Shown one piece after another: positions 1-64,000 of a stretch of DNA of 64,000 bases. The position numbers were made by a program, and so were the translations under genes. This stretch comes from an uncultured Enterobacteriaceae bacterium. Lineage in GTDB: Bacteria > Pseudomonadota > Gammaproteobacteria > Burkholderiales > SG8-39. The notes beneath the pieces were generated by a model that did not search any database, was not told where the DNA came from, and was given only the letters and a program-made list of their open reading frames with translations. Position 1 is the first letter of the stretch. Each line of letters starts with the position of its first letter. The DNA lies in the NCBI GenBank assembly GCA_964430565.1, contig CAYSFD010000016.1:78902-142901 (forward strand). The letters are read 5' to 3'.

Positions 1-531
1 AGATACCGCGCCACTCGTCTCCTCTTTGCGAGCGACGAGCTCGAACGCCAGCCACAGCGCCGTCGCATTGAGCGCCAGCAACAACAGCTCCATGAACAGG
101 AGCGGCAGAAAGATGCCGCGCTGGACACTGCCGCTCAATACGAACCTGAAGCCCTCGAACGCGCGCTCGCCCATGCGCGCCTCCAGCGGCAGGGTTTCGA
201 ATGGCGGGAAGATCAGAATCAGCAGCAGATCGGCGATGACCATCCATTGCAGCACGCTCTGCCAGCGAACTCGGGGAAGGGAAGGCTGCTTCGGCGTGCC
301 TTGCAGCAGGACCCAGGCAAGCGCCGCGTTGACGAGCACGGAGAAGATTTCGAGATACAGCATGCCGCTGTTGAGTGTGCCTTTGGCCGGCCAGTCGAAC
401 ACCGGGTAGAAGGCATCGAAGGTGGCCGGGCCCATGCGCCACAGAGGCTGGCTGTCGAACGGCGGGAAAAGCAGCAGCAGCGCCAGATTCGCCAATGCAG
501 CGATCAGCACGGTCAACTGGAATTTATTCAC
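1..531 (-). CDS. hypothetical integral membrane protein; 3' end runs off the window (partial)
   Basis: Absent from the ORF track because it has no stop in the window. My translation of the minus strand from GTG at 529-531 is stop-free down to nt 1 (VNKFQLTVLIAALANLALLLLFPPFDSQPLWRMGPATFDAFYPVFDW...LLILIFPPFETLPLEARMGERAFEGFRFV...). Codon position 3 is mostly G/C, the protein is hydrophobic and it has an internal two-fold repeat. Confidence 0.55.
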   Translation of the reverse strand, partial: MNKFQLTVLIAALANLALLLLFPPFDSQPLWRMGPATFDAFYPVFDWPAKGTLNSGMLYLEIFSVLVNAALAWVLLQGTPKQPSLPRVRWQSVLQWMVIADLLLILIFPPFETLPLEARMGERAFEGFRFVLSGSVQRGIFLPLLFMELLLLALNATALWLAFELVARKEETSGAVS

Positions 532-664
532 GGCGTGGTTCCCTGGTCTTGTTCCGAAGAGCGCGGGCCCATGAGGCCCATGTCTTCAGTCCCGGTGAGC
601 ATGATACGCGATGCCGCGCCTGCGCATTCCCGGGAGAGAGCGGGAGGCGGACATCGTCGCTGGA

Positions 665-1483
665 TCAGCGCGGCCTGTCGCCCGCGAGAGTGATGCGATG
701 CATCACCCGACGGTGCCCGTGATAGTCGTTTACCGGGTTGTGCTGCGTGCAGCGGTTGTCCCAGAACGCGAGCGAGCCCGCGCGCCAGCGGAAGCGGCAG
801 GTGAACTCGGGCCGCACCTCGTGCCGGAACAGGAACGCGAGCAGCGGCGCGCTTTCTTCCTCGGTCATGTCCTTGAAGCGCACGCTGTGGCCGACGTTCA
901 CGTAGAGCGCCTTGCGCCCGGTCTCCGGATGGGTGCGAACGACCGGGTGCTCGGCCATGAACTGCCGGGTCTCGAGGCCCTGTTCCTTGATGCGGTCCTC
1001 GCGCGTGCGCGTGGCATCGGCCTTGGTCGAAGAGTTGACGGCCACTAGGCCGTCCAGGAGCTTGCGCATGCCTTCGGACAGAGCCTCGTAGGCCGCGTAC
1101 TGGTTGGCGAACTCGGTGTCCCCGCCGTAGGGCGGGACCTCGCACGCGAGCAGCATCGAGCCCATCGGCGGAATCTCGAGGTAGGCGGTGTCCGAATGCC
1201 ACAAGCCGCCGAAGTTCTGCCGCTCGTGTTCGAGCTTCTTCACTTCGATGACCTCCGGAAATCCGTCTATGCCCTTGACGAACGGGTATTCGATCGGCTC
1301 GCCCATGCGCCGCGCAAAAGCCATGAACTGCGTGGGGGTGAGCGGCTGGTCGTGAAAGAACACCACCAAGTGCTCGAGGAAGGCGCGCCGGATCGCCACG
1401 ACGGTTTCCTCCGCGAGGTCCCGCCCGAGATCCACCCCGAGGATCTCGGCGCCAAGCGCACCGGAGATGCGCCTGACCTCCAC
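665..1483 (-). CDS. TauD/TfdA-family Fe(II)/2-oxoglutarate dioxygenase
   Basis: 272-aa ORF with GGLWHSDTAY (His-x-Asp iron ligands), GGDTEFAN and a C-terminal HRVMHRITL, all typical of taurine-dioxygenase-like enzymes. Confidence 0.88.
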   Translation of the reverse strand: MEVRRISGALGAEILGVDLGRDLAEETVVAIRRAFLEHLVVFFHDQPLTPTQFMAFARRMGEPIEYPFVKGIDGFPEVIEVKKLEHERQNFGGLWHSDTAYLEIPPMGSMLLACEVPPYGGDTEFANQYAAYEALSEGMRKLLDGLVAVNSSTKADATRTREDRIKEQGLETRQFMAEHPVVRTHPETGRKALYVNVGHSVRFKDMTEEESAPLLAFLFRHEVRPEFTCRFRWRAGSLAFWDNRCTQHNPVNDYHGHRRVMHRITLAGDRPR

Positions 1484-1485
1484 GC

Positions 1486-2448
1486 CTATTGCTCGATCTT
1501 GATGTTCTGGCTCTTGATGATCGAGCCGTAGCGCTCCAGTTGCCGGCGCATGAACGCCGCCATCTCATCGGGTGTGTTCGAAACGGCGTCCAGGCCGAGC
1601 GAAACGAAACGCTCCTTCAGCTCCGGCCCCTGCATGGCCTTCTGGATTTCGCCCGAGAGGCGCACGCGGATCTCGCGCGACGTCCCGGGCGGCGCGGTAT
1701 AGCCGATCCAGGCGCCGATGTCGTACGCCGGGAGGTCGGCCGCTTCCGCGATCGTCGGGACGTCAGGCATGCCGGCGGTGCGCTGCGCGAACGTGGTGCC
1801 GAATGTTTTCAGGCGGCCGCCCTTGATGTGCCCGATGGTCCCGGCCACGGTCTCGATGGTGTAGCCGATCTGGCCGCCAATGATGTCCGTGAGCGCCGGC
1901 GCGCTGCCCTTGTAGGGCACGTGGCGCGCCTTGACCTGCGCCATCGAGTTGAACAGCTCCGTGATCAGGTGCGACGATGCGCCGGTGCCCGAGGACGAGA
2001 ACGTGTACTTGTCCGGATTCGCGCGCAGCTGCGCGATGAATTCCTTCGCGTTCGCCGCCGGGAACGACGGGTGCGTGACCAGCGCGAACGGCACCAGAGC
2101 CACCACGCTGATCGGGGCAAAGTCCCTGTCCGGGTCGTAGGGCGTCTTCTGCAAGTGCGGCATGATCGATATCGGCCCGCTCGACGCCGCCAGCAGCGTG
2201 TAACCGTCGGGCGCGCTCTTCACGGCTGCGTCGGTGCCAATCGAGCCGCCGGCGCCGGCACGGTTGTCGATGATGAACGACTGCCCGAGCGCCTGTTGCA
2301 GCTTCTCGGCCACCACGCGCGCGGCGATGTCGGTGGCCTGCCCCGGCGGCCAGGGCACGATGACTTTCACGGGCCGGTTCGGGTAGCCTTGCGCGAGCGC
2401 GAGCGTGGAAAAAAGCAGTGCGGCGGTGAATGCGGCAAGCTTGGTCAT
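1486..2448 (-). CDS. Bug/TctC-family tripartite tricarboxylate transporter substrate-binding protein
   Basis: Signal peptide MTKLAAFTAALLFSTLALAQGYP, then RPVKVIVPWPPGQATDIAAR and SGTGASSHL, the family hallmarks. Start trimmed from the track's 2520 to the ATG at 2448. Confidence 0.9.
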   Translation of the reverse strand: MTKLAAFTAALLFSTLALAQGYPNRPVKVIVPWPPGQATDIAARVVAEKLQQALGQSFIIDNRAGAGGSIGTDAAVKSAPDGYTLLAASSGPISIMPHLQKTPYDPDRDFAPISVVALVPFALVTHPSFPAANAKEFIAQLRANPDKYTFSSSGTGASSHLITELFNSMAQVKARHVPYKGSAPALTDIIGGQIGYTIETVAGTIGHIKGGRLKTFGTTFAQRTAGMPDVPTIAEAADLPAYDIGAWIGYTAPPGTSREIRVRLSGEIQKAMQGPELKERFVSLGLDAVSNTPDEMAAFMRRQLERYGSIIKSQNIKIEQ

Positions 2449-2629
2449 TTCCCCTCCAGCGTGTGATTTTCGCCCCGACCTTTGGCCAAAGGTACGCGGG
2501 AACGGCCCGGTGACGGGCATCGCGGCAAATCATGCAGTCGCCGGGCACAGCAGGTCAAGCGCGGACGCGCTGCCGCGCTCAGGCGATGTCGGGAACCGGA
2601 TGGTAGGTGAGCGGCAGGCCCACCCGAGG

Positions 2630-3052
2630 CTATCGGATATGCTTTCGCCGCTGTGCTTCGGACACGAACTCTTCCATTTCGGGATCCAGCGCGTTACGAG
2701 CCGAGACGATCCCCACGGGTTTGCCGTTTTCGATCACAGGCACGTGGCGGAAACCGTTCTCGTGCATCATGAGCAGCGCATACCCGAATGTCTTGTTGGG
2801 ATCTACGGTATGCGGTGCGGCCGTCATCACATCGGCCAGGCGCGCGGTCTGCGCATCAAGCCCTCGCGCGATGACGCGAAATACGGCGTCGCGCTCGGTA
2901 AAAATCCCGACCAAGCGTCCCTCTTCGACGACCATGACCGCGCCGACGCTCTTGCTCGCCATCAGCTTGGCGGCTTCGCTGACGGTGGTATCCGGCGGAG
3001 CGGTGAGCATTTTCTTTCGCTCCATCACGCTTCTGACGCGCTGACTGAACAC
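2630..3052 (-). CDS. CBS-domain pair protein
   Basis: 140 aa with two CBS-like halves (VRSVMERKKMLTAPPDTTVSEAAKLM...; LADVMTAAPHTVDPNKTFGYALLMMHENGFRHVPVIENGKPVGIVS). GTG start preceded by GGAGG. Confidence 0.85.
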   Translation of the reverse strand: MFSQRVRSVMERKKMLTAPPDTTVSEAAKLMASKSVGAVMVVEEGRLVGIFTERDAVFRVIARGLDAQTARLADVMTAAPHTVDPNKTFGYALLMMHENGFRHVPVIENGKPVGIVSARNALDPEMEEFVSEAQRRKHIR

Positions 3053-3113
3053 AGCACCTCCGAGCCCATGTACCCGCCCGTTCGCGATACTACGGGCCTG
3101 CTAATTTGCGTTC

Positions 3114-3127
3114 TTGACCTATATCAA
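3114..3127. promoter_or_regulatory. FNR/Anr/Dnr-type box TTGACCTATATCAA
   Basis: Matches the TTGAT-N4-ATCAA consensus with one mismatch. Centred about 68 nt upstream of the CBS-protein start, in a local low-GC patch. Confidence 0.55.
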
Positions 3128-3367
3128 AAGTGCAAGGAATGATTTTATTTTGGGAGTAAGCGCCGCGCACCGTCGCGGAACCGGGAGAACGCCATCGCTT
3201 GTTCGCTGACGCATGACAGCGAAGCGTCCGACGACTACTGCGGCGAACGCGCGGTTTGCCCCGGGAATTTGTAATAGGTTGCCGGGCCGCTGACTCCACC
3301 TTCGATCCGGACTCGACGCATCGCCCTCTCAGGCCATAAAGTGTGGATTCCGAACGCGGACGGCACG

Positions 3368-3381
3368 TTGATATAGGTCAA
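3368..3381. promoter_or_regulatory. FNR/Anr/Dnr-type box TTGATATAGGTCAA (exact reverse complement of the 3114-3127 site)
   Basis: Same 14-mer in inverted orientation, 254 nt from the first copy. No obvious target gene. Confidence 0.45.
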
Positions 3382-3484
3382 ACGTCCGCAAGGGACGACC
3401 TTGTCATTGAGGCTCCCTGTGGTCCACCCGGGGCTCAGCTGCCTGCTCGGTCGGCGAACCGGTACGCCCCTTTCACCACTGTTC

Positions 3485-6205
3485 TTACCCCTGGCGACGA
3501 ACCCGGACTGCAGCGATGATTTTCTCCAGTCGCCGGCGCGACACCTCATCGGGGCGGGGCGTGGCGGCGGCGTCACGCAACCAGCGCTCGATGTCCGCCG
3601 GCGTGGTCGCGGCCCGGCGGCCTTCCATCGCGTCTTTCAGCGCGCGCATTTTCAATTGTTGCCGCGCGGCCGTGAACTCGCTCGGGGTGTCGACGCCGCA
3701 GGCGACTTCGAGGTTCAACAGCGTAACGGGCAGGCCTGCATCAGAGCCCATGCCGGATCGGGGGCCGGGCTGAGGGTCAGCCTTGGGAGAGGAAATGCCA
3801 CGGAAACGCGCTTCCATACCGGGTTTCCAGGCATCGGGGAGATTTTCAACGGCGCTCCAGCGGGCCTCCAGGTCGGGCGTGACTTCGCCCGCCGCTTCGC
3901 GCTCATCGCAAAGCCGCATGGTCGCAATGAGCGCATCAAAGCGCGAATGCGCCGCATAGTCGGCAATGTCGCGCAGCCGCGTCGTCGCCGCATCGCGCGC
4001 GGCGCGGTAGCGCGCATCCAGCCCGGCGGCGTGCGACCTGGCGACTTCGGCGCAGGCGCGCCAGGCCGTCTCGGCGTTCGCCAGCGCCCGCTTGATCTCC
4101 GGCGTGCTGCGGGTGGAATTCGCGGCGGGAAGCGCGAGTAGGCTCTCGATGATCGCTTCGCGCGCCTTGATCTGTTCGCCGGCTGCGGTTTCCCGGGCGG
4201 CGCGAGCGGCGTCGCGCGCGGTGAACAGGGCATCCGTAGCCGCTTTGAACGCGCTCCACAGCGCGTTCTCTTCGCGTCGCGGCAAAGGCAGGGCCTTGGC
4301 ATGGGCTTGCCATTGCGCTTGCAGCCCACGCCCCTTGTCGATCGCATCCCGCGCGAGCGGCTTCGACTCGCCGAGGTTCTTCGCTTCGGCGATAAGTCGT
4401 TCACGCTCCTGGCTTGCCTCGCGATAGGCTTGGGTCAGCGGGGCTTCCAGGGCCTGGAGGGCTGCCGCGTAACGCGTCGTCACCGCGTGGTCGCCCTTTT
4501 GTGACTTGCGCGGCACGGTGTGCTCCACCGGCCCCAATTTACGCCAATCGATTTTGGCTTCTTCAAGGACGCGCGCAATCGCGCGCCAGTCCGGCCGGCT
4601 GCCTGCGGGCGAGGCAGGAGCAGGAGAGTCCCCCTCTTGCGGCGCGGCGGGGAAAAATTTCGCTCGCGCATTGGCGAGGCCATCGATCACCCGGTTGCGT
4701 GCGACGAGATTCTCGTTGCGCGCAACTTTGAGTTTTCCCAGATGCGCCGCCACCGGCACGTAGGCGGCCTTCAAGGCGCCGTCAAAGGCGAGCCATAATG
4801 TCTTGTTGGTCGCGCCGCCCAGCTTGTCCAGTTCTTTCCAGCGGTCGCGCAGTTTGTCGATGGCATCGGCATGGGCCTTGAGCGCGACTTTTTCGCCGGC
4901 CATTCTGGCGAGAGCCTGCGCCTCGGCGACCAGTTCCTCGCGCCGCTGTCCGCCGCTCCAGCGCTGCCAGTCGCGCAGGCGCAGCTGTTCCTGGCGGAGG
5001 GATTCGATGCGCCGGGCAAGCGCGGCGTTCACCGGGCCGGGTTTGAGCGCGTCATCGATCACCGTCATCAGGCGCGTCAGTTCCGCCACCTGCCCTGCGG
5101 CGTGCGCCGCTTCGGCCGACTCGACATGACGCTGCATCGCGCCGAGACGCTGTTTCCTTTGTTCGTCACTCAACTCGCGTTCGTGCGCTCGGCGCGCATC
5201 GCGGTCGCGTTGCCGTTCCTGGCTGCGCGCATTGCGCCAATCGGAAAAACGACGCGCGAACAAGGTCTGCAATTCACCGTCTGAAACTTCCGGAAAACTG
5301 CGCCATTGCTCGATCTTCGCCTTTTCATCCGCTTCATCCGCAACGCCCGCAGCAGGCAGGGATTGCAGAAATTCGGCGCGCTGCACCACGCTGGAGGCGA
5401 GTGCCAGCGCATGATTGGCGGCATCGGTTTTCTCGATGCAGCGCGCATCGATCGCCGCACCGCTCGCGTCGGGAATCTGGTTCAGCAAGTGCTGCAGGGC
5501 CGCCGCCAGGGTGGCCGGCGCGCCCGACGGCACCGACGGTATTGGCGATGTCGGCGCCGCCGCACCCCGCGCCACACCGGCGAGACTCGCGCTCAGGGCA
5601 TGCATCGCGATGTCGGTGGCGGCAAGCCAGCGCGCAAGCGCCTGTTCACCCTCGCCGCGCTCACGCACTCGGGCGCCCAGTCGCGCGCGCACAGCTGCAA
5701 ATTCGGTCACCAGCGCTTCATCGAGCAAGGCGACGTTCAACGCCGCCCAGGCACGATCCAGTTCCGCGACGCGATTGGCGGGAATCCTCTCCTGCTCGAT
5801 CAGGGTGTGCGCGCCTGCAATCAGGACCCGGGCTTCGCCGACGGCTTCGCGTTTGGCGACCGCTGCCTGCCAGCGCGACTTTGCGGCGCGAAGCAGGCGC
5901 TTGTCCTGATCGCGAAATTCGCGCAACGCCTGTTTCAGCGCATCTTCCTGCGTCAGGGCTGCCAGCGCGGCGAGCTTCAACTCGATGCCGGGCGCCTGAT
6001 GTGCCAATTGCAGCAGCGCCCTGTCGTCCGCTTCTGCCGCAAGTATCCTGTCTCGCCAAGCTTGCAGTTCGGCTTCAGAAATCCCCGACACAGACTGCGC
6101 GCCGATCTGATGCGGCGCTCCGCCCGGCGAGAGGGCAGGCGTGCTGCCCGGCGGCGTCGCCGCCAGAACGAGCACCACGTCTTTCTTGAACACTTTTCCG
6201 GACAT
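3485..6205 (-). CDS. DUF349-like large helical repeat protein
   Basis: 906 aa, Ala/Arg/Glu-rich, with recurring W..F/W..W helical repeat units (ALWSAFKAATDALF, TLWLAFDGALKAAY, IEQWRSFPEV, DRWKELDKL) as in DUF349 proteins. Confidence 0.7.
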   Translation of the reverse strand: MSGKVFKKDVVLVLAATPPGSTPALSPGGAPHQIGAQSVSGISEAELQAWRDRILAAEADDRALLQLAHQAPGIELKLAALAALTQEDALKQALREFRDQDKRLLRAAKSRWQAAVAKREAVGEARVLIAGAHTLIEQERIPANRVAELDRAWAALNVALLDEALVTEFAAVRARLGARVRERGEGEQALARWLAATDIAMHALSASLAGVARGAAAPTSPIPSVPSGAPATLAAALQHLLNQIPDASGAAIDARCIEKTDAANHALALASSVVQRAEFLQSLPAAGVADEADEKAKIEQWRSFPEVSDGELQTLFARRFSDWRNARSQERQRDRDARRAHERELSDEQRKQRLGAMQRHVESAEAAHAAGQVAELTRLMTVIDDALKPGPVNAALARRIESLRQEQLRLRDWQRWSGGQRREELVAEAQALARMAGEKVALKAHADAIDKLRDRWKELDKLGGATNKTLWLAFDGALKAAYVPVAAHLGKLKVARNENLVARNRVIDGLANARAKFFPAAPQEGDSPAPASPAGSRPDWRAIARVLEEAKIDWRKLGPVEHTVPRKSQKGDHAVTTRYAAALQALEAPLTQAYREASQERERLIAEAKNLGESKPLARDAIDKGRGLQAQWQAHAKALPLPRREENALWSAFKAATDALFTARDAARAARETAAGEQIKAREAIIESLLALPAANSTRSTPEIKRALANAETAWRACAEVARSHAAGLDARYRAARDAATTRLRDIADYAAHSRFDALIATMRLCDEREAAGEVTPDLEARWSAVENLPDAWKPGMEARFRGISSPKADPQPGPRSGMGSDAGLPVTLLNLEVACGVDTPSEFTAARQQLKMRALKDAMEGRRAATTPADIERWLRDAAATPRPDEVSRRRLEKIIAAVRVRRQG

Positions 6206-6399
6206 GCCGCAAGCGCCGTGATTGAGACAGGTCTATTTTGTGACACCGTTCAGAGTCATGCAACTCCGTTGCAGCGATCGAGTCCGCAAGACACGAAGGT
6301 ACGAAAGCCTCTTGCTCTTCCACCCACAGCGTAAAGGCCATGCGCCAATCTTCCATCCGGGCGCTACAATCCTGAACGATGCGCAAACGGAGAATGCCG

Positions 6400-7377
6400 A
6401 TGTCCAAACCGGTGTTGAGTGCCGTATTGGCGCTGGTCGCCTTCACCGCGCCGGCTCTCGCGCAGGACTGGCCGGCGCGGCGGGCAGTCACCATGGTCGT
6501 GCCCTACGCCGCCGGAGGCCCGGTCGATACCGTCGGACGCATCCTCGCGTCGGGCTTGAGCGAGACCCTGGGCCAGCAGGTGACCGTGGAGAACGTCGGC
6601 GGGGCGGGCGGCATGACGGGCGCGAGCCGCGTCGCGAAGGCCGCGCCCGACGGCTATGTTTTTCTCCTCGCCGGCACCGCCACCCTCGCGCAGATCCCGA
6701 CCATGTACAAGAAGCCGCTCTACGACTCCGTGGCCGACTTTGCGCCGGTCGCCCTGGTCGCGGACTCGGCGAGGGTGCTGATCGCGCGCAAGGACCTTCC
6801 ACCGAATACGCTTGCCGAATTCATCGCCTATGCGAAAGCGAACCAGGAGAAAATGCAGTACGGGTCGGCCGGAGCCGGCTCGGGGACGCACGTGTGCGCC
6901 ATCCTGCTCGACTCGGCCATGGGCACCCGCATCACTCACATTCCGTACCGCGGCGCCGGGCCGGCCATGCAGGATCTCATCGCCGGGCGTCTGGACTACA
7001 TCTGCGAGCAGATCTCGACCGCGCTCCCGCTGATCCAGGGGAACAGAGTGAAGGCGGTCGCGACGCTGAGCTTGAGCCGCGCGCCGGGGCTCGCGAATCT
7101 CCCGACGGCGCACGAGCAGGGCCTCGCCGATTTCGACTGCAGCTCCTGGTCCGCCTTCGTCTATCCGAAGGGGACACCCGAAGCGATCGTCCGCCGCCTC
7201 GCCAAGGCGGCAAGCGAGACCGTCGACCGCGCGTCCGTGCGCGCGCGCCTGGAAACCGTGGGCGTGACCATCCCGGCGCCGGAGCGTCGGAGCCCCGAAT
7301 ACCTGACCAGGTACATCCCGAGCGAAATCGAAAAATGGGCGGGACCGATCAAGGCGAGCGGGGTGCCTGCGGATTGA
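6400..7377 (+). CDS. Bug/TctC-family substrate-binding protein
   Basis: Signal peptide MSKPVLSAVLALVAFTAPALAQDWP, then VTMVVPYAAGGPVDTVGR and GAGSGTHV. The track ORF starts at 6379; the ATG at 6400 follows GGAGA. Confidence 0.88.
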   Translation: MSKPVLSAVLALVAFTAPALAQDWPARRAVTMVVPYAAGGPVDTVGRILASGLSETLGQQVTVENVGGAGGMTGASRVAKAAPDGYVFLLAGTATLAQIPTMYKKPLYDSVADFAPVALVADSARVLIARKDLPPNTLAEFIAYAKANQEKMQYGSAGAGSGTHVCAILLDSAMGTRITHIPYRGAGPAMQDLIAGRLDYICEQISTALPLIQGNRVKAVATLSLSRAPGLANLPTAHEQGLADFDCSSWSAFVYPKGTPEAIVRRLAKAASETVDRASVRARLETVGVTIPAPERRSPEYLTRYIPSEIEKWAGPIKASGVPAD

Positions 7378-7409
7378 TGCGGGACCACAGGCACCGGCTT
7401 GCAATACTC

Positions 7410-8528
7410 CTAACCCTTCAACCTCGGCACCAGATTCATCGCATTCCCGCTCTCGATGCCCTGCACTGTCGCCTCCGGCAGCCCGAGCTTCCTCAGCGCG
7501 GCGGCCTGGGTGTCGATGGGCACGTAGGGGTAGTCGCTGCCGAAGGTGATCTGTGATTCGGGGATGAGCTTCAGGAGCGCCGCCATCGACGCGGGGTGCG
7601 TGGCGTTGGCGGTGTCGTAGTACAGGCGCTGGAACTCCGCCTCGTAGCCCGCGGGCGCGATGGTCTTGGCGTCGGGTCGGAACTTGAAGAAATAGTCCAT
7701 GCGCCCCGCCAGCATTGGCACGGTGCCGCCGGCATGGCTGAACAGCCACTTGATGTCGCGGTTGCGCGCAAGCGTGCCCGAGAGCAGCAGGCTCACCACC
7801 GCGCGCGTGGTGTCGTGCGGCACCTCGATCACCGCGGGGAAGGTGCCCACCGACAGGCGTCCGCAGCAGGCGGCGACCAGCGGATGGAAGTACACCACCG
7901 CCTTCCTGCGGTTCAACTCCTCGAACACCGGCTTATAAACCGGGTCGCCGGGCCACTTGTCGCCGTAGTTGGTCTGCAGGCCCACGCCGTCGGCCTTGAG
8001 CACGTCGAAGGCATAGGCGATTTCCTTCAGGCTCGCATCCACGTCGATCATGGGCAGCGTGGCGAACAGACCGAAGCGCCCGGGGTGGTCGCGCACCATC
8101 TTCGCGCCGTACTCGTTGCAGATGCGCGCCATCGCCGCCGCGGCGGGCGCGCCCGCGTCGAACCACACACCGGGCGTGGAGGCGAGCGAAAGGATGCCGG
8201 TGCGCACGCCCGCCTTGTCCATCTGGGCGAGCGCCTTCTCCACCGACCAGCCCACCTGCTGGGTGAAGTGCGGGATCTTGCGCGCGTCTTCCCAGTCGAG
8301 CCACGCCTTCTGGTATTCGGGCGGATAGAAATGGTGGTGGGTGTCGATCAGCCTGGGCGCGCCCGCGGAGCCGCCGCCCATGCCGGAGCAGGCGGGCAGC
8401 GCGCTCGCCGCGCCCAGCGCCGAGAGCGCCTTGATGAAGCCGCGGCGCGTGCCGAGGGGGCCCGAATCTCCGGTGCAATCGCAGGCGTGGGCGGCCTGCG
8501 TGCATGAGCTGCTCGTGCGTAATGCCAT
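7410..8528 (-). CDS. amidohydrolase-2 (ACMSD-like) family metal-dependent hydrolase with a Tat-type export signal
   Basis: [24 protein letters not shown] and FGSDYPY motifs. N-terminus carries [21 protein letters not shown]. The ATG at 8528 is preceded by AAGGAGGAG; the track ORF extends spuriously to 8771. Confidence 0.82.
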
Positions 8529-8638
8529 GGTGTCTCCTCCTTTGGGCTTGGGCGTTTCGCGCTTTGGAGTCACCGTATCACGGCCGGTGCGGATGGGGCA
8601 ACGTGCATCGCGGCTACCCGCTTCAGGCCCCCTGAAAA

Positions 8639-9319
8639 TCAGCGCGCTTCCATAGCGCGGATGAAATCCGCCAGCCGCCGCCCGGCTTCGTCCGGGTAGC
8701 GGCGCTCGAGCGCCTCGAGCCCTGCGATCCGGTCCACCCGGAAATTGCGGAAGTCCTCGCGCCGCTCGCACCAGGCGCCTAGGGTCCAGCTGCGGCCCCA
8801 GAAGTAGAGCGCGAGCGGCCAGACGTCGCGCTCGCTCGGCTTTCCGCCGGCATCGCGGTAGTCCAGGCGCAGCACGCGCCGCGCGCCGATCGCATCGCGC
8901 ACCGATTCCAATTGCTGCATGGCCCGGCCGTCCACGTGGAACGCCGGCGCGTAGAGGCGGGTCTTCTCCACGGCGACGCGCCGGTCGGCTGGGAGCGCCG
9001 CGACGATCTTCTCGATCGCGGTGCGCGCCGATTCGGCGAGCACCGGCCCGCCCCAGGCCTCCACCATGCGCGCGCCCACCGCGAGCGCCTCGATCTCGTT
9101 CAGCGTGAACATGAGCGGCGGAACATCGAACCCCGCGCGCAGCTGGTAGCCGACGCCCGCCTCGCCTTCGATCGGGACACCCGAGAGCGACAGGTCGCGC
9201 ACGTCGCGATAGACCGTGCGCAGCGACACGCCGAGCCGGCCCGCCAGGAACGCGGCCGTCGTGAGGCGGCGGCCGCGCAGGAACTGGACGATCTGGAACA
9301 GCCGGTCGGCGCGCCGCAT
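8639..9319 (-). CDS. YafY-family transcriptional regulator (N-terminal HTH plus WYL domain)
   Basis: [43 protein letters not shown] (HTH), then [50 protein letters not shown] (WYL-type). Confidence 0.85.
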
Positions 9320-9326
9320 GGCCTCG

Positions 9327-9695
9327 CTAGCTCATCGCGTGCAGCCCGATGCGGTTGCCTTCGCAGTCCGACACGTGGGCGATGAAGCCCTGGTTGCCGG
9401 GCAGGGCCATCTTTGGCATGAGCAGCTTCGCGCCGGCGGCGGCCGCGCGCTTGAGCGTTGCGTCGATGCCGGGCTCGGCCGCGAGATAGGTCACCGTTCC
9501 CTTCCCCGAGGGCTCGTAGCCTTCGCCCTTCATCAGGCAGCCGCCGATGCCGTCCGCGGCGTGCGGGAACAGGGCGATTTCGTAGGGGCCGAAGGTCTCG
9601 GGCTTGAGTTTGCCGTCGAGCAGCTTCTCGTAGAAGGCGGTTGCGCGCTTCAGATCGGATACCGCGATTTCGCTCCAGACCACTGCGTTCTTCAT
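9327..9695 (-). CDS. VOC/glyoxalase-family protein
   Basis: MKNAVVWSEIAVSDLKRATAFYEKLL...GFIAHVSDCEGNRIGLH. The ATG at 9695 is preceded by AAGGAGA. Lies 7 nt upstream of yafY, so likely co-transcribed. Confidence 0.82.
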   Translation of the reverse strand: MKNAVVWSEIAVSDLKRATAFYEKLLDGKLKPETFGPYEIALFPHAADGIGGCLMKGEGYEPSGKGTVTYLAAEPGIDATLKRAAAAGAKLLMPKMALPGNQGFIAHVSDCEGNRIGLHAMS

Positions 9696-9723
9696 TTCAG
9701 TCTCCTTCGAGGTGAAGTGCGGG

Positions 9724-9790
9724 ATTCGCACGCCTGAAAGGATGAGGCCCTGCTGCTGACAGCGTTATGTCAGCAGTCCGATGGGAACGG
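9724..9790. repeat. ~65-nt intergenic element, copy A, containing the perfect inverted repeat CTGCTGACA-N6-TGTCAGCAG (9753-9776)
   Basis: Aligns by eye at roughly 80% identity with 16657-16723 (shared ATTCGCACGCC..TGAA.GGATGA...CTGCTG.CAGCGT..TGTCAGCAGTCCG). Lies between the PIN toxin stop and the VOC-yafY operon start. Confidence 0.7.
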
Positions 9791-9792
9791 GC

Positions 9793-10233
9793 TCACCTCT
9801 GCATTTCCGTCTTCAAGGCATCCGGCGTCAGGATCGGTATGCGCGATTTGCCGGCCACCGCAAGCAGATCCTTGTCGCCCGTCACCAGCGCCTGCACTCG
9901 CGCCGCGTAGGCGAGGCGCAGGAAAATCCGGTCGTCCGGATCGCGGCATTGCGGAATTCGCGGCGTGCCAACCTTGCCCACCGCCTCGGCGTGTTCCATG
10001 TAGTGCGCGAGGACGTTCTTCATCTCGTCCTCGGTGAGCCTGAGCTTCGGGTAGGCGAGCACGCGCACCAGCTCGGCGAATGTTTCCGCCGAAACGACCG
10101 GGACAATGCGCCCCGCCTCCCAGGCTTCCCGCAGCCAGGCAAGCCGCCCCTGGCGGAACACCAACGCCGACACCGCGACGTTGGTATCGTGAACGACGCG
10201 CCGCGGGCGGGCTACTTCCGCTTTTTCGCCCAT
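9793..10233 (-). CDS. PIN-domain toxin (putative TA-system toxin)
   Basis: VVHDTNVAVSALVF near the N-terminus, DPDDRIFLRLA and LVTGDKDLL acidic motifs typical of PIN nucleases. Overlaps the upstream antitoxin gene by 22 nt. Confidence 0.8.
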   Translation of the reverse strand: MGEKAEVARPRRVVHDTNVAVSALVFRQGRLAWLREAWEAGRIVPVVSAETFAELVRVLAYPKLRLTEDEMKNVLAHYMEHAEAVGKVGTPRIPQCRDPDDRIFLRLAYAARVQALVTGDKDLLAVAGKSRIPILTPDALKTEMQR

Positions 10234-10436
10234 TGCACGGCGTTCTCGACGTCCTTCTCGGTGATGCCGAGCGACTCGATCTTGTCCCAGACGCCCTCGA
10301 GGCTCGTCACCTTCGCGGGCACCAGTACGATGCGCCCTTTTTCGGCGCGAACCTCGAAATAGCGCGCGCCCGGGAACTGCCCGACCACCGCCTTGGGCAA
10401 TGTGAGCTGGTTCTTAGAGGTGAGCTTGGCGAGCAT
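10212..10436 (-). CDS. AbrB/MazE/SpoVT-family antitoxin
   Basis: 74 aa; MLAKLTSKNQLTLPKAVVGQF is the swapped-hairpin SpoVT/AbrB signature. Positioned immediately 5' of the PIN gene. Confidence 0.8.
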   Translation of the reverse strand: MLAKLTSKNQLTLPKAVVGQFPGARYFEVRAEKGRIVLVPAKVTSLEGVWDKIESLGITEKDVENAVQWAKKRK

Positions 10437-10442
10437 GGCCGC

Positions 10443-10461
10443 ATTCCTTTAAGTAAGGAAT
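10443..10461. promoter_or_regulatory. inverted repeat ATTCCTT-N5-AAGGAAT at the antitoxin 5' end (candidate TA operator; overlaps the SD)
   Basis: 7-bp perfect arms seen directly, 7-25 nt upstream of the AbrB-family start, in an AT-rich patch. Confidence 0.4.
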
Positions 10462-10536
10462 CCTTATTGTACGCAAAGGCGCCCGAAGCTCCAAGCGGGC
10501 CGGAGACGGGAATTCGTCCCCATCTCATTCCTGCGT

Positions 10537-10989
10537 TCATTTCTGCTCCGCAGGTATGTTGCTCACCGTCTCCGTACCGTGCAGCGCGATGATAGTGTCG
10601 CCCTCTTTTGCGCCGTCGAAGTGGATGCCGTTCGCGTAGTGCACGACGTAGCTGCCCGCCGGCATGGGCTTGGTGCTCGCGGGGTCGAACTTCGGCCCCG
10701 TGCCCACCCACCAGTTGCCCGACACCACCACGAAAAAGCGGTCGCGCTCGTGGTAATGCGGGCGGCTCATGTTGCCCGCCTTCCACTTGATCAGCACGGC
10801 GTAGGGTCCCGGCTTGGTCGGATCGCCGTAGAGGATGGCGGTCTGGTTGGTGCGCGCGGCGTTGTCCTTCCACTGGATGTTCTCGGGCAACGTGTAGCCG
10901 ACGACCTTGGGATCGGGCTCGGCGGCACTTGCTGTGAACGCCGTCGCCAGGGCGAAGATGAAAAACAAACGAACAAAGCAGTGGGTCAT
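10537..10989 (-). CDS. secreted cupin-domain protein
   Basis: Signal peptide MTHCFVRLFFIFALATAFTASAAEP. Cupin-like core PHYHERDRFFVVVSGNWWVG...GSYVVHYANGIHFDG. Confidence 0.7.
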   Translation of the reverse strand: MTHCFVRLFFIFALATAFTASAAEPDPKVVGYTLPENIQWKDNAARTNQTAILYGDPTKPGPYAVLIKWKAGNMSRPHYHERDRFFVVVSGNWWVGTGPKFDPASTKPMPAGSYVVHYANGIHFDGAKEGDTIIALHGTETVSNIPAEQK

Positions 10990-11153
10990 GGTCTGCTCCT
11001 TTTGTGCGGGAACGGAACGATTATAGAGATTGGCTGCCCTCCCGCCGGAAGGCGGCGCTCGTCACCGTATCGGCTCCGCGCCCTCGTTCAGGATCTTCAG
11101 GGGGCTCATGGCCCTGCGCTTGGCTCACCCTGACCCTGTAGACTCTATACGCC

Positions 11154-11786
11154 ATGCTCGATTTTTCCGAGTACGTAAAGATTTTCGTGGCCCTGCTGGT
11201 GATCGTCAATCCCATCGGGACGATGCCGATGTTCCTGGGCCTGACTCACAAGCACAGCGTCCCGGAAAAGAAGCGCATCGCGCGCATCGCAAGCGTCTCG
11301 GTGGCGATCGTCCTGGCGGTCTCGGCGATGGTGGGCGAGCACCTTCTGGGGCTCTTCGGCATCACCATCGCCTCGTTCAAGGTCGGCGGGGCGATCCTCA
11401 TATTGCTGATCGCCATATCGATGATGCACGCCGCGCCGAGCGGCGAACGGCAGACCCCCGAGGAGGCGAAGGAAGCCGAGGACAAGGAGAGCATCGCCGT
11501 CGTGCCGCTCGCCCTGCCGCTGCTCTCAGGGCCGGGCGCGATCTCGACGACGATCATCTACGCGGCCCAGAGTCCGTCCCTCGCCCACCTAGGCGCCGTG
11601 GTCGCGTGCTGCCTGCTGGTCGCGTTGACGACCTGGATCGCGCTCAGGGCGGCAACGCCGATCGGAGGCCGGCTCGGGAAAACCGGCATCAACGTCGTGA
11701 TCCGGATCATGGGATTGCTGCTCGCCGCCGTGGCCGTGGAGATTTTTGCGAGCGGCATCGTGGTGCTGCTGCCCGGACTGGGATAG
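11154..11786 (+). CDS. MarC-family (UPF0056/NAAT) integral membrane protein
   Basis: FVALLVIVNPIGTMPMFL, VVPLALPLLSGPGAIST and a multi-TM profile typical of MarC-family proteins. Confidence 0.85.
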   Translation: MLDFSEYVKIFVALLVIVNPIGTMPMFLGLTHKHSVPEKKRIARIASVSVAIVLAVSAMVGEHLLGLFGITIASFKVGGAILILLIAISMMHAAPSGERQTPEEAKEAEDKESIAVVPLALPLLSGPGAISTTIIYAAQSPSLAHLGAVVACCLLVALTTWIALRAATPIGGRLGKTGINVVIRIMGLLLAAVAVEIFASGIVVLLPGLG

Positions 11787-11821
11787 TCCGGCGCAGTAAC
11801 GGCCGGACCTGCCGGGTCCGG
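11786..11821. terminator. overlapping GC-rich stem-loops between convergent marC-like and iorB-like genes
   Basis: GTCCGGC(N9)GCCGGAC and CCGGACC(N5)GGTCCGG seen directly between the two stop codons. No clear U-tract. Confidence 0.45.
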
Positions 11822-11838
11822 CCGCGCGACAGGACGAG

Positions 11839-14061
11839 TTACGCCAGCGCCTGCCTGACCCGCTCCGGCGTGAAAGGCAGCGCGCGCAGGCGCTTGCCGG
11901 TCGCATGCGCGATCGCGTTGGCGATCGCCGCAGCGGCCGGGCCCTGCGAGCCTTCGCCGACGCCGAGAAAACGCTCGTCGGGGCGGTTGAGCAGCACGAC
12001 TTCGACCTGCGGCACGTCCTCGAAGTGAATGATCGGATAATCCGCCCACGAACGCGTAGTGACGCGCGTGCGGTCGTAGCGCACCGCCTCCATCAGCGTC
12101 CAACTCGCCGACTGGATGATGCCGCCCTCGATCTGGTTGACGACGCCGTCCGGGTTGACGATCTGACCGGCGTCGACCGCCGATACCGCGCGCGTGACGC
12201 GCACCTTGCCGCTCGAGCGATCGACCTCGACCTCGGCGACCACCGCGCAGTAGCAGGCGAGATTCTTGTACTTGGAGAATGCGATGCCGCGCCCGCGCAC
12301 GCCGTCCCCCTTGGCGTTCGCTTGCCAGCCGGCGCGCTGCGCAGTCACTTCGATGACGGCGCGCGCGCGCGGATCCTTCAGGTGCCGCAGGCGGAATTCG
12401 ACCGGATCGGCCCCGGCGGCCAGCGCCATCTCGTCGATGAACGACTCGAGCGCAAACACGTTGGCATAGCCGCCGAGCGTTCGCAGCGCCGAGGTGCGCA
12501 GCGGAGCCTCCTGCAGGTAGTGCTTCACCACCTCCTGATTCGGAAAATCGTAGAGCGGGATTGCGTTGCGGTCGGAGCCGCCAGCCGGCTGCGGTATGTC
12601 GGGAGGAGATCCCGGATCGAGCGGCTTCTCCAGGTGGCGCCCGGCCAGCAGATTGACGCCCTTGGATGCGCCGGGTCGGGTGCTGTGCGGATAGCTCCAC
12701 AGCTCGTGCCTCCAGTTGACGACGTTGCCCTGGGCATCCAGCCCGCCCGAGAGTTTCATCACCATCGCCGAGCCGTACGGCTCCCACTGGAACTCGTCGT
12801 CGCGCATCCACTGCAGCTTGACCGTGCGGCCGCCGGCTGCGCGTGCGACGAGCGCCGCATCGAACGCCACGTCGTCGGCGCCGTTGTGGCCGTAGCAGCC
12901 CGCACCTTCGGCGTGGATGCAGCGGATGTTCGTGGGCTCCATCGCGAAGGCCTTGGCCAGTTCAGCGCGCAGCGGATACACGCCCTGGCTGTGCGTCCAC
13001 ACCGTGAGCTTGCCGCCGCTCCACTGGGCCACCGCGCACGAAGGCCCGATCGACCCGTGGCACTGGTAGGGCCGCGTATACACCGCGTTCAGCGTCCTCG
13101 CCGCGGAGGGCGCCGTGGAGGAGGTCCTCCTGTTAACAACCGAGTCCTCCGACTTCGCATTTGTCATCAGGTGCTCGAACAGCGCGTCGCCCGAGGGCGG
13201 CAGCGAAGCGCTCTCTTTCCATCGCGCGGATTTCTTCAAGGCTTCGCGCGCGCGGATCGCCTGCTCCTCGCGCTGCGCGGCCACGCCCAGGAAATTTCCG
13301 TCGCGCACCACCGCGATCACCCCGGGCATGCGCTCCACGGCGGCTTCGTTGAACGAAGCGAGCTGGGCGCCGGGTGAAGGCGGGCGCACGACGCGCCCAA
13401 ACACCATCCCGGGCAGTCGCACGTCCTGGACATAGGCGGCGCCGCCGGTCATCTTGTTCGGGATGTCGCGGCGAAGGATGCTCTTGCCGACCCATCTATG
13501 TTCGGAGGCGGCCTTGGGCTTGACCTTGGCCGATGCTTCGCGCTTGAAGTCGGCGTCGGCGACGAGGTCCCAGTAGGCCGCCGTCTTGCCGCCCGGCGCC
13601 GTGCAGGCGCCGTCGTTCACGCTGAGAGCGGTCGCCGCGACGCCGAGTTTTGCCGCTGCGGCGTTAAGCAGGATGTCGCGCGCCTCGGCGCAGGCGAAGC
13701 GCAGCGCGGTGCCGCTGTTCTCGACCGACTGGCTGCCGGCAGTCTGGCCCTCGTTGGGCGTGAGCGCGGTATCGCCGTGGAGGATCTTGATGCGCTTTAG
13801 ATCGACGTCGAGCTCGTCGGCGGCGATCTGGCAAAGCGCCGTGCCGATGCCCTGCCCCAGCTCGATCTTGCCGCTGAAAATGGTGACCGTGCCGTCGGCG
13901 TCGATGCGCAGCCAGGCGTTGAGCATGCGGTTGTTGTTGAGGCTGCCCGGCAGCCGGCCGGTTTGGGCCTGGCCGAGCGCAAATTCGGGTGCGAGCGAAA
14001 ACGATATGACCAGCGCACTGCCGGTCTTAAGGAAATCGCGGCGCGAGAGAGAGGGCTTCAT
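11839..14061 (-). CDS. molybdopterin-dependent oxidoreductase, IorB-type large subunit (aldehyde oxidase/xanthine dehydrogenase family)
   Basis: Tat signal MKPSLSRRDFLKTGSALV. 740 aa with the family-typical GQGIGTALCQIAADEL, GAGCYGHNG and VDAGQIVNPDG. Confidence 0.85.
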   Translation of the reverse strand: MKPSLSRRDFLKTGSALVISFSLAPEFALGQAQTGRLPGSLNNNRMLNAWLRIDADGTVTIFSGKIELGQGIGTALCQIAADELDVDLKRIKILHGDTALTPNEGQTAGSQSVENSGTALRFACAEARDILLNAAAAKLGVAATALSVNDGACTAPGGKTAAYWDLVADADFKREASAKVKPKAASEHRWVGKSILRRDIPNKMTGGAAYVQDVRLPGMVFGRVVRPPSPGAQLASFNEAAVERMPGVIAVVRDGNFLGVAAQREEQAIRAREALKKSARWKESASLPPSGDALFEHLMTNAKSEDSVVNRRTSSTAPSAARTLNAVYTRPYQCHGSIGPSCAVAQWSGGKLTVWTHSQGVYPLRAELAKAFAMEPTNIRCIHAEGAGCYGHNGADDVAFDAALVARAAGGRTVKLQWMRDDEFQWEPYGSAMVMKLSGGLDAQGNVVNWRHELWSYPHSTRPGASKGVNLLAGRHLEKPLDPGSPPDIPQPAGGSDRNAIPLYDFPNQEVVKHYLQEAPLRTSALRTLGGYANVFALESFIDEMALAAGADPVEFRLRHLKDPRARAVIEVTAQRAGWQANAKGDGVRGRGIAFSKYKNLACYCAVVAEVEVDRSSGKVRVTRAVSAVDAGQIVNPDGVVNQIEGGIIQSASWTLMEAVRYDRTRVTTRSWADYPIIHFEDVPQVEVVLLNRPDERFLGVGEGSQGPAAAAIANAIAHATGKRLRALPFTPERVRQALA

Positions 14062-14525
14062 GCCATCTCCTTTGCCGCGCGCTGCACGGCGCGCACGATG
14101 CGGTTATGCGACGCGCAGCGGCACAGGTGGCCGTTCAATGCCTGCCTGATCTGCTGGTTGGTCGGACTCTTATTAAAGTCGAGCAGCGCCTTGGCGGCCA
14201 TGATCATGCCGTTGCTGCAATAGCCGCACTGGCAGGCTTGCTCCTCGATGAAAGCGCGCTGCAGCGGGTGCAGCTTGTCGATCGTGCCCAGCCCCTCGAG
14301 CGTGGTGATGCTGCCCTTCGCCGCGGCCGACACCGGCACCGCGCAGGAGCGCGCGGACTTGCCGTCGATCAGCACGGTGCAGGCGCCGCATTGAGCGAGC
14401 CCGCAGCCGAACTTCGGGCCGTTCAGTTCCAGGTCATTGCGCAGGATGTACAGGAGCGGCGTGTCGGGTGCGACCGAAGATACTTTTCGCGTCGCTCCGT
14501 TCACCCGCAATGTGAAGTCAGCCAT
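14058..14525 (-). CDS. (2Fe-2S)-binding small subunit, IorA-type
   Basis: CGLAQCGACTV and CQCGYCSNG cysteine clusters. 4-nt ATGA overlap with the large-subunit gene. Confidence 0.88.
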   Translation of the reverse strand: MADFTLRVNGATRKVSSVAPDTPLLYILRNDLELNGPKFGCGLAQCGACTVLIDGKSARSCAVPVSAAAKGSITTLEGLGTIDKLHPLQRAFIEEQACQCGYCSNGMIMAAKALLDFNKSPTNQQIRQALNGHLCRCASHNRIVRAVQRAAKEMA

Positions 14526-14624
14526 GATCTCCTCCGGTCCGGATCTTCTTGCTTGGGCGGGAAGCGAAAGCGTACACCCGTGGCCCGGCCGGGGCCAGCG
14601 CGCCGCAGCGTCGGGAGGATTGCG

Positions 14625-15557
14625 CTACGCGATCAGCCTGGTTTCGCGGATCTCCCGCGCAGTTTCTCTCGCCCGCTCCGCCTCCTCGCGCCGGCGCCGG
14701 ATCTCCTCCGGACTCAGGCGCTCGGGGTTGCAGTAGTCCAGCTTCCAGTCCGAGTTGTCGCTCCAGCGCAGGGGCGACTGCACCGTGGTGCGCGGCCCCG
14801 CGGCGGACTCGAGCAGGCGCAATGCGAGCTCGAGCGTCAGCGCTTGCGACTGCGGATCGTGCGGCCTGCCCGCGCCGTTGCCCAGCGGGAAATCGCTGAA
14901 CAGGAACCGCGGCACGCCGCAGTGCTCGACGATGTCCTTCGCGCAGCCCATCACGACGGTCGCGATGCCGTTCGCTTCGAGATGGCGTGCGATCAAGCTC
15001 ACGCTCTGGTGGCAGATCGGGCAGTTGGGCACGAGGATGGCCGCATCCGCTTCGTCTACCTTGCAGCGCGCGAGGATCTCGGGGCAATCCACGTCGATCG
15101 CATGCTGCTGGCTGCGGTTGGTCGGCGCGCCCTGGAAGCGCGCGGCGAGCTTGATCCTTCCGGCAACAGCGGCGCGACGCAATGCCGGCAGCGGAAACCA
15201 GGTGCCGCTGTCCTCCATGCTGGTGTGCTTGCGGTCGATCGCAACGTGCGCGATGCGCAGGTCGTGGTCTTGGCTCGCATCGCCCGAGTACACGCTGTAG
15301 AACTTGGCCGCGGCGTTGTAGGCCGCGCCCGGTCCCTGGTTGCCCTTGTCGGGCTGATAGGGCGCCGCGGTGGTGATCAAGACCACCCGCGAGCGCGCGA
15401 GCGGTTTCTTGAGCGGCTGGAAGGGCGCGTCGGCGTAATGCGCCCACACATAGGGATTGCCATAGCCGAGCGCGAGGTACCAGTCGCGCGTGCGCTGCAT
15501 GTAGGTGATCGGCCGGTCGGACTCCGCAGCAGGATGGGTGTCGGTCTTGGGGTTCAT
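14625..15557 (-). CDS. glycine/sarcosine/betaine reductase component B (GrdB)-like family protein, Cys-type
   Basis: 310 aa from the ATG at 15557 (GGAGA SD). The track ORF's upstream 141 aa overlap the HEPN gene and look spurious. GrdB-like core with VVLITTAAPY and LVPNCPICHQS. No in-frame TGA. Confidence 0.6.
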   Translation of the reverse strand: MNPKTDTHPAAESDRPITYMQRTRDWYLALGYGNPYVWAHYADAPFQPLKKPLARSRVVLITTAAPYQPDKGNQGPGAAYNAAAKFYSVYSGDASQDHDLRIAHVAIDRKHTSMEDSGTWFPLPALRRAAVAGRIKLAARFQGAPTNRSQQHAIDVDCPEILARCKVDEADAAILVPNCPICHQSVSLIARHLEANGIATVVMGCAKDIVEHCGVPRFLFSDFPLGNGAGRPHDPQSQALTLELALRLLESAAGPRTTVQSPLRWSDNSDWKLDYCNPERLSPEEIRRRREEAERARETAREIRETRLIA

Positions 15558-15579
15558 GAGTCTCCGAATCACGGGCCTT

Positions 15580-16002
15580 CTATCGAAGCGGCTTGAGCGT
15601 ATTGAGCTTTGCAGCAACTTCGGCGCACGCTGCGATGATATCCGCGACGATGCGCTCGTCGATATTGAGGTCGCCCTCATACTCGCCGCGATTGCGAATC
15701 TCGTGGCCCTTGGCGAGGACCCTCCAGATCTCGGGTCCCAGCCCGAGCGTGTGCGGCAGCACCTGGAAGACGATGAAGCGATTCGCCGCCCGGAAGCCAT
15801 GGTAGCGGAGCGCGGCAAGGCACAAGGCGTGCGCCGCGCCGTAGGCAAGGTCGAAGCGCCCTTCGAGCGAGTTTTGACGGTTGCCCGCATCCTTGAGTCG
15901 GGCGAGCCCCGCACGCCTGAGCCCCTCGAACTCTCTTGCGTCGGGCGGTTCGGACGAAAGAGACAGCCCCGGACCGGCAAGCCGCTTAAGCGCCGAGGTC
16001 AT
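15580..16002 (-). CDS. HEPN-like domain protein (UPF0332-type), putative toxin partner of the upstream MNT
   Basis: 140 aa, all-helical. SLEGRFDLAYGAAHALCLAALRYHGF, then a HEIRNRGEYEG (R-x3-E-Y) motif resembling HEPN/UPF0332. 17-nt overlap with the nucleotidyltransferase gene. Confidence 0.6.
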   Translation of the reverse strand: MTSALKRLAGPGLSLSSEPPDAREFEGLRRAGLARLKDAGNRQNSLEGRFDLAYGAAHALCLAALRYHGFRAANRFIVFQVLPHTLGLGPEIWRVLAKGHEIRNRGEYEGDLNIDERIVADIIAACAEVAAKLNTLKPLR

Positions 16003-16645
16003 GTTCGCTACCGATCACCCACACCTTGGGCTGCTCGAGCACTCGTTTGACGAAAGCGTTGCCGGACTTGATCCGCTTCGCCAATTCCTTCCGGCTGTAG
16101 ACGGTCGGGTTGACTGTCCGCCCGAGCTTGACGCCTGCGTCTTCGAGCGCGGGGAAGACATCCGCGTACGTGAGTCTGTCGCTCACGACCATGAGGTCGA
16201 TATCGCTGCGCGATGTGTCGCGACGCTTCGCCACCGAACCGTAGACGAACGCCGCAACAATGCGGGGCGCAAGTCGCGCGAGCGCCTCGCGCAAAGGACC
16301 CGCCAAGCCGACCGTCTTGCGGGCAATACCGACCAGCTCCTCGAAAAGTGGAGACGCGGGGTTCGCCTGATAGTGTTTCTGCGTCCCGAGCCGGCTAACC
16401 GTAGCAAGGCTGCTTGCTTCGAGCCGGGCCAGCTCGCGCTGCACCGCGCCCGAGCCGGCACCGGTCATACCGATCAGTTCAGTTGCATAGAAGCTGCGAT
16501 CGGGCTGGCCAAACAGCAGCCCGAGCACGCGCTGCTGCGTAGTCGTGAAGAGCGCGTCGGCGAGACCTTCGCTGCGCGCGCGCTTCGGTACCTTGATCGA
16601 TCTACCCATTTTGGGCATATTACTACCCAAATTGGGTATATTCAA
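15986..16645 (-). CDS. winged-HTH plus minimal nucleotidyltransferase (MNT) protein, putative antitoxin
   Basis: FTTTQQRVLGLLFG...FYATELIGMTGAGSGAVQRELARL (wHTH), then YGSVAKRRDTSRSDIDLMVV (G-S-x10-D-x-D NTase motif). The track start at 16645 is TTG; the ATG at 16618 or 16609 is more likely. Confidence 0.78.
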   Translation of the reverse strand: MNIPNLGSNMPKMGRSIKVPKRARSEGLADALFTTTQQRVLGLLFGQPDRSFYATELIGMTGAGSGAVQRELARLEASSLATVSRLGTQKHYQANPASPLFEELVGIARKTVGLAGPLREALARLAPRIVAAFVYGSVAKRRDTSRSDIDLMVVSDRLTYADVFPALEDAGVKLGRTVNPTVYSRKELAKRIKSGNAFVKRVLEQPKVWVIGSEHDLGA

Positions 16646-16656
16646 TCCGCTGCCCC

Positions 16657-16723
16657 ATTCGCACGCCCTGAAGGATGAAGTTCCTCTGCTGGCAGCGTCG
16701 TGTCAGCAGTCCGTGGCAATCGG
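16657..16723. repeat. ~65-nt intergenic element, copy B, with inverted repeat CTGCTGGCA-N6-TGTCAGCAG (16686-16709)
   Basis: Second copy of the 9724-9790 element. Lies between the Bug gene stop (16744) and the MNT/HEPN module start. Confidence 0.7.
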
Positions 16724-16743
16724 ATCGGCCCGCGGGCACTTCA

Positions 16744-17718
16744 CTACTCCGCCCGCATGTTCCTTTCCTTGATGACGACCGCCCATTTTTTCAGCTCGGA
16801 TTCCAGTGTCGCCCTGAGCTCCTCCGGCGTGCTGCCGACGACTTCGATGCCGTCCTCCCCGAGCCTGCGCACGGTATCGGGCAAGCTCATCGCTTTCCGG
16901 AAGTGATCGTTCAGCGTAGCGATGATTTCGCGGTGGGTGTCCTTGGGCGCGACCAGCGCGAACCAGGCGACGAACTCGTAGCCCGGCAATCCGGCCTCGG
17001 CGATGGGCGGCACCCCGGGCAGCGCCGCCACCGGCTTCAGGCTGGTGACCCCGAGCGCCCTCAGGCGTCCGGCCTTGACGTAACCCGTCGCGCCGGCGAC
17101 CGAGGAAAACGCGACGCCGACCTCGCCGCTGATGGCCGCGAGCAGCGCGGGACCGCCGCCCTTGAACTGCACGGCAACCATGTTGGTCTTGGCGAGCTGG
17201 TTGAACAGCTCGCCGCCGATGTGCGGGTTGGTGCCGATACCGGAGGAACCATAGAAGAGTTCGCCGGGGCGGGACCGCGCAAGCTCGATCAGTTCGCCCA
17301 CGGTGTGCGCGGGGACCGAAGGATGCACGCTCAGGAACGAAGGCGCCGTCGACAGCAGCGATATCGGTGCGAAGTCCGTGAGCGGGTGGTAGGGCACCTT
17401 GCTGTACATCAGCGTATTCGTCACCATCGGCGTGGTATTGAGGAGCAGCGTGTAGCCGTCCGGGTCGGCGCGCGCCGCGGCCGTCGTACCGATGATGCCG
17501 GATGCCCCCGCGCGATTGTCCACCACGACCTGCTGGCCGAGCGACTTCGACACCGCCGGCGCGAGTATGCGCCCGTGCACGTCCACGCTGCCGCCCGGAG
17601 GAAACGGAACGATCAGGCGTATCGGGCGGTCAGGGTACTTCGCCGGCTGCGCCAAAGTCGTCTGGCCCAGTGACGCAAAGATCGCCATGAGGAGCACCCT
17701 CGTTACTGCCAGTCTCAT
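16744..17718 (-). CDS. Bug/TctC-family substrate-binding protein
   Basis: MRLAVTRVLLMAIFASLGQTTLAQPAKYPDRPIRLIVPFPPGGSVDVHGR. The ATG at 17718 is preceded by AAGGAAGGA. Confidence 0.9.
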   Translation of the reverse strand: MRLAVTRVLLMAIFASLGQTTLAQPAKYPDRPIRLIVPFPPGGSVDVHGRILAPAVSKSLGQQVVVDNRAGASGIIGTTAAARADPDGYTLLLNTTPMVTNTLMYSKVPYHPLTDFAPISLLSTAPSFLSVHPSVPAHTVGELIELARSRPGELFYGSSGIGTNPHIGGELFNQLAKTNMVAVQFKGGGPALLAAISGEVGVAFSSVAGATGYVKAGRLRALGVTSLKPVAALPGVPPIAEAGLPGYEFVAWFALVAPKDTHREIIATLNDHFRKAMSLPDTVRRLGEDGIEVVGSTPEELRATLESELKKWAVVIKERNMRAE

Positions 17719-17793
17719 AAGGCATCCTTCCTTGTCAGTGATTTGAGCCCGCACCGCCCGTTGCTGGCGGGCTCTGGCCCGCGAAATCGCCAG

Positions 17794-18054
17794 CTACTTC
17801 TTCCAGCCGTCGATGTCCCCGAGCTGCACGTCGTAGCCGACGTTCTTGGGACCTGCCTCCGCTTGCGCCACCTTCTCGGCTTTCTTGAATGTCGCGGCAA
17901 GCTCGAAACTCAGCTTCGCGAGCGCTCCGGCTTCGGGTTTGATCACCGCGGCATTGTCGACGCGAAGAAAAGCCCTGCCGACCAGTTCCACGTAAATCGC
18001 CGCAGCAAGCTCGTTGAGGGATTGTCCGGCGGCTTGCACATTGGGGGAGGACAT
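17794..18054 (-). CDS. small hypothetical protein (86 aa)
   Basis: Only an ORF with genome-typical high GC3 (…GGG GAC ATC GAC GGC TGG AAG AAG TAG). No family recognised. Confidence 0.45.
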   Translation of the reverse strand: MSSPNVQAAGQSLNELAAAIYVELVGRAFLRVDNAAVIKPEAGALAKLSFELAATFKKAEKVAQAEAGPKNVGYDVQLGDIDGWKK

Positions 18055-18134
18055 GGGGACTGCTTTCGAGGGGGGAAAAACGCCATGCTACTCTCGAACC
18101 GAGAGCATGAAAGGAGCCGAGCCCTGAACGCTCC

Positions 18135-18554
18135 TCAGTACGCGCGCTCCTCGCCCGGCTTCATTTCCACCATCCGGCTGCCTAGGCCGCGCTTGTCGAG
18201 CGCCGCCTTGAACTGCGCCGGCGTACCGGCAAGTATCGGGTAGGTGCCGAAGTGCATGGGGATCACCTGCTTCGGCTGTACCCATTCCACGGCTTGCGCG
18301 GCGCGCGCCGGGTCCATGCCGAAATGGCCGCCGATGCCGGCCAGCATCACGTCCACTTTGAAAAACTCGGCGATCAGCTTCATGTCGGTGAACACGTCCG
18401 TGTCGCCGGTGTGGTAGAGGGTCGGACCGCCGCTGATCTGCAGCACGTAGCCGACGGGATTGCCGCTCGCGATGGCTGCGGGCTGGCCAGGTCCGGAAGG
18501 CTGCACCATCGGCGGCGTCAGTTCCGAGCCGTGCACGGCATTGACGAACGTCAC
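18135..18554 (-). pseudogene. 5'-truncated remnant of a UPF0173-type MBL-fold metal-dependent hydrolase
   Basis: Contains only the C-terminal two-thirds of the family (KVTFVNAVHGS...LYHTGDTDVFTDMKL...GIGGHFGMDP...VIPMHFGTYP). The N-terminal HxHxDH metal motif is absent. Weak similarity continues upstream in frame to a stop near 18645, inside the 3' end of the thioesterase gene. Confidence 0.55.
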
Positions 18555-18589
18555 CTTGGCGCCGGCCTTCGGAAGATCTACCGGACGCC

Positions 18590-19015
18590 CTACTTCGGAT
18601 AAAGAATCAGTTGAGTGCAGCGAAACAGCGCGAGCTTGCGCCGCTCTTCACCGTGGGTCACTACGGCGTCCCAAACGTGGGTCGTGCGCCCCAGGTGCAC
18701 GGCGCGCGCCTCGCCGTAGAGCGTGCCTTCCGCCGCGCTATTAAGGAAGTTCGTCTTGAGCTCCACGGTGGTGAAATTCTGCGCGTTCGCGGGCAGGTGC
18801 GCGACGCAGCCGTAGCCTGCGAGCGTGTCGGCGAAGCTGACGATCGTCCCGGCGTGCAGGTAGCCGTTCGGCGCGAGCAGCGCCTTGCGCAGCTCGAGTT
18901 CCCCTTTGAGCAGGCCCTCGGAGACTTCGGTGATGACGAACCCGATCAGGCCGGGCAGGTAGTCTCGCCCGAAACGATTGAAATGATCGACGTCGAATCC
19001 GGGCCGAAGCGGCAT
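18590..19015 (-). CDS. PaaI-family hotdog-fold thioesterase
   Basis: NGYLHAGTIVSFADTLAGYG, TVELKTNFL and RTTHVWDAVV are typical of PaaI/4HBT thioesterases. Confidence 0.82.
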   Translation of the reverse strand: MPLRPGFDVDHFNRFGRDYLPGLIGFVITEVSEGLLKGELELRKALLAPNGYLHAGTIVSFADTLAGYGCVAHLPANAQNFTTVELKTNFLNSAAEGTLYGEARAVHLGRTTHVWDAVVTHGEERRKLALFRCTQLILYPK

Positions 19016-19019
19016 GGAA

Positions 19020-20255
19020 TCAGTCCGAACCGGGCGCGGGCAGCGGCTTGAAATGCTTGCTGAGCGTAATGCCTTGGCGCTGATACGACGAATTCATGCC
19101 GGCGCCGTAAAGCCGGGTCGGTTGGGCGGTCAGGCGTTCATAGGCAAGCCGCCCCACCACCTGGCCGTCCTCGATCACGAACGGAACTTCGTAGGAACGC
19201 ACTTCCAGGACCGCGCGCGCGCCTTCGCCTCCCGCATCCGGATGCCCGAAACCCGGATCGAAAAAACCGGCGTAGTGGACGCGAAACTCGCCGACCAGCG
19301 TGTCGTACGCGATCATTTCTGCGGCGTAGGTCGGCGGAACCTTCACCGATTCCCGCGACGCCAGGATATAGAAGTCCGCGGGGTCCAACACCAGTCCGCC
19401 GCGGCGAGGCGCATACACCGGCTCCCAGTAGTCGAGCACCTCGTAGTGCCGGACCTTGTCGATGTCGATCAAGCCGGCGTGACTCCTGGCTTTGTATCCG
19501 ATGAGGCGCCCCGAACCTTCCCCCCTCACGTCAACCGACACCGGCACGCCGTTGCGGATTTCATCCAGGCCGATCGAACCCACGATCTCATGCTCTTGCT
19601 GCAGGCGTTTCATGTCCTCGTCGCTGCTGGCCGGATTGCCGCGCCGGATGCGGATCTGGTTCAATCTGGAACCCTTTCGCACCAGGGCGCTGAAGGTTCG
19701 CGGCGACACTTCCGCATACAGCGGGCCTTTGTATTGCTCGCGCACCCGATCGAACTCCGTGCCGTAGTCGGTGATCAGGCGGGTGAATATGTCGAGCCGG
19801 CCGGTGGAGCTCTTGGGATTGCCCATCGCCGAGGTACGCTTTTTCAGCGACAGGCCCTCGAGCAAGGGAACGATATAGACGCAGCCGCGCTCCAGCACCC
19901 CTCCGTTGCTGATATCCATCTTGTGCATCGCAAGGTCGCCGAGCCGCTGCTCGACCGTCGCGTTCTTGCCCGGCAGGAAACTGGCGCGAACTCGATAAGC
20001 GACGGACCCCAACCGAAGATCCAGGCTGGCGGGTTGAAATTGATCGCTCTGTATCGGCTCCAGTGCGACGATCTCCTTGGAGACCCTGACTTGATATTCG
20101 AGTTCCTGCGAGGGCAATATCCCAGTCGAACGCGCCGCTCCGTCCGGTTCGTCCCCAGATTCGTCGCGGCGTCCCCGGCTCCGAGCGCCGCCGCCTGCCT
20201 GGCCGAGCAGATCGTCGGAGACTTTTCCGAACATCGGTTTGTTTGTGTCCGGCAT
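19020..20255 (-). CDS. DCD-family 2'-deoxycytidine 5'-triphosphate deaminase-like protein
   Basis: ILPSQELEY, QPASLDLRLG, YRVRASFLPG and GFFDPGFG are characteristic of the long two-lobed DCD family. The ATG at 20255 lies 5 nt after the SDR stop; the track ORF extends spuriously to 20423. Confidence 0.75.
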   Translation of the reverse strand: MPDTNKPMFGKVSDDLLGQAGGGARSRGRRDESGDEPDGAARSTGILPSQELEYQVRVSKEIVALEPIQSDQFQPASLDLRLGSVAYRVRASFLPGKNATVEQRLGDLAMHKMDISNGGVLERGCVYIVPLLEGLSLKKRTSAMGNPKSSTGRLDIFTRLITDYGTEFDRVREQYKGPLYAEVSPRTFSALVRKGSRLNQIRIRRGNPASSDEDMKRLQQEHEIVGSIGLDEIRNGVPVSVDVRGEGSGRLIGYKARSHAGLIDIDKVRHYEVLDYWEPVYAPRRGGLVLDPADFYILASRESVKVPPTYAAEMIAYDTLVGEFRVHYAGFFDPGFGHPDAGGEGARAVLEVRSYEVPFVIEDGQVVGRLAYERLTAQPTRLYGAGMNSSYQRQGITLSKHFKPLPAPGSD

Positions 20256-20259
20256 GACG

Positions 20260-20955
20260 CTAGAACCGCTCGACCCAGGGCCGCAGCTCCACTTCCCAGG
20301 TCCAGGCGCTGCGGTGCTGGCGGAATACGTGCAGGTAATTCTTCGCGATCTCATCGGGCAAGAGCATCCCGTCCGCGCCGCGCTCGCCCGCGCGGGAATC
20401 GCCCGCGCCCTGCGAGATTCCACCGTCGATGACGAAGTGCGCGATGTGCAGTCCCTTGGGCGCGAGCTCGCGCGCCATGCTCTGCGCGAGGCCGCGCAGC
20501 GCGAACTTGCCCATAGCGAAGGGCGCAGACTCGGCGTAGCCCTTCACGCTCGCCGAGGCCCCGGTGAAGAAGACCGCCCCCGAGCCGCGCGCAAGCATCC
20601 GCTTCGCCGCAGCCTGCGCAACGAGGAATCCAGCGTAGGCCGTCACCCTGATGGTGCGCTCGACTTCCTTCGGATCCAGACCGACGAACGGCCCGCGCAC
20701 GCGGTAGCCGGCGTTGTACACAACGAGGTCCGGCACGCCCCACTTAGCCTCGACCGCGGCGAACATCGCTTCGACCTGGGCGAGATCCGCGGCGTCGCAG
20801 GCGACCGGCAGCGCCGAGGTTTCCTTTGCGAGGGCGCCGAGCTTGGAGGTGTCGCGCGCGGCGAGCGCGACGCGCATCCCATCTTTGGCGAACAGGCGCG
20901 CGAGCGAGGCCGAGAGGCCACTCCCAGCGCCGACGATCAACGCGGTTTCAGCCAT
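20260..20955 (-). CDS. SDR-family oxidoreductase
   Basis: ALIVGAGSGLSASLARLF (Rossmann), NAGY, SASVKGYAESAPFAMGKFALRG (Y-x3-K). Confidence 0.85.
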   Translation of the reverse strand: MAETALIVGAGSGLSASLARLFAKDGMRVALAARDTSKLGALAKETSALPVACDAADLAQVEAMFAAVEAKWGVPDLVVYNAGYRVRGPFVGLDPKEVERTIRVTAYAGFLVAQAAAKRMLARGSGAVFFTGASASVKGYAESAPFAMGKFALRGLAQSMARELAPKGLHIAHFVIDGGISQGAGDSRAGERGADGMLLPDEIAKNYLHVFRQHRSAWTWEVELRPWVERF

Positions 20956-20994
20956 CGCTCGATCGAGCCCGGCTCGCGCCATGCCGCGCGTTCA

Positions 20995-21969
20995 TCACGC
21001 GGCCTCGGGCATGGCGAGCGTCCCGCGCCCGATGAGGGAGCGGAACGCCTCGTAGGTTTCGCGGATGCCTTCGGCGAGCGGCATGCTGCCGTAATCGCCT
21101 AGGCAGTCGCGCAGCGGCTGGTCGGGCAGGTGCATCGGGAAAGCAAGCGGCTGCCCCGAGGACGTGATTGCGGTCGAAGGCGCGAGCTTCCTGAGTATTC
21201 CGAGTCCCTCTTCGACCGGCGCATAAACGCCGTTCATGTCGAACACCGGGGCGCCCGCGCGCTCTCGCGCGACCGCGTGAATGAATGCGCTTGCCGCTTC
21301 TCCCGCGTACAGCCACGAAACGCCGCCGGAGAACGGCACATCGTAGGGTTTCCCCGCGGCGGCGGCGAGGATCGCCACCGTCGTCTTGGAGGTGAGCCCC
21401 TGGTCGCGGCCGACGCCGTAGACGACGCCCGGCCTTATCCCGATGCTGTGCACGCCCCAGTCCCCCGAATAGACCTTGGCGATCTGCTCGTCGCAATACT
21501 TGTACGCGCCGTAGAGCGTGTGCATGGCGCCGTGACCTTCATCCATCGCGCCGTAGGCGGCGATCGAGCTTGCGTAGGCGAGGCGCTTGATGCCCAGGCG
21601 CCGCGCGGCCTCGAAGATGTTCACCGTGCCGACGACGTTGACTTTCGCCCCCGCGACCGGATCGGCCTTGCAGAACGGCACCTGCAGCGCGGCGAGATGG
21701 ATGATCGCGCAAGGGCGCAGCGCTTCGAGAATTCCGCCGACCGCCTTGCCGTCGGCAATATCGCCGGTGCGCCACTGGATCTTTTCGAGATCGCGCTCGG
21801 CGATGAGAAGGCGCGGCCGGCGCTTGTCCTCGCTCAAGTCGAGCGCGCACACCGGCGCTCCGGCGCGGGCAAGCAAGGCCAGCACCCAACTGCCGATGCA
21901 GCCGCCCGCGCCCGTCACGACGACGGGGCCGGGGAAGTCCGCGCGATCGACGGAAAAGCGTTCAGGCAC
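20995..21969 (-). CDS. NAD-dependent epimerase/dehydratase-family protein
   Basis: VVVTGAGGCIGSWV, ASSIAAYG, YGAYKYCDE (Y-x3-K). I propose the GTG at 21969 as the start; the track ORF's upstream 156 aa run into the divergent ABC gene. Start uncertain. Confidence 0.75.
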   Translation of the reverse strand: MPERFSVDRADFPGPVVVTGAGGCIGSWVLALLARAGAPVCALDLSEDKRRPRLLIAERDLEKIQWRTGDIADGKAVGGILEALRPCAIIHLAALQVPFCKADPVAGAKVNVVGTVNIFEAARRLGIKRLAYASSIAAYGAMDEGHGAMHTLYGAYKYCDEQIAKVYSGDWGVHSIGIRPGVVYGVGRDQGLTSKTTVAILAAAAGKPYDVPFSGGVSWLYAGEAASAFIHAVARERAGAPVFDMNGVYAPVEEGLGILRKLAPSTAITSSGQPLAFPMHLPDQPLRDCLGDYGSMPLAEGIRETYEAFRSLIGRGTLAMPEAA

Positions 21970-22201
21970 CTTGACTGCCTCGAGGATTTTTCGGGAGTGG
22001 GACTGCCGAAGCTTACAAAGAGCCGTGCCGGAAGTCCACCGCTGCCGGGCAGTGGGCCATTCGCTTTCGCTCCTGGCGCTCGGGCGAAACGACCCACTAT
22101 TCGCTGCCCAGACTACTTGACCGTCCAGCCGCACGCGGCTAACCTGCCTTCGCCCTTCCCGAAATTTCCCGCGAAAGACTCCCGGCAGACGGAGCGACGG
22201 C

Positions 22202-23263
<1,062 letters not shown>

Positions 23264-23298
23264 CATCTCAACGCAGGCATCTACCAAAGGAGGAGACC

Positions 23299-24624
23299 AT
23301 GAGCAACATGAAACGACGCGATTTCCTGAAGATTTCGGCGGGCGTTGCCGCCGGTACCGCGGCCGGCGTGCCGCTGCTCGCGCAAGGCCAGGCGAAGGGC
23401 CCGGCCTTCACTTACAGGCCCGAGAAAGGCGCAAAGCTGCGGGTGCTGCGCTGGCGGCGCTTCGTGCAGGGTGACGAAGACGCTTTCATGGTGCACGTGA
23501 AGCGCTTCTCCGACAAATACGGCGTGCAGGTGCGCGTGGACAACGAGGGCTGGGAGGACGTGCGCCCGAAGGCGGCGGTCGCCGCGAACGTCGGAGCCGG
23601 CCCCGACGTCATCTACGGCTGGTTCGACGACCCGCACCAGTATCCCGACAAGCTCGTCGACGTGAGCGATGTCTGCAACTATCTCGGCGCCAAGTACGGC
23701 GGCTGGTACGACGTGGCGCGCGTCTACGGCATGCGCGACAACCGCTGGATCGGCGTGCCGCTCGGCGCTGCGGGCGCCACCTTCGTGCACCGCATCAGCC
23801 ACGTGCAGGCGGCGGGGTTCAGGGAATTCCCGAAGGACACCGCGGGCTTTCTCGCGCTGTGCAAGGCGATGCACGCGAAAGGCACCCCCGCAGGGTTCGC
23901 GCTCGGCAATGCCGTCGGCGACGGCAACTCCTGGGTGTACTGGCTGATCTGGTCGTTCGGCGGCAAGCTCGTCGACGAGAAGGGCAACGTGGTGATCAAC
24001 AGCCCCGAGACGATACGCGCGCTCGAGTATTCGAAGGAGCTGTATTCGACCTTCGTTCCCGGCACGCTCTCCTGGCTCGATCCGAACAACAACAAGGCCT
24101 TCCTCGACGGCCAGGTCTCGCTCACCAACAACGGCATCTCGATCTACTACGCGGCAAAGAACGCCACCGATCCGAAAATGAAGGAACTGGTGCCCGACAT
24201 CGGCCACGCCAGCTATCCGATCGGGCCGGTGGGACGGCCGACCGAGCTGCACCTGTTCACGCAGGCGATGGTCTTCAAATACAGCAAGGTGCCCAACGCC
24301 GCCAAGGCCTTCGTCGCGTTCATGATGGAGAAGGAGCAGTACGAGCCCTGGCAGCAGGCGGCGAACGGATACATCACGCAGCCGCTCAAGGCTTACGAGG
24401 CGAACCCGATCTGGACCGCGGACCCGAAGAACACCCCGTACCGCGACTGCGTGAAGAACATGACCGCGCACTCTTACGCGGGCAAGCCCGGTTACGCGTC
24501 CGCGGCAGCGATGGCGGATTTCATCGTCGTCAACATGGTCGCCGAGGCGGCGAGCGGCGCGAAATCACCCAAGGAAGCGGCGGAGCGCGCCGCGACGCGG
24601 GCGCAGCGGTACTACAAGGTCTGA
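23299..24624 (+). CDS. ABC sugar-type extracellular solute-binding protein with a Tat-like signal
   Basis: MSNMKRRDFLKISAGVAAGTAAGVPLLAQG. The ATG at 23299 is preceded by AAGGAGGAG. 441 aa family-1 SBP profile. It is embedded in an artefactual 1164-aa track ORF. Confidence 0.85.
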   Translation: MSNMKRRDFLKISAGVAAGTAAGVPLLAQGQAKGPAFTYRPEKGAKLRVLRWRRFVQGDEDAFMVHVKRFSDKYGVQVRVDNEGWEDVRPKAAVAANVGAGPDVIYGWFDDPHQYPDKLVDVSDVCNYLGAKYGGWYDVARVYGMRDNRWIGVPLGAAGATFVHRISHVQAAGFREFPKDTAGFLALCKAMHAKGTPAGFALGNAVGDGNSWVYWLIWSFGGKLVDEKGNVVINSPETIRALEYSKELYSTFVPGTLSWLDPNNNKAFLDGQVSLTNNGISIYYAAKNATDPKMKELVPDIGHASYPIGPVGRPTELHLFTQAMVFKYSKVPNAAKAFVAFMMEKEQYEPWQQAANGYITQPLKAYEANPIWTADPKNTPYRDCVKNMTAHSYAGKPGYASAAAMADFIVVNMVAEAASGAKSPKEAAERAATRAQRYYKV

Positions 24625-24638
24625 TTGCTTCAAGCTTT

Positions 24639-24746
24639 CCCCTCCTTGGATAAGGAGGGGTGCCGGCGCAGCCGGCGGGGTGGTTTGACGCGTCAAGCGA
24701 CCACCCCGTCGCCTTCGGCGACACCCCTCCTCAAAATGAGGAGGGG
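24639..24746. repeat. composite REP-like palindromic element (three stem-loops) between the SBP and permease genes
   Basis: CCCCTCCTT-GGAT-AAGGAGGGG (24639-24660). An imperfect ~20-bp-arm palindrome CGGCGGGGTGGTTTGACG/CGTCAAGCGACCACCCCGTCG centred about 24690. CCCCTCCTC-AAAAT-GAGGAGGGG (24724-24746). Confidence 0.75.
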
Positions 24747-24799
24747 AATTCCATTTCCATCCGCCGCCTGATTCCACGCCAGCCACTAGTTCCAGTTCC

Positions 24800-25699
24800 G
24801 TGCACCGCCTTCTCGACAACCGCAACACGCTCGGGCTGCTGTTCATGCTGCCCGCGGCGGCGCTGCTGCTGGTTTTCCTCACCTACCCGCTCGGTCTGGG
24901 AACCTGGCTCGGCTTCACCGACGCGAGGATCGGCCGCGCCGGCGAGTGGGTCGGCATCGAGAACTTCCAGTACCTGTTCGGCGATTCGGTGGCGCGGCTG
25001 TCGCTGTTCAACACGCTCTTTTACACGGCGGTGGCGAGCGCGATCAAGTTCGCGCTCGGCCTGTGGCTCGCGCTGCTGCTGAACGAGCATCTGCCGTTCA
25101 AGTCCCTCGTCCGCGCCGCCGTGCTGCTTCCGTTCATCGTGCCGACCGCGCTTTCGGCGATTGCGTTCTGGTGGCTGTACGACGCGCAGTTCTCGGTGCT
25201 GTCCTGGGCGCTCGTAAAAATGGGGCTCATCGATCGCTACATCAATTTCCTCGGCGATCCGTGGATGGCGCGCTTCTCCACGATCGCAGCGAACATCTGG
25301 CGCGGCGTCCCGTTCGTCGCGATCTGCCTTCTCGCCGGGCTGCAGACCATTTCGCCGTCGCTCTACGAGGCGGCGGCGCTCGACGGCGCGAGCGAGTGGC
25401 AGAAGTTCCGCCACGTCACACTGCCGATGCTCACCCCGATCATCGCGGTGGTGATGACCTTCAGCGTGCTCTTCACCTTCACCGACTTCCAGCTCATTTA
25501 CGTGCTGACGCGCGGCGGCCCGCTCAACTCCACTCACCTCATGGCGACTCTCTCGTTCCAGCGCGCCATCCCGGGCGGCGCGCTCGGCGAGGGCGCGGCG
25601 CTCGCGACCGCCATGGTGCCTTTCCTGCTCGCCGCGATCCTTTTTTCCTACTTCGGCCTGCAGCGCCGGGCGTGGCAGCAAGGTGGAGGAGACAAATGA
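24800..25699 (+). CDS. ABC sugar transporter permease (MalF/UgpA-like)
   Basis: Six-TM profile. EAAALDGASEWQKFRHVTLPMLTP is the EAA loop. GTG start. Confidence 0.88.
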   Translation: MHRLLDNRNTLGLLFMLPAAALLLVFLTYPLGLGTWLGFTDARIGRAGEWVGIENFQYLFGDSVARLSLFNTLFYTAVASAIKFALGLWLALLLNEHLPFKSLVRAAVLLPFIVPTALSAIAFWWLYDAQFSVLSWALVKMGLIDRYINFLGDPWMARFSTIAANIWRGVPFVAICLLAGLQTISPSLYEAAALDGASEWQKFRHVTLPMLTPIIAVVMTFSVLFTFTDFQLIYVLTRGGPLNSTHLMATLSFQRAIPGGALGEGAALATAMVPFLLAAILFSYFGLQRRAWQQGGGDK

Positions 25700-25722
25700 C
25701 GACCTCGAAGACAGTAAGTGAT

Positions 25723-25792
25723 CGTCATCCCCGCGCAAGCGGGGATCCAGTATTTATGCGTCGCCTGGACTCCCGCTTGCGCGGGCGTGACG
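25723..25792. repeat. REP/MITE-like long imperfect palindrome between the two permease genes
   Basis: CGTCATCCCCGCGCAAGCGGGGATCCAG (25723-25750) pairs with CTGGACTCCCGCTTGCGCGGGCGTGACG (25765-25792). Each arm also holds its own small hairpin. The right foot abuts the GGAG SD of the gene starting at 25800. Confidence 0.75.
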
Positions 25793-25799
25793 GAGCGGT

Positions 25800-26672
25800 A
25801 TGAGCACGCGCGCCGCAGATTCCGGCGGAATGGAATACCTCCAGTCGCTGCCGCGGCGCTGGGTCACTGTGTACATACCGGTGATTGCGTTCCTCGTGGT
25901 GCTGCTTTTTCCCTTCTACTGGATGGCGATGACCTCGTTCAAGCCGAACGAGGAGCTGGTGTCTCGGGCCGCGAACCCGTTCTGGATCGTGAACCCGACG
26001 CTCGCGCATTTCGAGAGGCTGCTGTTCCGCACCGAGTATCCGGAATGGATGTGGAACACCGTCGTCGTCTCTGTCGTTTCGACTTTCGTCTCGATCGCGG
26101 CCAGCGTGCTCGCCGCCTATGCGATCGAGCGCCTGCGCTTTCGCGGCTCGAAGCCGGTCGGATTGGCGATTTTCCTCGCCTATCTCGTGCCGCCCTCGAT
26201 CCTCTTCATCCCGCTCGCCGCGATCGTGTTCAAGCTCCAGTTGTGGGACACGCGCTGGGCGCTGATCCTCACCTACCCCACTTTCCTGATCCCGTTCTGC
26301 ACCTGGCTGCTGATGGGCTACTTCCGCTCGATCCCGTACGAGCTCGAGGAGTGCGCGCTGATCGACGGCGCCACGCGCTGGCAGATCCTCACCAAGATCA
26401 TCCTGCCGCTCGCGGTGCCCGGCCTTATCTCGGCCGGGATCTTCGCTTTCACGCTCTCGTGGAACGAGTTCATCTACGCGCTTACTTTTATCTCCTCCTC
26501 CGAGAATAAGACCGTGCCGGTGGGCGTCGTCACCGAGCTGGTTGAAGGCGACGTCTATCACTGGGGCGCGCTGATGGCCGGCGCGCTGATCGGCTCGCTG
26601 CCGGTCGCGATCCTGTATTCCTTCTTCGTCGAGCACTACGTCTCCGGCATGACCGGCGCGGTAAAGGAATAG
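25800..26672 (+). CDS. ABC sugar transporter permease (MalG/UgpE-like)
   Basis: EECALIDGATRWQILTKIILPLAVPG EAA loop, six-TM profile. Confidence 0.88.
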   Translation: MSTRAADSGGMEYLQSLPRRWVTVYIPVIAFLVVLLFPFYWMAMTSFKPNEELVSRAANPFWIVNPTLAHFERLLFRTEYPEWMWNTVVVSVVSTFVSIAASVLAAYAIERLRFRGSKPVGLAIFLAYLVPPSILFIPLAAIVFKLQLWDTRWALILTYPTFLIPFCTWLLMGYFRSIPYELEECALIDGATRWQILTKIILPLAVPGLISAGIFAFTLSWNEFIYALTFISSSENKTVPVGVVTELVEGDVYHWGALMAGALIGSLPVAILYSFFVEHYVSGMTGAVKE

Positions 26673-26681
26673 GGCCGAGGA

Positions 26682-27386
26682 ATGAATCAGCTCGATTTCA
26701 AGGGCCGCGCTGCGATCGTCACCGGCGGCTTGCAAGGTATCGGTGCGGCGATCGCGAAGCGCCTGGAGGCTTCCGGCGCAAAGGTTCTGATCTGGGACAT
26801 CGCGGCGAAGACCGGCGCGGTCGATATTTCGGACGCGGCCGCGGTCGAGCGCGCAACGGCAAAGGCGCTCGCCGATCTCGGCGGGATCGACGTGCTCGTC
26901 AACAACGCCGGCATCGCCGGCATCAACACCCCGACCGTCGAGTATCCGATCGAGGAATGGGAACGCGTGCTGAGAGTCAACCTCACCAGCCAGTTCCTGT
27001 GCTGCCGCGCCGTCGCCCCGCACATGGTGAAGCGAAAGTACGGCCGCATCGTCAACATCGCCTCGATCGCGGGCAAGGAGGGTAACCCGAACGCGGTCGC
27101 CTACAGCGCCTCCAAGGCCGGCGTGATCGCCCTCACCAAGTCGCTCGGGAAGGAATTGGCGCAGACCGGCGTGCTCGTCAACTGCGTGACGCCCGCGGCG
27201 GCGGAGACCGCGATCTTCGATCAGATGACCGAACAGCATATCAACTACATGCTCTCCAAGATCCCGATGAACCGCTTCGTGACGGTGGACGAGATCGCCG
27301 CCCTGGTATGCTGGCTTGCCTCCGAGGACTGCTCGTTCTCCACCGGTGCGGTATTCGACATCTCCGGCGGCCGGGCTACTTATTGA
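26682..27386 (+). CDS. SDR-family dehydrogenase (FabG-like; candidate sugar 1-dehydrogenase)
   Basis: AAIVTGGLQGIGAAIA, NNAGI, SIAGKEGNPNAVAYSASKAG (S...Y-x3-K). Confidence 0.85.
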   Translation: MNQLDFKGRAAIVTGGLQGIGAAIAKRLEASGAKVLIWDIAAKTGAVDISDAAAVERATAKALADLGGIDVLVNNAGIAGINTPTVEYPIEEWERVLRVNLTSQFLCCRAVAPHMVKRKYGRIVNIASIAGKEGNPNAVAYSASKAGVIALTKSLGKELAQTGVLVNCVTPAAAETAIFDQMTEQHINYMLSKIPMNRFVTVDEIAALVCWLASEDCSFSTGAVFDISGGRATY

Positions 27387-27397
27387 AGAACAACGCT

Positions 27398-27432
27398 GTG
27401 TTGCGGCGCAGAGACACCCTGCGCAGCAACAC
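27398..27432 (+). other. intra-operon stem-loop followed by an A/C-rich, SD-less leader
   Basis: GTGTTGCGGCGCAG-N7-CTGCGCAGCAACAC (one mismatch), 12 nt after the SDR stop. Followed by CAAACTTTCAAAAAAACCAAAACACCC and then ATG. Confidence 0.4.
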
Positions 27433-27459
27433 CAAACTTTCAAAAAAACCAAAACACCC

Positions 27460-29190
<1,731 letters not shown>

Positions 29191-29192
29191 AC

Positions 29193-30173
29193 ATGAAAGT
29201 CGTCATCACCGGCGGCGGCGGCTTCATTGGTTTCAGGCTCGCAAAAGCGCTGCTCGCGCGCGGCATCCTCGCCGGCGCCGACGGCGCGCCGCAGAAGATC
29301 GCGAGCCTGGTGCTCGTCGATCAGGCTTTCCCCGCGGATTTGCCCAAGGACCCGCGGCTCGAGACGCTCGCGGGCGATATCTCCGAACCGAAGTTCACCA
29401 CCCGCGTGATTACGCCCGATACCACTTCGGTGTTCCATCTAGCGGCAGTCGTTTCGGGCGCAGCCGAGGCCGACTTCGATCTCGGCATGCGCGTCAACCT
29501 CGAGGGCCTGCGCAACGTGCTTGATTGCGCGCGCCGCTGCGCGCGGCCGCCGCGCCTGGTGTTCGCCAGCTCGGTCGCCGCTTTCGGCGGCGAATTGCCC
29601 GAAGTGCTCGACGACTCGACCACGCCGAGGCCGCAGACTTCCTACGGCACGCAGAAGGTGGTGAGCGAATACCTGATCGGCGACTGTTCGCGCAAGGGCT
29701 ACATCGACGGACGGTCGCTGCGCCTGCCGACCGTCGTAGTGCGTCCCGGCAAGGCAAACGCGGCGGCCTCGTCGTTCGCGAGCGCCGTGATCCGCGAGCC
29801 CCTCAACGGCGTCGTCTACGACTGTCCGGTCGGGCGCGACACCGGCGTGTGGCTGCTCTCACCACGGCGCGTGGTCGAGGCGTTCGTGCACGCCCACGAA
29901 CTGCCGGCGGCGAAATGGGGATCGGACCGCGTCGTGAATCTTCCGGGCATCACCGCGAGCGTCGCGGAGATGCTGAAAGCGATGGCGAAAATCGCCGGCG
30001 CGCAGACCGCGAAGCGCGTCGCCTTCAAACCCGAGGCGCGCATCCAGGCGATCGTCGCGGGCTGGCCGGTGCGCTTCGCGACGCCGCGCGCGATCGCGAT
30101 GGGTTTCAAGGCCGACGCGAGCATCGATGCCGTCATCCGCGACTACATCGCCGACGAAGGCGTGCGCGCCTGA
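29193..30173 (+). CDS. NAD-dependent epimerase/dehydratase-family protein (acid-sugar dehydrogenase-like)
   Basis: MKVVITGGGGFIGFRLA Rossmann motif, ASSVAAFG, YGTQKVVSE (Y-x3-K). Starts 2 nt after the dehydratase stop. Confidence 0.8.
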   Translation: MKVVITGGGGFIGFRLAKALLARGILAGADGAPQKIASLVLVDQAFPADLPKDPRLETLAGDISEPKFTTRVITPDTTSVFHLAAVVSGAAEADFDLGMRVNLEGLRNVLDCARRCARPPRLVFASSVAAFGGELPEVLDDSTTPRPQTSYGTQKVVSEYLIGDCSRKGYIDGRSLRLPTVVVRPGKANAAASSFASAVIREPLNGVVYDCPVGRDTGVWLLSPRRVVEAFVHAHELPAAKWGSDRVVNLPGITASVAEMLKAMAKIAGAQTAKRVAFKPEARIQAIVAGWPVRFATPRAIAMGFKADASIDAVIRDYIADEGVRA

Positions 30174-30228
30174 TAGGGTCGCTCTAATCTCTGATAGTCT
30201 CTCGGCTGCGATCGAGGAGGGCTTGGTC

Positions 30229-31173
30229 ATGAAGCGCACTATCGCGGTTCTTCTGGCGCTGTTCACCCTGGCGGCCGGAGCGCAGGAATTTCCTTCCAAG
30301 CAGGTAAGACTCGTCGTGCCCTTCCCGCCGGGCGGGCCGCTCGACATCGCGGGCCGGCTGATCGGCAAGGAACTGCAGGACCGCTGGAGTCATCCCGTCA
30401 TCATCGAGAACAAGCCGGGCGGCACCATCGGCCCGGAATACGTCGTGAAGAGCGCGCCGGATGGCCACGTTCTGTTGATCATCAGCTCGACCCCGCTCGT
30501 GACGCTCCCGCACCTGCAGAAGGTGCCTTACGACGTGTTGAAGGACCTGGTCGGCGTCACTCAGACCACGCTCCTCACGTATGCGATGGTCGTTCATCCT
30601 GCAACCGGGATCGGTTCGATCCAGGAATTGATCGGCCGCGCGAAAAAGGACCCGGGCAAACTCAACTACGCGAGCGCCGGCAACGGATCCGGCCAGCATC
30701 TTTATTTCGAGTTGTTGAAGAACGCGGCGGACATGAACCTCATCCACGTTCCCTACAAGGGCGCGGCGCCGGCGCTCCAGGCGGTGCTCGGCGGCGAGCC
30801 CGGCATCATGATCGACGTCACCGTGACGGTGCTGCCGCACGTGAAAGCGGGGAAGCTGCGCGCCCTCATGGTCACGGGCAGCAAGCCGCTCGAGCAACTG
30901 CCGGGTGCGGTGCCGTTTGATTCGCTTTTCCCCGGCCTCGGCATCCCGGGATGGCACGGAATTTTCACCACTGGTGGAACGCCCAAGCCGGTCCTCGACA
31001 AACTCGCAGCCGACATCCGGCAGGTGCTGCAGATTCCGGCGGTCGCGAACCGCTTCCGTGAGCTGGGGATCGAGCCTTCCGGAGTGTCGGGAGATCAGTT
31101 CAACGAGATCGTCAGGCGCGACTCGGCCCGCTGGGGCGAGATCATCCGCAAGAACAATCTAAGGGCGGATTAG
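30229..31173 (+). CDS. Bug/TctC-family substrate-binding protein
   Basis: MKRTIAVLLALFTLAAGAQEFPSKQVRLVVPFPPGGPLDIAGR. The ATG at 30229 is preceded by GAGGAGGG. Confidence 0.9.
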   Translation: MKRTIAVLLALFTLAAGAQEFPSKQVRLVVPFPPGGPLDIAGRLIGKELQDRWSHPVIIENKPGGTIGPEYVVKSAPDGHVLLIISSTPLVTLPHLQKVPYDVLKDLVGVTQTTLLTYAMVVHPATGIGSIQELIGRAKKDPGKLNYASAGNGSGQHLYFELLKNAADMNLIHVPYKGAAPALQAVLGGEPGIMIDVTVTVLPHVKAGKLRALMVTGSKPLEQLPGAVPFDSLFPGLGIPGWHGIFTTGGTPKPVLDKLAADIRQVLQIPAVANRFRELGIEPSGVSGDQFNEIVRRDSARWGEIIRKNNLRAD

Positions 31174-31202
31174 GAGCGGGGTTCGCTATTCGAACCCCGC
31201 TC
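31174..31202. terminator. bidirectional stem-loop between convergent Bug and crp/fnr-family genes
   Basis: GAGCGGGGTTCG-CTATT-CGAACCCCGCTC, a perfect 12-bp stem immediately after the Bug stop codon. Confidence 0.65.
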
Positions 31203-31214
31203 TATAGCAGCCCG

Positions 31215-31868
31215 CTACCAAGCCCGCGGCAGGGTGCGGGCGATCGTGATCTGGTCGCGCTCGACGACGATGTATCCACCGCCGGCGAGGTCGCCGAGGA
31301 TGCGGCTGATCATTTCGCGCGAGGCGCCGACGCGGTTGGCCATCTCCTGCTGCGTCGGACGGCTTTCGATCACGAGAGCGCCGTCGCGTTCCACGGCAAG
31401 GTCCAGAAGCATGCGCGCCACGCGGCCGTATACGTCCATGAGCGCGAGGCTCTTCACGTCGTTGGTGAGCGCGCGCACCCGCCGGATGAGCTTGAGGATG
31501 AGGTGCAGAGTGAATTCCGGGCTCTTCGCCACGAATTCCTTGAAATCCTCTTTCGGGACGACCAGGAACTGCGTCGGCTCCAGTGTCATGACCGAGGCCG
31601 AGCGCGGGCCTTCGTCGAGCACCATTTCTCCGAAGTACTCCCCGGGTCCTGATTCGTTGAGGACGATCTCCTTGCCCTTGTCGTCGCTGACGTAGATCTT
31701 CACCCGCCCGGAAACGATGATGTAGAGCGAATCGGTGGTGTCGCCCTCGCTGACGACGACGGTGTTTTTCTGGAACGTCCGCGTGACCGCATGCTGGGCA
31801 AAGTCACTGAGATCGATCACGCTCAGGATTTCGTCGGGGGACGGGCCCTTCGGACTCGGTTTTTGCAT
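31215..31868 (-). CDS. Crp/Fnr-family transcriptional regulator (cNMP-binding-like domain plus HTH); no FNR Cys cluster
   Basis: LYIIVSGRVKIY, GEYFGEMVL (effector domain), TQQEMANRVGASREMISRILGDL (HTH with an E-x-x-S-R recognition helix as in FNR/Anr/Dnr). There are no Cys residues in the N-terminus. Confidence 0.88.
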   Translation of the reverse strand: MQKPSPKGPSPDEILSVIDLSDFAQHAVTRTFQKNTVVVSEGDTTDSLYIIVSGRVKIYVSDDKGKEIVLNESGPGEYFGEMVLDEGPRSASVMTLEPTQFLVVPKEDFKEFVAKSPEFTLHLILKLIRRVRALTNDVKSLALMDVYGRVARMLLDLAVERDGALVIESRPTQQEMANRVGASREMISRILGDLAGGGYIVVERDQITIARTLPRAW

Positions 31869-32029
31869 CGACTCTCCGTGGAACCGCTTCTAGCGAGTTC
31901 GCTCTTCCGGCGCTTGCTCGCACCTATTTTCGTTTCAATCCTCTCGTTGTGCAAGTGGACCTGAGGGCCTGCCACATAAGGGGAATGACCCGCGAGTGTG
32001 GGCGCCGTCCTTCCATCCGCGATGCAGAA

Positions 32030-32938
32030 TCACCCCGCGAATCTCGGCTCTGGCACGCCGCGAATGCCGAGGCCGGTGATGCGAAAGAGGCTCCCCGCCA
32101 GGAACTGCGGCTTCACCTCCTTGGCGAAATGCTCGTGCACTGCGGGGTGCTTCACGCGCGCCATCGAGGTGACGTAGATCTCGTCGAGCTTGTCCCCGCC
32201 GAAGATGACGCTGGTGATGTTCCTGACCGGCATGCCGATGCGCCGCTCGACGCTGCCGTCGGGGGCGTAGCGCACGAGGTCGCCCGAGATCAACTGCGCG
32301 TTCCACACGCAGCCCTCCGCGTCCACGGTCGAGCCGTCGGCGACGCCCGGGTCGCCCTTGAACGAAGCGAAAATCCGTTTGTTGGCGAGCGTTCCAGCCG
32401 CCACGTCGTAGTCGTAGGCCCACATCTCGCCCTGGAAGGTGTCGGCGAAGTAGAAGGTGCGGTCGTCAGGGCTCCAGCACGGACCGTTCGAGCAGATGAT
32501 GCCCTGGTCCACCTGGGTGACGCGCAGATCGGGATCGAGGCGCCACAAGCCGCAGATCTTCAACTCTTCCTTGTCGTCCATGCCGCCGGCGAAGAAGCGC
32601 CCGCGCCGGTCGCACTTTCCGTCGTTCAAGCGCGTGCGCGGCTGCTCGGCATCGACGAGCGCTATCGTTTCGAGCCTGCCGCTGCCGAAATCGAAGAAGT
32701 AGAAGCCGTCGTCGAGCGCGAGCACCGCGCTGCCGTTGCGCCGCAGCGCGAGCGCCCCGACGTCGCGGGCTAGCATCCAGTTCTCGGTCTTGCCGCTCTT
32801 CGGATCGAGCCGCCAGAGGGAGGGCTTGCCGACGCGCCGGCCGGTGCCGTCAACCCAGTAGAGCCGGCCTTCCTCGACGTCCCAGACCGGGCCTTCGCCG
32901 AGATGGTTTTCGCACTGCAGGACGCACTCGATCTTCAC
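32030..32938 (-). CDS. SMP-30/gluconolactonase/LRE-family lactonase
   Basis: LGEGPVWDVEEGRLYWVD, RLNDGKCDRRGRFFAG, NGPCWSPD and DGSTVDAEGCVWNA are typical six-bladed propeller lactonase motifs. Confidence 0.88.
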   Translation of the reverse strand: MKIECVLQCENHLGEGPVWDVEEGRLYWVDGTGRRVGKPSLWRLDPKSGKTENWMLARDVGALALRRNGSAVLALDDGFYFFDFGSGRLETIALVDAEQPRTRLNDGKCDRRGRFFAGGMDDKEELKICGLWRLDPDLRVTQVDQGIICSNGPCWSPDDRTFYFADTFQGEMWAYDYDVAAGTLANKRIFASFKGDPGVADGSTVDAEGCVWNAQLISGDLVRYAPDGSVERRIGMPVRNITSVIFGGDKLDEIYVTSMARVKHPAVHEHFAKEVKPQFLAGSLFRITGLGIRGVPEPRFAG

Positions 32939-33903
32939 TGTTCCGGGACGATGGCGTGCTTCCTGATGAAGGCCGCCCAGGCTTCGCGCTCCCGCTTCAT
33001 GGCCGCGGCCGCAAGCTCCGGCGTGTCGAATATCGGGATGTAGGCCTGTGCTTCGAGCTTCTCCGCGAGCTGCGGGGATTTCATCGCCTTGACGATCTCG
33101 ACGCTCATGCGCTGCACGATTGCCGGCGGCGTCCCCGTCGGCGCCACCACGCCGAAGAAGGAACTTCCGATCTCGACTCCCGGAAGGCCGGCTTCGGCCA
33201 ACGTGGGCGCGCCGGGAAGCGCGTTCGTGCGCTCGCTGACGGCGAGCGCGAGCGCTTTTCCGCCGCGGATATGAGGCAGCGCCGAGGCGAGATCGGCCAG
33301 CATGAATTTTATCTGGCCGCCAAGGAGGTCCTTGTAAGCCGGTCCCAGACCCTTGTAGGGAACATGAAGGAAGCGCGCGCCGCTCGCCTCTTCGAGCACC
33401 CGCACGCCGAGATAGGTCGCGCTGCCGATGCCGGCCGAGCCGAACGGGACGGTCCCCGGCTCGCGCTTACCGAGAGCGAGAAGATCGGCGAGCGATTTGG
33501 CCTGGACCGAGGGATGGATGCAGATGACGTAAGGGCTCACCACGCCGCGCGAGATCGCCACGAAGTCGCGCTCGGCGCTGTAGGGCAGATTCTTGTAAAG
33601 GCTCGGATTGATGATGAGCGATGGGCTCGCCGAGATGAGGAACGTATAGCCGTCGGGCCGAGCCTTCGCCGCCGCCTCGGCCCCGATGTTGCCGCTCGCG
33701 CCGGGCTTGTTGTCCACCACGAAGGGCTGCTTGAGCGCCTCGCTCAAGGCATGCGAGATCAGGCGGGCATAGATATCGGTGCCGCCCCCGGGCGAAGAGG
33801 GCACGATCACTCTCACCGAGCGCGTGGGCCAGGCTTCCTGCGCCATGATGGGCAGGGAAAAAAGCAGCGCGGCGGTGACGGTGACTCCAGTCGCGATTCG
33901 CAT
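32935..33903 (-). CDS. Bug/TctC-family substrate-binding protein
   Basis: Signal peptide, then VRVIVPSSPGGGTDIYAR and SAGIGSATYL. 4-nt overlap with the lactonase gene. Confidence 0.9.
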   Translation of the reverse strand: MRIATGVTVTAALLFSLPIMAQEAWPTRSVRVIVPSSPGGGTDIYARLISHALSEALKQPFVVDNKPGASGNIGAEAAAKARPDGYTFLISASPSLIINPSLYKNLPYSAERDFVAISRGVVSPYVICIHPSVQAKSLADLLALGKREPGTVPFGSAGIGSATYLGVRVLEEASGARFLHVPYKGLGPAYKDLLGGQIKFMLADLASALPHIRGGKALALAVSERTNALPGAPTLAEAGLPGVEIGSSFFGVVAPTGTPPAIVQRMSVEIVKAMKSPQLAEKLEAQAYIPIFDTPELAAAAMKREREAWAAFIRKHAIVPEQ

Positions 33904-33915
33904 GACTTATCCTTT

Positions 33916-34875
33916 CTACGCGGCCCGGAGAGAGCGGCCGGCTTGATCCAGAAGACCCGCGGCGATAAGCGCGGCGCGGATGCGTTCGATCTCGGATTGC
34001 GGGATCTTCACCAGCGGCGGGCGCACCACGGCGCGCGGAAGTTTGCCCATCATCACGAGGGCCTCTTTCATCCGGTTATGCATGTCCACCCAGGGTTCGG
34101 CGTAGAACACTTCGGCCGTTGGCCAGATGCGATCGTTGATTTTCTTTGCGGTGGCCAGGTCGTTCGCGCGGACTGCGCGAAAAAGTTTCGCCTGGAGATC
34201 GGCGATCACCGAACCGCTGCCCGAGAGCAGGCCGTTCGCGCCCGCGACGAGCGAGCCTATGAGCCAGGAGCTGTGAGTGGTGAGCACGTTTACGGGCGGG
34301 TTGCGCGACTGCAGCGTGCGGACCTGGCGCTCGTGCACCTGCGGGCTCGCGCACCAGTCCTTGATGGCGCGTACCGCGGGCACTGCTTCGATGATTTTCA
34401 GGAGGGTTGCGAGCGGATAGCCTTGGCCGCTTGCGAGCGGGTATTGGAACGCGATGATCGGAAGACTGGCCGCTCCGGCTATGCGCCGGAAGTGCTCGAC
34501 CGCCATTTCGGCTCGCTGGCCCATCGTGAAGGGTCCGGGCGGGAAGACGAGCAGCGCCGCGGCGCCGCCTTCGGCCGCCATACGGGCGATGCGCGCGGCC
34601 TCGAGGCTGCCTTCGGCGTAAACGCCGTGGACGATCGGGAGGCGCGCTCCGATCTCGTCCCTGGCGATCGCAAGGACGCGCTTCTGCTCGTCGAACGTGC
34701 ACGAGGCGACTTCGGTCGAATGCGCGTTGATCGTGATCGCCGAAAGGCCTTCGACCGAAGCGACATCGCGCAGATGCGCACGGAACGACGCCTCGTCGAT
34801 GGAGAGGTCATCGTTGAAGGGCAGCAGCACCGCAGGGATGACGCCCTGCGGAACCCAGTTCATGTCTCGGGGCAT
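33916..34875 (-). CDS. DHDPS/NAL-family enzyme (candidate 2-keto-3-deoxy-sugar-acid dehydratase or aldolase)
   Basis: GVIPAVLLPFNDDLSIDE, TINAHSTEV, VFPPGPF, VRAIKDW (putative Schiff-base Lys). The ATG at 34875 is preceded by GAGGAG. Confidence 0.8.
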   Translation of the reverse strand: MPRDMNWVPQGVIPAVLLPFNDDLSIDEASFRAHLRDVASVEGLSAITINAHSTEVASCTFDEQKRVLAIARDEIGARLPIVHGVYAEGSLEAARIARMAAEGGAAALLVFPPGPFTMGQRAEMAVEHFRRIAGAASLPIIAFQYPLASGQGYPLATLLKIIEAVPAVRAIKDWCASPQVHERQVRTLQSRNPPVNVLTTHSSWLIGSLVAGANGLLSGSGSVIADLQAKLFRAVRANDLATAKKINDRIWPTAEVFYAEPWVDMHNRMKEALVMMGKLPRAVVRPPLVKIPQSEIERIRAALIAAGLLDQAGRSLRAA

Positions 34876-34912
34876 GGCGATCTCCTCATCCTGTTGCAGC
34901 GCAGCCATTGTA

Positions 34913-35881
34913 TTACTCCACCCGCACCTGGTAGTCGCGAATGACTTTCGCCCATTTGTCGGACTCCGCGCGGGCGAAAGCGAGGAACTCCGCGGGCGCG
35001 CTGCCGACGACGTCGAAGCCCTGGGCGGCGAGCTTGCCGCGCACTTCCGGATCGGAGAGCGCCTTGGTCAGCTCGGCGTGCAGCCGCGCAACGATGTCCT
35101 TCGGTGTGCCGGCGGGCGCGAGCATTCCCACCCAGGATTGCGCGGCGAATCCCGGAAGCGACTCGGCTACCGTAGGCGTATCGGGAAGCTGAGGGATGCG
35201 GCGCGAGCTGCCGATCGCGAGCGCCTTGATGCGGCCCGCCTTCGCCTGCGGAATCGCCTGCGGCGCGGAAACGAACATGACGTTCACCTGGCCGCCAACC
35301 ATGTCGATCATCATCGGCGCGCCGCCCTTGTAGGGCACATGGGTCATTTCAATTCCGGTGCGGTTCGCAAACAGCAGGGCGTTCAAGTGGTTCGAGCTGC
35401 CGGCGCCCACCGTTGCATAGGTGACCTTTCCCGGGTTCGATTTTGCGTGGCTCACCAGCTCCGCGACCGTCGAGGGAGCGAAGTTGGTCGCCCCCACGAG
35501 CACCTGCGGCGAAGTGACGATGAGGCTCACGTGCTCGAAGGACTTGAACGGGTCGTAGCCGAGGTTCTTGTAGAGCAGATGGTTGACCGCGTGCGTGTCG
35601 AATACGAGAAGCACGGTGTGGCCGTCGGCGGGCGCTTTCGCCACCTCCGCCTGCCCGATCGAACCGCCCGCGCCGGCCCTGTTCTCGACCAGCAACGGGC
35701 GGCCGAGCCCGGCGGAATAACTCGGGCCGATGACCCGGGCGACGCCGTCAACGGTGCCGCCCGCCGGCCACGGAACGATCAGGCGGATCGGCTTGCTCGG
35801 ATAAGCTTGACCGAGAACAGCCGCCGGGACCAGCGAAGCGGCAAGCGCCGCTGCGAAGACAAGGCTACGGCTCATCGGCAT
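34913..35881 (-). CDS. Bug/TctC-family substrate-binding protein
   Basis: MPMSRSLVFAAALAASLVPAAVLGQAYPSKPIRLIVPWPAGGTVDGVAR. Confidence 0.9.
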   Translation of the reverse strand: MPMSRSLVFAAALAASLVPAAVLGQAYPSKPIRLIVPWPAGGTVDGVARVIGPSYSAGLGRPLLVENRAGAGGSIGQAEVAKAPADGHTVLLVFDTHAVNHLLYKNLGYDPFKSFEHVSLIVTSPQVLVGATNFAPSTVAELVSHAKSNPGKVTYATVGAGSSNHLNALLFANRTGIEMTHVPYKGGAPMMIDMVGGQVNVMFVSAPQAIPQAKAGRIKALAIGSSRRIPQLPDTPTVAESLPGFAAQSWVGMLAPAGTPKDIVARLHAELTKALSDPEVRGKLAAQGFDVVGSAPAEFLAFARAESDKWAKVIRDYQVRVE

Positions 35882-35888
35882 TTCACGC

Positions 35889-36299
35889 TCAATACGTCAG
35901 CGAAGCAGCGTTCAAAATTCCGAGCGCAAGGGAAATCGTGCCGAGAACCAAACCTTGCGCGACCTTGCCGGAGGAGATGTCCTGCGACAAGTTCGGCAAG
36001 ATCATGCGCACGGCGAAATACGACAGAAGTTGAACGACGAGAGCCACAGCGCCCCAAAAGAGCATGTCCCACCACGCGACGCTGTGGGCGATCGCGCTGG
36101 CGAGCGGGATCACGAAACCGACCAGCGCTCCGGAGAGCGAAAGCGCGGCGGCGACATTCCCCTGACGGATGAGCGAGATCTCTTTGTGAGGAGTGACCCT
36201 GGCGTACACGACCAGAAAAACAGCCGTCAGAGCGACGGCCATCAGGAAGTAAGCGAGAAAATCATCCAACCCGCTGATTGACGCGATGAATTCATTCAT
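35889..36299 (-). CDS. DUF350 (YjfL-like) small membrane protein
   Basis: 136 aa, four TM segments, repeated EISLIRQGNVAAAL / ISSGKVAQGLVLG modules as in DUF350. Confidence 0.75.
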   Translation of the reverse strand: MNEFIASISGLDDFLAYFLMAVALTAVFLVVYARVTPHKEISLIRQGNVAAALSLSGALVGFVIPLASAIAHSVAWWDMLFWGAVALVVQLLSYFAVRMILPNLSQDISSGKVAQGLVLGTISLALGILNAASLTY

Positions 36300-36335
36300 G
36301 AGGCTTGCTCCTTTTCGGTTCCTGGAACTTCCCGG

Positions 36336-37496
36336 CTATTCGAAATAATGCGGGACAAACCTGCTCGTGTTTTTCGTGATCGGCGAATCGTCCTCGCGGA
36401 TGCCGATACCGGCCGCGCGATCGCCCACGATCCAGGCGCCGATGACCGCATAGTTTTCATCGAAACGCGCAAGCGGCGCGTATTTCTGGAAAACATATCC
36501 CTCCTCCCCATAGCTCCCGCCCGTCATGAGCGCGCCGCCGCTGCGCCGCAGGCTGATGTTGGAGCCTTCGCGCGCGAGAATCGGCTTCTTCACGTACTCG
36601 CTTCCCGCCAGGGGATCCGCATCAAAATAGCACGGCAGGAGGTTGGGGTGTTCGGGAAACAACTCCCAGAGAATCGCCAGCACCGCCTTGTTGGACAACA
36701 GCATCTTCCAGGGCGGCTCGATCCAGCTGCAGGTCCGGTCCAGGATGTGCGGGCCGAAGCGCTCCCGCGCCAGCCACTCCCACGGATAGAGCTTGAAGAG
36801 CGTCTCGATGGAGTTCCCCTCCAGGTCCACGAAACACCGGGCGTCGGCGTTCCACCCAATGTCCTCGATAAAAATGAATCGCGTGTCGGCGCCACCCTGT
36901 ATTGCAGTATCGCGGAGGTAATTCGTATTGCCGTAGTCCTCCTCATGATCCCGGACGCAGGAGAAGTAGACAGTCGTGCCGGGCTCGCCATGAATGTCCT
37001 TCCAGCGCTCGATCAGTTTCTCGTGCAGCGAGTTGAACTGATCGGCGTCTTCGGCAACCGCCCCGGCCGCCGTTGACTTCAGGCGCTTGCGGTCTTCAAG
37101 CCAGAACCACTGGGCCACGCCCGCCTCGATCAGCGCCGTCGGCGTATCGGCGTTGTATTCCAGGAGCTTGGGCGGCCCCTTGCCGTCCCACGCAAGGTCG
37201 AACCGGCCGAAGATGGAGGGGTCCCGCCGTTTCCACGAGTCGGCGACGAATTCCGCGAAAGCATCCGGGATAGCCACATCGCCGCAACGCTTGTTGCGCA
37301 CGATGTGCTCGCACGCCTCCATGCAAATACGGTGAAGTTCCTCGGCGCCGGCTTCCAGCATATCAACCTCTTCGGCCGACAGGACGTAGCAGGCGGTTTC
37401 TTCCCAGTAGCGCCCGCCGACGGAATGAAAATCAAAACCCGTCTCCTCGCAGCGTCGTTGCCAGTCCGCTCTGGGCGGCACGGTACTGCGCCTCAT
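36336..37496 (-). CDS. glutathionylspermidine-synthase-like ATP-grasp protein (YjfC/YgiC family)
   Basis: LLEYNADTPT, YFSCVRDHEEDYGNTNYL, KLYPWEWL, KKPILAREGSNI. The ATG at 37496 is preceded by GGAGGG; the track ORF extends spuriously to 37784. Confidence 0.85.
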   Translation of the reverse strand: MRRSTVPPRADWQRRCEETGFDFHSVGGRYWEETACYVLSAEEVDMLEAGAEELHRICMEACEHIVRNKRCGDVAIPDAFAEFVADSWKRRDPSIFGRFDLAWDGKGPPKLLEYNADTPTALIEAGVAQWFWLEDRKRLKSTAAGAVAEDADQFNSLHEKLIERWKDIHGEPGTTVYFSCVRDHEEDYGNTNYLRDTAIQGGADTRFIFIEDIGWNADARCFVDLEGNSIETLFKLYPWEWLARERFGPHILDRTCSWIEPPWKMLLSNKAVLAILWELFPEHPNLLPCYFDADPLAGSEYVKKPILAREGSNISLRRSGGALMTGGSYGEEGYVFQKYAPLARFDENYAVIGAWIVGDRAAGIGIREDDSPITKNTSRFVPHYFE

Positions 37497-37512
37497 GCGC
37501 CCTCCATCCCGC

Positions 37513-37884
37513 TTACCCGCCACTGCTGTGGAAGGCCGATCGCGATCCGAAGCCGCCGCGGCTGGTCGAGCTCGAGCTGGACGCGCTCCGCGAGGAGGTC
37601 GAACCCGAGCCGGACGCACTCCGGGTGGAGGTCGTGCCGATTGCCCGCGAACTCCGCATAGTGCTCGAACCCGATTGATATCGGGGTCCGTGCCAGACGC
37701 GCGAAGAGCCGAGCCCCGACCGATACCCCGGCTCGCAGGACTCCGGACGCCCCCAATCCTTCTGGCATTCCTCGGCGCTCGCATACATGTCCCGGTTGAC
37801 GTACTGCGGCTCGCTCTCGCAGGCGGAAAGCGCGGCGCCCAGAAGGACCAAGCTTACGTGCAGGCTCGATTTTCGACGATGCAT
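37513..37884 (-). CDS. DUF1190 (YjfM/YgiB-like) lipoprotein
   Basis: Lipobox LLGAALSAC. YASAEECQKDWG...CE region and a Ser-rich tail ending TSRGGFGSRSAFHSSGG, like E. coli YgiB. Confidence 0.7.
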   Translation of the reverse strand: MHRRKSSLHVSLVLLGAALSACESEPQYVNRDMYASAEECQKDWGRPESCEPGYRSGLGSSRVWHGPRYQSGSSTMRSSRAIGTTSTRSASGSGSTSSRSASSSSSTSRGGFGSRSAFHSSGG

Positions 37885-37902
37885 AAGGGAGCGCCGGTCC
37901 GC

Positions 37903-39138
37903 TCAGGAGCCGCGTGAAGCAAGCAGATCGGCGCCGATCTCGCTGACCGCTCGCACGCCGGATAGCTGCATCGCGCGCACCAGCTCGTCGCGCAGGATAT
38001 CCAGGGCGCGCGTCGCGCCGTCTTCCCCCGCGGCGCAGGCGCCGTACAGCGTAGCGCGGCCGAGCATGACGGCTTCCGCGCCGAGCGCAATCGCCTTCAC
38101 CACATCCACGCCGCGGCGCACGCCACCGTCCACCAGCACGCTCATCCTGCCTTTGACAGCGCGCACGATGGGCGGCAGCGCGTCGAGCGCGGCCACGGCC
38201 CCGTCGAGCTGGCGCCCGCCGTGATTGGACACGACCACCGCGTCGATTCCCATGGCGGCGAGCCGCTCGGCGTCGTCGGCGCGCAGGACGCCCTTCACCA
38301 GCATCTTGCGCGGCCAACGGTCGCGCATTTCCTTCAGGCCGTCCCAGTCGAAGTCCGCGTCCCAGAACTGCCCGACCGAGGAGGCGATCTCGGCGGTGCT
38401 TCTCGCCTCCGGCGCCAGGCCCATCACGTTTTCCAGCACCGGCATGCCGTAGCGCAGGAGCGAGAGCGCCCAGACGGGGCGCGAGGCGAAATCGAGCACG
38501 TTCCGCGGCGTGAAGCGGAAGCGGATCGCAAAATCGTTGCGGAAGTCGCGCTCGCGCTTGCCGCCGACCGGTACGTCCACGGTGACCATCAGCGCCTCGT
38601 AGCCGAGCCGCCGCGCGCGCTCGACCAGGCCCATCGTCATGTCGCGCTGGCGAAAGATGTAGGCCTGGAACCACAACCGCCCGCCCGCCTCGCGCGCGAT
38701 GCGCTCGATCGACGCGGTCGCCATGGTCGAGAGCGTATACGGGACTCCCGCCGCGGCGGCTGCGCGCGCGATGCCGACGTCGGCGAGCGGCCAGCCGAAA
38801 CCGATGCCTCCCGTGGGGCCGACCGCGATCGGAAGCTTCGAGCCCGTGCCGAGAATGTTCGTTTGCGTGGCGATGTGCGCGACGCCGGTCAGCATCTTCG
38901 GTGCGAGCCGCACGCGCTCGAAGGCGGCGCGGTTATCGCGCAGCGTCGTTTCGTCCTCGGCGGCGCCGTCGAAGAAATCAAACACCGCGCGCGGCAGGCG
39001 CCTTTTCGCGAGACGGCGCAGGTCCTCGATGTTCCACGCGCGCAGAAGCCGCGCGACCGCGCGCCGCGAAGCCGGACAGGAAGACGCCGCCGAAGCCGGA
39101 GATTCGGTGGCGCTGCGCAGTTCGCCCGCCGTCGTCAT
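37903..39138 (-). CDS. FMN-dependent alpha-hydroxy-acid dehydrogenase/oxidase (LldD/glycolate-oxidase family)
   Basis: RLPRAVFDFFDGAAEDETTLRDNRAAF, VVSNHGGRQLDG, VLVDGGVRRGVDVVKAIALGA. The ATG at 39138 overlaps the upstream Bug stop (ATGA). Confidence 0.88.
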   Translation of the reverse strand: MTTAGELRSATESPASAASSCPASRRAVARLLRAWNIEDLRRLAKRRLPRAVFDFFDGAAEDETTLRDNRAAFERVRLAPKMLTGVAHIATQTNILGTGSKLPIAVGPTGGIGFGWPLADVGIARAAAAAGVPYTLSTMATASIERIAREAGGRLWFQAYIFRQRDMTMGLVERARRLGYEALMVTVDVPVGGKRERDFRNDFAIRFRFTPRNVLDFASRPVWALSLLRYGMPVLENVMGLAPEARSTAEIASSVGQFWDADFDWDGLKEMRDRWPRKMLVKGVLRADDAERLAAMGIDAVVVSNHGGRQLDGAVAALDALPPIVRAVKGRMSVLVDGGVRRGVDVVKAIALGAEAVMLGRATLYGACAAGEDGATRALDILRDELVRAMQLSGVRAVSEIGADLLASRGS

Positions 39139-40103
39139 TCCGCTTTCACTCCCGAGGCCTTGATGACGCGCGCCCAACGCTCGTAGTCTTTCTTGAGAAA
39201 CGCGGAAAATTCGGCGGGCGTATCCGCGACGATCACGGCGCCCTGCGCCTTCATGGTCTCTTTCGTCTTCGGCCTGGCGAGGGACTTGCGCATTTCCTCG
39301 CTGAGACGATTGACGATAGGCGCCGGCGTTCCGGCCGGAGCGAGCAAGCCGACCCAAGGGGCGGTCTCCTCGAAGCCCGGAAAGCCCGCCTCCGCCATGG
39401 TGGGGACTCCCGGAAAATCGGGATGACGCACCGGCGTGCCGACCGAAATGACTTTCAGCTTCTTCGCAGCCACCTGGTCGGCGATGCCGACGATCGGATA
39501 GAACATGAAGGTCACGCGGCCGGCCATCACCTCGGCAAGCGCCGGACCGTTTCCCTTAAAGGGGACGTTGATCATCTTCGTGCCGGTCGCGTTCTCCAGC
39601 ATCGCACCGGCGAGATGCGTCGAGCCGCCGATGCCCGAGGTCCCGTAGCTCAGTTCACCGGGCTTCGCCTTGGCGAGCGCCACCAGCTCCTTCATGGTAT
39701 TGGCAGGAATCCCGGGGCTCGCCACGATCACCATCGGCAGCACCGCCGCATTGCACACCGGCGCGAAATCTTTGAACGGGTCGTACTTGGCCTTGGTCTC
39801 CGGCAGGATCGCGTTGACAAGGAGCGAAAGAGAGGAAAACAGCAGCGCGTAGCCGTCAGGAGCTGCATGCGCGACCGCTTCGGTGGCAATGATGGCGTTG
39901 GCACCGGGTCGGTTCTCTACAACGAAGGACTGGCCGAGCGACTGGGTCATGTCCGCCGCGACGATGCGCGCAATCACGTCGGTCGGCCCGCCTGCCCCAA
40001 AGCCGACGACGAACTTGACCGGCTTTGTCGGATAGCCCTGCGCCGCGGCGCTGCCGGCAAGCGCGCACAGCGCGGCGACGAGCGCCGCAAATGTCTTCTT
40101 CAT
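39135..40103 (-). CDS. Bug/TctC-family substrate-binding protein
   Basis: MKKTFAALVAALCALAGSAAAQGYPTKPVKFVVGFGAGGPTDVIAR. The ATG at 40103 is preceded by AAGGAGGAG. Confidence 0.9.
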   Translation of the reverse strand: MKKTFAALVAALCALAGSAAAQGYPTKPVKFVVGFGAGGPTDVIARIVAADMTQSLGQSFVVENRPGANAIIATEAVAHAAPDGYALLFSSLSLLVNAILPETKAKYDPFKDFAPVCNAAVLPMVIVASPGIPANTMKELVALAKAKPGELSYGTSGIGGSTHLAGAMLENATGTKMINVPFKGNGPALAEVMAGRVTFMFYPIVGIADQVAAKKLKVISVGTPVRHPDFPGVPTMAEAGFPGFEETAPWVGLLAPAGTPAPIVNRLSEEMRKSLARPKTKETMKAQGAVIVADTPAEFSAFLKKDYERWARVIKASGVKAE

Positions 40104-40135
40104 TACTCCTCCTTGGTTATGAACTCTCCGCCTCA

Positions 40136-41005
40136 TTACTCGCCGTAGAACATCGTCGCCATCACCTGGCAGCGCTTGATGAGGCGGGGCTCGTCCGGGC
40201 CGTAGTCGGCGACCGCGTTGTGGATGGTGCCGATGTCCTCCCACATGAGCACGTCGCCCTCGGTCCAGTGGAATGCATAGCGGTACTCGGGTCTAAGCTG
40301 GTGCTCGAAGAGGAATGCCAGCGTCTCGTCGCTTTCCTTTTCCGGCAGCTCGTTGATGCGCATTGAATAGCCCGGGTTCGCGTAGAGCACCTTGCGCTTG
40401 GTGATCGGGTGCGCGAGAAAGATCGGGTGCGACACCGGCGGCTTCGCTTTCCTCTGCGCCTCGGTGAGCGCCGGGCGCTTGCTGCCTTTCTCGCGCCGCA
40501 TCATCTCCCAGAACTTGTTGAAGTCGTGCAGAACCGTCATGCCGTCGAGGTCGCGCTTCATTTCGGCTGGAAGGCCGTCGTAGGCGGCGTGCATGTTGCT
40601 GAATTCCGTCGCGCCGAGCGGCTTGCCGTCGCGCCGCGGGATCTTGATGCCGTAGAGCACGTTCGCGAACGCGATCATGCTGCTGTAGGACATGTCGGTG
40701 TGCCAGTCCTGCCCCGCGTCCGCCAGGCCGATCGGCTTGCCGTTCTCGACGATGTTGGAAAGCGTCATCACCTCCGGAATTCCCGGCTCCTGGTAGGCGT
40801 TGGCGACGTTGATCTCGAGCTTGCCGAAGTGCGCGCTGAAGTCAGCGAGCTGCCGGCCCGTGAGCGTCTGGCGAGGAAAGCGCACCACGCCACGCTCGCC
40901 CAGCGTGCGCAGCACCGTGTCGAACTCCTCCTGCGAGAGCGCCTTCGCGAGATCGACGCCCTCGATCGTCGTGCCGAGGGTTTCACCGCTGTTGATGACT
41001 TTCAT
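40136..41005 (-). CDS. TauD/TfdA-family Fe(II)/2-oxoglutarate dioxygenase
   Basis: GQDWHTDMSY (His-x-Asp), GATEFSNM and a C-terminal WEDIGTIHNA...RLIKRCQV. Confidence 0.85.
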   Translation of the reverse strand: MKVINSGETLGTTIEGVDLAKALSQEEFDTVLRTLGERGVVRFPRQTLTGRQLADFSAHFGKLEINVANAYQEPGIPEVMTLSNIVENGKPIGLADAGQDWHTDMSYSSMIAFANVLYGIKIPRRDGKPLGATEFSNMHAAYDGLPAEMKRDLDGMTVLHDFNKFWEMMRREKGSKRPALTEAQRKAKPPVSHPIFLAHPITKRKVLYANPGYSMRINELPEKESDETLAFLFEHQLRPEYRYAFHWTEGDVLMWEDIGTIHNAVADYGPDEPRLIKRCQVMATMFYGE

Positions 41006-41012
41006 CCGCTTC

Positions 41013-41981
41013 CTAATCGATCTTCAGACCTGTGTCTTTGATGATCTTCGCGTAGCGCACGACGTCGGCGCGCACCATCGCGGCGAACTCCTCCGGCGTG
41101 CGCGTCACAGCGCCGTCGGCGCCGACCTCGGCGAGCCGTGCCCACGTCTCCGGCGACTGCATCGCTTTCATGGTTTCCGCGTGCAGGCGGTTCACGATAG
41201 TGGGTGCGGTTCCGCCGGGCGCGAACACGCCGTACCAGGTCGTCACCTCGTAGCCCGGCACACCGGCTTCCGCCACCGTGGGCACATCGGGATACTCGGG
41301 CACGCGCTTTGAGCTCGACACGCCGAGCACCCGCATTCTCCCGGAGCGCACGTTGCCCGCCGAAGCAGGCGCGGTGTCGAAGGCCACCTGAACCTGCCCG
41401 GCGAGGAGATCCGCCATCGACTGGCCGGTACCCTTGTAGGGTACGTGCACGATATTCAGTCCCGCCATGCTCTTGAAGATCTCGCCCGCGAGGTGCGGCG
41501 TGCTGCCGTTGCCGGCGGACGGAAAACTGAGTTTGCCCGGTCGCTCTTTCGCGTAGGCGATCAGCTCCTTGATGGTATTCACCGGCAAGGACGGGTGGAC
41601 GACGACGAAGTGCGGCACCGAGGCGGTAAGCGTGATCGGAGCGAAGTCCTTGATCACGTCGTATTGCAGGTTCGGAAAGAGGCTCGACGCGATCGCGTTC
41701 ACCGACACGTGGCCCATCATGATCGTGTAGCCGTCGGCCGGGGATTTCGCGACCGCCGCTGCGGCCACAGTGCCGGTCGCGCCGGGCCGGTTCTCGATCA
41801 CCACCGGCTGACCGAGATTCTCCGAGAGCTTGGGCGAAATGATGCGCGCGACCACGTCGGTGCCGCCTCCGGGCGGGAAACCGACGACCATGCGGATCGG
41901 GCGGGTCGGATACGCCTGCGAAAGAGCGGTCCCGCAAGGCAGCGCAAGCGCTGCCAGAAACAGAATCAGATATTTTTTCAT
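41013..41981 (-). CDS. Bug/TctC-family substrate-binding protein
   Basis: MKKYLILFLAALALPCGTALSQAYPTRPIRMVVGFPPGGGTDVVAR. Confidence 0.9.
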   Translation of the reverse strand: MKKYLILFLAALALPCGTALSQAYPTRPIRMVVGFPPGGGTDVVARIISPKLSENLGQPVVIENRPGATGTVAAAAVAKSPADGYTIMMGHVSVNAIASSLFPNLQYDVIKDFAPITLTASVPHFVVVHPSLPVNTIKELIAYAKERPGKLSFPSAGNGSTPHLAGEIFKSMAGLNIVHVPYKGTGQSMADLLAGQVQVAFDTAPASAGNVRSGRMRVLGVSSSKRVPEYPDVPTVAEAGVPGYEVTTWYGVFAPGGTAPTIVNRLHAETMKAMQSPETWARLAEVGADGAVTRTPEEFAAMVRADVVRYAKIIKDTGLKID

Positions 41982-42011
41982 TTGCCGCCGTCCCGCCTGA
42001 GCCGGGCCCGC

Positions 42012-42437
42012 CTAGCTGGATCGGTTGATGCTTATCCCGCCGGGGCCGAAGGCGTAGAGCATGAGGAGCCCGCCCGAGATGGAAACGTTCTTCATGAAGT
42101 GAGCCATCGGTTCCTGGCCCCCCGAGGGGTTGTGAAACACCCAGGTAACGGGAATCATCCAAAGGAACAGCGCGGCCGCTGCCCAGCGCGTCTTCCACCC
42201 GGCCATGATCGCCAGCGCAGCGGCGGTCTCGATGATGCCCGAGGCAATGACCAGCAGTTCCGGGAACGGCAAGCCTGCTTTCTGCATGTAGCCCAGAGTC
42301 GGAGCGAAGTGCACGAACTTTTCGATGCCCGACAGGAGAAAGATCAGCGCGATCAGGATGCGGCCGGCGAGCGCCGCGGGGCTTTGGGTAATCACGGGGT
42401 GAACTCCTTGAAGGGGACTCCGGAAAATATACACCAA
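42012..42437 (-). CDS. DoxX-family membrane protein
   Basis: GRILIALIFLLSGIEKF, four TM helices, NVSISGGLLML. The exact start is uncertain. Confidence 0.75.
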   Translation of the reverse strand: MVYIFRSPLQGVHPVITQSPAALAGRILIALIFLLSGIEKFVHFAPTLGYMQKAGLPFPELLVIASGIIETAAALAIMAGWKTRWAAAALFLWMIPVTWVFHNPSGGQEPMAHFMKNVSISGGLLMLYAFGPGGISINRSS

Positions 42438-42600
42438 TGCAGCCTATTTCATCATCTCGGAGCGGCCGGCGCGGCCGTCAGCTCACCGCCGACTTGCTCG
42501 ACCTCGCCGTCGGTGGTCTTCAAATCTTTGCGGTCGGGGCTTGACGTTGACGCGCGCCGGGTCGAGGATACGGTTTCAACGCAGACAGGGAGAATTCACC

Positions 42601-43683
42601 ATGCGACACCGCCGTTCCCCGATGTATGCCATGTTCATCGCCGCATTCGCGCTCGCGGCGAGCACCACCGTTTGGGCGCAGCAGAAAGGCGGCAAGCACC
42701 ACACGCTCGCCGCGACGCTCGAGACCGTTCAGTGGGGCTGGCTCGATCCGAACGAGCCGCCCAAGCTCAGGATCAATTCCGGCGACACCGTTTCGATCGA
42801 GACCATGATGCACGCGCACGACAAGGTGAAGCCCGGGATCACGATGGACGAGATCATCGCGCTGCGCAAGGCCAATCCCGGCGGCGGGCCGCATTCGATA
42901 ACCGGGCCGATCTACGTCGAGGGCGCCGAGCCCGGCGACGTGCTCGAAGTGCGCATCCGCAAGATCGTGCCCAAGCCCTTCGGCGTGAACTTCAACCTCC
43001 CGGGCAAGGAATTCCCGACCATCGGCGCGCTCGCGTCGGAGATGCCCGACGGCTTCGTGCGCTTCATGCCGTTCGACATGAAAACGCGCACCGCAGAGTT
43101 CAAGCCTGGAATCACCATCGACCTGAAACCCTTCCCGGGCACGCTCGCCGTCGGCATCGACCCGAACGATCCCTCGCCGCGCAAGGGCGGCGTGAAGGAC
43201 AACCCAATGGCGCCGGTCTCGACGCTGCGGCCGTGGAAGAACGGCTCGAACATGGACATCAACGAGCTTCAGGAAGGCACGACCATCTTCTTCCCGGTAT
43301 TCCTGAAAGGCGGGCTCATCTGGACCGGCGACTCGCACTGCCGCCAGGGCAACGGCGAGGTGAACCTCACCGCGCTCGAGTGCTCTTACAGGGAAATCGT
43401 GCTGCAGCCGATCGTGCGCAAGGACATGAAGCTCGAGTGGCCGCGCATCGAGACCAAGACGCATTGGATTTCGGTCGGGTTGGACGAGGACCTCAACAAG
43501 GCGATGGTGAACGCGGTGCGCGAAGCGGTGGACTTCCTCGCCGCCCAGAAAAGCGTGCCGCTCACCCGCTACGAGGCCTACTCGCTCGTCTCGATGGTAG
43601 GCGATTGCCGCGTCTCGCAGGTGGTGGACGTGCGTAAGGGCGTGCACTGCATGATCCCGAAGTCGGTCTTTACGAAGAAGTAA
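42601..43683 (+). CDS. acetamidase/formamidase-family protein with an N-terminal Sec signal peptide
   Basis: MRHRRSPMYAMFIAAFALAASTTVWAQQ. ITGPIYVEGAEPGDVLEVRI, NGSNMDINEL and WTGDSHCRQGNGEV resemble FmdA/AmdA-family motifs. The ATG at 42601 is preceded by GGGAGA. Confidence 0.8.
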   Translation: MRHRRSPMYAMFIAAFALAASTTVWAQQKGGKHHTLAATLETVQWGWLDPNEPPKLRINSGDTVSIETMMHAHDKVKPGITMDEIIALRKANPGGGPHSITGPIYVEGAEPGDVLEVRIRKIVPKPFGVNFNLPGKEFPTIGALASEMPDGFVRFMPFDMKTRTAEFKPGITIDLKPFPGTLAVGIDPNDPSPRKGGVKDNPMAPVSTLRPWKNGSNMDINELQEGTTIFFPVFLKGGLIWTGDSHCRQGNGEVNLTALECSYREIVLQPIVRKDMKLEWPRIETKTHWISVGLDEDLNKAMVNAVREAVDFLAAQKSVPLTRYEAYSLVSMVGDCRVSQVVDVRKGVHCMIPKSVFTKK

Positions 43684-43689
43684 TCCACA

Positions 43690-44634
43690 GTGCGGGCGGT
43701 GCGCCGGTTCGTTGCGCCGCTCGCGCTCTCCGCCGCTCTGGCGGGAGCCGCGTGGACCTCGTGGACGGCGCCGCAGCGCCCGGCGGTCCTGCAAGTGGCC
43801 GCCACGACCACGGACCTGAAGGCCCTGGTCGAAGAAGTCGGCGGCGACCGCGTCAGGGTCGAGAGCCTCGCCGGCGCGACGCATGACCCGCACGCGATCG
43901 AGCTCAAGCCGGGCCAGATCGCGTGGCTCAAGCGCTCCGCGCTCCTCGTGCGCATCGGGCTCGATCACGAGCCCTGGCTCGCGCGCGCCGTCGCCACGGC
44001 GGGCGAGCCGCGCCTCGCGCCCGGCGGCTCGGGCGATCTCGACGCGTCGAAAGGGATCGCGCTCCTGCAGTCCGAGACGCCGCGGCTGCGCACCGACCGC
44101 CGCGCGCACGTGCACGCGTTCGGCAATCCGCACTACTGGCTCGATCCGGAAAACGCGCGCGCGATTACCGCGGCGATTCTCGATCGCCTCGCACAACTGG
44201 GGCCGGAGGAGCGCGCTGCGTTCGCCGCGAACCGCGAGCGCTTCCTTGCCCGGCTGGACGCAGGCCTGGCGCGTTGGACGCGCTCGCTCGCGCCCTATCG
44301 CGGCACGCGCGCGGTCGTCGTGCACGAGAGCTGGCCCTATTTTGCGGAGCGCTTCGGCCTTGCGATCGTCGCCGCCATCGAGCCGACGCCCGGCGTGCCG
44401 CCCACCCCGGCGACGCTCGCCCAACTCGCTCAGCGCATGAAAGCCTCGGGCGTGCGCCTCATCATCGCGGAGCCCTACTCGGACGCCTCGCTCGTGCGCC
44501 AGGTGGCCGAGCGCAGCGGTGCGCGCGTGGCCGTCCTCATCCCGTCGGTCGGCGCCGATCCCGCGGCCGGCGACTACCTGGCGCTTTTCGACCTGAACGT
44601 AAAGAGTCTCGCCGACGCGCTCGCCTCGCCCTGA
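43690..44634 (+). CDS. ZnuA/TroA-family metal ABC transporter substrate-binding protein
   Basis: Signal peptide. THDPHAIELKP, HVHAFGNPHYWLDP, VVHESWPYF, IAEPY. GTG start 7 nt after the formamidase stop. Confidence 0.82.
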   Translation: MRAVRRFVAPLALSAALAGAAWTSWTAPQRPAVLQVAATTTDLKALVEEVGGDRVRVESLAGATHDPHAIELKPGQIAWLKRSALLVRIGLDHEPWLARAVATAGEPRLAPGGSGDLDASKGIALLQSETPRLRTDRRAHVHAFGNPHYWLDPENARAITAAILDRLAQLGPEERAAFAANRERFLARLDAGLARWTRSLAPYRGTRAVVVHESWPYFAERFGLAIVAAIEPTPGVPPTPATLAQLAQRMKASGVRLIIAEPYSDASLVRQVAERSGARVAVLIPSVGADPAAGDYLALFDLNVKSLADALASP

Positions 44635-44644
44635 AGCTCCGAAG

Positions 44645-45940
44645 ATGATCGAGCTGCTTACGCTTCCCTTTCTCGCCTGCCTCGTGCTTACGCTCATGCA
44701 CGTGCACCTGGGGCTGCACGTGCTCGCGCGCGGCGTGATCTTCGTCGATCTCGCGCTCGCGCAGATGGCGGCGCTCGGCCTTACCGTAGCACTGCTCGCC
44801 GGGCATTCCCTGCAGGGCGAAGGCGCGTACGGCTACGCGCTCGCCTTTGCGGTAGGCGGGGCGGTGCTCTTCGCCCTCACGCGCACGCGCGGCGGCGCCG
44901 TCCCGCAGGAAGCTGTGATCGGAATCGTATACGCGGTGTCCGCGGCGCTCGCGGTGATCGTGCTCGACCGCGCGCCGCAGGGCGGCGAGCACATCAAGCA
45001 GCTCCTCGTCGGCGCTATCCTCACCGTGTCGGCGCGCGACGTCGCCGCGCTCGCGGGACTGTACGCTGCGATCGGGCTCGTGCACTGGGCGCTGCGGCGC
45101 CCGCTGATCGAAGTCTCGCTCGACCCCGAGGGCGCGGCGCGCGCCGGGCGCGCGCTCGTCTTCTGGGACATTTTTTTCTACGCGAGCTTCGCGCTCGTCG
45201 TCACCTCGTCGGTGCGCGTGGCGGGTGTGCTCCTCGTATTCGCCTACCTCGTCGTCCCCGCCGCGATCGCCTCCCTTTTCGTACGCTCGGTGCGCGCACG
45301 GCTTGCGCTCGGCTGGGCGCTCGGCGCGGCGGTCAGCGCTGCGGGACTATGGGCATCGTGGGCCTGTGATTTTCCGACCGGCGCGACGCTAGTGAGCGCC
45401 TTCGGCGCGGCGATTGCTCTCGCGGCGGCCAGCATCGGCGCAGCGCGCGCGGCAAAGGCGGTCCGCGCGGAAGGTCTTGCGGCGCTGCGGCCCGCGGCGG
45501 CGATGTTCGGCGGACTTCTTGCACTCGCCGGTGCGCTGCTCCTCGCTTTGCCCGGGATGGACCATCCCTGGCTCGACGCGGTCGAGAGCGCGGTGCCGCA
45601 AGTGCGGGAAGCATTCCTCACGGAAGACAAGCTTGAGACGCTGCGCGACACCGAGGACAGCCTCGCGCGCGGACAGGCGGAACTCGACCGCCTGCGGCGC
45701 ATGCAGCAAGACGTGCGCTGGGGCGCACTCGCCATGGACGCCGAGCGCGAAGAGCGGCTACGGCAGTTCATCGCCGGACGCGCGGAGCTCGTCGCGGGCG
45801 ACCAGCTGGTGTTGCGCTCGCTTCGCGCCACGGCGCGCGCTCGCCAGCGCTTTCCGCTCGGACTGCTGCTCGTGATCGGCGGAGGTACGCTCGCTTTTTT
45901 ATTCGGCCGACGCCGCCGTCCCGAAGCCAGCCGGACCTGA
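44645..45940 (+). CDS. ZnuB/ABC-3-family metal transporter permease with a ~150-aa C-terminal extension
   Basis: The first ~270 aa are ABC-3-like (GVIFVDLALAQMAALG, LLVFAYLVVPAA). After that come an extra TM segment, a charged helical segment (…EDKLETLRDTEDSLARGQAELDRLRRMQQD…) and a terminal TM. Confidence 0.78.
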   Translation: MIELLTLPFLACLVLTLMHVHLGLHVLARGVIFVDLALAQMAALGLTVALLAGHSLQGEGAYGYALAFAVGGAVLFALTRTRGGAVPQEAVIGIVYAVSAALAVIVLDRAPQGGEHIKQLLVGAILTVSARDVAALAGLYAAIGLVHWALRRPLIEVSLDPEGAARAGRALVFWDIFFYASFALVVTSSVRVAGVLLVFAYLVVPAAIASLFVRSVRARLALGWALGAAVSAAGLWASWACDFPTGATLVSAFGAAIALAAASIGAARAAKAVRAEGLAALRPAAAMFGGLLALAGALLLALPGMDHPWLDAVESAVPQVREAFLTEDKLETLRDTEDSLARGQAELDRLRRMQQDVRWGALAMDAEREERLRQFIAGRAELVAGDQLVLRSLRATARARQRFPLGLLLVIGGGTLAFLFGRRRRPEASRT

Positions 45941-46177
45941 CAGTCGGAGCGCAACACAAGAACCTGTCGATAATCGAGCCGTCAACGAACCCGCGCCAGT
46001 ACACGCGCGGCAGCCGTTACCGATTTCACCACGGCGGCAGCGCAAGGAGCTTCGCTTATCTTCGACTGGATGCGACAGCGCCGGAACCGGATCACGCTAG
46101 CGGATACGGAAGTGCGGGAGCGCGACGACCGTGGCGGCGCGATTATCAGACAATGATAAGCCTCGATAGAACTTCGG

Positions 46178-47788
46178 TCAGGCCACTGCGCCGTCCGGCT
46201 TTCGCCGCAGCACCTTTCCCGGCATCGCGCCGGTGTGTGCCGCGGCATCGATGACGATCTCCCCATTGACGACCACCGTGGTTCGCGCGCCGCTCGGGTA
46301 CTGGTGCGGCTTTTCGTAGGTCGCCCTGTCCCGGAAGTCGGCCGGATCGAAGATCATGACATCCGCGCGCAGGCCCTCGCGCAGAAAGCCGCGATCGGCG
46401 AGCTTCAAGGCCCGCGCCGTTCCGCCGGTCATCTTGTGAATCGCGAGCTCGAGCGGGACGATTCCTTCCTCATGCACGTAGCGCCCGAGCACGCGCGGGA
46501 AGGTCCCGTAGAAGCGCGGGTGCGGCATGCCCTGGCTGGTGATGCCGGTCGTGGCGACGCAGTTGCCGTCGGAACCCACCAGCGCCCGCGGCGAACGGAT
46601 CAGCTCGCGCACGTCATCCTCCGAGATCGACGTGACGAGCACGCGTGTTGCGCCTTTGTCGTCGATCAGGTAGTCGCACAGCGCATCTACGGGGTCCTTG
46701 CCGCGCTCTGCGGCGAGCTGCGCGATGGTGCGGCCGGCGAATTGCGGGAGATTGGGCGTGATCGAGATTCGCACCGCATCCCAGGATTCGATGCGCCCCC
46801 AGTTGTTAAGGCCGTGCGCCGCGACGTCCTCGCGGATACTGCGGCGCGTCTCGGGCAGTTTCAGGCGCTCGAGCATCGCTTCCACCCCGCCCGCCTGCAC
46901 CCATTGCGGCAGGATGTTCTTGAGCGGATTGCTCCCCGCTGTATACGGATACGCGTCGCAGTCGATCTCGACTCCGCGGGCGCGTGCGGTGTCCAGCATC
47001 GCGAGCGCCTTCGGAACCTTGCCCCAGTTGTCGGTACCCGAGCACTTGAAGTGCACCACCTGCACGTGGATGCCGCAGGTTTCGCCCACCTCGATCGCTT
47101 CCTCAAGCGCCTCGAGCACTCTGTTCGACTCGTCGCGGAGATGCGTGAAATAGAGCGCCTTGTGGCGCTGGAGCACGCGCCCGAGCGCGATCATCTCCTC
47201 GGCCTTCGCGTACGAGCCCGGTGCGGTGAAAAGGCCGCTCGACATGCCGAGCGCCCCGGCGCGCAGGGCGTCCTCCAGAAGCCCGCTCATGCGGTCTAGC
47301 TCCGCCGCGGTCGGCGCGCGCTCCTCCATTCCCATCACCATGAGCCGCAGCGTGTTGTGCCCCACGAGCATGCCTGCGTTGACCGAAATCGCAGGGAACG
47401 TGTCGAGGTACTCTGGGAAGGCGAGCTCGCGGAACGGCAGCCACGGAGCGCTCGGCGCGAGATACTCCTTCAGCAGCTGCACCTTTCCCGGCAAGCAGGG
47501 CGCCACGGAAAACCCGCAGTGGCCGATGATCTCGGTGGTGACGCCTTGGCGCAGCTTGCTCTCGGCGCGCGGATTGATCGGCAGGGTGAAATCCGAGTGG
47601 GTCTTGATGTCGATGAAGCCCGGCGCGACGGCGAGGCCCTCGGCGTCGATCACGCGGGCCGCGCCCTCTGAAAGCGCCGGCACGACGGCGGCAAGGCGGC
47701 CGCCGGTGATTGCGACGTCGGCGCGCTCGCCCGGGCGGCCGCTGCCGTCGAACACCGTGCCGCCGCGGATTGCGATATCGTAGCGCAT
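46178..47788 (-). CDS. N-acyl-D-amino-acid deacylase (D-aminoacylase) family amidohydrolase
   Basis: MRYDIAIRGGTVFDGSG, APGFIDIKTHSD, TTEIIGHCG, YFTHLRDE, VHFKCSG, DAYPYTAGS, GSDG. The ATG at 47788 lies inside a longer track ORF. Confidence 0.88.
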   Translation of the reverse strand: MRYDIAIRGGTVFDGSGRPGERADVAITGGRLAAVVPALSEGAARVIDAEGLAVAPGFIDIKTHSDFTLPINPRAESKLRQGVTTEIIGHCGFSVAPCLPGKVQLLKEYLAPSAPWLPFRELAFPEYLDTFPAISVNAGMLVGHNTLRLMVMGMEERAPTAAELDRMSGLLEDALRAGALGMSSGLFTAPGSYAKAEEMIALGRVLQRHKALYFTHLRDESNRVLEALEEAIEVGETCGIHVQVVHFKCSGTDNWGKVPKALAMLDTARARGVEIDCDAYPYTAGSNPLKNILPQWVQAGGVEAMLERLKLPETRRSIREDVAAHGLNNWGRIESWDAVRISITPNLPQFAGRTIAQLAAERGKDPVDALCDYLIDDKGATRVLVTSISEDDVRELIRSPRALVGSDGNCVATTGITSQGMPHPRFYGTFPRVLGRYVHEEGIVPLELAIHKMTGGTARALKLADRGFLREGLRADVMIFDPADFRDRATYEKPHQYPSGARTTVVVNGEIVIDAAAHTGAMPGKVLRRKPDGAVA

Positions 47789-47869
47789 CGATTTTCGGAT
47801 TCTGTCGAACCCCGTATTACCTCCTCTGCGCCAGCATACAATAGCGGGCAGTCGCAAGGGAGAAGCGCC

Positions 47870-48676
47870 ATGTCCGCATCCCCGCGGGAAATCGTCCGCA
47901 ACAACGTCAAAGAAAAGCTTGCACGCGGCGAAGTGGTCGCCTCGATGACCGTGCGCCTGTCGCGCTCGGTCGAGATCGCGCGCATTGCGAAGACCGCCGG
48001 GTTCGATTCGATCTACGTGGACCTCGAGCACTCGAGCCTGTCGCTGGAAACGACGAGCCAGATCTGCATCGCGGCGCTCGCGATCGGCATCGCGCCTTTC
48101 GTGCGCGTGCCGAGCATCAGGCCCGAACACGTCTCGCGCGCGCTCGACGCCGGCGCGCTCGGCGTGATCGCGCCGCACATCCGCTCGGCGGAGGAAGCGC
48201 GCGAGGTGGTGAGGTTCTCAAAATTTCCGCCGCTGGGCGAGCGCTCCGCGGCGGGAGCCCTGCCGCATCTTCACTACCGCTCGTTTCCTGCGGCCGAGGT
48301 AAACGCCGCGATGAATGAAGCGACGATGGTCGTCGTCCAGTTCGAGACCGCCGACGCAATCGAGAAAGCGGACGAGATCGCTGCGGTCGAAGGCGTGGAC
48401 ATGGTGCTCATGGGCACCAACGACCTCCTCGCCGACATGGGCCTCCCCGGGCAGTACGAACACAAGCGCGTGCGCGAGGCCTACACGCGCACTCTCGGCG
48501 CCTGCCGCAGGCACGGCAAACACCTCGGTGTGGGCGGTCTCGCGACGCACCCCAAGCTCGCCGCCGAGTTCGTGAAGATGGGCGCGCGCTACGTTTCGAC
48601 CGGCACCGACCTCGCTTTCCTCATCGCAGCGGCCACCGAGAGCGCGAAACAGGTGCACGAGATCGCTCTGCGATGA
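47870..48676 (+). CDS. HpcH/HpaI-family aldolase
   Basis: GFDSIYVDLEHSS, VRVPS, APHIRSAEEA, FPPLGERS, GVDMVLMGTNDL. Confidence 0.85.
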   Translation: MSASPREIVRNNVKEKLARGEVVASMTVRLSRSVEIARIAKTAGFDSIYVDLEHSSLSLETTSQICIAALAIGIAPFVRVPSIRPEHVSRALDAGALGVIAPHIRSAEEAREVVRFSKFPPLGERSAAGALPHLHYRSFPAAEVNAAMNEATMVVVQFETADAIEKADEIAAVEGVDMVLMGTNDLLADMGLPGQYEHKRVREAYTRTLGACRRHGKHLGVGGLATHPKLAAEFVKMGARYVSTGTDLAFLIAAATESAKQVHEIALR

Positions 48677-49455
48677 GCGGTGAGAAAATGAACGACGCAA
48701 TCAAAGTTGACGGCTACGAGATCGACGTCCTCATCCAGGGTTTCCCCGGCAGGATGGTGTGCCACGGAGGCCTGGGCTGGAGCACCGTGGCGCTCATCCG
48801 CGGCCACGGGCACGTCGCGCTGGTGGACGTCGGCAGCTTCAACATGCGAAAGGGCCTGATCGAGCAATTGGAGAAACGGGGCCTTGAGCCCGCCGACGTC
48901 ACGCACGTCATTCTCACGCATTCGCATTACGACCATTCTTTGAACTGGATCCTTTTCCGCCAGGCACGCATCGTCATCGGTGCGCGGGAGTTGGCGTGGT
49001 CGTTGAATGAGCCCTGGGGACAGGGGCCGGTGCCCGAGCTCTACATGCGCGAGCTGGAGAACTGGCCCTCGCTGCACCCCGTTGCGGCGGAACAGGAAAT
49101 CCTGCCGGGGCTCACGGCGCACGCCGCGCCGGGCCACACGCCGGGTCATCTGGTTTTCGTTCTCGAGGGGAAGGAGCGCGACGCAATCTTCACCGGCGAC
49201 GCCGCCAAGAACCGCGCGGAGCTGCTTTCGCGCCAGGGCGAAACCAGCTACGACGCGACCCTGAGCAGCGCGTCGATCGAGAGGATCTGGCAATTGTGGC
49301 GCAAACGGCCGGGCAGCATCCTGATCCCCGGCCACGACCTGCCGATGACGCAGAAGGACGGACGCATCGAATACATCGGCAGCCGCAAGGCCGCGCTCAA
49401 GGCGTGGTTCGGCGAGGACATCGAAACCTCGACGCTGATCGACCTGAAAGTGTGA
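48673..49455 (+). CDS. MBL-fold metallo-hydrolase
   Basis: LTHSHYDHSLN (HxHxDH), APGHTPGH, FTGDAA, IPGHD. ATGA overlap with the aldolase gene. Confidence 0.85.
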   Translation: MSGEKMNDAIKVDGYEIDVLIQGFPGRMVCHGGLGWSTVALIRGHGHVALVDVGSFNMRKGLIEQLEKRGLEPADVTHVILTHSHYDHSLNWILFRQARIVIGARELAWSLNEPWGQGPVPELYMRELENWPSLHPVAAEQEILPGLTAHAAPGHTPGHLVFVLEGKERDAIFTGDAAKNRAELLSRQGETSYDATLSSASIERIWQLWRKRPGSILIPGHDLPMTQKDGRIEYIGSRKAALKAWFGEDIETSTLIDLKV

Positions 49456-49489
49456 GATTCGCCGCGGCGCGGCCCAGGCGTTCAGCGCC

Positions 49490-50530
49490 TCAACGCAGCA
49501 AGTCCTCCAGCGGCCGGCGCGGCGTAGGTTTCGCCGGCGGATCCGCGTAGCCCAGCCTGAACGCCACCATGGGAACGCCGCCCGCGCGGAACAGCTTCGC
49601 GAACTTCGTCCTGACCTCATCGACCTCGAGCAACTGGCTGATCGGCTGAAGGCTCAGACCTTCGGACGTTGCGGTGAGATAAAGGCGTTCGAGCAACTGC
49701 CCGGCCTTGATCTGCCCCGCCTCCGCGCCGTCGGCGCCGCTGATCAGGCCGAACACGGGCGAGGTGGCGAGCGCCTTGTGATCGCCCCTCGCATCCGCCG
49801 CTTTCATTCCGAGCTGGGCGATCGCGAACTGCTGCGCGACCGCCAGCAGCCACGGGCCACCGAAATCCCCGCTGCCGATGGAGTCGGCGAGCTCCTCGCG
49901 GTACTTCGGCTCCGACAGCCCGAGCGCCTCGCCCGTCAGCATCAGCCTCTGCGCCGTCTGCTTGATCGCGGTGTTATCGGTGAGCAGGAGGGTCAGATCC
50001 CGGTCCGCATTGCACTCCCTCAACCTGCGAAGCACGGCCGCCGAGACCGACCGGTTCCGGTACCGCCCGTGGTTGGTGCGGCGCCGGACGATGGCCTCGA
50101 ACAGGCTCGCAGGGCGGAAAGGGGAAGCGACCGGCCTGTCGAGGATCGCAACCTGCGCGACGATCGAGCTGTCGAAAGCGTCGGGAGCGAGTGTCAGGTA
50201 ATGCCCGAAACCGAAATGTTCCAGCGCGATGAGGAGATTCTCCAGCGCGCAGCCGAGGCTGATGTGCAGCTCCCGCGCGTGCGGATCGGACACCCGTTGC
50301 CAGCGCGAGCGCTCCGAGTGAAGGCTGATCTGGTCCCGGCCGACCGTGAAATTCCATGGCTGCGTATTGCGATTGGATGGCGCGAGGATCGCGTAGCGCA
50401 GCAGAAATCTCAGTCTCTCGAAGCGCGAGCCGCGCGCGGGGTAGTCCGCCTCGCGAAGCGCCCAGGGATCGGCAGGTGAACGAGTTGCCGCGCGCTCGCT
50501 AGCTCCGGAATCTCTTCTGATAGACTTCAA
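49490..50530 (-). CDS. Acg-like double-domain nitroreductase-family protein
   Basis: LRYAILAPSNRNTQPW, RRRTNHGRY and two nitroreductase-like halves. The track start at 50530 is TTG and overlaps the upstream small ORF by 32 nt, so the start is uncertain. Confidence 0.8.
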   Translation of the reverse strand: MKSIRRDSGASERAATRSPADPWALREADYPARGSRFERLRFLLRYAILAPSNRNTQPWNFTVGRDQISLHSERSRWQRVSDPHARELHISLGCALENLLIALEHFGFGHYLTLAPDAFDSSIVAQVAILDRPVASPFRPASLFEAIVRRRTNHGRYRNRSVSAAVLRRLRECNADRDLTLLLTDNTAIKQTAQRLMLTGEALGLSEPKYREELADSIGSGDFGGPWLLAVAQQFAIAQLGMKAADARGDHKALATSPVFGLISGADGAEAGQIKAGQLLERLYLTATSEGLSLQPISQLLEVDEVRTKFAKLFRAGGVPMVAFRLGYADPPAKPTPRRPLEDLLR

Positions 50531-50714
50531 AATCTGGCCAGTTCGGATTGAAACACAAGCAACCGTAACCGAAAGGAACGGCGGAGGGGCAATTGCCGGG
50601 ATGCTGCGTCAGGCAATCCGCGAACCGATCAATGCCCCAGATCGCGCGAGTCTCGCAGTTTCGTTCGCGCGACGGCGGAATTGCTGCACTCAAAGGCTGA
50701 ATATGAGAACCCAT
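50499..50714 (-). CDS. small Cys-rich hypothetical protein (71 aa)
   Basis: ATG preceded by GGAGAA at a 5-nt spacing. Five Cys residues (NCETR, ADCLT, GNCPS, GCLCF). No family recognised, and GC3 is lower than in neighbouring genes. Confidence 0.35.
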   Translation of the reverse strand: MGSHIQPLSAAIPPSRERNCETRAIWGIDRFADCLTQHPGNCPSAVPFGYGCLCFNPNWPDFEVYQKRFRS

Positions 50715-50764
50715 CGCGATTCTCCGCCACTGGACAAAGTTTATGACTCACCCGGCCCGCAGCT

Positions 50765-50778
50765 TTGACCTAGATCAA
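50765..50778. promoter_or_regulatory. FNR/Anr/Dnr-type box TTGACCTAGATCAA
   Basis: One mismatch to TTGAT-N4-ATCAA. Centred about 57 nt upstream of the small Cys-rich ORF (minus strand) and about 85 nt upstream of the Bug gene (plus strand). Confidence 0.55.
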
Positions 50779-50855
50779 TCCCGGGGCGGATCGAGCCGAT
50801 CCAGGATGGCAGGCTGATCAAGGCCGCCGGAATCCAACCCGAATAGGAGGAAGAA

Positions 50856-51842
50856 ATGCCACGACTGAAGACGCTCCAATCCGTGACTCTGAGCCTAGTG
50901 CTCGCGCTGCCCGCCGCCGCACTGTATACGACGCATGCAGCGGCCCAGGCCTATCCCAGCAAGCCGGTGCGGCTTATCATCCCGTTCCCTCCGGGCGGGA
51001 GCAACGACGTGGTCGGGCGCATGATCGCGATCCAGCTCTCCGAGCGGCTGGGAAGGGGGATCGTCGCCGACAACCAGGGCGGCGCGGGCGGGATCATCGG
51101 CAGCGAAGCGGCGGCGAGATCGACGCCCGACGGCTATACGCTGCTCCTGATCTCGGTTGCCCACGCCTTCGGCAGCTCGATGTACAAGCTGCCGTACGAC
51201 CCGATCGGCGCCTTCGCGCCGGTGGCGATGCTCGGCACCGGGCCGGTTGTGCTCTGCGTCAATCCCAAGCTGCCCGTGGATTCGCTGAAGGAGCTGATCG
51301 CGCTCGCGAAGGAAAAGCCTGGGACGCTGAACTACGCCACGGCCGGTGTCGGAAGCTTCCAGCACCTGTCCAGCGCGCTGTTCAAGCTGCAGTCGGGACT
51401 GGACATCGTGCATATCCCGTTCAAGGGCGGCGGACCGGCGATGATGGACGTGATCGCCGGCAACACCCAGATCACGATCGGCTCGCTGATCCAGATGCTG
51501 CCGCACATCAAGAGCGGGCGGCTGCGCGCGCTCGGTGTCGGAAGCGCCAAGCGCGTGCCTGCGCTCCCCGACCTGCCGACCATCTCGGAGGCGGGGGTCC
51601 CGGGTTACGAGGCGACCAACTGGTGGGGCATCGTCGCGCCGGCCGGAACGCCGCGTCCCGTCATCGAGCGGCTGCACAAGGAGCTCTCGGTGATCCTCGC
51701 CTCGGCTGAAACGAAAAAGCGTTTCGAATCCGAAGGCGGGGAAGCGGTGCAGATGAGCCCGGAGGAGTTCGGCCGGTTCATCGTTTCGGAGACGGCGAAA
51801 TGGGCGAAGGTGGTGAAAGAAGCCGGGATCAAGCCGGAGTAG
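50856..51842 (+). CDS. Bug/TctC-family substrate-binding protein
   Basis: Signal peptide, then AYPSKPVRLIIPFPPGGSNDVVGR and AGVGSFQHL. SD is AGGAGGAAG. Confidence 0.9.
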   Translation: MPRLKTLQSVTLSLVLALPAAALYTTHAAAQAYPSKPVRLIIPFPPGGSNDVVGRMIAIQLSERLGRGIVADNQGGAGGIIGSEAAARSTPDGYTLLLISVAHAFGSSMYKLPYDPIGAFAPVAMLGTGPVVLCVNPKLPVDSLKELIALAKEKPGTLNYATAGVGSFQHLSSALFKLQSGLDIVHIPFKGGGPAMMDVIAGNTQITIGSLIQMLPHIKSGRLRALGVGSAKRVPALPDLPTISEAGVPGYEATNWWGIVAPAGTPRPVIERLHKELSVILASAETKKRFESEGGEAVQMSPEEFGRFIVSETAKWAKVVKEAGIKPE

Positions 51843-51921
51843 AGGAAGTGAAGACCGTCAAGGTGATCCTCGCCTGGACCCGCACCGGGAAAGCCCCTTC
51901 CGAACTCTCCCAGTAACGCAG

Positions 51922-53619
51922 GTGCGGACTGCCGTCCTCACCCGGTTGCTCGCCGGCTACTGCGCTGCGATTGCCTGCTCGCTCGGTCAGGCGACCGCCC
52001 AGGAGCCCGCCACGGACGAGAAAGCTCCGCTCTCCGCGGAGGCTGCGCCGTCTTCCACAGGGAAAATCCCGTCCTTCGCCGAGCTCGAGGCGGCCGGGGC
52101 CGTCATCGGCGAGGTACGGATCGACGTCCGCAACATCTTTGATCTTTCGGACGAGAAGGAAAACGGCGTCCTCTACCAGGCCGCGAACGCGATTCACATT
52201 CAAACGCGCGAGTGGGTCGTCAGGCGCCAGTTGTTGTTCAAGCCCGGCGAGCGCGTCTCGGTCCGCCTCATCGAAGAGACGCAGCGCCTGATGCGGTTGA
52301 GCCGGACTTTTTACGATGTCAGCATCGCGCCGATCGGCTACCGCGACGGCGTGGTCGATATCGAAGTCAGGACGCGCGATAACTGGACGCTGCATCTCGG
52401 CGGGAGCGCCAGCCGCGTAGGGGGCGCCAACAAAACCGAGGCGGCGGTGTCGGACCGCAACCTCCTCGGCACCGGCGTTCTCTTCGGTGCCAGCAGCGCC
52501 AGGGATGCCGATCGCAGCGGCACCGAGTACCACTTTTCCGCGCCCCACCTTCTCGACGGCTGGACCACGATCGCCTACTCGAAGAGCCGGCTGAGCGACG
52601 GCGAGAGCATGGCGGCATCGATCATCCGGCCGTTCTACGCTCTGGACACGCGCTGGGCGGCTGGATTCTCGACCTCCACGGGTACTCGCATCGACTCCCA
52701 ATTCAGCAACGGGGAGAAGTCCGCCCAGTTTCGCCACGAGCAGGAAAGTGCCGTGGCATTCGGAGGCTGGTCCGAGGGCCTGGTGAACGGCTGGACGCAC
52801 CGCTATTCAGCGGGCTTCAGCTACCAGAAGGACAGCTACAAGGTCGAGCCGGGCCTTCCCCTTCCGGCTCCCGATCCATTTCCTCTGGATCAGACGCTCG
52901 CTGCGCCCTTTTTGCGCTACGAGCTCGTGCACGACGACTACGAGGAGGTCAAGAACCGGAACCTGATCGAGCGTCCGGAGTACTTCGCGATGGGAACCCA
53001 ATCCAGCGTTCAGCTGGGCCGCACATTAACGAGCCTAGGCTCGACGCAAAACCTTTGGCTCTACTCCGCCAGCGCGAGCGACGGCTTCCGGCTCCCATCG
53101 AACCGGATCTTGCTCGGTTCGGCCTCGGTCTCCGGGCAGACCGGTTACGCGCCGCTCGAACGGCAACTGGCGAGCGGCTCGATTCAATTCTATGGCCGCT
53201 CGGACGACCGGGACCGGACGTTTGTCTCTCTCGCCGGCAACGCCCTCACGGACCCTAACCCTGCCAGCCAACTGACGCTCGGGGGCGACACGGGCTTGCG
53301 CGGATATCCGCGGAACTACCAGACCGGCGACCGCCGCGTGCTGCTCAACATCGAGGAACGCGTCTATACGGACTGGTACCCATTCCGCCTGTTCCGCGTG
53401 GGGGGCGCGGTGTTCTACGACTTGGGCCGGGCCTGGGACGGCCCCGGCGAAAGTCCCTCGAGCGCGCACTGGGCGAGCGACGTCGGCTTCGGCCTGCGCA
53501 TTCAGAGCACGCGCTCATCCTCGGGGAACGTTCTGCACGTCGACCTCGCCTTCCCCCTGAATCACGATCCGAACATCAAATCGTTTCAGTTCCTGGTCTT
53601 GACCAAGGTCTCGTTTTGA
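51922..53619 (+). CDS. Omp85/BamA-TamA-family outer-membrane protein with a single POTRA-like domain
   Basis: Signal peptide; POTRA-like IGEVRIDVRNIFD...VVRRQLLFKPGERVS...YDVSIAPIGYRDGVVDIEVRTRDNWTL; beta-barrel-like alternating pattern; LTLGGDTGLRGYP motif; C-terminal aromatic residue (…LTKVSF). GTG start. Confidence 0.75.
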   Translation: MRTAVLTRLLAGYCAAIACSLGQATAQEPATDEKAPLSAEAAPSSTGKIPSFAELEAAGAVIGEVRIDVRNIFDLSDEKENGVLYQAANAIHIQTREWVVRRQLLFKPGERVSVRLIEETQRLMRLSRTFYDVSIAPIGYRDGVVDIEVRTRDNWTLHLGGSASRVGGANKTEAAVSDRNLLGTGVLFGASSARDADRSGTEYHFSAPHLLDGWTTIAYSKSRLSDGESMAASIIRPFYALDTRWAAGFSTSTGTRIDSQFSNGEKSAQFRHEQESAVAFGGWSEGLVNGWTHRYSAGFSYQKDSYKVEPGLPLPAPDPFPLDQTLAAPFLRYELVHDDYEEVKNRNLIERPEYFAMGTQSSVQLGRTLTSLGSTQNLWLYSASASDGFRLPSNRILLGSASVSGQTGYAPLERQLASGSIQFYGRSDDRDRTFVSLAGNALTDPNPASQLTLGGDTGLRGYPRNYQTGDRRVLLNIEERVYTDWYPFRLFRVGGAVFYDLGRAWDGPGESPSSAHWASDVGFGLRIQSTRSSSGNVLHVDLAFPLNHDPNIKSFQFLVLTKVSF

Positions 53620-53656
53620 GGCGTTGCGGGTTCTCGACGCTTTTACGTCGCGCCAC

Positions 53657-56470
53657 TTAGAACGAGCGCCCGATCCGCAAATAGCCGACTTTTCCTCCCG
53701 GCGCCTCGAAACCTTTTGCGAAGCCCAGGCGGAACTGCGCGCCGAACAGATAGCCCGCGCGCATTTCCGACAGCAACTCGAGACCCGCGCTTCTGTAGTA
53801 GTGCTGCGGGTCGCCGCTCTCCCAAGCCGCACCGATATCGAAGAAGACGTTCATCGAGAGCCGGTTCAGCCCCGCCGGCGGCACCATGAAAGCCCGGTCG
53901 ACATCGGCGATCGTCGTGCGCCACTCGACCGTACCGAGCCGGGAGTGGTGGCCCGTCAGCACCGATTCGCCGCTCAGGTAGCCACGCAGCGGAAACTCGC
54001 GCTGGTTGAGCACGGGCAGCGCAAACGTTTCCTCGGAGAAGCTGCCGCCGAGCTGAATCGGCTCGGCTTCGGGCTGCGCATGCGCCTCGTTCCAACGTAG
54101 CGCAAGCACCGTCTTGCCTGCCGGCAGATACACGCGCCAGTCGGCGCGATAGAAATTGCCCGAGTAGGCGCCGCGCAGGCGATTAGAGGTTTCGGCGTAG
54201 AGCTGCAACTGCTGTCCCTGGCTCGGCCCTTCGGACAGCAACTGCTGCCTGCGCGTGTCTACTCCGGCGAGCAGTCCCAGCACGCGTTCGTCGTACGCCG
54301 CCGTGGTTCCGAGCGTCAAGTCGTGCTGAGTTTCCTGGTCGAGCGCGGCGCCAAGCCCCCAGTAGTAACGGGCGTCGAATGAGAGATTGCGCCACAGCGA
54401 CACCCATTGCGCCGTCTCGTTGATGGCGTAGGCCTTGATTTCCTCGCCCGTGCTCTTTTGGTCATTGGTGACCTTCGCCTTGACCGTCATGAACCGGTTG
54501 AAAAGCAAGCCATGACGGTTGTCGTAAACATAGGAGGCGCTCCCCAGCGTTTCATTCTGCGTGAATTCATACATCGGCGCGAGCACGTACTGGTGCAGGC
54601 CCAGCGCATCCTGCCCGAAAGTCTGCACGCCCAGCGCGAAAGCGCCGTCGGCGATGTAGCCCGCCGGGAACCACGAGCGCGGCAGGAGCGAGGACCACGG
54701 CGCGTAGTCCCGGTCGGGGAGCGGACGCTCGGCAGCCGGTACGGATGAGGCCCCGAATTCCACTGCCGCAGCCGCTTCGCGGCGCTCGACCGGCGCATCC
54801 GGCAGGCGATGCAGCCGCAGCACGTCGCCGTCGGCCTCGATCGTCGTGAGCAACATTTCACCGGCGACCGGCGCGCTGATCTCGCGGATGCCGTTCAGCG
54901 CCTCCGACCAGCGCGCGAGGCGCCGCTCGCTGCGCCGCCAAGACCAGACGTTGGAAACCTTGCCGTAGTCGGCGACGAAGTAGATGTCCTCCGAAGCATC
55001 GCCGAACCTCGGAGAGTGTTTGATCGCCTCGTCGGAAAGCAGAAGCGACGCCTTGCCGTCGGCGATTTGAACGAGCGACCAGCGCCCCTCGCGCAGGCTC
55101 GTCACGACGACCTTCCCGCCTCCCGCCGCAAGCCCAGTGAGGGCCTCACCCGGAGCGGCGCGATAGAGCGAGCGCTCCAGCGCGCCCTCTTGATTCACGA
55201 TGACGACTTCCGCCTCGCCGTTGACGACCCGGATCGCGGCGATGCGGCCGTCATCGAGCGGCGCGGTAAAGCGGAATCGCCCACAATCGGTGAGCCGGTC
55301 AAGACCGCCGCCGGCGCCAAGCCGGTACAGGTCGTAGTAATAGTTGTAGTTTCCGCAGATCTCGAGTTTCGAGAGCAGCAGCTCGCCGCGCGGGGAGGTT
55401 GAGAGCCGGGTCAGTGCCTCGACCTCGCGGACCGGCCGAGCCTCCCGGCCCTTCTCCTGCCGCATGAGTTTCAGCCGCGTATAGCCGTCCCCCTGCACGT
55501 ACCAGCGCTCGCCCTCGCGCGTGAGCAAGGGACTGGTAATCGAATACGCGCGGGCAAGTATTTCCCCGCCTCGATCGGGCCGCTTGACCGGATCCTGCAT
55601 CTTGGCGGCGAAGCGCACGCGCAGCCAGTTCTCGTACTCCAGCCACAGCACGTCCTGCCACTTGCCGGTAATCGCCGCGGTGTTGCTGTGCACGCGAAAC
55701 GGGAAGAAGTCGCCGCTGTAGTTCTCGACGTAATCGACGATCGCCTTCTGTCCGTAGCGCTCGCCGAGGAACAGGAAAAAATAACTGCCGTAGAGATAGT
55801 CGCGGTTGTGCGGAAAACCGCGCCCGTCGGCGTGGATCTCGCGAAGCGAAATCGGCCCCCGGCCGACTTCCGCGCGCATCATGCCCTCGAACTCGCTCTG
55901 GCCCAGGCGCCCCCAGCCCTTGCTCGAGTCGGATTCCGCGTAGACGGCCAGACCTTCCTTCACCCATCCCGGCCCCCACACGTTGGGCAGGGTGTTGGGG
56001 AAGAACAGGTAGAACCATGGAGGCGAGCGTCCGAAGATGCGGCGCATGGCAAGCGGCGCGCCCCTCGCCTTGTCCATGTGCACGACGTGGGTAAACTCGT
56101 GGGTCAGCACCAGCTCCAGCCACTCCCGGTTTTGCAGCAGCTCGCCCGAGTCGGGCGGCGAGAGCACGATGCCCATGTAGTTGAACGGCAGGGGCGAGGC
56201 GAGCCCGTTGGCGAGATCGAGCGAATCGACCACCACGATCTGCGTTCGCGTCTCGGGTTTCCATTTAAGCCAGTCCGTGATCCGCGGATACACCGTCTCG
56301 GCGACCTCGGCGACGGTGCGGGCCTGCGTGCGGTAGGGTTCGGCGAAATGCACCGAGAAATTGGGCGTGTCCAATGTTCGCCAGCGTAGCGAAGGATCGA
56401 CGAACTGCGCATGCGCCGCAAACCCGAAAAGGAGCGGCGCGACAGCCAGGACGCGCAAGCAGCGCTTCAT
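53657..56470 (-). CDS. outer-membrane fusion protein: gluzincin-type metallopeptidase, TolB/PD40-like propeller and C-terminal Omp85-like beta-barrel
   Basis: Signal peptide MKRCLRVLAVAPLLFGFAAHAQ (ATG at 56470). LTHEFTHVVH (HExxH) with a downstream WVKEGLAVYAES. Middle region has PD40-like segments (DIYFVADYGKVSNVWSW). The last ~330 aa have beta-strand periodicity, an FPLRGY motif and a terminal …YLRIGRSF. Confidence 0.7.
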   Translation of the reverse strand: MKRCLRVLAVAPLLFGFAAHAQFVDPSLRWRTLDTPNFSVHFAEPYRTQARTVAEVAETVYPRITDWLKWKPETRTQIVVVDSLDLANGLASPLPFNYMGIVLSPPDSGELLQNREWLELVLTHEFTHVVHMDKARGAPLAMRRIFGRSPPWFYLFFPNTLPNVWGPGWVKEGLAVYAESDSSKGWGRLGQSEFEGMMRAEVGRGPISLREIHADGRGFPHNRDYLYGSYFFLFLGERYGQKAIVDYVENYSGDFFPFRVHSNTAAITGKWQDVLWLEYENWLRVRFAAKMQDPVKRPDRGGEILARAYSITSPLLTREGERWYVQGDGYTRLKLMRQEKGREARPVREVEALTRLSTSPRGELLLSKLEICGNYNYYYDLYRLGAGGGLDRLTDCGRFRFTAPLDDGRIAAIRVVNGEAEVVIVNQEGALERSLYRAAPGEALTGLAAGGGKVVVTSLREGRWSLVQIADGKASLLLSDEAIKHSPRFGDASEDIYFVADYGKVSNVWSWRRSERRLARWSEALNGIREISAPVAGEMLLTTIEADGDVLRLHRLPDAPVERREAAAAVEFGASSVPAAERPLPDRDYAPWSSLLPRSWFPAGYIADGAFALGVQTFGQDALGLHQYVLAPMYEFTQNETLGSASYVYDNRHGLLFNRFMTVKAKVTNDQKSTGEEIKAYAINETAQWVSLWRNLSFDARYYWGLGAALDQETQHDLTLGTTAAYDERVLGLLAGVDTRRQQLLSEGPSQGQQLQLYAETSNRLRGAYSGNFYRADWRVYLPAGKTVLALRWNEAHAQPEAEPIQLGGSFSEETFALPVLNQREFPLRGYLSGESVLTGHHSRLGTVEWRTTIADVDRAFMVPPAGLNRLSMNVFFDIGAAWESGDPQHYYRSAGLELLSEMRAGYLFGAQFRLGFAKGFEAPGGKVGYLRIGRSF

Positions 56471-56495
56471 GCGCGCCCCACCGGGCGTCGCAAAG

Positions 56496-58394
<1,899 letters not shown>

Positions 58395-58403
58395 GGCTTG
58401 AGT

Positions 58404-60155
58404 CTATGCTGCGAGCTCCGCCTCGGCCGGTGGCTTGAGCGGCAGCCAGACCGTGAACTTGGTGCCGACGCCGACCTGCGATTCGACGTCGATGCGGCCG
58501 CCGTGCTGCTCGACGATCTTGTAGGAAATCGAGAGACCTAACCCGGTGCCCTTGCCGATCTCCTTGGTGCTGAAAAACGGATCGAAGATCTTCGGCAGCA
58601 CCTCCGGCGCGATGCCTTTGCCGTCATCCGCGATCTCGACCGCCACGCCGCCTTCCGCGCCGCGCGTGGTCAGCATGATCGTTCCGCGCTCGTTTGCCAT
58701 CGCCTGCACCGCATTGGTGATGAGGTTCAAAAATACCTGGTTGATTTGCGAGGGCGAACAGACGATGGCAGGAATATCTCCGAGCTCCCGCTTGACGAGG
58801 ACTGATTTCAACAGATGTTTGGCCAGCAGCAGCGTGCTCGCGAGACCTTCGTTCAGGTTGAAGCTGGTGACCTTGCTGCGATCCAGTCGGCTGAAGTCCT
58901 TGAGATTGCCAACGATCTCGGCCATCTGGCCGGTGCCGTGCAGGCCGTCCTTCACCAGAGCGCTCAATTCCTGCATCACGTTTTGCTGTCTGAGCTTCGC
59001 GACGCGCGCGGTGACCAGCGCGAACTGGCGCGAAAGCTCCTCGGCGTTGGCATTGGCGCCGGCCTGCAGCAGCGCGAGCAGCGTTTCGCTTTGCTCGACC
59101 GCGTCGCCCAGCTCAGGCAGCTTGTCGGCAACGGCGCCGAGGCTGTTCTTGACGTAGGCGAGCGGCGTGTTGATTTCATGCGCGACGCCCGCCACCATCT
59201 GCCCCAGAGAAGACATTTTTTCCGACTGAATCAATTGCGCCTCGGATTCCTTGAGGTGCTTCAAGGCTTCCGACAGCTCGCGCGTGCGTTCCTGGACACG
59301 GTGCTCCAGGCTGATGTTGGCGGCCCTGATCTTGGCGCCGAACCAGGCGAGCAGTATCAGGAGCGCGCCGGCGTAGGCGATGAGATAGACACGGAAACGT
59401 TCCTTCTCCAGCAGCGTCCCCTCGAGCTCGCGGTTGTACGAGAACGTCATGGCGTCCAGCCGCGGGCCGGGCGTCAGAGACGCCAGTTTCGCCAGCAGAT
59501 CCTGCTCGGCCGGCTTGTGTTTGAGCAGCGCCTCCCCGGCGGCGAGCAACTGCGTTAACGCAGCGCGCCCCGCCTCGGGCACAGCAGCGCTTTGCAACTG
59601 GGCAAGCGAGGCCTCCAAGTCCTTGCGTTGCGCGGCCAGGGCCAGCCAATAGTATTGAGCGGCGCCGACGGCGAGGCGGCTTGCCGCCGCTTCCAGCTCC
59701 GGCTTGCGCGGTTTCGACTCCAGGGCGTGCGCGCGGAGCTCGGCGGCTGCGACCAGCGTCGCCTGCAAGGCGGTCTTGGCGCCGGAGTTCTCGGTCTTGA
59801 ATCGTTCGACGAGTTCGGCTTTTTCGCGAATCGCTCTGACCAGCTCGGGCAGGCCGGTGGCGAGCGTCGGACTCTTCGTGCGCGTCGCGGCATCGTCCAG
59901 CGCCTGCAGGGCCCTTTCGGCGGCAGCGGTGCGGTTGATCGCCAACTCGGAGGCGCCCAACTCAAGGCGTGCGCGCAGCACATCGACGTCCCAGCGATCG
60001 TCGATCTCCCTCAATTCGCGCAGCGGACCCAGGATTTCGTTTTGCTCGCGAAGATCGAGCGCCTGGGTTTTGTCGTAAAGAAACGCGAGAACCCCCACCA
60101 GCACCAGCGAGGCGAGGCCCAGCAACAGGTTTTGCAGCACTTCAGATCTGTTCAT
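58404..60155 (-). CDS. sensor histidine kinase with a large helical extracytoplasmic domain
   Basis: TM1 LLLGLASLVLVGVLAFLY and TM2 VYLIAYAGALLILLAWFG flank ~250 aa of Ala/Leu/Glu-rich helices. H-box MVAGVAHEINTPL, N-box NLITNAVQA, G-boxes DDGKGI and GTGLGLSISY. Start at the ATG at 60155 (alternative 60164); the track gives 60194. Confidence 0.85.
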   Translation of the reverse strand: MNRSEVLQNLLLGLASLVLVGVLAFLYDKTQALDLREQNEILGPLRELREIDDRWDVDVLRARLELGASELAINRTAAAERALQALDDAATRTKSPTLATGLPELVRAIREKAELVERFKTENSGAKTALQATLVAAAELRAHALESKPRKPELEAAASRLAVGAAQYYWLALAAQRKDLEASLAQLQSAAVPEAGRAALTQLLAAGEALLKHKPAEQDLLAKLASLTPGPRLDAMTFSYNRELEGTLLEKERFRVYLIAYAGALLILLAWFGAKIRAANISLEHRVQERTRELSEALKHLKESEAQLIQSEKMSSLGQMVAGVAHEINTPLAYVKNSLGAVADKLPELGDAVEQSETLLALLQAGANANAEELSRQFALVTARVAKLRQQNVMQELSALVKDGLHGTGQMAEIVGNLKDFSRLDRSKVTSFNLNEGLASTLLLAKHLLKSVLVKRELGDIPAIVCSPSQINQVFLNLITNAVQAMANERGTIMLTTRGAEGGVAVEIADDGKGIAPEVLPKIFDPFFSTKEIGKGTGLGLSISYKIVEQHGGRIDVESQVGVGTKFTVWLPLKPPAEAELAA

Positions 60156-60385
60156 GTTTCTCATTCGCCCTGAAACGCGCCTGGGCGCCGGCACATCATC
60201 GTGCAGGGTTGTTCAATCGGCGCGGATTGCCAGCTCGTCGCTGGATCGGACTCGACGAGATCCCCAACTCGCCATCGGCAGCCCGACGTCGGGATTGCGG
60301 GTCGCTCCGCGACGCGTTACAGCATGATGCGGTCCCCGGGCTTGTCAGGTCAAGCGTGCCGTCAGCGGCTCTTGATGACGAGGGG

Positions 60386-61876
60386 TCAGCCGGTTTCGCG
60401 CTTGTCGCGCAGCGCGGGCGCGATCATGACAGCAAGGATCAGTACGCTGCCGATCACGAACGCGAGGCTCATCGGTCGCGTGAAGAACACGGTGGGGTCG
60501 CCGCGCGAGAGCAGCATCGCGCGGCGCAGGTACTCTTCCATCAGCGGCCCGAGAACGAAGCCGAGGATCAGGGGCGCGGGCTCGCACTCGAGCTTGACCA
60601 GCACGTAGCCGATCGCGCCGACGAGCGCGCACAGATAGACGTCCACCGCGTTGTTGTTCACGGCGTAGTTGCCGACGCAGCAGAACATGATGATCGAGGG
60701 AAACAGCCACCGGTACGGGACACGCAGCAGGCTCACCCAGATCCCCACGAGCGGCAGGTTGAGGACAACGAGCAGCAGATTGCCGATCCACATGCTGGCG
60801 ATGATTCCCCAGAAGAGCTCGGGGTTCGAGGTCATCACTTGCGGTCCGGGCGTGATGCCCTGCACGATCATGGCGCCCATCATCAGCGCCATGATGGCGC
60901 TCGAGGGAATGCCGAGCGTGAGCATCGGAATGAAATTGGTCTGCGCCGCGGCGTTGTTGGCCGCTTCGGGCGCAGCCACGCCCTCGATCGCCCCCTTGCC
61001 GAAGCGCGACGGATCCTTGGCGATCTTCTTCTCGAGCATGTAGGACACAAAGGAGGACAGCGCCGGCCCCGTCCCCGGCAGCACGCCGAACACGGAGCCG
61101 ACCGCCGTCCCGCGCACCGTCGGCCAGGTCGAGTCGCGGATGTCCTGGCGGCTCGGCATGAGATTGGATATCTTGCGCGTGAATACTTCGCGGGTTTCTC
61201 GGGAGGCGAGGTTGCTCACCACTTCCGCCACCGCGAAAAGGCCCACCACGATCACCGTGAAACCGATGCCGTCGTAGAGCTCCAGGACGCCGAAGGTGTA
61301 GCGCGCCATGCCCGAATTGACGTCGGCGCCGACCAGGCCGAGCAAGAGGCCCACGACGACCATGCAGAACCCCTTGACCATGTCGCCCTGGGTGAGGACT
61401 GCTGCCGCGACGAGCGCCATCAGCATCAGCGAAAAATATTCGGCCGCGCCGAACATCAGCGCCCACTCGGCGAGCAGGGGACCCGCGAGCGCGATCAGCA
61501 GCGTCCCCACACAGCCGGCGAAAAACGACGCCAGCGCCGCGACCGCGAGCGCCGGCCCCGCGCGACCCTGGCGCGCCATCTGGTAGCCGTCGAGACAGGT
61601 GACCGCGGAGGCCGTCTCGCCGGGCAGGTTGACGAGAATCGAAGTGGTCGAGCCCCCGTATTGCGCCCCGTAATAGATCCCGGCGAGCATGATGAGCGCC
61701 GCGACCGGCGGCAGCGTAAACGTGAGCGGAAACAGCATCCCGATCGCCACCAGCGGCCCGATTCCCGGCAGCACGCCGATCAGCGTGCCGAGCAGTACGC
61801 CCGCGAAGCAGTAACCGAGATTCTGCAGCGAGAACGCGACGCCGAAGCCGAAGGCGAGGTTGTTCAGGATATCCAC
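60386..61876 (-). CDS. tctA: tripartite tricarboxylate transporter large permease TctA
   Basis: 496 aa, about 12 TM. GVLPGIGP, YGGSTTSILVN(L)PGE and GVLPGTGP are duplicated TctA motifs. Confidence 0.9.
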   Translation of the reverse strand: MDILNNLAFGFGVAFSLQNLGYCFAGVLLGTLIGVLPGIGPLVAIGMLFPLTFTLPPVAALIMLAGIYYGAQYGGSTTSILVNLPGETASAVTCLDGYQMARQGRAGPALAVAALASFFAGCVGTLLIALAGPLLAEWALMFGAAEYFSLMLMALVAAAVLTQGDMVKGFCMVVVGLLLGLVGADVNSGMARYTFGVLELYDGIGFTVIVVGLFAVAEVVSNLASRETREVFTRKISNLMPSRQDIRDSTWPTVRGTAVGSVFGVLPGTGPALSSFVSYMLEKKIAKDPSRFGKGAIEGVAAPEAANNAAAQTNFIPMLTLGIPSSAIMALMMGAMIVQGITPGPQVMTSNPELFWGIIASMWIGNLLLVVLNLPLVGIWVSLLRVPYRWLFPSIIMFCCVGNYAVNNNAVDVYLCALVGAIGYVLVKLECEPAPLILGFVLGPLMEEYLRRAMLLSRGDPTVFFTRPMSLAFVIGSVLILAVMIAPALRDKRETG

Positions 61877-62328
61877 AGGTATCCCGCGATCAGCGGATAG
61901 GGGATCTTAAGCACGTACAGCAGCACGACCACCGCGAAAGCGCTCATGAGCGCGGTGAGGACGAGCACCTCTTTCAGGCGAAACTCGCGCCCGCCTGCAG
62001 CGCTCACCAGAAACACCGCGACCAGCGCCGGGACGAGACCAAGCCGCGCCATGAGAAAGCCGAACAGCACGATGGCGAGCGCGATCAGCAAAAGCGGCTT
62101 CCAGCCCCACTCGCCCTTCACCTTCTCGCCCGAGCGGATGCCGCGCACCGTCACCCAGGCGCCGAGCAGGATGAGAATGCCGCCGAGGACGGTGGGGAAC
62201 CAGGCCGGGCCCATGCGCATCGCATTGCCCATCGGGTAATCGCGGGCGACGACCACGGCGAGGACGCCGATCGCGATGAACAGCAGCCCGGCGAGGAAAT
62301 CCCTGTTGTTGCGCAGGTCGAGATTCAT
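61864..62328 (-). CDS. tctB: tripartite tricarboxylate transporter small permease TctB
   Basis: 154 aa from the ATG at 62328. Four TM (RDFLAGLLFIAIGVLAVVVARDYP…). Overlaps tctA by 13 nt. Confidence 0.8.
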   Translation of the reverse strand: MNLDLRNNRDFLAGLLFIAIGVLAVVVARDYPMGNAMRMGPAWFPTVLGGILILLGAWVTVRGIRSGEKVKGEWGWKPLLLIALAIVLFGFLMARLGLVPALVAVFLVSAAGGREFRLKEVLVLTALMSAFAVVVLLYVLKIPYPLIAGYLWIS

Positions 62329-62639
62329 GGCATTTAGCGGAGCCTGAGGAAGAAGCTCGGTTCGACAATCATGCGCACGCGACCCAGCGCCGGTCAAGGG
62401 AGCGCCTGACGCCCGATCGCCATTTGGGCGCCATGCCGTCAATCGCTCTGATGCGGTCCCCATTTCGGCCGATACCAATTGCGTGGATGGTCGCCCCTTG
62501 CTGCTGGCCGGGCGCTGGGCTAGCAGTCTCTGATCAGCGGGTCTAGAATGTCATCCGTTTTTGTAGGTCGGGGGTTCCGGCACCGAGTCCCGCCCGGTTG
62601 AGCGGGGTGTGGTTAGCTCATTGACTCAGGGAGAGAAAG

Positions 62640-62975
62640 ATGAAAGGACTTCTTACAGCACTGTGCGCTTTGATGCTTGCCGTGTCGCCGCTGGCGTTGG
62701 GGCAGGACAAGGCGGCGAAGAAGGAGCCGACCGAGGCACAGAAGAAGCAGCAGGAGCGCATGAAGTCGTGCAACGCGAGAGCCGGGGACAAGAAGCTCGA
62801 AGGCGACGCGCGCAAAACATTCATGAGCTCGTGCCTCAAGGGCGACGATTCCGGCCCCAGCGCCAAGCAGAAAGCGCAGCAGCAAAGGATGACGGACTGC
62901 AACAAGCAGGCGGGCAGCAAGAAACTCGAAGGCGACGCGCGCAAGACGTTCATGAGTTCCTGCCTGAAAGCGTGA
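62640..62975 (+). CDS. psiF: PsiF-repeat protein (phosphate-starvation-inducible PsiF family)
   Basis: Signal peptide plus two copies of Q(Q)RM..CN..AG.KKLEGDARKTFMSSCLK. SD is GGGAGAGAAAG. Confidence 0.85.
   Translation: MKGLLTALCALMLAVSPLALGQDKAAKKEPTEAQKKQQERMKSCNARAGDKKLEGDARKTFMSSCLKGDDSGPSAKQKAQQQRMTDCNKQAGSKKLEGDARKTFMSSCLKA
62742..62972 (+). repeat. in-frame tandem duplication (126-nt period) forming the two PsiF repeats
   Basis: 62790-62840 and 62919-62969 are near-identical at the DNA level (AAGAAGCTCGAAGGCGACGCGCGCAAAACATTCATGAG… versus AAGAAACTCGAAGGCGACGCGCGCAAGACGTTCATGAG…). Confidence 0.8.
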
Positions 62976-63078
62976 CGGCTCGGCCGGTTTGTTGCATGGT
63001 CGGAATCCTGCGGGGCATACTGGGAAACCGGTATGCCTCATATTTTTCAATGATTCTGGCCAATATGGCAGCACGGCA

Positions 63079-64000
63079 ATGAAGCGTGCTCTGGCTGCAG
63101 GCTTGCTCGCCTGCGCGGTCGTCTGCACCGCGCCTGCGTTCGCGCAGGTCAAGACCGTGCTGCGCATCTCCACCCCCGCGGTGCCCGACGATTGGCACGT
63201 GAAGATGCTCTACGTCTTCAGGGACGATCTCGCGAAGGCGGCGCCGGGGCGCTTTGACGTTCAGGTGCACCACTCGGGCACGCTTTTTCGGCAAGGGGCC
63301 GAGTCCGTGGCGATGCAGCGCGGCAATCTCGAGATGGCGCTTCTGTCGATGCAGGACATCGCGCGGCAGATCCCCGAGTACTCGATCTTCACCGCGGGCT
63401 ATCTCATCCGCGACCCCGATCACCTTGCGAAGGTCTATGGCGGGCCGATCGGCAAGGAGGTGAGCCGCAGGACCGCCGAAGCGATGGGAATCCAGTTGCT
63501 GCAGGCGATTTACCTCGGAACCCGGCAGGTCAGCTTGAGCCAGCCGAGAAAAGTAAGGGTCCCGGCCGACCTCTCGGGAGTGAAACTGCGCATGCCCGGC
63601 TCGAAAGAGTGGCTCTTCCTCGGACAGGCTCTCGGCGCGAGCGCTACGCCGATGCCTTTCACCGAGGTGTACCTCGGACTCAAGACCGGCACGATCGACG
63701 GCCAGGACAACCCGCTGCCGACGGTGAAGTCGGCGAAGTTCAACGAAGTGACACGCCAGATCGTGCTGACCGGGCATCTCGTGGACGTGCTGCAAATTGC
63801 GATTTCCGCGAAAACCTGGAGCGCGCTTTCGGCGGCGCACAGGGCCCAGGTGAAGAGAGCGGCAGCGAAGGCGGCGAAGTTCAACGACGACAATCGCGTG
63901 CGCGAGGAAAAGGAGCTGATCGAATCCTTCCGCTCGCAGGGCATCGAGATCACGATGCCCGACGTGGAAGCTTTCAGGAAGACCGTACAGGCGGCGTACC
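63079..64000 (+). CDS. TRAP transporter DctP-family substrate-binding protein; 3' end runs off the window (partial)
   Basis: Not in the track because it has no stop. My translation from the ATG at 63079: MKRALAAGLLACAVVCTAPAFAQVKTVLRIST…GVKLRMPGSKEWLFLGQALGASATPMPFTEVYLGLKTGTIDGQDNPLPT…, a typical DctP profile. Confidence 0.85.
   Translation, partial: MKRALAAGLLACAVVCTAPAFAQVKTVLRISTPAVPDDWHVKMLYVFRDDLAKAAPGRFDVQVHHSGTLFRQGAESVAMQRGNLEMALLSMQDIARQIPEYSIFTAGYLIRDPDHLAKVYGGPIGKEVSRRTAEAMGIQLLQAIYLGTRQVSLSQPRKVRVPADLSGVKLRMPGSKEWLFLGQALGASATPMPFTEVYLGLKTGTIDGQDNPLPTVKSAKFNEVTRQIVLTGHLVDVLQIAISAKTWSALSAAHRAQVKRAAAKAAKFNDDNRVREEKELIESFRSQGIEITMPDVEAFRKTVQAAY

Follow-up and report, generated by a model that had tools for sequence, protein, structure and literature searches.

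A conserved histidine kinase/receiver-fused Ser/Thr kinase pair and a protease-propeller-Omp85 protein, two units probably joined recently at one locus

Four genes occupy positions 51922 to 60155 of the window, by which we mean the whole 64,000-nucleotide stretch of DNA that was analysed. Three lie on the minus strand and encode, in order of transcription, a sensor histidine kinase (HK), a Ser/Thr kinase followed by two receivers (STK-REC-REC) and an exported protein of 937 amino acids (P937), and the fourth runs towards them on the plus strand.

51922-53619, plus strand: 565-aa Omp85-family protein with a signal peptide (PF01103 at 29.8 bits, cut-off 24)
53657-56470, minus strand: P937, 937-aa exported outer-membrane protein
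P937 residues 1-21, minus strand: signal peptide
55601-56407, minus strand: P937 residues 22-290, clan-MA zinc-protease-like domain (HEFTH at 124-128, E172)
54773-55573, minus strand: P937 residues about 300-566, six-bladed TolB-like propeller
53660-54682, minus strand: P937 residues about 597-937, 16-strand Omp85 barrel (LRGY at 828-831, C-terminal Phe)
56496-58394, minus strand: STK-REC-REC, 632 aa, cytoplasmic (Pkinase and two Response_reg matches)
57612-58367, minus strand: STK-REC-REC residues 10-261, Hanks Ser/Thr kinase domain (Pkinase, 200 bits)
57045-57407, minus strand: STK-REC-REC residues about 330-450, REC1 (Response_reg)
56625-56987, minus strand: STK-REC-REC residues about 470-590, REC2 (Response_reg)
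58404-60155, minus strand: HK, 583 aa (DAHL, HisKA and HATPase_c Pfam matches)
59391-60056, minus strand: HK residues 34-255, DAHL domain (Pfam E 5.4e-29)
58434-59207, minus strand: HK residues 317-574, HisKA and HATPase_c (Pfam 2e-7 and 1.9e-29)

ORF calls and a direct reading of the junctions bear out the layout given in a preliminary description of this DNA, which had four genes with these domains, gaps of 9 nt (HK/STK-REC-REC) and 25 nt (STK-REC-REC/P937), and 37 nt between the stop codons of the convergent Omp85 and P937 genes. A Shine-Dalgarno-like stretch, GGTGGGG, precedes the P937 ATG at 56470, and inspection of the junctions found no terminator-like site between the HK, STK-REC-REC and P937 genes. 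In the window one transcript probably carries all three minus-strand genes, since the two short gaps and the lack of a terminator-like site suggest that P937 is expressed here with the signalling genes. The same junctions may point to a local regulatory link between P937 and these genes.

The HK begins with a transmembrane segment, followed by a periplasmic DAHL domain, a second transmembrane segment, HisKA and HATPase_c, and the extracytoplasmic sensor domain of about 250 aa noticed earlier is confirmed by Pfam as DAHL (residues 34-255). A DAHL domain also occurs in the Campylobacter jejuni chemoreceptor Tlp10, which binds ligands of several classes, malate among them (cited in the available text of PMC9796306); there the domain serves a chemoreceptor, whereas in the window it serves a histidine kinase. 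Conservation in STK-REC-REC was scored over 28 homologues. The Gly loop (G17/G19/G22), K39, E61, HRD (134-136), N141 and DFG (154-156) are invariant, as are P180 and E181 of the APE motif, with A179 at least 90% conserved, and together with the Pkinase match this agrees with the earlier reading of a catalytically complete Hanks kinase. Both receivers also hold up as read. REC1, which most resembles the receivers of RpfG/NosR-type regulators, has the full DD/D/T/K set (D338, D339, D381, T409 and K432, all invariant), and REC2 retains its phospho-acceptor Asp (D518, invariant along with T546; D475 and K569 at least 90% conserved, second acidic position variable).

The HK gene lies immediately upstream of STK-REC-REC in 56/57 related loci with at least 1.9 kb of upstream flank, at 48-94% identity. 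We therefore regard His-Asp control of the Ser/Thr kinase, as proposed in the preliminary description, as a conserved design. Judging from the domains, the conserved residues and this adjacency, the membrane HK would bind a periplasmic ligand through DAHL and autophosphorylate, and the phosphoryl group would then pass to Asp381 of REC1 and perhaps also to Asp518 of REC2. Receiver phosphorylation would toggle the Hanks kinase on or off, so that a signal arriving by His-Asp transfer would be passed on as Ser/Thr phosphorylation of its targets. The usual neighbour of the pair is a Liv-type ABC transporter, found upstream in 18/29 loci, and because the ancestral partner would be an importer of the LivKHMGF type, the most likely signal is a solute of amino-acid-like or organic-acid type.

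Receivers also control a fused enzyme in RpfG-type HD-GYP proteins, CheB and PleD, but in STK-REC-REC a Hanks kinase is the output and stands on the N-terminal side of two receivers. A link between His-Asp and Ser/Thr signalling also exists in the known cross-talk of Ser/Thr kinases with DosR, CovR and VraR (PMC12471899). In those cases a separate Ser/Thr kinase acts on a response regulator, whereas in the window the HK would act on a receiver-fused Ser/Thr kinase, the opposite direction. Two reviews make no mention of receiver-Hanks kinase fusions and cover only separate kinases acting on response regulators, and a eukaryotic analogue is found in rice CHARK, which combines CHASE, a Ser/Thr kinase and a receiver (PMC7814049).

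P937 itself gave zero Pfam matches, and yet the gluzincin signature, PD40/TolB-like middle and outer-membrane C-terminus read from its letters are borne out by residue conservation, a family profile and an AlphaFold2 model (pLDDT 91.2, pTM 0.91). Among 103 family sequences, down to 25% identity, H124, E125, H128 and E172 are invariant; in the model the HExxH lies on helix 117-133 and E172 on helix 168-179. The N-terminal domain alone matched Peptidase_MA_2 in 8/20 sequences (best 2.3e-5), and BSP, M61, DUF2268 and M48 were also matched among these 20, all below gathering scores. No sequence relative was found in the PDB, and the fold-search lists were occupied by barrel and propeller matches. 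We read the domain as a probable divergent clan-MA gluzincin with putative zinc binding and peptidase activity.

For the middle region, the family profile matches TolB (E 1.1e-29), TolB aligned at an rmsd of 3.0 Å over 230 columns in Foldseek, and about 25 strands over residues 303-565 of the model make up six propeller blades. PD40 repeats are present in 22/49 diverse family members, and the top Foldseek match of P937 is tricorn (1k32). The structure prediction also gave the C-terminal 16-strand barrel that had been proposed, at residues 599-933 when E626-630 and E633-635 are counted as one strand, and with exactly 16 strands in model 1 (residues 601-935). Foldseek matched P937 to BamA, TamA, FhaC and Sam50 at probability 1.0. 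The Omp85 loop-6 motif, of the form (V/I)RG(Y/F) and expected between strands 11 and 12, is represented by L828, R829, G830 and Y831, each of which reaches 90% conservation or more across the 103 sequences. It sits in a long loop, 805-841, between strands 787-798 and 842-861. PF01103 (cut-off 24) is reached by homologues P0098 (29.8 bits) and P0045 (31.8 bits) and is matched at E<=0.01 by 7/49 diverse family members, with no match in the P937 of the window. POTRA models found no match in P937, where the propeller occupies the region ahead of the barrel. The family comprises 854 cluster representatives at E<=1e-30 (clusters at 50% identity), reaching Vibrio and Methylococcales, and the source names seen were all hypothetical protein except for one "surface antigen Omp85-like protein".

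For the convergent 565-aa protein, which the preliminary description gave one POTRA, the POTRA models likewise found no match. It matches F. nucleatum BamA weakly, and its residues 94-217 align, well under the cut-off, to positions 334-459 of the 741 in the BamA model, a segment that, on the BamA layout, we take to span the final POTRA and the first part of the barrel. Its gene converges on that of P937 in just 5/38 related loci, a patchy occurrence.

P937 would be exported through its Sec signal peptide and anchored by the 16-strand barrel, with the propeller and the zinc-metalloprotease domain most probably hanging in the periplasm. The closest guide is PlpD, in which an enzyme domain also stands N-terminal to a 16-strand Omp85 barrel, remains periplasmic and acts on envelope components; the N-terminal domains of all other studied Omp85 proteins are periplasmic too (PMC11116518). 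PlpD differs in having a lipase domain and one POTRA; P937 instead combines a putative metalloprotease with a propeller, and the search detected no POTRA in it. On the PlpD analogy, the P937 protease is likely to be turned towards the periplasm and not the cell surface, which goes against the surface-tethered protease of the preliminary description. For the latter, protease and propeller would be passengers that reach the surface in type V-like fashion, either through the barrel or alongside it, an idea raised by Heinz and Lithgow for enzyme-Omp85 fusions on the early PlpD model (available text of PMC4104836), and the barrel does share its superfamily with the TpsB translocators (the FhaC match). 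However, later work placed the PlpD enzyme domain in the periplasm and no POTRA or N-terminal domain of an Omp85 protein has ever been observed outside (PMC11116518), TolB-like propellers are periplasmic, and a folded six-bladed propeller with a protease domain of about 270 residues is an unlikely passenger. The high pTM of 0.91 also indicates that the N-terminal domains keep a set position relative to the barrel, and we consider surface exposure quite improbable.

Part of this architecture was already on record, in that propeller-Omp85 fusions were catalogued in 2014 as WD40-Omp85 by Heinz & Lithgow (available text of PMC4104836). As in P937, a TolB-like beta-propeller replaces the POTRA domains before the barrel, the lack of POTRA defines a non-POTRA WD40-Omp85 subgroup, and the authors pointed out the resemblance to a BamA-BamB fusion (same text). 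For the WD40-Omp85 cluster, the available text describes the propeller alone and mentions no protease domain; the word "peptidase" is absent from it, and the single "protease" concerns another matter than this cluster. The P937 family goes beyond that description with its N-terminal clan-MA zinc-protease-like domain and an invariant HExxH...E throughout. The earlier statement that the system was not a described one is therefore only half correct, the propeller-Omp85 type having been on record since 2014 (PMC4104836, in the same text).

The P937 propeller would act as a gate or a recruiter for substrates, much like those of tricorn, prolyl-oligopeptidase (POP) enzymes or TolB, with envelope proteins as the presumed targets of cleavage at the HExxH...E site. 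Tricorn, POP and DPP-IV use a propeller to filter or recruit substrates for a protease, and tricorn and POP are cytoplasmic serine proteases; the likeness to P937 is architectural. BepA belongs to the M48 enzymes, carries TPR repeats and works at BamA as a soluble protein in its own right, and it shares with P937 the association of a zinc metalloprotease with an Omp85 machine. Unlike BepA/BAM, tricorn and POP, P937 has all of its parts in a single outer-membrane chain, which recalls a merger of BamA, BamB and BepA.

The gene neighbourhood of the three genes together is far less constant than that of the kinase pair. STK-REC-REC precedes P937 in 1/36 P937 loci, P937 follows STK-REC-REC in 1/43 STK loci, and outside the window the kinase pair and P937 occur together in no loci but L020 and L056; both are closely related to the window, and their P937 proteins share 82-88% identity with the one encoded there. 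The contexts of P937 vary across loci, and one locus, L055, has the window order without the HK/STK pair (TctB-TctA-[TPP enzyme]-P937-TctC...Lactamase_B-HpcH), suggesting an insertion or rearrangement. A conserved link between HK, STK and P937, and with it the kinase-controlled surface protease operon as claimed, thus fails the conservation test. Since the adjacency is confined to close relatives of the window, we regard it as a recent juxtaposition, and it is likely that two independent conserved units, the HK/STK pair and a normally stand-alone P937 gene, were joined recently in this lineage.

In the alternative closest to the original proposal, the three genes would act as a dedicated module, with the outer-membrane protease under the Ser/Thr kinase, itself controlled by phosphorelay, for envelope remodelling or surface proteolysis. 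The single strand, tight gaps and uninterrupted junctions would fit it, as would the identical gene order in L020 and L056, but in the window's clade 35/36 P937 loci are without the pair and 42/43 STK loci are without P937, and the pair has another conserved partner in the ABC transporter. Other, unrelated phosphorelay genes do adjoin distant P937 homologues (25-38% identity) in 4/8 sampled lineages, against a background in Burkholderiales flanks of about 0.2 REC/HK ORFs per 10 kb. These are a response regulator and HK on Vibrio nigripulchritudo pA and, beside three further homologues, REC-TPR with HATPase, REC-GGDEF-EAL with CHASE8-REC-Hpt, and Hpt-HD-GYP. However, eight lineages are a small sample (the chance of at least 4/8 is about 0.005-0.06 at a background of 0.1-0.2 per locus), and a REC/HK ORF is absent within 2.5 kb of P937 in 52/53 Burkholderiales loci. 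Moreover, a cytoplasmic kinase has no evident path to an exported protein except via transcription, and STK-REC-REC has no DNA-binding domain, leaving a dedicated module unlikely. An anti-phage role, with the STK a PD-T4-6, MADS6 or BREX PglW type kinase in a defence island, is far less probable still. The kinase domain does match PADLOC models (PD-T4-6 to 3.8e-94, mad6 2e-72) and the NCBIfam MAD6 and PglW models, but every NCBIfam score is far under its curated cut-off, and the matches are limited to the generic kinase domain (residues 8-295), as would be expected of any Hanks kinase. HK, P937 and Omp85 have no PADLOC matches, and the fixed place of the STK beside its sensor HK and an ABC transporter for nutrients, at 48-94% identity, is housekeeping-like synteny and unlike a variable island.

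The phosphorelay genes beside 4/8 distant homologues may mean that the P937 family is often under two-component control. A broader and rather speculative proposal, which we offer only tentatively, is that the family consists of widespread envelope proteases habitually under phosphorelay control, for which two-component, Hpt or c-di-GMP modules were recruited differently from lineage to lineage. If so, the HK, STK-REC-REC and P937 of the window would be one more independent instance. The pair would then be an uncharacterised route that takes a nutrient signal, sensed next to an ABC importer, directly to Ser/Thr phosphorylation.

With two independent units as the preferred reading, each of the two abundant protein families has its own significance. 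An HK constantly paired with a receiver-fused Hanks kinase would hard-wire a bridge from His-Asp to Ser/Thr signalling, and its conserved place beside a Liv-type importer offers a starting point for experiments on its ligand and targets. The P937 family would unite in one chain three activities that the BAM machinery takes from BamA, BamB and BepA, making it a candidate envelope quality-control or processing protease.

The region 51922-60155 had been read in the preliminary description as an operon facing a second Omp85 gene, and four long ORFs do occupy it, between Bug-type transport genes typical of Burkholderiales:

50856-51842, TctC, flank on one side
51922-53619, plus strand, 565-aa Omp85 protein
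53657-56470, minus strand, P937, a 937-aa protein with predicted zinc protease, TolB-like propeller and Omp85 barrel
56496-58394, minus strand, STK-REC-REC, a kinase/receiver protein (Hanks Ser/Thr kinase with two receivers)
58404-60155, minus strand, HK, a sensor histidine kinase
60386-62478, TctA and TctB, flank on the other side

Junctions were read directly, and the strands and gaps are as first described: the HK, STK-REC-REC and P937 genes, separated by 9 nt and 25 nt, respectively, converge on the 565-aa Omp85 gene with 37 nt between the convergent stops. No terminator-like sites were found between the HK, STK-REC-REC and P937 genes, the regional count equalling the shuffle expectation. 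P937 starts at the ATG at 56470, preceded by a ribosome-binding-like GGTGGGG; a longer start at the TTG at 56590 is wrong, since every homologue aligns from the ATG. The TctA-HK gap (~230 nt) holds a weak sigma-70-like match (60324-60353, minus strand; TTGACC, 18 nt, CATCAT) that is not promoter evidence, because chance alone would give 1.2 such matches in the region, where 2 are seen. A 643-aa Arg/Asp/His-rich ORF (59969-61900, plus strand), antisense to the HK start and TctA, appears to be spurious, a high-GC antisense ORF and not a gene. The nearest relatives of all the proteins come from uncultured soil Burkholderiales. At least nine paralogous genes for TctC (Bug-family) solute receptors lie within 1492-51842 of the 64-kb window (for example 16747-17637, 30289-31170, 32941-33831, 34916-35803, 39138-40034, 41022-41912 and 50856-51842), and such TctC expansion is typical of Burkholderiales.

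HK and STK-REC-REC are a unit. Relatives of the kinase/receiver protein (48-94% identity) turned up at 80 loci in a metagenome scan, and of the 57 loci where the sequence extends at least 1.9 kb upstream, 56 have a DAHL HK directly upstream. Where at least 7 kb of upstream sequence is available (29 loci), a five-gene ABC importer precedes the HK in 18, its components scoring best as LivK, LivH, LivM, LivG and LivF, all below equivalog cut-offs, while the gene after STK-REC-REC is mostly convergent and unrelated; the conserved module is therefore a Liv-type ABC importer followed by the DAHL HK and STK-REC-REC. The pair is mostly the tail of a seven-gene cluster opening with this LivKHMGF-like importer (Peripla_BP_6, two permeases, two ATPases), as at L051 294-8908 and at L057, L059, L073, L074, L080, L081, L097, L100-L112, L125 and L132. 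Where no ABC transporter lies upstream of the HK, the content ahead of it is varied, judged from crude ORF calls. The window's copy of the pair has lost the importer context, and the 64 kb contain no Liv-type ABC importer and no further HK or REC gene. Full-length STK-REC-REC was not found in a search of plasmids.

Outside the window, P937 is linked to this pair only in the closest relatives. Scanning genomes for P937 relatives produced 50 loci (54-82% identity), every one of them in an uncultured Burkholderiales-type MAG, and among the 36 with at least 2.2 kb upstream the pair accompanies P937 at one alone, L020 (P937 identity 82%). Likewise, of the 43 kinase loci whose downstream sequence reaches at least 3 kb, L056 (kinase identity 93%) is the only one where P937 follows the kinase. 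At 52 of 53 Burkholderiales loci, a generic HMM search found the sequence up to 2.5 kb from P937 free of REC and HK ORFs; elsewhere P937 neighbours TctC genes, a gene for a TPP enzyme or genes for TbpB-like lipoproteins. One locus, L055, has the window's order, TctB-TctA ... P937-TctC ... Lactamase_B-HpcH, with a TPP-enzyme gene at the position of HK and STK, which argues that the pair arrived at the window's site within a shallow lineage. The converging Omp85 gene stands beside P937 at only 5 of 38 loci and is absent from L020 and L056. The observation of the gene group was confirmed, and its interpretation is supported only in part; the operon is not conserved.

Between TctA and HK, the window's closest relatives carry an additional TctA-like gene, a divergent one (34-38% identity; L056 3101-4102; L020 4361-5674; L090 2007-3014), that is missing from the window, and therefore the TctA-HK junction has undergone more than one rearrangement. 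P937's closest genomic relative (L020 10001-12797) aligns in two parts, covering query residues 4-290 and 286-937, which suggests a frameshift or assembly error in the MAG contig. At L054 (747-10730), a P937 homologue (62% identity) lies between two TbpB_B_D lipoprotein genes with a Slam-like (SlipAM/TPR_Slam) translocon gene nearby, a context that might suggest a connection with the handling of surface lipoproteins.

Of eight distant homologues of P937 (25-38% identity) picked blind to context, four have directly adjacent phosphorelay genes of four different kinds:

response regulator and HK, beside the homologue on Vibrio nigripulchritudo plasmid pA
REC-TPR and a HATPase protein, beside the homologue
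REC-PAS-GGDEF-EAL and CHASE8-REC-Hpt, beside the homologue in a Methylococcales MAG
Hpt-HD-GYP, 40 nt upstream of the homologue, same strand

The other four neighbour Mla-like, ArgA-like, PNPase/porin and PilJ-domain protein genes. Given a background of 0.1-0.2 per locus, a rate taken from Burkholderiales flanks, the chance of at least four in eight is ~0.005-0.06, and the association is suggestive, not established. The plasmid pA homologue (L136; NC_015156.1 164868-173143), full-length at 27% identity and annotated as a hypothetical protein, comes after the response regulator and HK genes on the same strand, with an M66 metalloprotease gene just downstream on the opposite strand. Downstream of another distant homologue (L137 9026-14880) are genes for a PQQ-propeller protein and T6SS Hcp and PAAR.

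Within the signalling pair, HK has a DAHL domain (PF19443, 5.4e-29) between two TM segments, then HisKA and HATPase_c, and in STK-REC-REC two Response_reg domains come after a Pkinase domain (200 bits). The residue-level reading in the preliminary description proved correct by conservation in 28 homologues (69-93% identity): the kinase catalytic residues and the full REC1 set (D338, D339, D381, T409, K432) are kept, and in REC2 D518 and T546 are invariant, D475 and K569 are at least 90% conserved and the second acidic position is variable. Beyond the observed adjacency and residues, we infer a chemistry in which ligand binding to DAHL would trigger HK autophosphorylation, the phosphoryl group would pass to REC1 and possibly REC2, and the receivers would control the fused Hanks kinase. 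A defence-system reading of the Ser/Thr kinase was rejected. Literature searches, reviews included, returned no description of receiver-fused Hanks kinases, the reviews on kinase/two-component signalling describing only separate kinases that phosphorylate response regulators; database entries with this architecture do exist, labelled generically as, for example, "protein kinase" or "response regulator".

Searched alone, the window's P937 matched nothing in Pfam, NCBIfam or PDB sequences, so homologue alignments were needed. Its relatives comprise 427 matches in 90% clusters and 854 cluster representatives at 50% identity (E<=1e-30), and among the full-length matches listed nearly all are ~920-1000 aa long and align end to end. 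The proposed protease-like domain, propeller and barrel were borne out by several lines of evidence. H124, E125, H128 and E172 are invariant across 103 members, down to 25% identity, the family profile matches TolB at 1e-29, PD40 repeats occur in 22 of 49 members, and homologues pass the Omp85 gathering score. The N-terminal domain scanned alone matched Peptidase_MA_2 in 8 of 20 sequences and BSP, M61, DUF2268 and M48 in other members, all below gathering scores; the latter four are zinc-peptidase or predicted zinc-protease families. A first AlphaFold2 model from 29 close homologues had a poor protease domain (pLDDT 66), and the 103-sequence alignment gave pLDDT 91.2 and pTM 0.91, with an alpha/beta protease-like domain (HExxH helix 117-133, Glu helix 168-179), ~25 strands forming six blades (303-565) and a 16-strand barrel (599-933) carrying LRGY, the Omp85 loop-6 signature, on a long loop (805-841). 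Foldseek placed tricorn protease at the top and recovered the barrels of BamA, TamA, FhaC and Sam50, and TolB (rmsd 3.0 A over 230 columns). The protease fold went unnamed because barrel and propeller matches filled the lists, the viral library giving propellers only; no match came from a PDB profile search limited to the N-terminal domain, and a scan of viral contigs found no P937 relatives. The 565-aa Omp85 protein and the P937 barrel were rejected as recent duplicates (BLASTP E 0.045, common loop-6 and strand motifs only). P937's layout is reminiscent of BamA, BamB and BepA combined in a single chain, or of a protease gated by a propeller.

P937 would be exported by Sec and its barrel inserted by BAM via the C-terminal ...GRSF signal. 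The protease was initially proposed to be surface-tethered; its N-terminal protease and propeller more probably sit in the periplasm, because all studied Omp85 proteins behave so, including the patatin-Omp85 protein PlpD, whose enzyme domain was first thought secreted and later shown to be periplasmic (PMC11116518). Nor is P937 wholly outside described systems, as a 2014 catalogue by Heinz and Lithgow already lists fusions of propeller and Omp85 under the name "WD40-Omp85" (PMC4104836). The propeller is common to both, and P937 adds an N-terminal zinc-protease domain; since that catalogue's cluster description gives the propeller alone, and its separate "Metallo" group carries a different domain (PF00149), the universal predicted zinc-protease domain with intact catalytic residues appears to be a new observation on the subfamily. 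The apparent operon consists of two separate uncharacterised units, each of them interesting individually, that have come to lie side by side only recently.
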